From the NCBI GenBank assembly GCA_001938485.1, contig MQRK01253351.1, positions 1 through 60,314 on the forward strand: a stretch of DNA of 60,314 nt. Direction: 5' to 3'. The DNA is from Girardia tigrina (lineage: Eukaryota). Shown here piece after piece: positions 1-60,314 of this stretch. The notes beneath the pieces were generated by a model. The model made no database searches. It was not told the origin of the DNA and saw only the letters and a list, made by a program, of their open reading frames with translations. The translations under genes were made by a program, and so were the position numbers. Every line of letters starts with the position of its first letter. Position 1 is the first letter of the stretch.

Positions 1-271
1 CGCAATAAATTGACTTTCGTCAATGATTAGATTGAATATCAAAATGATATTTTTTTAAAAAATTTAAAGCGCTCAGTGTCAAGGTCAAAGTGTGTAGGTA
101 TGTTTTTTGTTCACGAATCTATTTCATTGTTCGATTTCATAGAAATTTGTATTTAAAAAGTCTGCTACAACGCTGATTATCTAAAAATAAAGCAGACAAT
201 GAAAGGTGCACAGTGACTTTCTGAACGCACTGTAGTAGGAAAAAATACTGTTAAATTTATTAATATTATTA

Positions 272-1621
272 GAAGATGACGAAGATCACGAATGCGAAAT
301 TTTAAGATCAGAAGTAGAGGCTGCCATAAAAGGTTTGAAAATGAACAAAAACCCAGGAACGGACAACATCAGCACGGAACTAACTCAGAATGGAGGCGAA
401 AATACAGTGACCATTCTCCATGCAATATGCAACAAAAATTCCTAAAGCGACGAAAGCAAAAATTAAAAAGTACAGCGACTTTAGAGCAATTAGTTTGATC
501 AGTCACGCATCAAAGGTTATGTTGGAAGTGTTACAAAAAAGAATTACAGCGAAAGTGGAGCAAGTTCTCAGCGAGATGCAGACAGGCTTCAGAAGGGACC
601 GCAGCACTACGGAGCAGATAACCAACCTAAGACTGATTCGTGAGATACCCAGAGACCACAAAAGAATAATTTGCCATAAATTTATAGATTTCAAAAAAGC
701 TTTTGACAGAGTGTGGCGCGAAGCACTATGGCACACTGTGAATAAACACGACATAGGAAAACATATCACGAATATTATTAAGAGCCTTTACGAAGACGCA
801 AAGACAAAAGTGTTGACAAGTGAGCGATTTAGCGACTGGTTTAAATCATCAATAGCAGTAAGACAAGGTTGCATTCTTTCACCAACACTGTTCAACCTTT
901 TCCTTGAGAGAAATATTATGGAAGCAAAAGATGATCTAGACGATGTTGGAATGAGCTGCGGAGACACAAGAATAACCAACCTACGATTTGCTGATGACAG
1001 ATCTAATATGTAAACATGAGGCAGAGATTCAGGAACTTACGAATAGATTACACGAAGCGCCAAACAAATTCGGAATGGAAATCAAGAGACAATAAAGCAA
1101 AATAATGGTTTCAAGAAACCATAACAACGAGGTTAAACTGGAGATCGACAGTGAAGCACAGTTTTAATCTCAAAGAAATCCATCTCAAGAGCAGAATAAA
1201 GATCACTAAGGCTATTGTGTGGGCAACACTCTCTATGGATGCGAGAGTTGGACAATAAGTCAGAAGAGCATGGATAAGACTGAAAGCTGAAGATCACGTG
1301 GAAAGAAAAGAAGACAAGCGACTTTGTGTGGAGGAGAGTGACAGAAGTACTGGGTGAAAGACCGAATCAATAGAAGAGATAATCAAGAGAAGGAAGCTGA
1401 AATTCTACGGTCATCAAATAAGAAAACAAGCACTAGCAAAGGTTACGATTGAGGGAAGAGTGGAAGGAGAAAGACCGAGAGGAAGACAAGAGGCAATGGA
1501 CAGACGATTTAAAAGAATGGAGTGGATTGTCTGAGAAAAGAGGTTACGATTAGAGAGATGTGGCGAAGCCTTGTGCATAATTGTGTACCCAACGGTTAAA
1601 GTCGTAAAGAAGGAAAGAAGA
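272..1621 (+). mobile_element. 5'-truncated, decayed RTE-clade non-LTR retrotransposon (RT and C-terminal region)
   Basis: ORF 420-1013 has RT motifs FRAISLISHASKV, QTGFR, FIDFKKAFD, VRQGCILSP, LRFADD. Frameshifted continuation includes YGCESWT and LKFYGH...EGRVEGERPRGR. Ends in GAA-rich tail. Flanked by 10-bp direct repeat AATATTATTA (262-271, 1622-1631), a likely TSD. Confidence 0.9.
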
Positions 1622-1631
1622 AATATTATTA

Positions 1632-1800
1632 ATACTTTTTTATCTTGACTTTTTGCGTAATATAAACTACTTATAATTTATAAGTAGATCTTTTTCAATT
1701 AATATTGTTCATGAACTCCGATGGGACCGTTTCTTCCCAATTCAGAGAACTTAAGACGTTTTTCGATCCAATGTTCACTCAATCATTTATTGTCATCGAG
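1632..1800. repeat. Dispersed repeat with a diverged second copy at ~34005-34175
   Basis: Both loci share, in the same orientation, TGCGTAATATAAACT(A/G)CTTATAATTTA..AGTAGATCTTTT ... ATCATTTATTGTCATCGA. Confidence 0.7.
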
Positions 1801-1959
1801 AGTGAGCGAGTGAGCGAAGATGGGAGAATATTGATTGAGTAAAAGGCCTTCAAAAACAGGTTGCTAAATTCCATGAATACACGTGTATATTTGGGGCAGC
1901 ACAATTAATTTTTATTATTAATTTTTGGTTTTTTATTTTCAATTAGTTCCAACGCGAAA

Positions 1960-4690
1960 TTAATTCCGAATCCCTTTTTAAAAAAAAGAAATAAAAGTGA
2001 AATAAAATCAAAAAATTATAAATCAAAATAAAAGAAAAAAATCGATAAATAATAAAATTAATAAAATTTAAAAAATCAAAAATAATAAAAATTTAATCAA
2101 AATTAATAAAAAATTATAAAGATTAAAATTTAAATAAGAAAATTAATAGAAAAAACGAATTATTTGCAAAAAATAAAAACTAAAGATTACAAAACAAATT
2201 CAAATAATTATAAAAATATTATTGATAAAATTTAAAATAATATGGTGCAAAAATATTTTTAAAAAATATATATTAGGAAAAAAAATAAATAATAAAATAA
2301 TCAAAACTTCAAAAATAAATCAATAAAATGATAAATAAAATTCATAAATTATTAAATAATTTTTTAAATAATTATTACAAAAAAAATTAACAAAATAAAA
2401 TAAAAACCAATAATCTAAAAATAATTTAAAAAGAGAAAATAATTTGAAATTTATTCAGACATTCAAAAATTATTAAAATTCTAAAATGTTTAAAAAATAA
2501 TTAACAAAATAAACTTAATAATAATTAAAAATAAATTTCAAAATGTAAACTCAAAAAAATATAACGAATATAATTATTATAAAATGAATAATAAAAAATA
2601 TAAAAATTTAAAATAAATATTTAAAAATTCAAAAAAAATTAAATGATAAATAAAAAAAATTTAAAAATGACAAAAAAATATTTTAAATGAAAAATAATAA
2701 TCAAAAAAATAATAAAAAATCAAAATAAATAAAAAATAGAAAATTAACAAAAATAAAATAGAAAATTATTTAAAATTAAAAAAATGTATAATTAATAAAA
2801 AAAATTTAATATTAAAAATTAAATTAGAAAATTAATAAAAAAACAGATTTATTTACAAATTTCTTTTTATTTTCATAATAAAAATAATTAACTTTTAATT
2901 TATATTAATATATATTTATTCGTTAATTTATTTTTAATAACTGAAAAAAAATTCGTGAAATATAATCAAAATAATATAAGTCAAAATAAAAGAAAAAATC
3001 GATAAATAATAAATTAGAATTAAAAAAAAATTAAAAAAATCAAAATACATAAAAAATATAAAATTTACAAAAATAAAATAATTATTTAATGTTAAAATAT
3101 TCAAAATTAATAAAAAAAACAAATTTATTTTTAGTTTTATTATTCAAATAAATTATCTTTTAATTTATATTATTATATATTTATTCGTTAATTTATTATT
3201 AAAAATTGAAAAAAAATCGTGATATAAAATTAAAATATTATAAGTGAAATTCGTATAATTATAAAAATATTATTGATAAAATTTAAAATAATATAATGCA
3301 AAAATATTTTTAAAAAAAAATATATTAGGAAAAAAATAAATAATAAAATATTTAAAACTTAAAAAACTAAATAAATAAAATGATAAAAAATAATTCAAAA
3401 ATTATTAAATTACGTGCTTAAAATAAAAAATTATTTAAAATAAAGTAAAAACCAAAATCTAAAAATAATTTTAAAAAAAAGAATTAAAAATTTATTCCGA
3501 AATTCATAAATTATTAAAATGTATAAAAAAATAATTAACAAAATAAATACAATAATAATTAAAAAATATTAAAAATTAAATAAGAAAATTAATAAAAAAA
3601 ACAAATTTATTTTTAGTTTTATTATTCAAATAAATTATCTTTTAATTTATATTATTATATATTTATTCGTTAATTTATTATTAAAAATTGAAAAAAAATT
3701 GTGATATAAAATCAAAATATTATAAGTGAAATTCGAATAATTATAAAAATATTATTGATAAAATTTAAAATAATATAATGCAAAATATTTTTTTAAAAAT
3801 ATATATTAGAAAAAAATAAATAATAAAATATTCAAAACTTAAAAAATAAATAAATAAAATAATAAAAAATAATTCAAAAATTATTAAATAACATGCTTAA
3901 AATAAAAAATTATTTAAAAAAATAAAGTAAAAACAAAAAATCTAAAATAATTAAAAAAGAGAAAAATTCATAAATCATTAAAATTCTAAAATGTTTAAAA
4001 AATAATTAACAAAATAAATACAATAATAATTCAAAAAAAATAAAAATATTACAAATATAATTATAATTAAATAAATAATAAAAAATGTTTAAAAAAATAT
4101 ACAAAATTAAAATAAATACTTAAAAGTTCATAAAAAAATTTTAAATGATAAAAACAAAAATATAAATGAAAAATGAAAAAAAATATTTAAAATGAAAATT
4201 AATAATAAAAAGATAATAAAAAATCAATAAAATGATAAAAAAAGAATTTTAAAATTATTAAAAATTACATATTTAAAATATTAAAAATAAATGAAAATAA
4301 TTAAAAATAAAATATTTTGAAAAAAAAGAATATTAAAAAATTAAAAAAAATATTTACAAAGAAAAAATTAAAATATTAAATCTCTAAAAAAAATATTTCT
4401 TGGAAATTAATATTTAAAATATTCATAAAAAAATATTAAAAATAAATTTAAAAACGAAAAAACAAATTAATTAAAAAAATAATATTTACAAAAATTTAAT
4501 TAACAAAAAAATTTACAAAATATCTAAAAAATCAAAAAATAATAATCAGTCAAAAAATTAATAAAATTCTGAATTTAATATCGATTTATCGAGAGAGAGG
4601 GAAGTAAAAAAATAAAAAATATATTTAAAAAATTTAGAAGTCAGAAAAAAATATTCAAAAAAGAGCAAAAAATATTAAAATAAAAATAGA
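1960..4690. repeat. Extremely A-rich low-complexity tract with a ~480-bp tandem duplication; probable first intron of the DnaJ gene
   Basis: Almost no G/C. The block beginning AAAAAAACAAATTTATTTTTAGTTTTATTATTC recurs at ~3112 and ~3595, with more diverged copies near 2000-2900. Confidence 0.8.
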
Positions 4691-4769
4691 AAGAGAGAAG
4701 AGGCGAGAGGCAAGTGATTGGGGCGGCACTCGAGCTAATTATCGTTAGACACCGGGGCGCGTCTGTCAC

Positions 4770-4988
4770 CTCGTAATAGGCAGACTTGATCTGCTTGCCG
4801 CTGGCGCCTCGGTCCACCCCCAGAATCTTGTAGTAGTCCTTCTTCAAGTAATTTGACGAATGGAAATGAGCCACTTGCGTCCTCGCCACTGCAAATCGTC
4901 TTCCGTCTCCCCAATCGCAACCAGAACTCGCCCCGATCGATCTGCGGCCTCTCTCGGCCAGTCTAAACACGCATCTCGCCACTGCCAT
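4770..4988 (-). CDS. DNAJA3: First coding exon of mitochondrial DnaJ/Hsp40 (DNAJA3/Tid1-like)
   Basis: Arg-rich presequence-like N-terminus, then FHSS..KKDYYKILGVDRGASGKQIKSAYYE (J-domain helices I-II). Followed by GAG|GTGAC donor where similarity stops, just before the expected LAKKYHPD. GC-rich island. No downstream exon was found in the window. Confidence 0.8.
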
Positions 4989-5325
4989 TCTCGCTGTTTG
5001 AATATCGCGCTCGAGTGAGAGTATTAAAACAAACGATTTATTTCTCGAATGAACTTCGATTAACTCAATCGACGATTTATTTCCCGCGAATTTTCGAGGA
5101 GAAATTTCTCGTTTATTTCGTCAATTAATTTATTTAATTTAATTAAATAATTTGTGAAATTATTATTTTATATTTTGTGTGGTAATCTCCGTATAGATAA
5201 ATAATTATATTTGCACGACATTTATCAACGAAAATTGTGCACAATCCTGTGTGAAAATTACTTCATACGTATTTTAGATGATAAATATATAGATATATAG
5301 TTTATTGTATAATTAGTAATACATT

Positions 5326-5730
5326 TGTATAGAGGACTCACACTTTTGATAGAACATTTATTACAGTCACAACTTTGATCATCTCTCACTTAAACCTATC
5401 ACTCAATGTTTTTATACTCCTCATTCCAATCTGAACTGACTTGAAGAAAATTATTTTATTTACAGTATTAATTTAAATTTTATTGGCTAAAATAAAATTA
5501 CCTTTTATAATCATTTTTAAACATTAATTTGATTTTAATTACTATTAAAATATTTACAAAAATTAAAAATTTGATTATTTAATCCAAATTTAAAAAAATT
5601 AGTTTCGGATTATAGGAATTAAAATATCGATCATCCATCTGAATAGTAGAGGCACAATCCCAAATCAACACACAACATTCAAACACGCAAACACTACACA
5701 AAAACATCAACTCACGAAATATTCCTCACA
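5326..5730 (-). mobile_element. Solo LTR (Gypsy-type family starting TGTGAGGAATATT)
   Basis: TG...CA ends and a 5-bp TSD ACATT (5321-5325, 5731-5735). Homologous to the LTR at 34967-35428, which abuts a PPT and integrase. Confidence 0.85.
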
Positions 5731-6437
5731 ACATTCAATTGATTAGACGACCTTTATGAAAGCAATATATGCAACGTTATAGGAAAATTTTTACATTTGT
5801 ATTTTAAAATTTATTCATTGTAATATATATTTTATTGTATAATTAGTAATATAGTATATTGATGAATGGATAAATAATGACAAATATACACAGGCTTACA
5901 GAAACATATTTTCATTTGTAATTTAAATGATAAATTAAAATTCACTACATACAAATTATCATATGCAAATATCAGAAAAATAAATCGAACACCCCTAAAA
6001 TATTCATTAAATAAAAAATCCAATGCAAATATTAGGGGTACTATGCCATCAACCAAGAATAATACTTCATCAATTTGTGATATCGCACAAAAAAGTAAAG
6101 TAGAGTAAAAACAGGTTTCAGTGTACTAACGTGATCAAACTATTTTTAGACAGATTGTCTTTATCTTTTACACGTCATTATGGTTGGGGTTCCTTTTGGT
6201 GAACTTTAAATTTTTTATATTTTTAAAAATCATATTTGTATTTTAAATAAGTTAAAAATAATGTTCGATTAATTAAAGTGAAATATTTCTTTAAAATAAA
6301 AACCTTTTAAATTCTTAAAAAAAGAACAAGCTCATTCTTTAAATTTTTGGAAATAATTAATTGTTATAAATAATCTATAAAATAAAGTTTACAAAATTAT
6401 GACTTCCAATTTTAAACACGAACCTAATAATTATAAG

Positions 6438-6740
6438 TGTGAGGAATATTTTGAATAATTCATAATTTGTGTTTGATTGTGTATGTTGATTTGGAATTGT
6501 GTCTCTCCACCCAGATGGATGATTAATATTTTAATTCTTATTATCTGAAAATATATAATGTTTAAATTTATTTCTAATTTAAAATAATTGTAAAATTTTT
6601 AATTAGTTTATTAATTTAATTTACAATTTTTCAATACATAAATTGAATTAATATTTTTAAATAATTTATAGTGATTTTAAGTTTTTATCCAATAAAAATT
6701 TGAGTAAATATTTTTTTAAATATGGTATTTAATTTTATTC
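6438..6740 (+). mobile_element. Partial LTR of the same family
   Basis: Starts TGTGAGGAATATT and shares GTATGTTGATTTGG..TTGTGTCTCTCC..CCAGATGGAT with the other copies. The 3' end is not defined. Confidence 0.7.
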
Positions 6741-7599
6741 AATAAAAGTATTTTATAAAAACCCTTGTTTAAATTAACTCAAAGTTAAATAGAAATATTT
6801 ACTTTTATTACATTAAAAAATATAAACTATATATAAATAATAAGAATAAAACTCAATTAAAATATAAATAAATTAAGTAGAATAAATAGATTAATTATGA
6901 AAGAAAGGAAAACACTATATTTAAAAAGATAAATAAAGACAATTATATATTAGAGAAGGACTATAAAAGGAGAAAGAATTTAAAGAAAAGGGCACCCAAA
7001 AAGTTATGTTAATAATTTATATTATTAATTAAAGGAAAGTTCTAAATTATATTATTAAGCAGCTGTTTTCAGAAAAGACTAATAGCTGATTCTAAATCGA
7101 AATGGAAAAGATTGAAGTATAATTGAGTTGGAAAAGAAATACTGAAGTTGATTTGAATTGTAAAAGAAAGACTGAAAGTAGAAAATTTATCGATTTAAAA
7201 AAGCAGAAAACATCTGTCACCACATATAAAAAGAACTCTGAGAAAAGCGAAAGAAAGTTGTGATTACTAGAGCTAAAAGGTGCATATAATTATATATTTT
7301 ATATCATTATATATCTTTTTTTTAAAATAATCCGAGAAAGAGAATTCTCTTCTCGGTATTATCGCAAAATCTAAAATCTTAGCATAAGGCTTAAGTTATT
7401 TTTAAATACTTTGTAAAGTGTGTAAAGTGTGATTATTAAATAAACGTTGAAATATTAATAATCTTATTCTTTTATTTCTATTTTTGCTATAATCACCCAA
7501 TATCCCAACAATTTTAACAAATTATTTATTTCTCCATTTGCTCAGATTATAACATTAAAGTCATTAATTAAAAGCCCGATGCAATCTTACGAAAGCTTT

Positions 7600-7765
7600 A
7601 ACAAATATTGTCTTAAAAACAATCAAAATTGTTTTGTTAATAAAAATATGAAAAGTAAAATTGGTGTTCCTAATATGGCGACCACACCAGGACCACGTGA
7701 CTCTGAAAATGAAAGGTGCAGAAACATTCAACGGATCTGAGACAAAAGTAGAAGTGTTGGCGTAT
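7600..7765 (+). mobile_element. LTR retrotransposon 5' remnant: LTR end, primer-binding site and gag start
   Basis: AATAAA, then TGGCGACCACACCAGGAC at 7676-7693 (complementary to a tRNA 3' end with CCA, tRNA-Arg-like), then short ORF start MKGAETFNGSETKVEV. Confidence 0.5.
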
Positions 7766-8559
7766 CTATGTGATTTATAAATTAACACAAAAATCAAAAG
7801 ATTAGGAAATTCTTTAAAATAGTATTTATTAATAATCAATATATTTACAGTTGATTTTAACAAAGCTTATCCTTATATTTCCTTATATCCTTATTATATC
7901 CTTAAATTGTATAGATTGGAAAATGAGATTTCACTTGTCCAAAAATGATTTTAACTATATAAAAATATGTTATTAAAAATATATACATATATATTGACTT
8001 TCAAAATATTAGAGTTGATCTCTTCTCTTTTTGTAAATTAGACTCTCCCTTTTATATGACGAGACGGCTGTTATTGACGTGGCAATTATTCCAGCTGATG
8101 TTTTCTTTCTGAATGCATTGACTGTTGATTTCACGTAAAAAAAATCCATGTAGGGAAAAATAAGGATTATAATTAGGATTTGTACTTTTCTGACTTTTCT
8201 TTTGACCTCATTTAACCTTTTTTAATTAATAAATAATAATTATCTTTTTTATAAATAATAGAAATCATTCTTTTTATATGTTGTGTACCACAACAATTAT
8301 GTTTATCATAAAAATAATATTTGTACAAAATTTTAATATTTAATTGTAAAAAACAATTTTTTTGATGAAAAAGTTATTTATAAAGATTTGTGAAAATTTT
8401 GTTTTAATAAATTGTACAAATACATAAATAAATATTTTTCGAAAATTCAATTTCTATTTTCTCCAGCCATGATTGATTTGATTGATCGAATGAATGTGTT
8501 TTTCGCTACCTTTGCAACCGTTTGCTTAACCATGACATTCGCGACAATCTTTTACTCAT

Positions 8560-10710
8560 TTTTGATATCGTGTCGATGTCAGGCCAACTTCAGTAGTGAT
8601 CAATTGGTATTCGCCGCAATAGCGAATTTAACGAGCGTGAGTATATTGTGTAGTCTGTTTTTTTATAATTGTGACATTGCCGATCGATTTAATTCGTTTG
8701 CGGAAGCTTGACAACGAGCTGTCTTACAAACACCACGATGCTACAGCCCGACACCAACACTAAGTTCCACTTTCACTTTTTCTTCAAAAGCACTTACAAC
8801 TCACAGCACCCCACCTAGCCAGCACATCTTCGACCCAAACACTATACAGTGACATTATAAACAGACTTGACCGAGTAAACATCGAATAATGAATTTATTC
8901 ATAAAAATGAATATTCCAAATCGATAGTTGAAAAATTAACTCGGTAAACTGTCAATAAACTAACTAAATCGGAAAATGAAAAATCAAATACAATAAATAT
9001 CGACAAAAACAAAAATCAGATAAATAATAATTATAATAATATTGGTTTTGTTTTGACTGTTCCCTACTGTGCGGGTTTCAGGAAATTCAAAAACTCTATT
9101 TTGAAACATGATGAAAATAATTTATTAAATTTAAAAATTGTATCTAGATCATGTAAGATAGGAAGTTTGTTTAGTAGTAAATCTATCACTCCAACTGGGT
9201 TATGTTCAAAATTAGTTTACCAATATAAATGTAATGGGTGTGACGCCATATATATCATAGAGACTTGTCGTCATCTCTGTAAACGGATTCAGGAACATGA
9301 TTGCAGGGAATGTGATAGCAATATTGCTCAACAAAAGAAGAACTATTTGAATAGTAAAGTTTAATCTTGACAGACGATTCCTGGATAAACTCTTCCGCAT
9401 TACCTTTGAACTTGGTATTCCGACACCACCAACCTGGAAGGAGACCCTTGTGACATAGAGAACATCAGATCCCTTCACTTCTGATCGATTAAACTCAATT
9501 CGTGCCGAAATTAGCGATAGATGTCATCAATATTGCAGTAGGTACGGCATTGTGGTTAGTGTTCTGCTAGAGGAATTAAGGGACGAAATGCATGAGATAC
9601 TTAGACAAGAGGAGAAGTCTACGGCAAAGATCGAAATCATTACAACCCTCCACTAGCTGAACAATCTTAAATCACCCGCTAGATTGGAAAAAGCTGACCT
9701 AGATCTCAAAAACATATTAAAAGTATAATCAAATCACACGATCTACAAATGTCTAATTACTACATTGTGAAAAGTCTATTCTTATCTGGGAAAGAAACCT
9801 CTGAATGCACCAAAATTCAAAACTGTAGTAAATAGCAACACATTAAAGACAACATCGGATACTGTAGTAGTCAATTTTGCTACAATCAATAGCAAAATCA
9901 AAGTCACAGAAACCAACTGCACAAAACCTGAGAAATCGCAAACGAATTTTAATAAGACTAGTTCATCAGTCACTATTTCACCGATTAAAAACAAGAATAA
10001 TGATTGTAGTGACCACCAAATGTCAATATATATTAACTAAAAAATTAATTAACAGACTGTAAATAATAAAAAAAACAATTACTTTTGACAAATTTAAAAA
10101 GAAAATTTTCTTTAAAAGAAAATTTTTACATTTTACAATATTCTTGATTTCAAAACTTTTTAAAAACTAAAAAATTCTAAGAAAAATATATGTTTATGCA
10201 AAAGGAAAAGTGAACCGAAAACGACAGAACAAATTATGTTTAAAGAAAAAAAAATCGAACAAAAATTACATATACTTTGTTCTAATAAACAAAACAACAA
10301 AAAAGTAAAGAAGCAAAAGAAATATATTAGGGAACCACGCTGAAACTACATACAACTGTCGATCAACGTCAAAACTTGGAACAGCATGAGTGTGGATGTA
10401 CAAAAAAAATTTATGTGAATAAACATTGACAACTAATCGAATTAGTGTTATTTATTCTCGTCATATTCAATTATCGTTTATTAATGGTTTTTAGGACACG
10501 CGCGGGCGTGATATCACATGTTTATATCGCGTCCCCCCATTATTATCATTCTTTGAGTAATGCATTGACCGCATGGATTACCATATCGGACGGTGTCAAA
10601 CTCGGTAATCAAGAAGCGGATAGAATCTCGGATCAGCTCGCAAACGGGAACAACGTCCGGACGGTGGCTCTTCGTCGTCCGTGTCACGGTTCTCACGAGT
10701 GTGGTGGCCA
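8560..10710 (+). repeat. ~2.1-kb composite segment, copy 1 (copy 2 at ~55295-58040)
   Basis: Long colinear near-identity to 55295-58040 apart from indels. ORF 9053-9364 is nearly the same as ORF 56364-56675. Confidence 0.92.
8890..9364 (+). mobile_element. Penelope-like element fragment (GIY-YIG endonuclease)
   Basis: TVPY...LVYQYKCNGCDAIYI(I)ETCRHLCKRIQEH: the PLE-type GIY-YIG pattern with CxxC between the two triplets. Confidence 0.85.
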
Positions 10711-10799
10711 CCCTTCGAACGTTTGAGCACCACCAAAACATGGTAAATTTTATTTACCGACAACAGTTCCTTTTCCCCTAGCATTTCAGTACCCAGTCA

Positions 10800-11660
10800 C
10801 TCGGCGCGCCTCGATCGAAGCCTGGAGCTCATCCCGGGCACTTCAAACCATAATCTCAACAATGATATTGTGGACTTGGATGCTACACCAAACAATGCTA
10901 CTATTATTCTACCAACTGATAAATTAATCCTATTTGACGAAACTGTCATTGATGACAGCGAAGACGGGCCACTCTCGGAGGTTTTTCAGGGGCTCCCAGT
11001 TGAAAATAGGGCCGCATGTTTAGTCCCCGTGAATTACGACAATATGCAGTGGCTGGCAGTTTGATGTACTCCAAAGAATGTCTATATTTTCAACTCGATC
11101 AACAACCTGCCCTCAGAGAAACAGGTAACATCTCTTGTGGCACCACTCATCCGCTGAATCAACTTGTATGTAACTGACTTGAATTGTCATCTCTTTTCTG
11201 TTTCACTACCGCTAAAATTTCCAGAGTGTGAGTAACAACAGAACTCCTACGACTGTGGTACCTTTATCTGTGGCTTTATTGAGAATATTGTAAGGGGAGA
11301 ATGGAGCCTTTATTCAATATAGATATCGCAGGAATCCGCCGACGTAGCAAATTCTTGACCCCCCACGCCTGGGATGGCTGTCCACAGACAGTGGTAAGAG
11401 GAGGAGGTTTAATAGTTAAGCCTCCTAAGAGAGTCGACTACACCAAACTCATTAACGAGAAAAATATTGGCGACCAAACGGCTAGACGAAAGATCACTGC
11501 TAACTTGCTTCGTTTTGTGTATACCCAAATGAATAATCTGTTGGACATCCTTCCCCTTCAATCCGGTTGGATATCCCTGTCACCCCATATGGCCTTCCGA
11601 ATTGCTAAGAGTGATGAACCTTTATCAAGAAGAACATATCCTACAACACCTTTTTAAAAA
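10800..11660 (+). mobile_element. Decayed N-terminal fragment of a NeSL-like retrotransposon with a Ulp1/C48 cysteine-protease-like domain
   Basis: Reading through stops: LVPVNYDNMQWLAV*CTPKNVYIFNS ... QQNSYDCGTFICGFIE, matching the Ulp1 PxN..HW..DS..QxNxxDCG pattern. NeSL elements are known to carry this domain. Confidence 0.65.
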
Positions 11661-11679
11661 TTGATAAGGTTCTCTACTC

Positions 11680-12093
11680 GAAAAAATTAACGCAATACAA
11701 GAATTCAAGGCCCCAAAATGTGTAAAGAGATTGAGAAGTTTTTTGGGTTTGGTCAACTACTATAGGAGATTTGTTAAAGATTACGCGAATATTCAAGAGT
11801 TTTAGAAAGCTTATGTGAGAGTTCGAAAGATACATTAGTGTGGACTGTGCAATGTGAGGAAAGTTTTAAGAATTTAAAATCACAACTGATGTCTTCACCG
11901 GTATGAAGCTACCCAGACTTAACGAAAAGTTTCATTTTGGTTACAGACGCCAACTTCGACACAATAGGGGCTGCGCTCTCACAAGTTGATGAAAACGGTA
12001 GAGAAAGAGTTATAGTGTATGGATCAAAGGCCATGAGCAAACATGAGTTAGGATATTGCATCACTAGAAAAGAACTTTTAGTGATTTATTATT
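11680..12093 (+). mobile_element. Gypsy/Ty3 pol fragment (RT thumb to RNase H)
   Basis: LRSFLGLVNYYRRFVKDYA ... ESFKNLKSQLMSSPV*SYPD..KSFILVTDA...IGAALSQ...ERVIVYGSK..YCITRKELL. Confidence 0.88.
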
Positions 12094-12094
12094 T

Positions 12095-15000
12095 ACCCGA
12101 ACTTACCCGAGATCAGAACAGCAAGATGTCCGGGAGAGTGCGACCCGGAAGCAAGCAGACCGTCTAGATTCTCAGCGCCAGCAATGGCGCCTTTTCAGGG
12201 TGTGTTAAATCCCAGTGCTGGTGCTGCAACTCCTCTGAGTGGAATCGATGGAGCGGCTGGAGATTGGGAAGGATACAAGGGGCGCAAAACAACCAGTAGT
12301 GATTTTAATATGATCGGTATTTCGCCGTCGTATTATGTAAAGTGTAATTTAGAGCTGCGACAATGGATTGAAGAAGCGCGGAATGGCAGGCTGCCCAGAT
12401 ATCCCTGCAAGTACCTCCTGCCACGTCCTTTGAATGGATGCCCTCAAGCGATCGAGGTACACAGGGAGAATCTCCGGCTGGTAGGATGCATAGACCAGCT
12501 GGTTGTCACGGCACGCAGAGATGGGGGATATGCTGGGCAGCCTGGAAGTAAATATTCTAATAATAAGATAGATGATAAGGTTGTGGGAAAAAGTAATCCT
12601 AGGGCGAAATTGACCATATACGGGTTTAACATCTCTAGAATTGTGGATAACCAAAGGCAGTATAATCATGGTAATAATGGGGCGAACTCAGATGGACCAC
12701 TTGTACATGGTCCTTGGCTTAATTATACTGCTGGAAGTGATTCTGTCATGGGGGGTTCCAACCATAAGGATTGGTCCTACTAATAATGCTGAAGAAAGGA
12801 GGACTGGTGGTCGTGGTTGCCTCGCTGCATATGATGCAGGAGTGTATCGTAACACTTGCGATTATGACCAATCCCGCCAAACTGAAGCAAGGGCCCAAAT
12901 GGAAAAACTACAGCCACTACATTCAAGTGAACAGTCTGAAGTAGAACGGCCACGTGCTATCCCGCACAAGGAGGACAGAGAGATTTTTATTAGTAATTGT
13001 AAATTTTATATCCATAAAACCTTATTTGGCTATTTTTTCAATAATTTTTGCATTAAATCACGTATCCTTTTGGATCTTGATATTTTTTCCTTTTATTCTG
13101 AATTTTTGTCTGAACTTAAAAATTTTGATGGATATTTATATGACTCCTTTAATTTTAAAAAAAATTGTGATTTTTATTTTGCCTTACCAAATGTTAATGT
13201 TTTTAATGGTAAAACTTTAAAGAAAAATGCTCTTTATTTAAAATTAAAAATTTTTTTTTAATTAATAAGATTAATACAAATAAGACTGCTAATGAGCTCT
13301 TTGACTTGTTCTGCCGATTTTTCACCAGGGAATTTGACTTTGGCAATCAAAGGATTTTCTCGGACTTTGTCTTGAAATCCTTTGCTAATCACATGTCACC
13401 TCCATTTGACAAATCTGCAAATCACTCCATTGAGCTCAGCTTCAATAATTTTAAAAACAAAATTAAATCATATATATATATATATATATATATAGGAATA
13501 AATTAAAACATATTACAATAGATCAAGTTACACCATTAGACGGTCTTTCACGCTAAACGTTAAACGCTTCTAGCTTATCAGCTATACTTACTTGATGACA
13601 GCATTAGACCTGCAAAGCCTCGAACTCCATATCTTGGTTGCTCTGAGGTAAGCCCTTCCAGAATTGACCATGAGAAAATTCAAAAGACTTATCTCACCAA
13701 CCCCAAAGCTGCGATTCCAATTACAGACCCCATGTTAATGCGTCTGCCAAACCCTCTCCTTCTGCCTTCACTATCTCTGTCAAACAGAATAATCCCCCTT
13801 CACTTTCGTGTCTGAAAACTTTGACTGTCCAATTAATTCTGGCCCCTCCTTTAGCTTTCATCCTCCTACAAGCGCTGAAATCGTTGCCTGTTTCCGTCAA
13901 AAAGACAAATCTTCTCCTGGTCAAAGCGGTATCTCTTATCAATATATCTTATATTGTGACCCGGAAGGAGTCATATGTGAGAAGATCTTTGCGATCATTC
14001 TTGAATCGAATACTGTTCATTTTGACTGGAAAACTTTTGACACTCTAATGATTCTTAATTCGGGAAAGGAAGGGGAATACCATCTCCCGTCCTCTTGGAG
14101 AAGCATTGCTCTTCAAGAGTGTCTCTACAAGCTTCTCACTACACTTCTCTGCTGGCAATTGAAGGCTTGGATTAAAGACAATCAGCTTACTCATTCCCTC
14201 CAGGAAAGCCTTGGCTCTTCAGACGGCTGTGCTGATCACACTTTCCTCCTACGTGCTGTGATTGATCATTACGCCAATGAGAAAAAGTCTGAGGTCCATC
14301 TTGCTTTCATGGACATCGCTGCCGCTTTTGACACTATTTCCATTAACTATATCCTGTTTGTTCTTGGAAAGATGGGCCTCCTTCCCCCCTCTATAGAGCT
14401 TATTAAGGAATAATATCGTGGCTGTCATACTAGGATCATCTGTGAAGGCGAAGCAACTGACTGACTATCAGTCACAGTTGGTGTGAGGCAGGGGTGCCCC
14501 CTGTCTATGCTTCTTTTCAATATAGGCATTGATCCAATCCTTAATAAGCTTGACTCAATCCGATGCAGAACCCCTGTCACGATTAGTCAATCCACCATTT
14601 CTTGTATGGCGTATGCTGACGACTTGGTACTCTTTGGTAGTAGTTGGTATACCCTCTATGCTCTGGTGAACACTGCCTCGAAATACATTCAAGCTGTTGG
14701 TATGAAATTTCGTTTATCCAAATGTGCATATATGGACTTTCCCAGTAGAGAGGATAATATGATCTTTCTGGATAGTGAAATTGTTCCCCACCTTAAAGCT
14801 GATGAAGGATATGTTTATCTGGGTAGCTTCATCTCCCGTCTGCTCTGTCATACTCCTGAGCAAGTTATTGCAGATGTTCGTGCTGATCTTGTCCTCCTCA
14901 AAAACTCTGTTCTCTCCCCCTCCCAGAAACTCCATGTCTATCAGACCTTTGTTCATCCGAAGATGGTCTTTTACTTCTGTAACACCTACATCCCCTTTCC

Positions 15001-16400
15001 TGATATTACGGCCTGGAAAACCGGTTGGGAAATTATTGTCCGGAAGGAACATAAAGAGTTTCTTAATCTACCGTCACAGGCGTCCAATTCCTATATCTAA
15101 ACAGATAGGCAGCACGGTGGTGTTGGGCTTACATCGGTGTTTGACGAATATATGGTGCAGTCAATCACACACAGTTTCTACCTGCTCAACTCTTCTGATA
15201 GTTTGGTTAAAGACGCTGTGTGGACTACCCTGAAATTCACATCCCACAAAAAAACTAGAAATGAGATCTTCTTCTGGACTAATGAGGGGTTTTATCCGTC
15301 TGTATGCAATAATTGGTGGAACAAAATCCAACATGCAATTTTTGTATTGAAAAAGTATTTGCATCACAATTCGTTTTGGAGACGAGTTCCCCCTCACCTG
15401 CATCACTATCAGACTTTACAACGATGATTACCAGATTGCTTCCACAATCCATGCATCTGAAATGGACAAAGTCTCTGTGTTTTTGAGAAAATGTCTCTCC
15501 CTTCATTACCTTTTCTCTTGGACTGAGCAGAAAAGTGCAGGTCGATCGGCCTCTGCCCTCTCCCTCTCTTCCTACACGACGTCTATCGTCTATAAAAGTC
15601 ATCTTTCCAATTTTGAATGGGAGTTCATTCAGAAGGGTCGCTCTTATACTCTCCCTGTTAACTGTTGCTTCAAGGTCACTGTCCTTTGTAGACACTGTAA
15701 TGAATATGCCGAGACCCTGCCCCATGTTTTTTTGCTGTTGTCACCCCTTCATGTCGTATACGAATGCTCGTCACGACTCTGTCCTTGACATTCTTGTGTC
15801 TGAGATTAAGGAACACATCAATGCTGAACTTGACGTCAATCTTCCTAGTCGCTTTGTGCACTCTATGCTCAGAGTCGACTTACAGATTTACTTCCCCGAC
15901 AAAAAAAGGATCGTCTTAATTGATGTCAAATGTCCTTTTGATGAAAAGGATAATCTGGAACGGGCTAACAATGACAACCTTGAACACTATAAAATGTTAA
16001 AAGAATGTATACAGGAGAAATACAGCGATCATATGGTATTATTGTTCACGTTCATTATAGGAGCTCTGGGAACCTGGATCCCAGATAACATCAAACCGCT
16101 CCGGGCAATTTTCTTATCACACAGAGAGAAATCCATCGCCTATGCGGCCATCTGGAGCAATATTCGATGGAGCGCACGAAAATGGGCAGCATTCGGCGAC
16201 GGAAGAGACGCCTCTAACCTGTCTCGATTCCGGGATGATCCGGCTCATGACCCAAGAGCCCCGTCAATCGAAGGTCATATCTTTGAAGATGAAATGAACA
16301 AGAATACCGAATCAATCCAACCAAACTCCACTAATAACCGAAGTGGTGACCAGTGTCCTGATGCAAATTAGCCAAAACAACTATGAGGGGTTAATTTTAA
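12095..16400 (+). mobile_element. RLE-type non-LTR retrotransposon (NeSL/R5-like), copy A: N-terminal region, RT, CCHC knuckle and restriction-like endonuclease, with stops and frameshifts
   Basis: SSPGQSG, SSWRSIALQECLYK, AFMDIAAAFD, GVRQGCPLSMLLFN, MAYADD, YVYLG, HGGVGL. Knuckle CRHC..ETLPHV..C...RHDSV. Endonuclease RVDL...IVLIDVKCPF...FIIGALGTW. Stop at 16371. Confidence 0.92.
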
Positions 16401-16952
16401 ATTTTTATCTCGCCTGAATAATTTATTATTTTTTTAATTTAAAAGGTAAAATATTTTTATGTTAATTTGCTTATTAAATATTTTAAAAAAATTAAAAATT
16501 ATATAATAAAAGAAAATCATAAAAAAAGTAAAATATTTATTTAAAAATAAAAAATATCTTTAATGTATCTAAATAATGTTAAATATCTTAAAATTAAAAA
16601 TGTCAAGAAAACAAAAATATTAAATATTTATTTATAAATAAAAATATTTTTAATAAGCAATTTTAAAATTTGATTTTGAAAATAAAGTTTAAATAATTTT
16701 TTGAAATAAATTTTCGAAATGAATCTTCAGGATTTTAAAAATTAAATCGAAAAGAATTTAATAGATTAATTTGGGTCGAGATACTTAAATTAACAGGAAA
16801 ATTTGTTTTAGAAATGTGAATTGTTATAGTAATAAATTTTGGTGTTAAAAAAATGAATTCTGATATAGACGTTGCAACCACTTGTCACAACAACAAATCA
16901 GATCAAGTTCCGAAAGGGCAACTAATAACTTTTGTTTTGAAATAAATTTTAG

Positions 16953-17105
16953 TACGACCTGCGCAGTAATCAACTTACCTGGAACCAGCTCAAGAGTATA
17001 CTTACCTGGGACCACCTCAGGAATCAACTTACCTTGGACCAGCTCCAGAGTCAACTTACCTGGGACCCGCTTCTGGAGATCAGAGGCATACTTACATGGG
17101 GCCAG
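16953..17105 (+). repeat. Tandem 27-bp repeat (about 5 units) at the 5' end of copy C
   Basis: Units CAACTTACCTGGAACCAGCTCAAGAGT / ATACTTACCTGGGACCACCTCAGGAAT / CAACTTACCTTGGACCAGCTCCAGAGT / CAACTTACCTGGGACCCGC.. / ATACTTACATGGGGCC. In frame with ORF 17096 as (S/Y/H)TYLGP repeats. Confidence 0.9.
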
Positions 17106-20085
17106 AAACGTCAAACACCGTGCAGAGTGCGATCCGTAAATCGGCAGAACCTCCAGATTCCCAGCAACAGCAATGGCCCCCTCCTCATGACGTGCTAAAC
17201 CTCAGTGTTGTGGCTGCAGACGGAATCAATGGAGCAGATGGAGACCAGAGGACAGCGGACGGAACAAAAACAACTGGTAATCAGCTTGTTGAGATCGGTA
17301 TCCCTCCGTCCCTTTATATTCAATGTAATTTAGAGCTGCGCCGCTGGATCCAGGATGCCCAAGAGAACAGGCTGCCCCTAGCGAATCCCTGCAAGTACCT
17401 CCTGCCACACCCATGGAATATCTTTTCTGGCAGCCCTGTCTTGTTCGAATCTAAGGACCTTGAAATACATCTCTCTTCTCTTTGCAATAGAAAGTCTCTC
17501 GCCCTTACTCTTGCTCCTGGAAAAATTGATAGTCTCTTTAGGACTTATACTTCTTTTAGAACTAGGTGCAGTCAATCTGAAATCTTTTCTGATAAAATTC
17601 TTCTTGGCTTTTACTCTGCCTATAGGGATATTCTGTCGTCGGAAATTGACAAGATAACCATTGTTCGTCAAAATGGTTCCAACTTCGATCTTGATCATGT
17701 CATATTTCTGGAAAAATTCACCCAACTTATCAAATCCAAGGGCTTCTTTATTCCGAAATCGGATCTTCTTGTTGATGAATTTTCCTTATTTCTTGTGGTT
17801 CATTCGCTGGGAAATTGTACCTTCTCTGAGGATGTGGGAGACGGTCCAGGGCCGAATGCTCTCCTGCCCTTCTTGGCTTTCTCTAATCATCATGTTGATG
17901 CATTTGCTGAAGCCTCTGTTAACTGCAAGGATTTCTTTGTCTTTCCTGTAGATCTTTCCAGCGTAATTGTCGCCAACAATAGAGATTTTATTCTGGAACA
18001 TTTCTGCCTTCGTGATATTGCCAACAAAAAGAATATAGCCTTTCATCTTTTCTTTCGGCAATATCGCTGGATAGTTGTAACTTGTGACTTCTCTTCATTT
18101 ACTATCTATGTTTGGGATCTTCAGTCGTTCTCTCTTTATCGATATATCATTCTGACTTTATGTGATTTCTGTAAGGGCTTTCTGATGGTCCACCTTATCT
18201 ATGCTGATTCCCTCCCTAACAATGTTACCTCTACAAAGTACATTGATAGTGGTTCTCTTATTTGTGGTTATTTGAGGAATTTTCCGGGAGTCTCTTTTGA
18301 TAATAGGATCAACCTGAAAGCCATCCGAACCTTTGCTATGAAGTTTGTTCTTCGATCTTCTGGTAAGGTTAAGAAATCTGCTCATCCTTCTACCACCTAT
18401 CGCTGTGTGGCTGCGCGAAAGGTTTTCGCCCTGACCTTTAACAGGGATCATGCAAAATGATGACCTTGACCAGCTTAATTCTGCTTTTTCTGGTCATATC
18501 TACTCTATTAGACCTGTGAAACTTCGTTCTCCATATCTTAGCTGCTCTGAAGTTAGCCCTGGTAGAGTAGATCATGGCAAAATTCAAAAGACTTATATTC
18601 TAAATCCCAAAGCTGCTATGGTCTTTATCAGAACACGAGTGAACGCATCTGCCGAACCCACTCCTGTGGATTTTACAAATTGTGTCAAACGGAATAATTG
18701 TCACTTTCAATTCCTTCCTGACTCTTTTGATTGTCCTATTAAGACAGGTCCTGCTTACTCTTTCCGTCCACCAACTAGAGAAGAAATTCATTCGTGCCTT
18801 CGGCAAAAAGACAAGTCCTCCCCTGGCCAGAGTGGAATCTCTTACCAGGATATCTTGTACTCTGATCCTGAAGGAGTTATTTGTGAGAAAATATCTGGTA
18901 TTATTCGTGAATCCAACACTGTCCCTTCTGATTGAAAAACTTTTGACACCGTCATGATCCCCAAATCCGGGATGGAGGGTGAATATCACCTTCCGACATC
19001 TTGGAGGGGCATTGCTCTTCAAGAATGTCTTTACAAGCTTCTCACGACACTTCTTTGCTGACAACTGAAAGCTTGGATCAAGACCAACGATCTTCTTCAA
19101 CCTCTCCAGAAGAGTCTTGGTCCCTCTTATGGCTGTGCTGAACACACCTTCCTTTTGCGTGCTGTTATAGATCACTATGCCAACGAGAAAATGTCTGAGC
19201 TTCATCTTGCCTTTATGGATATTGCTGCCGCCTTTGACACCATTTCGGTTGATTATGTCTTGTTTGCTCTTGAAAAAAATGAGTCTTCTTCCTGAGTCAG
19301 TTGAGCTTCTTAGGGAATTATACCGTGATTGCCATACGAGGATTATTTGTGAAGGGGAAGCAACTGACCGGTTACCAGTCACTGTTGGTGTTAGACAAGG
19401 GTGTCCCTTGTCCATGCTCCTGTTTAACATAGGTATTGACCCAATCCTCAATAAACTTGACTCAATCCGGTGTCGTACCCCCGTTACGATTGGAACCTTC
19501 ACCATCTCTTGTTTGGCATACGCTGATGACTTGATTCTATTCGGAGCTTCGGAAATTGCGCTTAACACTCTTGTGACCTGTGCTTCCAAATATGTTAGGA
19601 TCGTTGGTATGGAATTTAGGCAATCGAAATGTGCGTATATGGACTTCCCATACAACAAGGATAACATGCTTATTCTCGATTATCAGATTGTTCCACGTCT
19701 GAAAGCCGATGAAGGGTATGTCTATCTGGGAAGCTTCATTTCCCGTCTACTTCGTCACACTCCGGAACAAGTGATTGCTGATGTTGTTGCTGATCTTGCC
19801 CTTCTGAAAAATTATGCTCTTTCGCCTTCTCAGACCTTTTGCTTATCAGACCTTTGTCCATCCAAAAATAGTCTTCTACTTTCGAAACACTAATATTCCT
19901 TTTCCTGACATAACAGCCTGGGAAACTGGTTGGGAAATTGTGGTTCAAAAGGAACATAAGGAGTTCCTGAACCTTCCTCTGTGTGCCTCCAACTCATATA
20001 TTTACACCAATAAAGAACATGGTGGTGTTGGTCTTACTTGTGTCTTTGACGAATATATGGTGCAGTCTATTACCAACAGCTATAT
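16953..20085 (+). mobile_element. NeSL/R5-like retrotransposon, copy C: N-terminus, degenerate Ulp1-like domain and RT, 3'-truncated
   Basis: Shares IGI.PS.Y..CNLELR.WI..A...RLP..PCKYLLP with copy A. Ulp1-like RWIVV..IYVWD..DSGSLICGY. RT motifs VRQGCPLS and LAYADD are colinear with copy A. Homology ends after MVQSIT. Confidence 0.9.
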
Positions 20086-20539
20086 ATCGGGCGTAGGTAA
20101 TGTCCCTGTGGCGCTTCGATTTTCCTTGAATAATCAAATGATTTAAATTTTACAAATTTCAATAATGTAAATAACATTCAATTTTTTTACTATTTTACTT
20201 AAAAAATTATTAATCAACTAATTTATTCAAAGCACATTTTCCTATAAAAAATAATCAGAAATGCCTATATTAGTTGGAAAAGAAATTTAAATCAAAAAAA
20301 ATAATTAAATCAATGAAAATAAAATTCAAATAAAAAAACGTTTTTTTGTTTGAATAAACAGAATTACCGAAAATGTCGAAGTCAAAAACTGTAGAACATC
20401 GAGGGATCTCAATCGCAAACGAATATTTTCATTTTAATAAATTTTGTAGCAGGGTTCTTTACCTTTTTTGTTTCCCACACGAGAAGTGTGATCGAGCCAA
20501 CTACAGTCCCTGTATAGGGCGTAGGTAATGGCCCTGTAT

Positions 20540-22760
20540 TGGGTGAAAATGATTTCCCTTCATTGGGTCTCCCGAACTCTGTCAATTCAACGGGGCAACA
20601 GAATAAGTATTTTGATTCCTATGAGAAGGATAAGATTGTGGGAAAAAGTAATCCTAGGGCGAAATTGACCACACTCGGTTTTACAACCTCTAGAGTGACG
20701 GATAACCCAAGGTGGTATGGTCAAGGCAATACTGGGAAGTTCTCAGATGGATCAGTTATAAATGGTCCTCGGCCTAACTATACTGCTAGATTTGACTCCG
20801 GTATGTGGGGTTCGAACCATAAGGCTGGTCCTACTAATAATGCGGAAGAATGGAGGGCTGTTGGTCATGGTCGTCCCGCTGCAGGAGTATCTCGTAACAC
20901 TCGCGATTTTGATCAATGCCGCCAAACTGAAGCAAGGGTCGAAATGGAAAAACCACAGCTTCTACATTCAGGTGAACAGCCTGAAGTAGGATGGCCACGT
21001 CCTATTCCATACAAAGAAGATAGTGAAATTCTTGTTAATAATTTAAAATTTTTATTCATAAAAACTTATTTGGATATTTTTTGATATTTTTTGCATTAAA
21101 TCACATATTTTTTTAGATTTTGATAATTTTTCTTTTTATTGTGATTTTTTGTCTGAATTGAAACAATTTGATGGCTATTTATACGGTTCCTCTAATTTTA
21201 AAAATTTTTGTGATTTTTATTTTGCTTTATCTAATGATTTTTAATGGTAAAATTGTTAAGTTACAAATAAAACGCACTTTATTTAAAATTAAAAAGTTTT
21301 TTAAAATTAATAAGATTAATATTTATTTAAATGCTAATGAGCTCTTTGACTTGTTCTACCGATTTGTCACCAAGGGATTTGACTTTGGTAGTCAAAGGAT
21401 TTTTTCCGATTTTGTCCTAAAATCCTTTGCTAATCACCTGTCACCTCCATTAGACAAATCTTCAGATCACCCCATTGAGCTAAGTTTTAATAATTTTAAA
21501 AATAAAATTAAATCATATTTATATAGGAATAACTTAAAACATGTTAAAATAGACGAGGACCTCTTCTCTTCTTTTAAATCTCTTTTAAAAAAAGACTCGT
21601 GGAAAGTAGAACTTGACACCTTCATTGTTGGGCCACTAGGATCATGGCTACCCAAGAATGAACTTATTTTTAATGATTTATTTCTAGGAAAAAAGGAAAA
21701 TATCGATAGCTCGCGCCTGCGTTCTATCCAACATCAAGTGGTCAAGTCGGTTCCCTTGGCTGTAGTTTCGCTAGATATAGATAGGGAAAGTAGGAATCTC
21801 GTTAATCCATTCATGCACGTCACTAATTAGATGAGGAGGCATTTGGCTACCTGAAGAGAGTCATAGTTACTCCAGCCGCTAACCAGCGCTTGATTGAATT
21901 TCTTCACATTGACATTCATGGCACTGGGCAGAAATCACGTTGCATCAAAGCCGTTCACAAGCCACTGCAATGTTTTGTTTTAATTAGACAGTCGGATTCC
22001 TCTAGTCAACGCCAGTTCTAGGTTGACCGTTAATTGTACAATGATGACCATGAATCCGAAAACTCACAAATCATAGCCTAACACGCCAATCAATCAAGTA
22101 GAAAAAGTTCCATTTAAACTCCATCTCAAGTTACCAAGAAACAGAATCAAAACAGCTAAATTCCAATTCAATCAACTTCTTGATTAAGCCCATCATCAAA
22201 AACCTACAAGAAATACAGTACCCGATCCCTGCTCACAATCCATATGATTTTGACGATCGGACACTGCACACTGAAGGAGACATATTTGAGCATGATGAGC
22301 CATTAGATATACCAATTTCAGAATACCTTGAAGTTTAAGATTGTTTGAGATTTTGTGGAGGAGGGTTCGACCTTAGTGATGAGAGCATGTATGTCTGACC
22401 TTTTTATCGACCCCATATAAAAGCCAATGCACTGTTGTGTCAGCAGTTTTTTATTTTTTTTCTGCCAACAGTGTATTTTGTTAGCTGATTTATGGTATAA
22501 CTCTATTTAGAGTATAGGATTAGTGTTTGTATGATGACTCTCACAGACTGAAAGCTCTCTCATAATTGACCGATCATGAACACAATTACATATGTCTAAC
22601 CGGTGGACTGATATTGTTATTCGTTCCCACAATGAACGTTATTCGTTCTCGAGAAGTCTCATTCAATGCCTACGAAACAACAATCAGATAATCAAACAGC
22701 CAGAAAAACCTTGTTATATAAATATAATTTTGATCAATTAAAAAAATGAATAATAAAATA
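20540..22760 (+). mobile_element. NeSL/R5-like retrotransposon, copy B: internally deleted (no RT), N-terminal region joined to RLE C-terminus, with a 3' UTR
   Basis: 20627-21555 is homologous to 12572-13525. Then WKVELDTFIVGPLGSWLPKN...IARACVLSNIKWSSR. After the rDNA insert the frame resumes PAHNPY...TEGDIFEHDE..* (22228-22338), comparable to PAHDP..IEGHIFEDE in copy A. Confidence 0.8.
21750..22227 (-). rRNA. Diverged 28S (LSU) rDNA fragment spanning the R2/R5 target region and the adjacent expansion segment
   Basis: Reverse complement of the conserved LSU core: TTCCCTTGGCTGTAGTTTCGCTAGAT, GAATCTCGTTAATCCATTCATGC, GGCATTTGGCTACC, GAGAGTCATAGTTACTCC, CACTGGGCAGAAATCAC, TTAATTAGACAGTCGGATTCC. 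Fragment only, so not a functional gene. The right boundary lies in variable sequence and is less certain. Confidence 0.93.
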
Positions 22761-22950
22761 GAAATAATTAAAAAATGGGAATTTAAATGTTGTTTAAATA
22801 TTATTATTTAAACATTATTTTTATTAATATATATTTATAATCCATCTTATTAATCTTCTATTTAAGACTATAACATGGAGTCAAGAACAAATACAACTGC
22901 GCAGAAGTTTTTAGAAGAAATCATATTCAAGAAAAAAAAGAAGAAAAATT

Positions 22951-23089
22951 GGATTTGCGGACAATTCAACACAGCGGAAAATTCGACACACAGAAAATTA
23001 GAAACACGGAAAATCCGTGTGTCAAATTTTCCGTGTGTCGAATTTTCCTCCGTGTCGAATTTTCCTCCGTATCGAATTTTCCGGTCACC
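22951..23089. mobile_element. Short palindromic MITE-like element built from GAAAATTCGACAC-type units
   Basis: The left half has repeated GAAAATT(C)GA(C)AC and the right half the inverted GTGTCGAATTTTC units. Confidence 0.6.
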
Positions 23090-23460
23090 CTTAGAGCGCG
23101 CAGATAGGAATAATCTCGAACATTATCGACTTATCGAACATACAAAATAAAAACAGTGATCATAGTGTGTTATTATTCAACTTCATTGTAGGAGCTTTAG
23201 AAACCTGGATCCCGGATAACATAAAACCCCTCTGGGCGATCTTCCTTTCAGACAGAATAAAATTCATTGCTTATGCATCCATCCGATCAAATATTCGATG
23301 GAGTGCGCGTTATTGGGCTGCTTTCAATGATGGAAGGGATACATCCAACTTATCCCGATTCCGGGACGATCCGATCCACAACCCAGGAGCCCCTACAATT
23401 GAAGGCCCGATATTCGAAGATGCAGAGGATGAAGTAGCTGTCCAATACAGCTTCCAGTAG
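23090..23460 (+). mobile_element. NeSL/R5-like retrotransposon, copy D: endonuclease C-terminal fragment
   Basis: LERA..NNLEHY...LLFNFIVGALETWIPDNIKPL.AIFLS...SNIRWSAR.WAAF.DGRD.SNLSRFRDDP, closely matching the end of copy A. Confidence 0.88.
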
Positions 23461-23608
23461 TCACCGAAGTGGCGAACGGTGGAACTGAAGAAAAAGATTG
23501 CCAAATCTCCAAATCAAATCAAGTCCCAAGAGGGCATAAAAAATCTTTTGTTTTGTAATAAATTATATAGCTCGCAAATATTCATCTTATATCCTTTGCC
23601 TTTTACTA

Positions 23609-23950
23609 ATGACAAAAACGACAATGGAAATTTCAAACGCCACAAGAAGACTACTCGAAGCGATCGCAACAATCCCGAAAGACATTCTCAACAATAACAA
23701 CAAAGAGAGGCTGAACGAGATTGCCGACACTTTAATAACAATGGCGATCCTACTGGATCAAAAAGTACCGATCAGACAGTGGACCAACTTTTCGGGACAA
23801 AAACGGCATCGGATAGACTCGACTGAACAACCACAGAGACGAACCGCGACCGATGAAACAGCGAACCGACGGACGGGAATATCGATCATTAAACCCGATA
23901 CCCACAGACCGGCACACCAACCGGAGATGGATCCGAAAGGTAATAATTAG
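23609..23950 (+). CDS. Unrecognised small protein, tandem family unit 1 (C-terminus cut by the hAT insertion)
   Basis: 113-aa ORF with TRRLLEAIATIPK...KERLNEIAD...LDQK.PIRQ...RRTATDETANRRTG. Paralogous to the units at 25852, 26522 and 26918. Confidence 0.55.
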   Translation: MTKTTMEISNATRRLLEAIATIPKDILNNNNKERLNEIADTLITMAILLDQKVPIRQWTNFSGQKRHRIDSTEQPQRRTATDETANRRTGISIIKPDTHRPAHQPEMDPKGNN

Positions 23951-25078
23951 AGAGCGGAATAATTACAGTAAACCGTAACCGTAAAAAAACCCGTATTTTT
24001 GCGACTGAAAATGAAAAGGCCGTAAATTCTAATCTTGATAAATAAACCAGTAATTACGACATTTTTGAAATAAAAATTCAAAATATTGACATTGTAATAT
24101 AATATTACTAATATTGTAACATAATTTATTTTAAAAATTTGTTTTAAAACACTTTTTGAAACAGTAATAATTCAAAATTTTATAATAATGGTAAATTTAT
24201 CTAAATATAAAGCACTAACTGATTTAATACGTGCGAATAGTGATTTTCAAATAAGAAATGATAAAGTATTTTGTCAAATATGCACGAAAGGATTTAGATA
24301 TTTGCCAAAAGAAGGAGTTGCAACACTGACGAAGCATTTGAGGTCATTAACACATATATCTGCCAAGAAAATTAATAATGGTAAGAAGCAATCTGAACTT
24401 GTTTTTTCACATGAAAAAAGCAACAAATACTCTGAATTTGATAAAGACCTTGTTGAAGCTTTTTGTGCAGCCAACATACCATTTAAAAAAATCGGTAATC
24501 CAAAAATGAAATTTTTTTTGGATAAGTATTGTAAAATTTTTGTCAAAAGCGAATCATTTTACAGAAAATTTATTTTAGATGATATTTATAAATCAAAGAT
24601 AACAGATCTTTATTTAAAATATCAAAATATTCCAATTTATTTGATATTTGATGAGGCGACAACCATTACTGGTAGATCAATTTTAAATATTTTAATTGGG
24701 CAATGTGGTGAATACCTATTATCGCTTAAATTAATATCTGTTGTAGATAAAAAATAATCCAGATTTAAATTTCTTTTTAACATATAATGCAGTTACATGT
24801 GGGATTGAAGAAAAATTATTTGAATATGTTCCACTTGTTTCTGCTTCAGCTGAAAGATCTTTTTCACTTTTAAAAATTTTGTTCAGTGAAAGAAGAACCA
24901 ATTTAACCCCAGATAATCTCGAAAAGTTGTTAATTTTGTATTACAACAAATAAATGTTTTATGTTGGTATTTTTCATTTCATTATATTTTACCGTAATTA
25001 ATACCGTAATTTTACCTTATTTTTACCGGAAATTATACCGGAAATTTGACTTTTTTACCGTAATTATTCCGCTCTCTA
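23948..25078 (+). mobile_element. Internally deleted hAT DNA transposon (CGGBP1-like type)
   Basis: TIRs TAGAGAGCGGAATAATTAC(A/G)GTAAA and an 8-bp TSD GTAATAAT (23940-23947, 25079-25086). ORF 24188-24757 has a CxxC...H..H finger, AFCAANIPF and IFDEATT. C-terminal dimerisation motif SASAERSFS..K.....RRTNL at ~24830-24950. Confidence 0.92.
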
Positions 25079-25609
25079 GTAATAATAATCAATCACATAA
25101 TTATATGTTATGTAATAATAACTTCTTAATTAATTTATTTAATTCTTTCATTTTAAATAATTCATTTATAAAAAATTTATTTTGGGCAACAAATGAATTT
25201 AAAAAATAACACTATTTTTTTCAATAAATCAATTAAGTAGCTTTTCTGGACTAAAAAATCCCTTAATGATTTTTTTACAAAAAAACAAAATAAACGAATT
25301 TTGGGTGAATTTTTAGCCATACTTTTTTGGTCACCATAATTAAATTTTTATCTAGCAAAAAAAATTATTAAATATAACGTCAATATAGATGTTACAAAAA
25401 TATTGTATATTTATAACAATTCTTATTTTTAATGGTTTGTGTAAAAAGAAAGTGCAAAAGTTCCTCGGAAATATTTGTTTAAAAAACCGCATATTGTGGT
25501 AGAAATAAAGTTTTGTGTTAATGATAACGTCTTTTGATCAAGAACCCAATATAATAAACTTTGTATTTTCGCTGTTAATTATTGGTAACTCTTTCACTAC
25601 AAAAAGAGT

Positions 25610-25780
25610 ATTATTAACCACATCTTAGTAATCTCATTAGTAAACACGACATGTTTCAGTCGGATGAAAACGCATAGACTTTTGAAGGTCAAAGAAATTT
25701 ACACTGCAAAACATGATCATATGGTTGTACTACTAGTAAATTAAAGAATAAGTACGAATAAATAAAGAGGAAAACAGATA
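25610..25780. repeat. ~170-bp dispersed repeat, second copy at ~28762-28925
   Basis: Near-identical TATTAACCACATCTTAGTAATCTCATTAGTAAACACGACATG...ACATGATCATATGGTTGTACTACTA. Confidence 0.85.
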
Positions 25781-25851
25781 AATAACAACAGTGTAAAAAA
25801 TCTTTCCACAAAGATTCCTCTTACATCTTTCACCTTTCATTAACGACAACG

Positions 25852-26475
25852 ATGACGACGGAAATTTCCAACAACACAAGAAGACTACTCGAAGCAATCT
25901 CGACGATCCCGAAGGAACTTCTCAGTAGCAGCAGCAAGGAGAAGTTGATCGAAACTGTCGACATTCTAGTTACTATGGTGAAGACATCAATCCCACTCGA
26001 TCAGCAAAAACCGATCAGACAACGAACCGACTCTTTGGAGCAGAAACATCATCAGATGGACTTAACTGGATATTCACAAAGACGAACCGCCACCGATGAA
26101 AGATTACTCGAAGCGATCGCGGCTATCCCGAAAGAACTTCTCGGTAATAACAGCAAAGAGAAGTTGAGCGAAATAGCCGACAATTTGACTACCATAATGA
26201 AGACTTTGATCATACTTGATCAAAAACAACCAATCAGACAGCGGACTGACGATACAGCGAACCGACGGACGGGAATGTCGATCAACAGCCCGGATACCGA
26301 CATACCGGCACACCAACTGGAGTCGGATAGGTTCGGTAATAATTATCAATTATATAATTATATATTATGCAATAATATTTTTTTAATTTATTTATTTAAT
26401 AATGAATTAATTAATTTATTTAATGATTTTATCTCAAATTATTTATTTAATAAAATATTGAAAAATTTATTTTGA
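25852..26475 (+). CDS. Unrecognised small protein, tandem family unit 2 (core module duplicated internally)
   Basis: 207-aa ORF with two RLLEAI..IPKELL...SKEKL.E modules. Confidence 0.55.
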   Translation: MTTEISNNTRRLLEAISTIPKELLSSSSKEKLIETVDILVTMVKTSIPLDQQKPIRQRTDSLEQKHHQMDLTGYSQRRTATDERLLEAIAAIPKELLGNNSKEKLSEIADNLTTIMKTLIILDQKQPIRQRTDDTANRRTGMSINSPDTDIPAHQLESDRFGNNYQLYNYILCNNIFLIYLFNNELINLFNDFISNYLFNKILKNLF

Positions 26476-26521
26476 AATTTTTTTGGATTTCCCACAAAGA
26501 TTCCTTTTATATCTTTTATTA

Positions 26522-26851
26522 ATGACAACAACGTACTTCGAAATATCAGCACCAACAAGAAGACTACTGGAAGCAATATTAGCAATTCATAAGGATGCTC
26601 TCAATACCGACAACAAGGAGACACTCAATAGGATTGCCGCCAAATAACTTGCAAAGATGGAGATGGCGCTTCTTCATGACGAACAAGAACCGGTCAAACA
26701 ACGGAACGACATCTCAGAATCAATGAAAGAACGGGTGGACCCGATGGAACAACAAAGGAGACGAACCGCCACTGGTGAGACAATGAACCGACTGACTTTT
26801 CATCGATTGGAAAATTGGATATCGATATACCGGCACACCAAAAGAGAATAA
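26522..26851 (+). pseudogene. Tandem family unit 3 (one internal stop)
   Basis: MTTTYFEISAPTRRLLEAILAIHKDALNTDNKETLNRIAAK*LAKMEM...RRTATGETMNR. Confidence 0.6.
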
Positions 26852-26917
26852 ATCACTCTTTAACAACGGTGAAAAAATTTTTGAAGTTCCCACAAGGATT
26901 CCTTTCACCTTTCACCA

Positions 26918-27400
26918 ATGACAATAACGTACTTCGAAATATCAGCACCAACAGTCTACTGGAAGCAATATTAGCAATTCCAAAGGATGCTGTCTATGAG
27001 GAGTTAGTTTAAATTTAAGTTTCGCCAAAATAATTTATTATTTTTTTGATTAGAAAATTTAAAAGAAATAAATTAAAAAATTAAAATGTAGAGTAAAAAT
27101 ATGATAAATAAATTTTGTGGTGTTAAATTATGACTTCAGAATGTGATAATAATGAAAGTGGCATAAACGCTACTTACACTGTCAATACCGACAACAAGGA
27201 GACACTCAATATGATTGCCGCCAAATTGCTTGCAAAGATGGAGATGGTGCTTTTGCTTGACGAACAAGAACCGGTCAAACAACGAAACGACATCTCAGAA
27301 TCAATGAAAGAACAGGTGGACCCGATGGAACAACAAAAGAGACGACCGCCACTGGACAGACAATGAACCGACTGGCTTTTTCATCTATTATAAAATCGGA
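26918..27400 (+). pseudogene. Tandem family unit 4 (frameshift, interrupted by a 184-bp insertion)
   Basis: Close duplicate of unit 3, split at 26995-27178 and cut at 27401 by a pogo end. Confidence 0.6.
26995..27178 (+). mobile_element. Small solo-LTR-like insertion
   Basis: TATGAGGAG...TACTTACA with a 5-bp TSD CTGTC (26990-26994, 27179-27183). The empty site is visible in unit 3. Confidence 0.7.
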
Positions 27401-27402
27401 TA

Positions 27403-28640
27403 CAGTAAAGATTCACAAATTGCAACTTCACAAATTGCAACTAATACTAATTGCAACAAAAATAGTTCACCTTATTCATTAAATTCAACTTTTTTCCAAA
27501 AAAATGTTTTAATATTATATTTAGCAAAATATTAAACAAAAAGTAAATAGTTTAAATTTGAATTAAATTACTTAGAAAATTTAGATATCCATGAATAATA
27601 AAAAGAAATTATTATTTTCTCAGAAATTAGATATACTAAATGATATAAAGGAAAATATTCCAGTAAAAGTAATATGTGCGAAATATAATGTACATAGTAG
27701 TACAATAACACGAATTAGAAACAATAGCGACAAAATATATGATTTTGCTAAGCAAACCATTGTTCCTGTGACAAGGCTTAAAAGAATAACAAAGGTGACA
27801 ATGTGTGACACTGAAAGAGCAGTATATAATTGGTTCTTTAATGAGAGAATGAAACATAACACGGTATCTGACACCATGTTACAATTGAAAGCATTAGAAT
27901 TCCATAAAGAATTGAATGCCAACGTAAAGTTTGAAGGTAGCCATGGTTGGGTACAAAGATATAATAAAACTGTAAGTGAAAAAACTATTGATAAATATAT
28001 AAAATACTTCTCATACACTTTAAAAAGGGTGACACTTATACCTGCGCGAAGAAATAATCCGGAGGTTGTTGATCAAAGACAAAAATACACAGATTGTTTT
28101 TATGAAATACTCACTCAATCAGATCCGAAGAATATAATATTCATTGACGAAGTGGGTTTTAATGTGATAATGAGGAAAAAAAATTGGGCGCACATTGAAA
28201 GGAACACCTGCTAGTTATATTGTGTCAGGTATGATATCTAAGAATACTTTCAGTCTGTTGTGTCATGAATAAGTATGGTATTTTAAAATATTTAGTTCAA
28301 GATAAGCCCTTTGAAAACAGACGTTTTTGCATATTTATTAAGCAGTTATTTGAAGAAATTTTAGAGCACAACGCCGTAATAGTAATGGATAACGCATCTT
28401 TCCATAAGCATGCCAATGTCAAAGAAATTTTTAACAATTCATCAAACAATCTTGTTTTTCTTCCACCATACTCTCCGTTCTTAAATCATATCGAGAATAT
28501 GTTTGCAAAGTAGAAATTTCTAGTTGCAGAATCTCGTCCAAATAATGAAGAGCAATTATTGAACAGTATGAGGAATGTTGCCAGCGCAATAAGTGAGGTG
28601 AATTGCAACGGTTATTATAGCAATATTATATCAAGTATTG
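27403..28640 (+). mobile_element. Chimeric Tc1/mariner-superfamily remnant: pogo/Tigger 5' end and CENP-B-type HTH joined to an IS630-like DDE domain
   Basis: TA|CAGTAAAGATTC.. terminus. HTH-psq/CENP-B region QKLDIL...KYNV..STI, ERAVYNWF...LQLKA...FEGSHGWVQR. Then VSEKTI...YTLKRV..IPARRN, IIFIDEVGFN, VIVMDNASFHK, FLPPYSPFLNHIENMFAK*K. Confidence 0.85.
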
Positions 28641-29884
28641 TGACATTTTAATTTCATGTTAAAATTTTATGAAGTTTATAAATGAATAATTGAACTTTAT
28701 TTTTGGTTTTTTTATTACGAAATGACGTTTCCTCAATTACGAAATGAGAGGTAAAACCCTGTATTAACCACATCTTAGTAATCTCATTAGTAAACACGAC
28801 ATGTTTCAGTCGGATTAAAACACATAGACTTTTGAATGTGAAAAGGTCAAAGAAATTTACACTGCAAAACATGATCATATGGTTGTACTACTAATAAATT
28901 AAAGAATAAGTTCGAATAAACAAAATGGAATACAAATAAATTTGAACCCCTGATCAAATATTTAAAAATCGAATACCAAAACGAGGTACAAATATACCTC
29001 TTTTCAATAGGAATGGAAAACTATCTCAAAAAGATCCGATATTCCTAACTGTGGAGAATTAGCGGCCGAATTAACAGACTTTCTTTAACTGAAATGAAAG
29101 TCGCGGACACTTTGAGTGCGCTTGTATCAGTGATCAATAAATTTCGTTTTGTTCTTCAGACTGGTTACATCACTAACGTCAACGCGCGAGAAACAAACAT
29201 TAAACAATCGCACATTATAAAAGTACGTCAATACGAAAATAACAAAGAGAAAATAATAACGAATCTTACATCATCCGAATGAATATTGCTGAATGTTTTC
29301 ATCAGAATTTTTCAAACAATTTATTTTATATATTTTGTTAATTATTTTTAATGCTCTTTTAATTTCTCTTTCAAACATTTTTTATTAATTTTTATAAATT
29401 TCTGTTGTAAAAAAATCAAGATTGTAAAGATTTTCTTTTTCTGAGTGATTTAAGGGGGGTCGACCGACCGGCAGAAACGTTCATAAAAATTAACACAAAA
29501 TTCGAAAATTATAAAATAGTAGAAACAATATTTTATATAAAATAGTTTTAAATGGAAGAAATAAAATGAATCAACGTTCGCGCTCGCATTAAAACAGCTT
29601 TAGACTCAAAATACATTCAAAAAATATATTTCAAATTCGAATAATTACAATTTTTAAAATAATACAAAATAATTTGTACTTGTTTTTGGTCGTCATAAAA
29701 TAAGAGCGAATTAAAATAGTAAAGTGAGATTAAAACAAATAATTAATAAATTGTTTTATTAAACTGACTTTTAAAATAGCGACTTTTTGATAATCGCAAA
29801 TTTTGAAAATGAAAGTTTCAATAAAAAATTATTCCCAAAATAAAACTATTAATAAATTATTTCACGCGCGTTATTCATAAATAA

Positions 29885-31275
29885 AAGTTCATTTTTCAGA
29901 AATAAAAGTTCAAATTTTTATTAAATATATAAACGTAAAAGTTTCGTAATTCTGAAAATTTGTGATTCGTTATGTGAATTTTTATTTGATTTGTGATTTT
30001 TACTGGTTACAATTTAAAGTTTTCATTACGAAAGTTGGATTATTAATTAATATATTATTTTAAATTGAGAATATTTCATTTTAATTTGAGATTTGTTCAT
30101 TTTAAATTGAGATTTTTATTAACGATTTTGGATTTACTTTGGAGATTTTCAATTTTAATTTTTTATTAAGATTTGAAAATTTTGATTTTTTAAAATCATT
30201 TTTATAATTTTAATGATTATAATTTTGTCAATTTTATCGTTTTTATCTATATTGGTAAATTATATTTTTATTTTACAGTGAATATATACAAATATTGCTA
30301 TTGAGTATATTCTTTATTCGTGTCTACTCAATACAATCTCACAAGAACGAGAATCGTCTAAATGATAATTGATGAATTAAAATTTATCGTATATGTTTTA
30401 TGTATATACATTTTCATGTATATTTTATTAGTTTTATATAATTATCCATACTTATTTTAATATTTTAAATTTATTTACTTACATATATTTTTATTATTTT
30501 TTAAAAAATTTATATTTAATTTTGAAAGACATTTTTCAAATTTTATTTCTAATTTTTTAAATAATTAAATAATAATGGTAATGTAAATATTTTTCTATTA
30601 CCCGTATTGCATAAGTAATAAGTAATTTTAATGCACATTTATACCCAGCACAGATACTATTTTACATTTTTAAACTAAAATAAATATAAATACACCAAAA
30701 CTAAAACATTAAACAGCAATTAGTTAAAAGTGTAAGAGTATATGTATAACATATAATAATTATGAAATTATAATTATTAACATTTTTAAAATGATTTCAA
30801 AAAATCTGAAGTTAAATCAAAATTTTCAGATCTTAATAAAAAATCAAAATCGAAAATCTCCAATCTATATCAAAAATCGTTAATAAAAATAAAAAACTTT
30901 ATTCAAAATGAAAGTCTCAATTTAAAATGAAAACCATATATTACCAGTTAATGCCAAAAATAAAGAACACTCAGTATTTAAATGAATAATGTTCAGTAAC
31001 ACAAAAAATAAGTATTTGTAAATTGTTATTAATTTTGGGTTTTTTATAATTATGTTACATATTATTATATTTTTTCTATTTACATGGTTTTTCATAAATA
31101 AAAGTTGAGATTTCAGAATCTTGGTAATACCGAATTTCGAAATCAAAAATTTAAATTGTAATCAGTGAAAATCACAAATCAAATAAAAATTCACATAAAA
31201 ATCACAATTTTTTAGAATTACAAACTTGGTACATTTATATTAATAAAAATTAAACTTGTATTTCTGAAATAAGCT
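29885..31275. repeat. AT-rich foldback-like element with long imperfect inverted arms
   Basis: 29885-30225 is the imperfect reverse complement of 30775-30930 plus 31130-31275 (e.g. TATGTGAATTTTTATTTGATTTGTGATTTT vs AAAATCACAAATCAAATAAAAATTCACATA). Confidence 0.7.
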
Positions 31276-32867
31276 GTTTTACAAAAACCACTACTATATT
31301 AGAAATACAATCACAATTAAGATTCATTCTTCAAACTATAAATCGTTCTTCTGAAAAGAACAATTTATGATAAAATGATCAATTAATTAACAAAAAACTA
31401 ATTAATTTTCTAATAAAGGATCCAGGAATTTCTTTAGTAACCATCAGTCCTCTATAAGATATGGTTACTGTGGTACCCACTGCCGAACCGAGTGGCAGCA
31501 ACCAGTACCTCTTAATTGTGCGGGAAATTGTCGCTGGCGGACATGATCGGTCGGTTCAAGTGTCCAACGGTCGATACGCGGGCGCATGTCGGCGCCGCAA
31601 ACGGCCCACAGCGGCTCACAGAAGTGTATTGGTCCTGTCGGCGGCGTCGTATTCGTCAGTGCTCCCCTCGATGCATCCAAGTGGGTTGTCCGAATGCTGA
31701 TTTGCTGAACAATGCGACAGAAGCTCTGGTCCACTCGATTTCATTCGATTACAATTTAAAAAATTAAATAAATCGGAAGAATTTATTTTGATCGACATTT
31801 TTTACCACATTTGAATTTCCCACGTTTACTAATTTTAATTTAATTTAATTAAACAAAAGTCAGTTTTTTTGTTTGCTATCGATTATCGGATCACTACAGT
31901 CACAAAAGCGACCCCGAGAGTCGTAAGGTGCGCCTGTATCAATTATAATTAGAAATACTTTCTGTATTGAACAAATGTGAATCTTACGGTAAAACTTGTT
32001 CTACCGAATGTTCCAAATTGATAAATTTGTGTCCGAATTGATTGTTTCAAAATTCGAAATAATAAATAACTCTAAATTTATCATAGAAAATGTTTTCTGT
32101 AACTTAAATTTTTTTTAATTCGAAAATCAGTGACAAAAGATTCACAAAAGTCAAATTGAACAACTTTTATGTGCGTATCAAAGGTGAGTCGCACTCAAAT
32201 TGTTTACATTTACAAAAACAGAAAATGGTTTTTGTTAATTTAATTTGAAAATTTCTGAAACGAAATTTCAAAAATAAAATGCAACGTAAAAAAACATTCT
32301 GATTTTATGATGATAACGATGACCGAATAATAATTTTAAATTACTTGAAGTTTGTTTTCTCTCTACATTTTGTGGGTCGATTTGCTAAAATTAACGTTTA
32401 ATTAATTTTGCGTTTACACAATTGTAATTCGAATATTGCGCTCACTACATTATGATTGGTCAAAAATTGGAATAATTAAGAACTAATGGAAATTATTATT
32501 GAAACTGATTGTTCCTATTGAAGAGGGATTGTTGCACAAATGATTCACGCAGCAAAATTGAGCAACAAGGAAATGTTTACAAAAAAATATATTTTTGTTG
32601 TAAAATGTAATTTAAAAGTAAAATTATATTTAATCGATCTTTAAGTTAAAATCGATTTTATGATAAATGAAAAAAAAACTTTCGATATTTAATGAGGACA
32701 CAAAAATTTCGACGATACTGCGAATGTATTTTTGTGATCCGACATTAAATTTACAAAACAATTTCACAAATCGTACATTTCCGATTCTCCAACAGAAGTC
32801 AGAAGAACGGAAAGAACACAAATTTTGTAATAATTTTTAATTGTATGTTATTACTATATTTGTTTGA

Positions 32868-32996
<129 letters not shown>

Positions 32997-33462
32997 ATTT
33001 AACAATCAGAAATTTGTGAATTTGACTTTATAAATAATATTGATGTGATATTAGAATATTCGTGAAATTTGAAAAAAAAGAAAAGGATTATTTTTATTAT
33101 AAAAAAAGGAAATTTTAATTTTTATTTAATTGAAAATTTTGTTAATTTATGATAAAATTACGATTTGTTTAAATCGTTCAGTTTTTAAAAGTTGGCGTGA
33201 AAAAAGTTTAAAATTGTAAAGAGTTGAAGTCGCCATTGTCTGTAAAAGTGTAAAAAGAAAAATAAATTTGTTAATCGAAAGTATTCTAAAATTTAATCAA
33301 TATGATCGTTAAATATGAAATGTCTGACGTAAAAAAAATTATTAGAGATGGGAAATTGGCTCCGGCGAAAATGATATTTGAACTTCGAGGAGAAATATTT
33401 CAATCATATATTTTCAATTAAAAAACTGATCAAAAGACGTTCCACATGATGTTAAAGCCATA

Positions 33463-33650
33463 ATGACTCAAGATAAATTCACCGAGGATCTAAAAATTAA
33501 CATAACTGTAGAGAATAACCTCGATATCATCACTGCCGTGCCCAATGGACAGACTCGCACTAAAAACGTCAGAATATTTATGCCAGCTAAAAACGTGATG
33601 TGATCCGGGACGAGGAATTGGAGAATCGAATTCGATCAGCAAGTACGAGT
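33463..33650 (+). pseudogene. NDUFS4: Complex I 18-kDa subunit fragment
   Basis: LDIITAVPNGQTRTKNVRIFMPAKNVM*SGTRNWRIEFD vs the family pattern LDI....GVPEEH..TR.VRIF.PA.N.MQSG....W..EFD. Has an internal stop and lacks WENPLMGW. Confidence 0.8.
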
Positions 33651-34539
33651 AATGTCGAAGATGACAATCATAAAATTTGAAATTGGTGAGCCTCGATATT
33701 TAAGCCCTCCGCGTCCCACAGTCCAGCCCCCAGCGCCAAAACGCCGCGGCCACCAAGCTGCACTCGCATCTCCAATATCCTTCCGACAAACAGAATAAAT
33801 TTAAATTTCGTAGTTGCACGAAACGAAAAGAAAAATTTTGAAAGAAGAAAATACAAAAGGTGAAATATTTGATGTTGTTGAAAGAGAGGAAATAGTAAAC
33901 TAGTAAATCGAAAAAAATGTATATCTATTCATTATGGGTGCTGAATTCTACTTGGCCAACATATTTTTTTGTTATCTTTTGTTGAATGGAATATAACTAT
34001 TATATTTACTTTTTCTATCTTTACTTTTACTGCGTAATATAAACTGCTTATAATTTAGAAGTAGATCTTTTATATTCATATTCTTCAAGAACTTCAATTT
34101 GGTCGTTTTATCCTATTCTGGGACATTAGAAAGATTTTTTGATCAAATTTTCACATTATCATTTATTGTCATCGAAAATGAATAAGTTATTTACGAACCA
34201 AGAAAGCCATAAAGAAGTGCATATTTGATGCATAATTGATGCATATGCTCCTATGGACTTTGCGGTAGAGAAAATTTATAGAGAAAATTTTAAGTAGAAT
34301 AAATTAGTGCATTTAGTTGACTTAGAAGCATTTGAGTAACTACGCGAGGATGTAGAATGATTAAAAATAAGAAAATTAAAAGAAGAAAATGATCATTATA
34401 TGAACGTTAATATGTTAAAAGGGAACAGAGAGTTAGAAAGATTTAAAGAAGAAGTTAGAGAATTAAATAGGTACAATCGGATATGAGGAAGAAACAATAG
34501 AGTAGGGGAAAAATGCGGGTTCTGCCTAACTGCCTCAAT

Positions 34540-34880
34540 CCCCTTGGTCACGGTTACTATGGCAACGGTTGCGATCACCATATCAACGGTTCCGATCACC
34601 CTATCAACACTTCTGATTGGTCTTTGGTACCTTAGCAGCGGTTCCGGTTCACTTGACAACGCTTCTGATTGGTTCCCGGTATTCTATCAACGGTTCCGAT
34701 CACCGTAGAAACGTTTCTCATTGGTTCCCGGTTCCTTAGCCTAGGCAGCAACGGTTTCGGTTCACTTAGTGACGGTAACCAAGGTACGTTTCTTATCAGC
34801 AACGGATACAGTGATCCAAGACGGTTGTAACCATGGTAACGGTTACCGTATCCATAGCAACCGTCATCCCATCACTAAGG
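34540..34880. repeat. GC-richer element of short CAACGGTTCCG / CTGATTGG units with inverted ends
   Basis: Repeated CAACGGTT(C/G)CGATCACC and TTCTGATTGGT. ACGGTTACTATGG near the left end is inverted as CCATAGCAACCGT near the right end. Confidence 0.65.
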
Positions 34881-34966
34881 ACCGAAGAAAAAAGTGCTAA
34901 TCGATCACTTCACAGCGCACAAATGTGCTAATCGATACTTTAAAAGTCCTAATCGATAGTGCACAC

Positions 34967-36090
34967 TGTTAAGAGAACTCACACATTTGACAGAACATTT
35001 ATTACATTCACAATTTTTATCATCTTTATGATGATCAACAGTAATGCTTTTACTTAGATCCATCAATCAATTTTCAATATCTCTCATTATAATCTGAACT
35101 ATACTTGAGAAGATTATTTTTTTTAAAAATATTTAATTTAAATTTTATTGGTTGAAATAAAAAATTTCTATAGTCATTTTGAAACATTAATTTGATTTTA
35201 ATTATTTAAAAAAATTAAAAATAAAATCATTAAAATTATTTAAAAGTTGCAATAATAAAAACTAAAAATTTGAATATTAAATCTAAATTTAAATAAATTA
35301 GTTTCAGATTATAAAAAATAAATATTGATAATCCATCTGGTTAGGAGAGACACAATCCCAAATCAACATACAACATTTGAACATGCAAAAACTACACAAA
35401 AACATCCACACACCAAATATTCCTCACATCCCCCTTGATTTAAATGGCTTTAGCCATTCCACATTTCTGATCAAAATTCTACCATCTTCTAGCTCCAATT
35501 CATAACTTCTTTCATGTCTTCTGCTTTTTACTGTGGCTGGACCCATATATCGATCTTCTTCCTTTGTAGCATTTTCTTTTTTATCAACACTTTATCCCCT
35601 GTATGAAATATTCGTTTTGTCTCTATCGTATTTTCGCTCTTTTCTTTCTTATTACAACTCTGTTTCTAAGAATCTTTCCACCAATGTCTTAGCTTCCTAC
35701 CAAATATCATTTCTGCTGGTGAGATTCCTGTGGTAGCTTGAATTGTGCTGTTCATCTTTTATCCTTATGTTAATAGCATCTTTAATAGTTCTAAATTGTC
35801 TTTCAATGATGCCATTGGTATTGTGATAATAAGGACTGGAATAAATTATTTCTGCTTTAAATCTCTTCAGTGTGTCTTTGAAGAGTGTTGATTCGAATGC
35901 TTTCCCTCTCTCCACATGGATCTCTTTTGGTGGTCCGAATTTCCAAATCCATCTGTCCAGTAGTACCTTCCGAGCAGTTTTCTCATCTTGATGAATTAAA
36001 GCATTTAGACTTATATACCTGCTAAATTGATCAATTATAGCTAATATATTGATATAAATTTAAAGTCCTTTTAAATGGTCCGCAAAAATC
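34967..36090 (-). mobile_element. Gypsy 3' end: integrase fragment, PPT and 3' LTR (34967-35428)
   Basis: Minus-strand WIWKFGPPKEIHVERGKAFES...SSPYYHNTNGIIERQFRTI. Purine tract AAGGGGGA directly before the LTR start TGTGAGGAATATT. Confidence 0.88.
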
Positions 36091-36594
36091 CAAGTCACTC
36101 GACTGAATTTGCTGATGAGTCTTCAAACTTGGCCCGCTCGTGAACTCCGTGACGAGGGTCACATACTTAATCGTTTAAACATGAAATAGTCATCAAGGCG
36201 ATAAAGACAGCGTTATACAATGTATTAAAAGATAGACGGCTAAAAGAGGAGTAATTGATAACTGTCTTCACATAAATTGAGTATCTGCTAAGTTTAAGAC
36301 CAATTTAAGAGACAGCAACCATGGTACCAAAAAACTGAGTTGTAGAACTTGGAATCCATCATACATAAAAGCCCTTTTAAAAATCCTTAGAGTGCTTTAA
36401 ACACAATCACAGAAACCAATGATCCTCGTCAAACATGAAGTCAGAGTCACAAAAAATGAGCCCTTCTTGAAGGACTTTATAGCAAGCTTTCAGGTCCTGA
36501 GTATCATCATCGAATCTTTGTGTGTTCCTCTGCTCACGCGGATCTTTTCTAATTTAATAGTTCAAATTTTATTCAATTTATTTATTTAATTTAA

Positions 36595-39032
36595 CCCTTA
36601 AACGACCATTGGGTCTAGTGGACACCAAAAGGTTTTAAAATATAAATAACTTTAACAATTCAAATACAATTGAATCTAAACTATGAGACATTTCTTACAT
36701 AATATGGATGTAAAGTTTACCAAAAGTTGGTCCGTCTAACGTTTTTAGTTTTTTAGGAACAGGGTTTTTAAAAAATTGTCACAAATTATACCATGTGGGG
36801 TCTGTGAGACCCCAAATGAATAATTAGCAAAATGAAATATTAAAAGTATTGCAATGCATTTTGATCAGTAATAATAGCAAGATTCATATGTACATATGCT
36901 CATTGTATGCATGAGTTACTCAATTGGTATATAAAGGCTCATAAATGTCATGCACATACTTTTAGCCAGTTATATGTGAATATATTAGGTTATATAAGCG
37001 CACACGTTTATTGCCTTGTTTGCTGCTGCATTTATACATGTCTACGCACGGTCAGTCAGTTATATTCGAATTGTATGTACGTCTCTACAACTGCATAAAT
37101 TAGCATTTTCATTGTTTTCAAATCGTTTTATAAATTGTATATTTTTTTGAATATGTAACGTCCAACTAGAATAGCTGCAATTGAGGCGAAAAGACTCATA
37201 GCAATTGGTGATGATATTTTCGAAGGTTTAATTTTGAGTTATCTTTTGTAACATATAATTATTTTTTACTTGACCAGATGATGAAGAAAACGAAGAAGAT
37301 TTTTCAGAAGATGATGAAGTTGTTTCCAATCCAAGAGAGCAAGAAAGTAGTGACTATGATTTAGAAGTGGTAAACAATGATGAGCAAGGCGTTATGGTAT
37401 CTCGAAATGGCATTTAAATATGGGAACGTCGTTATATTTTTAATGCTGAAAGACAGCATAGACAACACCATATCTTACGTGAGGAGGCAGGGCCCACACG
37501 ATAAGCACTACAAAATGGTTGTGGTGACAGCCCATCGAGAGCGTCCAAAGTATTCTGTGGTTTAGATATAGTGGTCATTATCGTTCAAAACACCAACATA
37601 GAAGGCCGAATACACAACACTAATTGTATTTAACAAATTCTGATGAGTTGTATAGATTTTTCGGTCCCCTCCTGCTTGCCGGAGTTTATAGAGCGAAAAG
37701 CGCAGCAATCACTCAGCTTTGGAATGAACAACATGGTAGACCAATATTCAATAAATTGATGTCCCGGAATCGTTTTTGTGAATTGAGACGGCATTTACGC
37801 TTTGATGACAGGGCACACGTGAAGAACGTCGACGAGATGACAAATTGGCGCCAATTCGAAATGTCATTGACATTTTACAACAAAGTGCCGATCAAGTTAT
37901 AAACCCGAAGCAGTTGTCAAAGTTGATGAGCAATTTGTGACGTTTCGTGGACGTTGCCCATTCAAAATGTTTATTCCAAATAAGCCGGGTAAATATTGTA
38001 TGAAATTGTGGGTTGCAGCGGATGCAGGGAATTCCTATTGTGTCAACCTTCAAGTTTACACTGGTCGACGTGGTAGTGAACGTGAGGTGGGACAAGGTAC
38101 CAGAGTTGTACTTGAATTAACTGAGCATCTGACAAATACAGGTAGACACGTCGTTGGCGATAACTTCTTTACAAATATTGTGCTTGTTCGCGCTCTATTG
38201 ACACGTCGCTTGACTTACCTAGGGACTGTTCGTAAAAATAAAGGTGAACTGCCTATGCAAATGTTACCCACACGACAACGACAGGTTTTGTCAAGTACCT
38301 TTGGATTTCAACGGGACTGCACAATTGTTTCATACCTACCAAAGACAGGAAAAGCTGTAGTGCTTATGTCATCATTGTACCATGATGACTTGTGTGAGGA
38401 AGATGTTCCCTACAAACCCCACATAATTCTGGAATACAACTCACAGAAAGGTGGGGTTGACACTCTCGATCAAAATATGCGGTGCTACTCATCAAAACGA
38501 AAAACAAATACATGGCCATTTGCATTGATTTGCAATTTATTGGATATTGGCGCGTACAATGCTTTCGTGTTCTATACAGCTGTACATCCAAATTTCGCAA
38601 ATCAGGTTAGTCATCGTTCACGTATGTTTCTATTACAACTAGAGACCGAATTGGTGAAAGATGATAATCCACCAATGTTGCCTAACCCAGGTGGACCAAT
38701 TCGTCCCAATTAAAAGCGGCGATATCATTTGTGCCCCCGACAAAATGATCAAAAGTCTAGACAACAATGTGACATTTGTTATCAGGCAGTTTGCTTTGAG
38801 CACTCAATTCGTCGTTGTAATAAATGTCAATAAAACTTTTCATATTCTTGTCATTGTTTTATAAATTAATAAATTTGTATATTTTAATACTCTTAACTTA
38901 CTAGTGTGATGTTAGAGACTAATAAAATTAATTTTTTGATAATAGTAACCGTAAAAATATAGATTCTGTACTGGAGTCCAGAAGACCCCATTTGGTACTC
39001 AACGTGATTTTTTTTTCTTGGTCGTTTAAGAG
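36595..39032 (+). mobile_element. Full-length but decayed piggyBac transposon
   Basis: TTAA TSDs (36591-36594, 39033-39036) and TIRs CCCTTAAACGACCA / TGGTCGTTTAAGAG. Transposase motifs MSRNRF, VDEQ..FRGRC, KPGKY..K, GDNFFT, GTVRKNK, YN..KGGVD and a C-terminal Cys-rich domain. Frameshifted, with a probable short intron at ~37226-37278. Confidence 0.95.
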
Positions 39033-39801
39033 TTAAGGAGTTTAAACAAGTTGAGGATAAATAATAATAAACTATTTATTAAATATATTAAATTATTAAT
39101 TTTATTAGATTTTTTATTAGATAATTGTGAGTGGAATTAGTTATGTAAAAATAATTGTAAATAATTAAATATGTAATAATTATCGTGTACTTGCTGATGA
39201 AATTGATTGTGTTACTATTGTTGAGGTATTATCTTAAAATTTATATGTATTTGTTTTAAATTAATAAATATTATTACATAATTATATTTTCATAGATGGA
39301 ATATTTATGATAAGAATTATAAAATTATATTTTTATATAAATAAATGAGGCATTAAAGAAAAGTTTAAATAAATAAAAGAAGAAAAGAAGGATAAATATT
39401 TACAAGAAACATATAAATAATAAATTAAAATTAAAAAATAAAATTAATTTATTAATAAATGACCTAATATAAAAGGTCAAAAAAATATTAAGAAACAGAG
39501 AGTTATTGATCGAAAAAGTCAAGAAAGTCAAGAACAAAGAGTTATTGATTGAAAAAGTCAAGAAATCATGTCAAGTACAGAGTTATTGTTGATTTGAAAA
39601 ATCAAGTTTAGAAGTCAAGAGTTACTTGAAAGAATCCACGCTAAAAAATTGACTAGATTAATCTTCTAAGGCATATATAAGGAAATAACGAGAAAAAGAA
39701 AAAAATAAAATTACACTGAAATAGTGCGAGACTAGAAATAAAAAAGGAATTGACATTAAATAAATATTAAAAATTATATTTGTTATATATATATATATAT
39801 A

Positions 39802-39870
39802 CAGTGCCGGCTCTAGGCACAGGCAAGAGAGGCAGCTGCCTCGGGCGGCGTTTCGATGCAGAATTAATTG
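39802..39870 (+). mobile_element. Probable hAT terminal fragment adjacent to a (TA)n tract
   Basis: CAGTGCCGGCTCTAGGC...GGCAGCTGCC, typical of hAT-type ends. No partner end was found. Confidence 0.35.
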
Positions 39871-40299
39871 CAGCTGAACCGCCAGTCTCAGCGACATCAA
39901 CAAGAACCCTATTTCTATTTTCTAATTACTTTTAACCTTACAATGCGCAATTTTTTTAATTATCATAAAAAAATATGTTTAATGGGAAAATGGAACTGTC
40001 ATTTTTGTTGACAAAATATATTGCATCTATGACTTTTTGGGCAGTTATCATTCCGTAGACAATGTTTTTGGTTCACAGTATGTAAACACTCAAAGAATAT
40101 CACGTGATTAAAAGATATTGAGGTAAAATATGGTTGATTCAAATATGAATCACGGCGCATTGTAGGGTTAATACAATTTTAATTTGAAATATTTCATCAA
40201 AAAATATTTTCAAAATTACAATTTATTGATTGAATCAAAAAATATTCGCGATCGATTTTCTCATTTGATACAACAATAATAATAATCGATATCGATTGA

Positions 40300-40899
40300 T
40301 TATCGAATGTTCACTCTGCATCGGATAAATATTTGATCATTATCGATCAATGATCGATCATTATCACTCGATAATTCTTTCAATGACACAAATTTGCCAT
40401 TACCACAGATCAAATTTGAATCATTTATCGATTGCGGCTTTCGATTATCTATGTTATAACCAATACCACTGTCACACTTGTATCGATCGAAGTATTTGAC
40501 AGTCGAGCTGGTGTGAATTCGTGTCGCGTGTCGATCGATCAGCTGAAATGTTACGTCATGTTTGAACGGCCACGGTAAAATATCGTCATATTCGCCCCGC
40601 ATCACACGACACTGGACATTCAAATGAGTTGCAGCACAAGGATACACTCTCAGATACATTTTATATCCGTTTGTGTGAGAATAGAATGATTCACTGTCGA
40701 TACAAGATTGTTTCCTCTTCTCTGTCCATTGATCGATCCGCCACACGAATTCTCCTCCACAGTTCGCTTGATCTCGATTGTTCTGCAACACTCTCATTTC
40801 ATTCGTCATATTCGATATCGATTTATCTCTCTCTTTCGATATCGATTGCAAATCGGTGATTGTTTTATTGATTCCATCGATTTTCGTTTCACTTTCTCT
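40300..40899 (-). CDS. TRAF-family terminal exon (coiled coil and MATH/TRAF-C domain)
   Basis: Acceptor TTTTATTCAG at 40900-40909. GEFVWRID..., SESFYSHTNGYKMYLRVYP, VMRGEYDDILPWPF..VTFQLID, DQIFIRCRV. Open to the stop at 40300. Confidence 0.88.
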   Translation of the reverse strand, partial: RESETKIDGINKTITDLQSISKERDKSISNMTNEMRVLQNNRDQANCGGEFVWRIDQWTEKRKQSCIDSESFYSHTNGYKMYLRVYPCAATHLNVQCRVMRGEYDDILPWPFKHDVTFQLIDRHATRIHTSSTVKYFDRYKCDSGIGYNIDNRKPQSINDSNLICGNGKFVSLKELSSDNDRSLIDNDQIFIRCRVNIR

Positions 40900-43439
40900 C
40901 TGAATAAAATTATCGATTATTATTTTCACAATACATTTTATCATTTATCGATCATTATTATTTATCATCATTGATTATCGATTATTATTATCGATTATAA
41001 AGATTGTGTCTGGAAATATTTATTGAATTAAGAGAGACATTCTATGGAAAGAATCAAATAATTATCGATCTGCTCACATTTCTCTCTGGAATCAACACAA
41101 TAAATCGATCCAGAGAGAATTCACCTGGAAGATTACCTTAATATCGATGACAGTTTCTTCATTTTCCACAGACTTTAATTCTACAACTCCATAAAAATTA
41201 CGCAATCCTTAATATTGATTCTATTGTCAAACAGAAGCACAAATTTGAATCTGAAATTCAGTACCTCCACATGAAATTATCTGATTACCTTTACTATATA
41301 CGCAAATGAAACCTGCACGATGTTAACCTTTGCAATCGAATGATCAGCAACTATTTTTATTTAGTGAATTAATGCTTAATTAAGGCATTAATCTAAGATC
41401 ATTGGTAGATAACCTATTGTTCATTAACTGTGTGGTAACGATTAGTGACATGCACGCCCAAATGATTAAAATAATTGAAAATTTATTATTATATAATTCA
41501 TAATTTCACACAAAAATTTAATAATGACAATAATACACATAATACAAACAATTTTCTCGTTAATTTAACACAAATTCATTTTATTTTTAATTTATAATAA
41601 ACTTGATAGATTGTAAACTCTTTTTTCTTTTACACAATTATTGAGATTTTGTCGTTTTCTTAGAAATTTATTTTGAACTTTTTTTAGTTTTTATAAACTT
41701 TATATATTTTTTTATTTTTTTTTGAAATTGTAAATTAAAAAATTCATAAATTATTTAGCAATTTTAAAATTGTAAGTAACTCCTCACAACAATATTTATT
41801 ATTTACTTTATTTTCCAAAAAATCTTTTTTCATTGATTCTATTTTGTCATTCAGTGTTCTCATATCAGTTTTTAATTGATCGATAATTTCTGTCTACACA
41901 AAATATCCAATTGATAAAGAAGTAACATGAAACATTTACTTGATTTATTTTATCTTTCATTTCGAAAAGTTTTTCTTGAAATTCTCTATGACTGGTCTCA
42001 CATTTTAATTTGTAATTTTCACAAACTTTCTGAAATTAACACAAATTTTATTATTTATTATAAAACCAGATTTTCATTTGGATAAAGACGGTGCTTTTAA
42101 AAATAACAAATTATAAATTATACACAAAAATTCATTCGATTTTAAAATCATTTTATTGATGAAAATTGTGCTACTCCAGTCTAACGACCGAAATAAAAGA
42201 ACTGAATGTTGTTTAACTAAACTATATAAATTATGAAAAACTGGCACAATTTAAAATTTATTAATTATGTGAATAAACAAATAAATGTCCTCCAATTGTT
42301 ATTTGTCTTTTCGAAATAATAATTGATGAAACCGATTTCACATTCGAATGATTGGGAAAGAACCCACATTACACAAAAGCGGACCCAATCGGTCAGGTCC
42401 TGTGCACAATCGGTTCACACAATATGGAGACGCACAGCGGAACCACGCGACCACATAAACTGCGCGTTCTGGTCCTGGAAAGACGAACCGAGTGGATTAT
42501 TCACCACGTCGAGCTGCATGGGAGGTCGCGGAAAGAGGCACGCCGTAAGGGAAGCCGCAGCAAACCGGATAGGACACCGCTACTCAGCGGTGCACCAATC
42601 AGTATCGGTCGCGTCTAATCGAACTCTAGTCAGCACTGGACCGGCCGATTCGTTCCGATGAACGGTACTTTCCCGCAGAAGTAAGATGTGCTGGCCGCCG
42701 CCACTCGGTCCGAAAGTCATTTTTAAGGGCAAACAGAACTTAAGACCCGTACTTGTATATATATATATATATTTTAAGTAAAAATTATTTTAAATTTTAT
42801 TTTGTAGTTAAATTTATTAAAATATTTTTTTGAATTTTTGTCTATTATTTTTATTTCTATCATTATTATACCAGCCGGACGTCTACTTTCTATTTTCTGC
42901 ACAACATATTCATGTGTAGCATGGTACTCCACATTAATGTTTGTAAAAATCTAAATATCCTTCCTAATGAACAAATGACCATCTAATCGATTTGTTGAAA
43001 ACTAGTTTAACCAATTTCACACCAAATTTTAAAGATTTGACGAAAAATAGTCTACCAATGACATAGATGTAATAAATGAATTGATTTTACATATTTTTTA
43101 CTTATTTTGAAAATTAAATCTTGAATTATTTTTTTTAATACTGTATGAGTTTATGTTCTTGCAGAATTACATAACATTTGTTTTTGTATTAATTATTTCT
43201 ATAAGTAATATAAGTGCGGCTCTTGAAAAAAATATAAAAACTTCAATGCAGCTTCTATTGACCTCATACGTGGACACAGAGGTTATATAGGTATATTTTA
43301 TTTGCTTATTAATGTTTAAATCTGGAAGTTATTATGTCTTGAAAATATTGCACATATATCATTATCACTGTTTGATTGCATTTGGGGGTTGATTCAGCCG
43401 ATCCCCCTGATGCAAACTGGGCATGTAAAAAGACACTTC

Positions 43440-44240
43440 TACCGAAACTCGGGAAGCTAGCTTACAAATTTTTTTGGACATTCTACTGACAAATGGTCAA
43501 TCATACAGAATCCTTAAAAATTTCAACAGCTCACAATTCGAATCAGGTTCTATGACGCATATTCCTTATCCTCATATACCTTTGTTGGCTTGCAACATGG
43601 ACATGCAATGGATGGCCGAAGCTCCTCTACCTCGACTTGGTCATCGCTGTTTTCTTTTAGCTCTTGACTCTCTTTATGAAAAATTAAGTAGTTGTAAATG
43701 ACTATATACGGCTCTAATTGGTGAACCAAGTGAATTGACTTACCATTATGCTGAATATAGTAGACTCAACAAAATTGCACAAGATTTCCTCAATATCCAT
43801 AGTCCGATAAAACATATCTATTGTATTGGAGATAATCCTCAAACCGATGTCTAAGGCGCAAATTTATATAATCGATATCTTGAAGCTCAGCAAGCAAGAT
43901 GATTATCTGTAGAAATAGAAAAAGCTCGTCAGTCATTTGGAAATAATAACACAAATGATAATAATTACATTCCGTATTCATCCAGTGATTTCACTGTTAA
44001 TTCGACAACTTTTAACAATTCATCGGAAATTATACCAAATCATATAGAAAATCAGTACATGAAAATTATCGGAAATGAAACCGTTATCAAGGAAGGACAG
44101 CACCATGGACATGAACTCTCTTGTAGAATTGATGAACCAGAGTAACGTTAATCACAATCACAGAGATTTCCCAGACTATCCAGAACTAAAAGTCCGGGTT
44201 CACGTAGCACAGTGTTGATGAAGCAGCCTACGACAAAGAG
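43440..44240 (+). pseudogene. HDHD5: HAD-like hydrolase HDHD5/CECR5 fragment
   Basis: SLQIFLDILLTNG...PYPHIPLLACNMDMQWMAEAPLPRLGH.CFLL.L..LYEKL, IGEPSELTY.YAE, YCIGDNPQTDV*GANLYNRYL, HRDF. Contains stops and frameshifts. Confidence 0.88.
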
Positions 44241-45020
44241 AAATTCAGGATTTAAGTCTTTCTTATTTCTTTTGTGCACTGTATTCTAAATTTGGTCCAT
44301 CTCCAGCTCATTCTCTCCAACCAAATCATTCAAAGTCCAGTGAAATCCTGACATTCCTATTCAATACATGATTTCTACTTCGTCCGACTTTCTGACGGTT
44401 TACTGTGACATTTTCTTCAGGAATAATCACTGATTGATTATAACTAATAAACTGTTCTTTATTTTTTACTGTTTTACAAGAACGAGTTGATTATCAAATC
44501 CTCCTATTTTTAGGCATCGTTTTATTATCGTTCGTCGTAATATTTGAAGTATTATCAATTTTTGCGTTTTAACTAGAAGACAATAATTTACAAAAAATTT
44601 AATAAATAAAAATAAGAAAAATAATTTAAATTAAAAATATGCCAAAAAAGCAGAAACAAAAATTAAAGAAATTAAATAAAAATCACACCATGTGGTGTGA
44701 AGATGACCTGAATTTCGGCCGTTTGATTGGCCAATATTGATTTTGATTTGGTGTTTCGGCCTTTGTGATTGGCCCATTCAAATTTTGTCTGTAACTTTGG
44801 TTCATCTGAATTAGCGATTGTTTAAAATAAATAAAAATATTGTTGCTGGTCGAGTGTAATTTTTTGTGTGCGTTGTTCTCAATTAAAGAAAATTTGTGAA
44901 CTGTACTTGAAAATAAAAAGAAAATAATTTTCAAATTTCGTTCTCTCATTATTGATTTTTCGAACTTAAAAATTTCAGTCATTGATAAACTTGAATCAAT
45001 CAAGATAATTTAAAAAATAA

Positions 45021-45525
45021 ATGAGTACACTTTCATTCAACGGTTTATCGTCCGAACATTTAGATCTATGGTTGCCGAACAAATTAAAATTGTCGCCGAA
45101 AACAATTTATTTTAAGAACAAGAAAACCGGCAAAGGCGGTCATTTGGAATCAAGGGTCATCAAAACAGCGGAATGGATGTATCGAGTGCGTTGATTCCGC
45201 TTTTGCATCAAGTTGCACACGAAAAAGGGATATTATTTAAATGATTCATTTGAAAATGAATTTGAGAAAGTGACGAAATATTTCAATGATAATTGTCGAA
45301 TGGAAGCAAAAAACGCGGAGAGGGTTCTCAAAGGATGGAATTGGAGCACATCCTGTTTCGAGGATGAAAACATGAAGTCCATGATCGACGGAATGAGAAG
45401 CTTCGATTTCAATAAAAAGGACATTACCACTGTGAATAAAAACAAACACGAGCTGTTCCTCCAAGTTCAAAGATCAGAAGAAATAAATTTTGATAATGAA
45501 AATGATTTGTTCGAGATGCTGGTAC
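45021..45525 (+). pseudogene. SSRP1: FACT subunit SSRP1 N-terminal fragment
   Basis: MSTLSFN...KLKLS...IYFKNKKTGK ... EFEKVTKYF...VLKGWNW...F...NKHEL.LQ. Frameshifts and a stop, truncated. Confidence 0.8.
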
Positions 45526-46214
45526 ATCAATGCTTGAAGTAGGCCAGTAAAATCGGTGAGTTTAGATTGTATTTGTTTCCCTCCTGTCCAGAGAATAATG
45601 ATTCCTCAACCCCGAGACCCCGCATCCATGCTGCGCCCGCTCTGGCGCCAACAATCACAGACATTCTCTTTGTATCACAGAAACCACAAACTTCAATCAC
45701 ATCAAGTAATACAAATTAATTCATCATTACCAAAATATCTTCAATTATTTTATAATTCAACTCTCTAACAATTACATAATAATCGACATGTCTTTAACAT
45801 TTTATGATCATCATTCTGAGTTACTGGCCGTCACATTTTGAACGAACAGCTCTTCCAAATTTCCTGGATTTAGATTTTATTGGCATATTTTATTAGTTTA
45901 TCTATCGAATCTTTAAAACATTAAATTGTACAAATTAATCGAATATTGCTGATGTGCGTTTTTCATCAGTTTACTAAATAGGCTACCATTGTTGTATTTC
46001 AGAGGAAGATGAGATATATTTCTTCGTCTTGTGTTTATTCGATATCATATTAAAGTTCACTTTCTTTCTCAGATCTTGCAAATGTCTCAGTGCCATTTCA
46101 GGAGAGTATAAACTGGAAACGAAATCCCAGAAAATTGAGAACAAGTACAAATAGATTTGACGATTATTGGGAAGTTGACGACAGTTAATATCTTCTATAA
46201 TTGAATATTGAGCC

Positions 46215-46760
46215 AATAAACGCGACCACAGATTGAAGAATTCGTTTAGTTTCTTGTCAGAAATATTGCCTTTATTTTAAGTAGAGGTAATAGGTAAAGA
46301 AAATGACCAGATATCGTAGCACCATAGATGTACCGGATCCACTCCTTCCTAAAATGTAAATTGCCTGATTTTGTTTGGTTGATTTAAAATTTCGAAACGT
46401 ATTTTGAACTGTTGAATAAATGTGAGGTAGAATGTCTTCGGGGTTGGCACCTTGAAATAAATGCATCGCCTTTTCTGAAAAGCAGTTTAAACTTATCATT
46501 GGATTAATGTAGAGCACGTGTTTATCAACATATGTATGTATTAGATTCTTGGAAAACCTTAAACAGATATTATATAACAGAGATGATTCATTTAGATGAG
46601 GCAAGAGAAGCAAATTTTCTTCTAGATCATAAACCGTTGAGTTTGCTAAATGAACATCCTCTTCTGTTACTTCAATTTCAGAATCATTATCTGTTAATTT
46701 TATTAGACATTTTCCGTTGAGCTTTTTAATAATTGACCCATCATTACAATTAATCCACAC
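46215..46760 (-). pseudogene. MYO18: Myosin-XVIII motor-domain N-terminal fragment
   Basis: EEDVHLAN...E.L..L.HLNESSLLYN...RF...LIHTY..., FSEKAMHLFQG...ED..PHIYS.VQ..FR....KQNQAI.ILGRSGSG. Breaks off after the P-loop. Confidence 0.82.
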
Positions 46761-47579
46761 TTATTCCTCCATATTTTTTTGACTTCAAGTTGTACACTTT
46801 TAATTGATTCAAAGTTATTTTTTACTTTGTTATAATATTCATGGTAAATTTCATAAAAGCCTTGCTCTTCTTTTAACCAAAGCCGAACATTAACATGATT
46901 AAAAAAACAAATCTGTAAATCGTCGAAAGGGAAATTCCAAACATTCTGGTGGCGGTTGAATTGTTAGATTAACTTTGTTGTGACCACAATTTATTAATTT
47001 AATTAATTATTAATTTAATTTTAACAATCAAAACTTAATAACAAAAAAATGTGTAAAAAATGCGAAATTTAATTTAAAAAACAATGGAGTGAATCGACAA
47101 AATTAGAACATAAAAAAATGTCGGAAATTAATTTTAAAGAAACATTAATTAAGTTAATGTTTTAATAATTGTAATAATTTATAAATTTTTTAAAAAAATA
47201 AATTTTTCGTGCTGGAATGCGTTTTCAATCGTTCATTATTATATTTTCCACAAAAATCTGATTTTTTTTGTTACGACTGAAAATCCGATGTTGAACAATC
47301 CCATGAACGATTACTCGCCGAATCCGATCAATCATATCAACAGCACCAAAGGCGAGGAATTTGATTTCCCCGTGCTATCTCAGCTCGTTCGCCCTCAAAT
47401 CGAATCGACGTCTTTCCGGAGCTGTCGGACAAGATAGCCGCCCCCACAATATCCCAACGCCATCCGAAACCGATAGGTTATTATTATTTTTGAACGGTTT
47501 CTCGCGAAATATACTCCAGGTCACTGGTCGGTGATTGGACCCGTGGAGTCCCAACTGAGTCGGCGCAGCGTCCCCACCA

Positions 47580-47757
47580 CAAACTTCATCACCACAAGAC
47601 TTAATCAAATCGATTATATTTTTCCGAGTAACCTTAACCAATTTATTACCGGGTAACAACAGATTCTCCTTGTTCATATTAACTGGCTCGGAAAATATAG
47701 CTAATTGTTGGATTCACTGAAACTTCCATCGTCTATCGTAACCGTTCGACGAAATTG
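47580..47757 (-). pseudogene. MYO18: Myosin-XVIIIA-like PDZ fragment
   Basis: FRRTVTID...AIFSEP....LLLPGNKLVKV(deletion)TRKNIIDLIKSCGDEV vs recalled MYO18A LRRTT...HFAEP...LVPGDRLVEI...SRDEIVEMIRQSGDSV. Lies upstream of the motor fragment on the same strand. Confidence 0.6.
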
Positions 47758-48180
47758 CATTTTCTCAACACCAATACGAAATCGCCTTTAACAGTCGGTG
47801 AAATATCCAGTGAAGTTAATGTTTCGGAATAAATCGCACCGCATCGAGGAAGACTCAAAGTTTCTTTATACCAAATCGGATAACTGATGTCTTTTTCATC
47901 ATGATTATTGTCACTTTCATCTCCATTGATTTCAGATATTTTACAAATATACTGTTTTATGTAACGAATAATTTCGTGAATTCCATTGTGATTGACGATA
48001 TGGAAACCAAATTGTTTGAATGGTTCTATCAAATTAGAACATTCAAATCCGATAGTATGACTGTTATTTAAGTTGCATTTACCCCCCAAAAAATCAGAAA
48101 TTTGTCCGGAATTCGGTTTTCTTTTATACATAATGAATCGTTGAGTGCTTCAACTGTATCTTTAAATGGACAAAATGCCT
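47745..48180 (-). pseudogene. EDEM3-like fragment (region before and including the start of the PA domain)
   Basis: LIEPFKQFGFHIVNHNG ... ISYPIWYKETL ... VKGDFVLVLRKCNFVE resembles EDEM3 LEILKKMGVSLIHLKDG / VSHPFFGRVVL / VMGKIALIQRGQCMFAE. Similarity is weak. Confidence 0.45.
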
Positions 48181-48590
48181 GTAATTAGATTATACTAGGA
48201 ACTTTTTTATGTCATTAGCTGCCGAACGAACAGATTTAATGAGATGACCAATTTCTTCAAATACTTTGAATAGACAATAACCAGACAAATTTCTGTATAT
48301 TAAAAACATTTTTACCACGTTTTACATAGCTTCGTTTCTTCTCTGTCTGTCTGTCTGGAACAAATCTTGCGATTGATTTTTCGACCACTTTCAGTCATCC
48401 AATTGAGCTGAATTTTTTTATACAGGCTTGCTTCCGATGACAATACAATATTGTAAAACATAACTCCATGTTGGGCAATGTTTTGCAAGATGAAATTTTG
48501 GATGAGAGTCTGAAGAGTTTCGGAATGAATAAATTAAAAACGGCAAATCAAATTGGTGTCAATCATCACAAAACCTTATGACCGTGATGA

Positions 48591-48632
<42 letters not shown>

Positions 48633-49804
48633 CCATATATATTATACTANNNNNNNNNNNNNNNNNNNNNNNNNNNNNNNNNNNNNNNNNNNNNNNNNNG
48701 ATTGGTCAATTAGACATTTAAAATTATTTTTGGTGATTTAACTTTTGACTGATGATTAATATAATTTTGCGATTGAATCTTATTCATTATTGTTTAAAAA
48801 TATTAATGCTTTGATATAATTTATGTATCAAATTTTATATAATAATTATAAATTAAATTAGCGCGCTCGGCCCGCTTCGCGGCCCTCTCTTGCCGGGGGT
48901 TCATGTTATTAGATCACGTGACTTTTTTCTGAAAGCATTTTTATTGAAAATTTCAGTGTTTCGAGTATAAAAAATCGTATAACAAAAGTTTTTATTTCTG
49001 TTTAATAATGCAAAGTTTGAAAATCATATCTCGAGACAAAATGATATTTAAGAAATTACGGTTACAAAAATCGCATTCATTCTAATATCAGTCTAATATT
49101 TATTAATATACAATCATTTCTTTATTGATTATAAAATAATTTCAAAAATTTACCTTACAGCGTTAGTGAGGAAGTGAGGCAGGCCTGTGAGTGACTTGGG
49201 CTTTTATAAGATAAGATAATTAATTTAATTATTTTTTTTTAATTTTTAACATTTACTTTATTTAATATAACGTTTTTATTTAATTACTTTAATTAATATT
49301 ACTTTCATTATAATATTGGGTTCAACTAAAGTGTTAAATGGAATCGCAACGCGATCAACCATCATTTTAATGATGGTTAAATTAAAAAACTCAAAATATT
49401 ACAACTTTAACACTATGCTCTGCTATTTTTATGAATATCAATGCTCTGGAAAGAGTATCGTGTTAATTATGTCGTGTTGTTAGAAATTCAATGTCCAAAC
49501 GGTAGTCTAAATCAGATTATTGAGAATTTTTGACTGGATATCGATTTCATGCAATCAATTACATTTGTCTTTATATAAAAGTGAATTAAATTATTAATCA
49601 ATGACATGAAGATGACGGTTGATTCATCCAAATATATTGCCTATAAATACAATTTGAAATGGATGAATTTTAAAAATAATAAAAAAAATCATCCGGATTT
49701 AAACTATTCAATCGTTATCTGATCATATACGACCAAATGGTGTAGCAATACAGGCAATTTCAAGTTCAGATACATCATCAAATAAGCTTCTTATATACAA
49801 CGAC

Positions 49805-50296
49805 ATTTTAAATTGAGACTTTCATTTTGAATAGAGTTTTTTATTTTTATTAACTATTTTTGATATAGATTGGAGATTTTCGATTTTGATTTTTTATTAA
49901 GATTTGAATATTTTGATTAAACTTTAAATTTTTTGAAATCATTTTAAAAATTTTAATAATTATAATTGCATAATTATTATATGTTATACATATACTCTTA
50001 CACTTTTAACTAAAAAACTTACACTTTTAACTTATTACTTGTGCAATACGGGTAATAGAAAAATGTTTTATTACCATTATTATTTAATTATTTAAAAAAT
50101 TAGGAATAAAATTTACAAAATGTCTTTCAAAATTAAATATAAATTTGGTTTAAAAATAATAAAAATATATGTAAGTAAATAAATTTAAAATATTAAAATA
50201 AGTATGGATAATTATATAAAAATAATAAAATATACAAGAAAATGTATATACATAAAACATATACGATATATTTTAATTCATCAATTATCATTTAGA
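49805..50296 (-). repeat. Inverted copy of ~30356-30930 (interior and right arm of the foldback element)
   Basis: Long reverse-complement match, e.g. TTTTAATTCATCAATTATCATTTAGAC vs GTCTAAATGATAATTGATGAATTAAAA. Confidence 0.85.
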
Positions 50297-50723
50297 CAAA
50301 CATTTTAAAACATTTAGAACGACATTTTCTCCTGTTTCTTCCGACATTCAAATAACAAAAGAAATAAGCCTGGATCAAAATAATTTATTAAACGACAACT
50401 TTTGAATTTTTCACAAAATTTCTGTTTTTTTAAACAACTGTATTTATTTGAGGATATTTTTAGTATTTCTATTTTTAACCGTTTCTTATAAATATGGATA
50501 TAGATATTTAATAACATTAATAATTATTTAAATGTTGAGAATTAAAATATCTTATAAATTATACTTACAAATCTTTCAATTATCATAAGCTATATTTACA
50601 AGAGCATTTTTAATAATCATTCGTCTTCATTATTTATCGTTTTTCTTTCTCTATTTCAACACAATTTTACTTTTATTCAGCAACGAAAAATATTCAATAA
50701 ATAAAAATTGAGTTAATATTTAC

Positions 50724-51146
50724 TTGTTCTTCAATTAATTTAAGTTCTATTTGCTTCAGTTTTTCTTTTATTTTTTTATTTTCACATATTTTCAGATGAT
50801 CTTTTATATTTCGCAATTCATCTTTGAAATCACAATCATTCTGTGGACATTTTACAATTCTTCTAGATAATTTAATATTCATTGGTTGATCTAATAATAT
50901 ATTTGAATTAATATTCATTAATTCTATTTTGCAATCATTCGAATTTCCAGGACATTTCTTTTGTTCTCCATCCAAATATTTTGTAACACATTCTAAACAA
51001 TATCGACAGCCACAAGGACCACTATGAGCATTGATCAATAGTTTCTTACAAATAGTACATAACATATCGTTTTCGACTTTATCAACAAATTCCAAGTGAC
51101 CACTTTTCATAGTTCTCCAAACATCATTCCACTTCCGTTTGGGCAT
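50724..51146 (-). CDS. TRAF-family first exon (RING finger, TRAF zinc finger, start of coiled coil)
   Basis: FVDKVEND.LCTICK.LL...SGPCGCRYCLECV......CP ... VKCPQNDC.F..EL.....HL..C. Donor CAA|GTAAAT at 50723. Confidence 0.82.
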
Positions 51147-51901
51147 ACTGATTTATTATTTGCTTGAAAAAAAATATCTCAAATTAAATTATTGATTCCA
51201 AATATTTTAATTTAAAATAAAATGTTACACTGAAATGTAGAAATGTTAAGACAAGGAACAATGAGATTAATAAAGTAATTTAAGTAATAATAGATAAAAT
51301 AGTTACTCTTACGTTCATAAATAGTTTTTCAATAAAAAGATTTTAAAGTTTAAGCTTTCATCAAGAAATAGAACCTGGATTTTATTAATAAAATCATAAA
51401 AAAAGTTTAAAATAATTCTTATTTTAATTACTTGTTACAAATTGAAAAAGAAAATATATATTTAATTTTTTTTAAAAAAAATAAATAAAAAATAAAAGGG
51501 AGAAAGATTTTGTAAAAATAAAAATTATTTGTAATTGGTTTTTTTAAAAAAAGGAAAAGTTTAATTATTAAAATTGTAAAAAAATTGTTCGATTGTGGAA
51601 AAATCCAGTTAAAAACGTTAGTTGTTTTATTAATCAAAAAAATAAACAGTTTCGATTTATGTCTTTTGATTTGTTGTTGTTTTGATAACAATGCAAATGA
51701 TTGATTATAATTTGTTATTTCCGAATATGGATGACAAAAAAATAAATAGAATTCAATTTTGAAATGACTGATTATAAAAATTTTGGAAAAGTGAGTATTG
51801 GTCGGAGTATTGTCAGGAGTTGGGAAAACATCGATGTGTCAAATGTTCATCGGGAATCAAATTAATGATGTTTAATTAACAATCTCTGCCGCTTTGTTGA
51901 G

Positions 51902-52300
51902 ATGTTATCGAACGTTTTCGACCCGAATTTTTCATATAAATATCGATTTTTCAATCAGCTGAGTGTCAATCTCCAAATAACGGGAATTCATAACGATAAT
52001 TTTCAAGAAAACGTGACTGACCACAACGAGGACATTGTTGACTTGAATTACACCAAGGACATCGATTTCAATAAGAATTTCACAACGTTAACGTTCAAGT
52101 TAAACACGTTACGGTGCGACAAGATCATCACGCATTTTCTCCAGATGTCACGAGCAACATTCGATAAGTTGTATTTGAGCAGTAGAAAAAATGCATACGG
52201 GTCTCTGTTGAAAATGAATAGTGCGAAGGTGTCGGATGGAGAGTTGTTTGAATTATCGATGGATGAGAAAATAAAACGAATTCGAATTTGTCGAACAAAA
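51902..52300 (+). pseudogene. MTRES1/C6orf203-like S4-type RNA-binding domain fragment fused to unrelated sequence
   Basis: LNTLRCDKIITHFLQMSRATFDKLYLSSR...LLKMNSAKVSDGELFEL...IKRIRI fits an S4-like fold pattern. Preceded by an isolated P-loop-like scrap SGVGKTSM (~51795-51870). Confidence 0.5.
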
Positions 52301-52616
52301 ATGAGTGAATCTAATTACATTATCGCGAGTATGGAAAGCTCGGATGTACCGATTCAACCGGTGATTCTCGTCAAGTCTCAGCACGATATGTGTTCGCAAT
52401 TCACTGCCACAACACTGACCACATCGATCGATACAGTAGGCGGATCGTTCACCGTGAATTCCGATAAAAGCGAACCGATCGGCTGAGGAATAAAATCAAG
52501 GGCCCAGCACAAAAGATGCAACACCATTACTTGGTATTTAAAGAGAATAAAGAAATACTTAAATAACACCTCGGTGACGTGATCAATATGTAACAGACGT
52601 AATCACGTATTATTTC

Positions 52617-52794
52617 TGTGAGGAATATTTTAAATTTGGTATGTTGAAATTTGTATGTTGAGTTTAGTATTTGGCAATGTGTTTCTCCCACCCAGATGGA
52701 AAATTGATATTTTAGATGTTCACGATAAATAATTATTCGAGTATAATTTATATTTTAAAGTACAGCATAAGATATTTAAAAACATTAAAAATAT
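52617..52794 (+). mobile_element. LTR 5' part (same family) running into an assembly gap
   Basis: TGTGAGGAATATT...CTCCCACCCAGATGGA. A more decayed copy lies at ~55075-55290. Confidence 0.7.
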
Positions 52795-52891
52795 NNNNNN
52801 NNNNNNNNNNNNNNNNNNNNNNNNNNNNNNNNNNNNNNNNNNNNTAATTGTTTATTAACAAACATTAATAAAAAATTATCAATTTAGAACG

Positions 52892-53033
52892 ATGTCGAAT
52901 GACGAGAGTTTCGCTGAGAGTTGTCCAAAAGACAATTCTGATTGTAATGAGAATAAAAGTTTGCAAAGCCATGTTTGTGTTTTTAATAATTACCTAACGG
53001 AATTAATGAAAATTCGTCATTCCTTCAACAAAG
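52892..53033 (+). CDS. Possible short exon of an unknown gene
   Basis: 47 open codons from an ATG (MSNDESFAESCPKD...), GC-richer than its flanks, ending in a strong AAG|GTAAGC donor. No homology recognised. Confidence 0.25.
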
Positions 53034-55294
53034 GTAAGCGCTAATGCCAACTTTTTTATCGAATTTTTATATAGAAATACAAATGCATATTGAATTTTCA
53101 AAATACTGTTTGAATGTCACATTCTAGTTTTTTGTTTTCTATTGAAACAACTTTTTAATTGAAAAATCTATTCACCGAAAAATATTAAAAATGCGATATT
53201 TATTATTTGTAATATTCAAAAATGTTAATCGTTTTTGTCAAAAAAACTATTTTATGAAAATATTTTATGCAATATAATCAAGGTAAACTTGAAATGATTA
53301 AGTCATATGTATATGACACAACATTGAAAGACCTCCTGACATAAAAATAAAATCATTTAAGTAAAACATTTTAATTAGGATATGAATAAAATTAATACAG
53401 ATAAAATAAAAAAGCGATTTGTAAACCTGTTCAGAAAATAGGAAATTAGGAAATTTTAAAAATATTTTCGTTTGTTCAGAGATATTAAAACAAAGTGAGA
53501 CAAAATTATTTATATCGATAATATTAAAATATTCAGGGTACTAAAAATTATTTCAATTTTTGATCTTGCTTGTAATTCGTGATGAATTATTTTTTAAAAA
53601 AACAGAATTTAATGTTATCATTTGTTAAAGCAATACGAATAATTCAGAAACGATTTTGATATTTTAATATTATTTGATTATTTTTATTCAAATTTAAATT
53701 AAAACTGAAATTTTCAAATTTCGAAATACTGTTTCATTCAATTAAAAATTTGAAATACTGACAATTGCGGATGATGATTTCTTCAACGACTTTATTTTCA
53801 AAGAAATTGTTAGGACAACGGATGCGTTATTTTTAACCTCCCTTTCTTTTCTGATTGTTATTAAATTATTAAAACTTTCTATTGGGGTCGTGATGACAAT
53901 TCAAAGTCATAATATTTGGAAAACTTTATTATTATTACAATTTTCATTATTGAAATAAATTTATGAGGAACAATATTTCAATTACATAATCCAGATCTCA
54001 AAATTCTAAATATAAATAATAATATCGATAAATATACAAATATGTTATTTTATTCAATTTCGTATAAATCATATTTTGTTTTTGCTTTATTAATGTTTTA
54101 CAATGTTTATTAATTGAAATATAAATTTAGATTTTTAAAAATATTTTTAAAAATTCAATACTTAAATGTTTTTTTTGATTTTTAATCATTTGATGATAAA
54201 TTATTTTTTAATAAAAACCTTTTATTTGTTTTTAATAAAAATTGCATTTATTTTAAAATTAATTTTACTTTATATTGATTTTATACATTAAAAAAGTATT
54301 ATGATTTTATTTTAAATAGTGTTACAAAATATCTGAAAATCTTATTTACAATATTCTTTAACTTCGAAAATGATATTTTAATTGTTAATTTTTTAAAACT
54401 TCATTTTTATAAAAATTTGTCCCAATTTAATTAAAATATTATCATTACTCTAAAATTCTTAAAAACTTATTTCATTTTAATTAGTAATATACTATCTGTG
54501 AACTATAATTTTTACAAAAATTATTTCGATTTAATTAGTAGAAATGTTACTATAAAATATTTTTTTAAAAAATCTTATTTATTTTAATTTGTAAAAATAT
54601 TATCTATAACTTAAATTTTTTATATTAAAGAATTATTTCATTTTAATTAATCGACATTATTTTTACTTTATCTAAAATATAAATATGATTTTTTAAAAAT
54701 ATCAAAAATTTAAAGTTCACCAAAAGGAACCACAACACTTTCTATGGAAGCATCTTTTCTAAATATTTTCGCAACGGATGGACGCTCCTGACTAGATGTG
54801 GGCACGTTTTAAAATTTTGTAAACGTTTAAACGGTCTTCGTTTAGCGTAATAAACGTTTTAAAAGCGTTTAAACGATCTCTAACTTCATGGGAAAATATC
54901 GCGAGTAAGCTAAATTTCCTGCAAAGTTCGTTCATTTCGATAATTTTATGGATTATAAATTTATTCTATAAGATGCTTACAGGAAATTCTTAAAAAAACA
55001 ATTTTGTATGAACAGTTCATGGAAAAATAATGGTATTGTGAGAAATATTTTAAATTGTTTGAATGTGTAAATGTACTGATGCTGTATATTGATTTTAGTA
55101 TATTGAACTTAGAATGGTGATTCTCCACCCAAGATGGAAATTAGTAATTTTTTTTATTTAAACTGTTTAACTATTCGAACATAATTAAAATAATAATTTG
55201 ATAAGTTGATATTTTTAAAATTAACAATTTAAATTAAGTTTAATAGTTTTTAAAAAAAAGAAAAGCATTTAATTAGATTTAAATAAATTTTATT

Positions 55295-58040
55295 TTGATA
55301 TCGTGTCGATGTCAGGCCAACTTCAGTATTGTTCGATTGGTATTCGCCGCAAACAGCGAATTTACCGAGCTTGGGTATATTATGTAATCTGTTTTTTTAT
55401 AATTGCGACATTGCCGATCGATTTAACTCGTTTGCGGAAGCTTGACAACGAGCTGCCTTTGTTGAATCGTGCCCAGGAGTTCGGGCGAAATGCGTGAAAG
55501 CCGTCGTTCGTTTTCAGATGGGATTTTTCCACCGGAATGTGTTTTTGTCCAGAATTCCGAACGAGATGGTTTAGCGTCAAACGGCGGCTGTAGGGACAGT
55601 TATTATTATGTCAATAAGAGGTTCGTTGACTCAAGTACGGCACCTCATTCGAGTATCAGAACTATCACAAAATGGTGTCAGAAGTAGGACATATTTTTTT
55701 AATTACATTTCGGTGATCGAATCAGTTCTCGGTGTCATTGATATTTGTGGTGATGTCATTCCTCACCACATTCAGTAATATTGAACTCCAATGATGTCAA
55801 ATCTTATGACATAACTAGAGTTCAAATTCCGGTGATTTCATATGTCATGACATCACCGGAATGTGCAATTGCGAGGTCAATTTCAATTGCATGAACTGAC
55901 CCCGGGGCATATTATATAATATTGCCTTCATATAAAAGGGGGAGATTTCCAAATTTAAATGGTGATTGTACCCAATCTATATTTAATTTAAATATAATTT
56001 TATTAGCCGAATTTGTGTTCTTTACAATATTATTTTATGTAATTATGTTATATATGCTTTTTTATTTTCGATTTTTACCTCCACATCGATTTATTTTATT
56101 GTTATGGGGTGCGCAACCTTGCGCCACCGTTTTATGTACATACAGGGATCCAAGCACCAGGATGCCACAGCCCAACATCAACACCAAGTTCATAATTTCA
56201 TAATTTACTTCATGAAAATGGATATTCCAAATCAATAGTTGAAAAATTAACTCGGTAAACTGTCAATAAACTAAATAAATCGGAAAATGAAAAATCAAAT
56301 ACAATAAATATCGACAAAAACAAAAATCAGATAAATAATAATTATGATAATATTGGTTTTGTTTTGACTGTTCCCTACTCTGAGGGTTTCAGGAAATTCA
56401 AAAACTCTATTTTGAAACATGATGAAAATACTTTATTAAATTTAAAAATTGTATCTAGATCATGTGAGATAGGAAGTTTGTTTAGTAGTAAATCTATCAC
56501 TCCAATTGGGTTATGTTCAAAATTAGTTTACCAATATAAATGTAATGGGTGTGACGCCATATATATCGTAGAGACTTGTCGTCATCTCTGTAAACGGATT
56601 CAGGAACATAATCTCAGGGAAAGTGATAGCAATATTGCTCAACACAAGAAGAACTATTTGAATAGTAAAGTTTAATCTTGACAGATGATTCCTGGATAAG
56701 CTCTTCCACATTACCTTTGAACTTGGTATTCCGACACCACCAACCTGGAAGGAGACCCTTATCACATAGAGAACATCAGATCCCTTCACTTCTGATCGAT
56801 TGGACTCAATTCATGCCTAAATTAGCGATAGATGTCATCAATATTGCAGTGGGTATGGCATTGTGGTTAGTGTTCTGCTAGAGGAATTAAGGGACAAAAT
56901 GCATGAGATACTTAGACAAGAGGAGAAGTCTACGGCAAAGATCGAAATCATTACAACCCTCCGCTAGCTGAACAATCTTTAATCACCCATTAGATTGGAA
57001 AAAGCTGACCCAGATCTCAAAAACATATTAAAAGTATAATCAAATCACATGACCTGCAATTGTCTAATTACTAGATTGTAAACAGTCTATTCTCATCTGG
57101 GAAAGAAATCTCTGTGAATGCACCAAAATTCAAAACTGTAGTAAATAGCAACACATTAAAGACAACATCGGATACTGTAATGGTCAATATTGCTACAATC
57201 AATAGCAAAATCAAAGTCACAGAAACCAATTGCACAAAACCTGAGAAATCGCAAACGAATTTTAATAAGACTAGTTCATCAGTCACTATTTCACCGATTA
57301 TAAACAAGAATAATGATTGTAGTGACCACCAAATGTCAATATATATTAACTAAAAAATTAATTAACAGACTGTAAATAATAAAAAAACAATTACTTTTGA
57401 CAAATTTAAAAAGAAAATTTTCTTTAAAAGAAAATTTTTACATTTTACAAAATTCTTGATTTCTAAACTTTTTAAAAACTAAAAATTTCAAAGAAAAATA
57501 TATGTTTATGCAAAAGGAAAAGTGAAAAAAAGAAAACGACAGAATAATATTTTCAAAAAATTATGATTAAAGAAAAAAATATAGAACTAAAATTATATAT
57601 ACTTTGTTCTAATAAACAAAACAACAAAAAAGCAAAGAAGCAAAAGAAATATATTAGGGAACCACACTGAAACTACATACAACTGTCAATCAACGTCAAA
57701 ACTTGGAACAGCAAGAGTGTGGATGTACAAAAAATTGTTTATGTGAATAAACATTGACAACTAATCGAATTCGTGTTATTTATTTTCGTCATATTCAATT
57801 ATCGTCTACTAATGGTTTTTAGAACACGCGCGGGCGTGAGATCACATGTTTATATCGCGTCTCCCATTATTATCATTCTTTGAGTAATGCATTGACCGCA
57901 TGGATTACCATATCGGACGGTGAAGAACTCGGTAATCAAGAAGCGGGTGGAATCTCAGATCAGCTCGCAAACGGGAACAAAGTCCGGACGGCGGCTCTTC
58001 GTCATCCGTGTCACGGTGCTCGCGGGTGTGGTGGCGACCA
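55295..58040 (+). repeat. Composite segment copy 2, including the Penelope-like GIY-YIG fragment at ~56200-56675
   Basis: Colinear with 8560-10710. Has ~690 bp extra (55457-56146), lacks ~120 bp, and is cut on the right by the MULE. Confidence 0.92.
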
Positions 58041-60069
58041 TTTGAATTGGACGAATTGGTTATTAATTGGGAATTTTAGGAATAAAATGAAATAATTTGA
58101 AATGAATTAGGAATTTTAGTAATAAAATGAAATAATTTGTTATTAATTGGGAATTTTAGGAATAAAATGAAATAATTTGTTACTAATTAGGAATAAAAAA
58201 AATCTCACCGTAAAATTTTAATTGTGATTAATAAATGACTTGGACAATTATGCCAAGTCATTTTATTAATCTTGAGCAATTAAGCTCAAATAAAAAATAA
58301 TCAATGGAAAAATAAAGCCTAATTAATCAAATATAAAATTAATGAGGGCAATTAAGCACAATTGTTAAAATGTTTTTTTCTTGTTATTTAGATGAAATAA
58401 TTTTTTTTAATTTTGTTAAAATTTATGGGAAAAAATATTTGTTTCTATAATTAAAATTCTTTTTGATTTACAATTTAAAATAAGTTAGTATTTTTTGTTT
58501 AATTTTAATATTTTTTTTAATAATTCTAATTTTTATTAATAATATTATTAATTACTAATATTACTAATATTATTACAGTATTATGCTTTTTTTTTAAATT
58601 TCATGTTATATTTATTGTTAGATTAAATATTATTTGATTACATTATTTGTTTTTGTTAGAAATGCCTCTAGAATACATATTAAGCCAGAAAGGAAATCGC
58701 CAATTGGTATTTAATGGATTCATTTACACTCGTGAACGAGTGATGGACGAGAAAATATTTTGGAAATGTGTTGAATACAACACGAGAAGGTGCAAAGGAC
58801 GATGCCATACTATTGACGGAGAAGTTGTTTGCGAAAGTGAACACAATCATGTAAAAAGAGGAGCATTCATCGAAGTGAAAAAGGCAATCGATGATATTAA
58901 AGAAATTTCCTCTGAAAGAATGGAAACACCTCAACAAATCCTTGCCAGCTGAACCTTATCTCTATCTCTAAGTGCCACAGCCTCTTTTCCTCCTCTTCAG
59001 AGCGTGAAAAGAACAATTCAACGCGTTCGTAAAGGTAGTCAAAATCCTCTTCAATCCCCACTCTCTCTTACTGATTTGGTGATTCCTCACTCTTTCACAC
59101 AAACGATAAATAACGATCTTTTTCTATTACATGATAGCGGGCCCTCTCCTCATAGAATCTTGATTTTTGGAACTCGAAGAAACATGGATTATTTAAAGGT
59201 CTCCACACATTGGTTTGCGGAATGTACTTTTTCTTTTTCTCTCAACTTTATTCAATCCATGCCATCCGATTTAACAGAATCTTTCCCTTTGTCTTTGCTC
59301 TTCTTCCAAACAAAACTCAGAACAATTATTTCTCGCTCTTTTCCACACTCAAGGCTATCGAACCCTCCCTTAATCCATCATCTATTATGACAGATTTCGA
59401 AAGAGCATTTATCAATGCTTTTCGTTATGTTTTCCCAGAATCATCTAATCGTGGATGTTTCTTTCATTTTTCTCAATGTTTTTGGAGAAAAATACAAGAA
59501 TTCCCTGCCATAAGATCACAATATGAAAATTCGTCAAACCCCGACTTTGCCCTTCTTCTACGTCAACTCCCCGCTCTCTCTTTCGTCCCACCTCTTGATG
59601 TGATACAAGGTTTTGAGATGCTTCTCGACACGGAATTCTTTTGCGAAAATCAGGAAACACTGCAGCCTCTCTTGGATTATTTTGAGGACACCTGGATAGG
59701 GAGGCCTAATAGGAATGGAGCGAGACGTGACCCAATAATATCGATTGATATTTGAAATAGCTATTATGTGGCGCTCGATGGCATCCCTAAAACAAATAAT
59801 CAAATTGAGGGGTGATACAAATCTTTTCCTCTCTCTTAAGCTCACACTATCCAAACATTTGGAAATTCATTGAGAATTTGAAGAAAGGGCAGAATTTAAA
59901 TGAAATAAAGCTTGAACAAGCAATTTCAGGTATGGAAGCGAGACAGGGAAGGAAAAATTATAAGAATGCCGCCAGTAGATTATTCAAAATTGTGCAAGGC
60001 TATGGAGAGAAAAATATGGTGGATTATTTAAGAGGTATAGCACACTGTTTTTATTTACAATCTGTGTAA
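58040..60069 (+). mobile_element. Decayed Mutator-like transposon with FLYWCH-MULE transposase
   Basis: ATG at 58662. FLYWCH QLVFNGFIY......IFWKC......CKGRC........EHNH. MULE domain QLYSIH, IMTDFERAFINAF, GCFFHFSQCFWRK, YFEDTWIG, KTNN.IEG*, HYPNIWKFI. Subterminal tandem repeats at 58045-58200. Contains stops and frameshifts. Confidence 0.92.
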
Positions 60070-60314
60070 TATGATTATGTTATTGTAATAAAAATTTCTT
60101 ATAGTCTTTAGTGTTTTCAAAAAATTTCATATTTATTAATATTTTTTAATTAACATTATTTCGTAAAAATAATTGAAAAAATGGAATAATTTTGATGGGT
60201 ATTCGAAATAATTTTTTTGTTAATAACTTTAAACAAGCTTTCAAATATGAATGTCTGACTCCTTTTCAGGTGGTTCTTCCAACTTTGTAATTAATATATT
60301 AATTTGATATTCCC

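Follow-up and report, generated by a model that had tools for sequence, protein, structure and literature searches.

Tandem lineage-restricted multigene families can evolve by birth-and-death, and decaying gene clusters of this kind are ordinary in animal genomes. The window analyzed here, a stretch of 60,314 nucleotides from Girardia tigrina (contig MQRK01253351.1), contains five tandem copies, all of them broken, of an intron-free gene encoding a protein of some 250 amino acids. Several features of a birth-and-death family were found in this array: co-oriented, head-to-tail paralogs, moderate purifying selection on one frame, old subfamilies and many pseudogenized members. Deletion-born chimeras and transposon insertions are also shared with such families. 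Unlike them, the array showed no sequence or fold link to any family with a name, revealed neither a signal peptide nor a membrane helix, and has no intact member in the window.

Another described system, the planarian LIN/R5 lineage of the NeSL clade, especially LIN26_SM and LIN24_SM (PMC4640811), resembles the neighboring RLE elements. These encode an R2-like RT (best PDB matches to R2 proteins, E 4e-13), have a LIN-like 3′ terminus and lie near an antisense 28S fragment in which the LIN24/26 site is, by eye, uninterrupted; the tandem family differs in lying outside the element 3′ end. The accessory ORFs of Burro giant LTR elements are also non-enzymatic ORFs in planarian repeat DNA, as described in PMC6431247. 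Here, a comparison at the level of domains revealed no LTR, gag-pol, MATH, BIR, BCL2 or dUTPase in or beside the family.

We give a probability of roughly 0.55 to the reading that the array is a lineage-restricted tandem host gene family in birth-and-death decay, which would encode a non-enzymatic intracellular adaptor. The role of a soluble, non-enzymatic adaptor, taken by itself, is proposed more tentatively.

Copies, junctions and lesions of the array

The preliminary description of this stretch, made from the sequence and a list of its open reading frames, had proposed four co-oriented units with five modules. This layout was borne out, with starts at 23609, 25843/25852, 26522 and 26918 (Table 1), and modules 2a and 2b of the second unit are fused in frame near 26100 into a single open chimeric ORF of 207 codons. 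A tblastn search of the window with units 1–3 (E<0.01) gave no sixth copy, and likewise no additional copy was found in a scan with the family HMM. The modules are 61–76% identical in DNA sequence, rising to 91–93% for unit 3 versus unit 4, and protein identity among the five copies is 40–89%. Two old subfamilies (support 100/99), both with members in the window and in the databases, follow each other along the array in the order I-I-I-II-II, with adjacent copies being the most similar.

Table 1. Coordinates of the tandem copies and of the repeats in and around them.
Feature	Position	Strand	Evidence or relation
Copy D, 5′-truncated 3′ end of LIN/R5-like RLE non-LTR element	23095..23567	+	75% identity to 16009-16291
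Unit 1 motif, degenerate, abuts retroelement terminus	23570..23587	+	
Unit 1 (subfamily I), codons 1-113: hairpin, linker, PAHQ motif	23609..23947	+	56% identity to P0001 residues 1-115, E 5e-32
Decayed hAT transposon, 1131 bp	23948..25078	+	Dimer_Tnp_hAT E 1.4e-5
Unit 1 C-terminal domain, frameshifted, part deleted; natural stop 25386-25388	25079..25388	+	P0001 C-domain matches
Unclassified 172-bp repeat upstream of unit 2	25612..25783	.	Second copy 28762-28941, 91% identity
Unit 2 upstream region, motif 25804-25821	25783..25821	+	
Module 2a (subfamily I), first ATG 25852; hairpin and linker, in-frame join to 2b	25843..26100	+	
Module 2b (subfamily I), from codon ~13	26101..26475	+	43% identity to P0001 residues 11-153, E 1e-27
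Unit 3 (subfamily II): motif 26490-26507, ATG 26522, ends after DIPAHQ	26490..26845	+	
Unit 4 (subfamily II): motif 26888-26905, ATG 26918, cut at 27402	26861..27402	+	
Solo-LTR-like insert, 184 bp, 5-bp target duplication	26995..27178	.	Within unit 4
Fragments of pogo-like and Tc1-like transposases following a TA dinucleotide; cut unit 4 short	27403..28650	+	HTH_Tnp_Tc5 E 2e-8, DDE_3 E 1e-17

Every copy in the window is broken, fused or truncated, and no unit encodes the whole protein. The hAT, LTR and pogo hits on the array noted earlier are present as hAT, solo-LTR-like and pogo/Tc1 insertions. The hAT element has terminal inverted repeats and a perfect 8-bp target duplication, and the apparent stop of unit 1 comes from its left end. 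The family had been taken to encode proteins of ~110 amino acids; the gene in fact has ~250 codons, and the 113-aa ORF is the part left in front of the hAT insertion that cut it short. Downstream of it, all three frames of 25079-25388 match the C-domain of P0001, a database relative, with scores of 77, 64 and 67, compared with a maximum of 46–47 in 300 base shuffles each. Another relative, P0004, matches this segment in one of the three frames, and the end of the unit 1 C-domain coincides with the end of P0001.

Module 2b has a short in-frame linker deletion and retains the first ~40 residues of the C-domain before it is cut by the upstream region of unit 3. Unit 3 carries an in-frame stop (26645-26647) and a frameshift near 26797, and unit 4 frameshifts near 26950 and 27345 in addition to its insert, the left end of which is related to an insert at 16382-16876 (70% identity, 123 columns, E 4e-14). 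The junctions between copies sit at differing positions in the gene, as expected of deletions. The neighborhood of the array consists almost entirely of transposons. A right inverted repeat was looked for at the pogo/Tc1 fragments and not found, and the reading of the 172-bp repeat as a hammerhead or LTR was dropped, no convincing hammerhead or LTR ends being seen.

A conserved motif had been described upstream of each unit. It is exact in units 2, 3 and 4, which are the three perfect cases among the 12 matches in a search allowing up to three mismatches, but degenerate in unit 1 (11–12 of 18 positions identical). Between units 2 and 3, 16 of the 18 motif positions are identical, versus 45 of 86 third codon positions. 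Similarity between units 2 and 4 reaches ~20 bp beyond the motif in the upstream direction, and the evidence that the two units have a similar 5′ boundary, which would count against a host gene family, is weak (19 of 500 shuffles). The motif may be a core promoter or a 5′ leader element.

Reading frame, relatives and predicted protein

Past selection at the protein level had been suggested from many synonymous differences in the core of the module. Selection was confirmed, if moderate: dN/dS between units (omega) is 0.46 in the proposed frame, not near 1, and the LRT (p = 2e-4) holds on three tree shapes. In every pair, nonsynonymous codon differences outnumber synonymous ones. There is one stop in the proposed frame versus 7–23 in the other five, in which omega is 1.0–1.6 except for the in-register antisense mirror (0.55–0.57). 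In a neutral simulation, omega was 0.47 or lower in 1 of 372 fits; with the best of three frames taken for each, this was 1 of 124 simulations. The terminal branches are constrained too (omega 0.43, p = 0.005 against 1). Branch models found the unit 3 and unit 4 tips no different from the remaining branches (p = 0.8), and thus omega does not fix the timing of decay. The pairwise selection tests are individually weak, with p<0.05 in 3 of 10 pairs.

Six relatives were identified among 1.84 billion database representatives (E 2e-24 to 2e-9, 58–252 aa), and these display an apparently intronless protein of ~250 aa. In this search, which covered all lengths, no relative was long enough for an RT or transposase. 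Only P0001, which comes from another source than the window, appears complete, being uninterrupted over 252 aa and colinear from start to stop. Of the others, four are short, are fused or continue into repeats, and P0004 ends within the C-domain. The three source-labeled relatives lie on contigs of 1.1–1.8 kb, one contig apiece; high-copy repeats assemble preferentially from such short-contig data. Frequent breakage among the relatives is also consistent with mobile DNA. The C-terminal 30 residues of P0002 are an out-of-frame reading of the 5′ part of a unit (0 of 1000 shuffles in three of four off-frame comparisons), and this unit-to-unit junction indicates that head-to-tail joins exist in another source as well; P0002 could also be a chimeric assembly. 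A splice donor was considered at the GT that follows unit 1 and module 2b, and rejected because the relatives read straight through it without a break.

The protein is laid out as an N-terminal helical hairpin, a disordered linker that carries a DIPAHQ-type motif, and a C-terminal domain rich in N, F, L and K. Helices were predicted at residues 10-20 and 29-52 of unit 1; the model of the whole protein is of low quality (mean pLDDT 49.5), which leaves the fold of the C-domain unsettled. The conserved alignment columns are chiefly hydrophobic helix positions, plus K, E and D, with no catalytic pattern seen among them. Peak 19-residue hydropathy is 0.9–1.4, indicating no clear membrane helix, and no signal peptide was seen in the family. 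A homodimer prediction for residues 5-60, run without an alignment, gave no answer (score 0.02) and is uninformative in both directions. A resemblance of the start of the C-domain to Ulp1 was discarded: no His/Asp/Cys pattern follows and Pfam gave no match.

The module had not been recognized as part of any family. No Pfam, PDB, viral or prokaryotic match was obtained, and as judged from the libraries searched the family appears to correspond to nothing described and to carry no family name. The best Pfam values for five unit pieces and five of the six relatives (E 0.012–0.07) all fell short of the cut-off. With 10 query rows, PHROGs yielded four single-member hits only, none significant (E 0.006–0.07), and NCBIfam yielded no matches. 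The PDB sequences gave none up to E 10, the ESM Atlas no usable match to unit 1 or P0001, and a word-index search with unit 1 alone upheld none of three candidates. None of the 33 pattern matches in bacterial and archaeal genomes was confirmed, and phage genomes gave no match. Structural searches with low-confidence models, of 113 aa with Foldseek against the PDB and of 252 aa against BFVD, returned nothing at E≤0.001, and the best VIA-align score (Z 5.1) was to generic helical pairs over residues 2-62 only. A keyword search of the literature, which cannot detect a sequence family, found no description of one like this.

We hypothesize that local tandem duplication multiplied a host gene of ~250 codons, lineage-restricted and apparently free of introns, into a head-to-tail cluster, which comprises two old subfamilies and would now be dying. 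Deletions between adjacent copies would have fused or truncated them (2a to 2b, 2 to 3 and 3 to 4), while hAT, LTR-like, Tc1/pogo and LIN-type elements would have inserted in or beside the copies. The conserved amphipathic N-terminal hairpin may grip a protein partner or a second molecule of the same protein, and the flexible linker would tether a fast-evolving helical C-domain. A role in genetic conflict or defense would fit the moderate constraint and high turnover, and is speculation. The earlier suggestion of an orphan gene array is supported by selection, six relatives and two subfamilies, with the size corrected and all copies broken. If the reading as a decaying host gene cluster is true, it defines an unnamed, fast-turnover family of ~250-aa proteins whose start, end and domain layout are known and which has two subfamilies. 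The array also illustrates cleanly how AT-rich DNA that seems intronic or intergenic can in fact be the coding half of a gene. This would be a useful annotation and no surprise; its importance would be greater if the family turned out to be a novel mobile cassette or a factor in transposon control.

Mobile DNA and the competing readings

In the main rival reading, the ORF belongs to a mobile element, as an accessory or ORF1-like gene without enzymatic function; the element could be a giant LTR element of the Burro type, a Polinton, a rolling-circle element or a non-autonomous unit of an unrecognized kind. The array would then represent its stacked remnants, with the hairpin oligomerizing as the structural proteins of retroelements do. 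The setting is dense in transposons, most relatives seem broken and lie on short contigs, the gene is intronless with a moderate omega, and accessory ORFs are on record for planarian Burro elements (PMC6431247). Furthermore, a different ORF of similar build, with a GC-rich linker and an AT-rich domain, lies inside RLE copies (12574-13522 and 20629-21553). We nevertheless consider this rival unlikely. No terminal repeat, target duplication or tail was seen around any unit at the one locus examined, and the six matches include no long relative with an enzyme domain. The similarly built ORF in RLE copies A and C is not detectably homologous to the family C-domain (hhalign probability 0.8%; 80–447 of 1000 shuffles scored equally well in eight comparisons), and subfamily-ordered copies with 40–89% protein identity fit local duplication better than independent insertions. 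It is more improbable still that the units are an unrecognized mobile cassette of flatworm genomes that stacks head-to-tail. Such a cassette would combine a single two-domain ORF without enzymatic function, 3′ ends that vary and a conserved cis-motif at the 5′ end, and this motif would attract LIN-type retroelements.

Two other readings concern copy D, a neighbor outside the tandem family, whose ORF stops at 23460 and whose terminus is within a few bases of the unit 1 motif. The motif begins ~110 bp after this stop, as previously stated, and on the same strand, which had suggested that the gene is 3′ cargo of an RLE element subfamily. This idea is largely refuted. An element tail motif occurs at 23545-23564 and 16929-16948 (chance mean 0.05), and the 3′ end of copy D resembles, by eye, the LIN26_SM 3′ ends in S6 Fig of PMC4640811. 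Cargo is unlikely because this terminus precedes unit 1 and the other tail (16952) leads into another RLE element and no unit; moreover, units 2–4 have no element upstream. Alternatively, the units could be the multicopy target of a LIN-like element cutting just upstream of the motif, given the abutting terminus and the diversified targets of planarian LIN families (PMC4640811). This is very improbable: an element is at the site in one of four units, and a unit follows one of the two element tails in the window. The LIN targets named in that source are 28S rDNA and tRNA genes, and many of the LIN26_SM 3′ ends in its S6 Fig lie in other transposons or unrelated DNA, which makes off-target insertion ordinary. 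On the 5′ side of copy D, where a hairpin insert disturbs the flank, inspection by eye showed neither an upstream half of the putative unit 1 promoter nor a target duplication.

Finally, that all copies are broken and few pairwise tests reach p<0.05 could suggest a non-coding tandem repeat with chance open frames. This reading is refuted by the tree-level omega, the six-frame control and the neutral simulation, and by the colinear, uninterrupted P0001.

A decaying tandem gene array

The array is organized as the preliminary description had counted it, with four co-oriented units and five modules, two of which (2a and 2b) make up unit 2; tblastn and a family HMM found no further copy in the window. 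DNA identity among the modules is 61-76%, and 91-93% between units 3 and 4. The conserved motif that had been described upstream of the units is exact in units 2, 3 and 4, but degenerate in unit 1. A constrained cis-element is suggested by the identity of 16 of its 18 nucleotides between units 2 and 3, as against 45 of 86 third codon positions, a comparison that is indicative only since the motif window was picked for its similarity.

The suspected past selection at the protein level was borne out by a codon model, run with three tree shapes on an alignment of the five modules that used DNA alone and had 276 columns. The proposed frame gave an omega of 0.46 (for all three tree shapes, p about 2e-4 versus omega 1) and contains 1 stop codon, as compared with 7-23 in the other five frames. 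The latter gave omega values of 1.0-1.6, apart from 0.55-0.57 in the in-register antisense frame, which has 7 stops and its third positions in common with the proposed frame. Omega was 0.47 or lower in 1 of 372 fits to neutral simulations (n=124, three frames fitted each), and the pairwise selection tests were weak, with p<0.05 in 3 of 10 pairs. Selection on the units was real and moderate, and the units were once protein-coding.

The whole protein is encoded by none of the four units, and the array is decaying. The hAT, LTR and pogo insertions reported earlier are all present among the lesions (see table). The codon that appears to stop unit 1 is where a hAT element of 1131 bp begins; the ends of this element are inverted, and its 8-bp target duplication is perfect. 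The segment behind this element matches the C-domain of P0001, a database relative, in each of the three frames, with scores above those of 300 shuffles per frame; the C-domain of P0004, another relative, is matched in one of three. The segment terminates at a stop, at the position where P0001 terminates. Since the hAT element supplies the stop and the C-domain resumes behind it, unit 1 is a start-to-stop pseudogene of a gene of about 250 codons (641 nt without the insertion). Unit 2 retains an open chimeric ORF of 207 codons, and the solo-LTR-like insert of unit 4 has a 5-bp duplication.

Gene length, relatives and predicted structure

When 1.84 billion cluster representatives were scored with a profile built from the modules, six proteins (P0001-P0006) of 252, 171, 158, 234, 58 and 88 aa emerged, with E-values of 2e-24 to 2e-9. 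P0001 is 56% identical to unit 1 over its residues 1-115 and 43% identical to module 2b over residues 11-153. The protein of about 110 aa proposed earlier was mis-sized, since P0001 (252 aa) and P0004 (234 aa) run beyond the DIPAHQ-type motif of the linker, into an N/F/L/K-rich domain, and the hAT element accounts for the stop in unit 1; judged from these sequences, the gene is about 250 codons long. A second search with an enlarged alignment recovered only P0001, P0004 and P0002 among 4578 candidates, with E-values that are inflated because these matches were already in the query. Each of the three is one sequence on a single contig of 1.1-1.8 kb.

In a tree of the N-terminal domain, built from 11 rows that comprise the five modules and the six relatives, unit 1, 2a, 2b, P0001, P0003, P0005 and P0006 form subfamily I, and units 3 and 4, P0002 and P0004 form subfamily II (split support 100/99; 5 of 8 inner branches unresolved). 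Along the array, the subfamilies follow in the order I-I-I-II-II. In P0002, the last 30 residues are an out-of-frame translation of the 5' part of a unit; 0 of 1000 shuffles was as good in comparisons with units 1, 2a and 3, and the shuffle test was not significant for 2b or two control frames. Because of this tail, a head-to-tail join exists outside the window as well, in the source of P0002, unless that contig is chimeric. The unit junctions occur at differing gene positions, which fits deletions and unequal exchange within a tandem cluster. Birth-and-death evolution is a known concept for gene families, and the units represent a protein family that is new and has no name, set in a structure of an ordinary kind.

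Both structure models predict a helix-turn-long-helix hairpin at residues ~10-55 (pLDDT 77-83 across residues 11-50 in the short model) and a disordered linker; for the C-domain the prediction, of low confidence with a mean pLDDT of 49.5, is a beta-hairpin and then helices. The conserved columns (L15, I19, I22, K32, E33, L35, I38, L42 and D53) make up a hydrophobic face rather than a catalytic set. There is no evident membrane helix and, in agreement with the earlier statement that no family was recognised, sequence-library and fold searches gave no significant match to a known family or fold. The simplest reading, to which we assign a probability of roughly 0.4, is that the protein may be a soluble two-domain adaptor, the hairpin of which would bind a partner.

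Upstream retroelements and alternative readings

The upstream elements carry an R2-like RT. A terminal motif is common to both 3' tails, with a chance mean of 0.05 for a pattern that was derived from the same two sites on which it was scored. By eye, the tail looks like the LIN26_SM 3' ends in S6 Fig of PMC4640811. The RLE C-terminal fragment continues directly into the 28S fragment, antisense to the rRNA, which is the orientation shown for LIN elements, and about five departures of the 28S fragment from the Rfam consensus are, by eye, in common with the Schmidtea mediterranea 28S line in that figure. From these comparisons by eye, and with the base composition given below, the host is probably a triclad.

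The preliminary description had considered the units as 3' cargo or as the target locus of the retroelement. Since copy D, a 5'-truncated 3' end of an RLE element, terminates just ahead of the unit 1 motif, the tandem gene lies outside the element, and behind the other 3' tail comes the next RLE element; the cargo reading is weak and very improbable. The target reading depends on a single element-unit junction, which is insufficient to make the units a target, and PMC4640811 names 28S rDNA and tRNA genes as LIN targets and shows many LIN26_SM ends in unrelated DNA (S6 Fig); this reading is weak and improbable. We also considered that the units could be an accessory ORF of a mobile element, such as those that Burro elements have according to PMC6431247. 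Most of the six relatives look broken, the relatives derive from short contigs and the surroundings are transposon-rich. However, neither element ends flanking the units nor a long relative with an enzyme domain were found, and we regard this origin as rather unlikely. Beside the signs of selection on the units, a non-coding repeat is a weak reading with a probability close to nil.

Other features of the window

Features of the array and its surroundings
Feature	Position	Strand	Remarks
Unit 1	start 23609		hAT insertion; C-domain frameshifts and deletions
Unit 1 segment behind hAT	25079-25388		C-domain
Unit 2 (2a + 2b)	start 25843/25852		in-frame fusion of two paralogues that share only 76% identity; C-domain broken off after ~40 residues
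Unit 3	start 26522		in-frame stop at 26645; frameshift near 26797; terminates past DIPAHQ
Unit 4	start 26918		two frameshifts; 184-bp solo-LTR-like insert; cut at 27403 by pogo/Tc1 remnants
Terminal motif of 3' tails	16929-16948; 23545-23564
RLE C-terminal fragment	21553-21740	+
Isolated 28S rDNA fragment	21742-22242	-	Rfam 283 bits; covers R2 region
Unrecognised second ORF	12574-13522		between N-terminus and RT of RLE copy A
Unrecognised second ORF	20629-21553		directly ahead of RLE C-terminal fragment of copy C, which is without RT
N-terminal ORF of RLE element	16970-18460		short peptide repeats; no Pfam match
Solo-LTR-like insert	16382-16876		in RLE element 3' UTR; 5-bp duplication with one mismatch
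Possible relatives of this insert	5331-5730; 6430-6742; 34972-35428; 52609-52714
Imperfect hairpin	22958-23083		just 5' of copy D; long, of 17-bp repeats, MITE-like
TRAF-like piece, MATH domain	40300-40944	-	E 5e-22; intronless over stretch
TRAF-like piece, RING domain	50694-51152	-	E 1e-4; intronless over stretch
Host-like ORF, myosin head exon	46272-46760	-
Host-like ORF, DnaJ first exon	4641-5120	-
Host-like ORF, SSRP1-like fragment	45195-45542	+
Host-like ORF, 205 aa	51869-52486	+	no match in database search
Block of only 8% GC	2001-4000		internal repeats
1.85-kb repeat with short ORF	8892-10719; 56202-58046		94% identical; ORF without Pfam match
piggyBac-type fragment	37871-38713
MULE fragment	59156-59755
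LTR-integrase fragment	35697-36059
APE-type LINE RT fragment	411-1013
Assembly gaps	near 48650; near 52795

The two copies of the second ORF are 80% identical, with a GC-rich linker and an AT-rich N/F/K domain, and have no detectable relationship to the tandem family. The N-terminal RLE ORF contains what we take, by eye, to be a degenerate Ulp1-like motif, and its peptide-repeat region contains a decamer that presumably resembles the U1 snRNA 5' end, with no Rfam match to U1 in these repeats. The solo-LTR-like insert in the RLE 3' UTR is related to that in unit 4, and microRNA-family scores of the hairpin are weak, below the threshold. The 205-aa ORF is reminiscent, we presume, of mitochondrial S4-domain proteins, and the short ORF of the 1.85-kb repeat presumably of Penelope-type GIY-YIG ends. 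The GC content of the window is 31%, close to that of the S. mediterranea genome, for which more than 70% A/T is given in PMC11410931.
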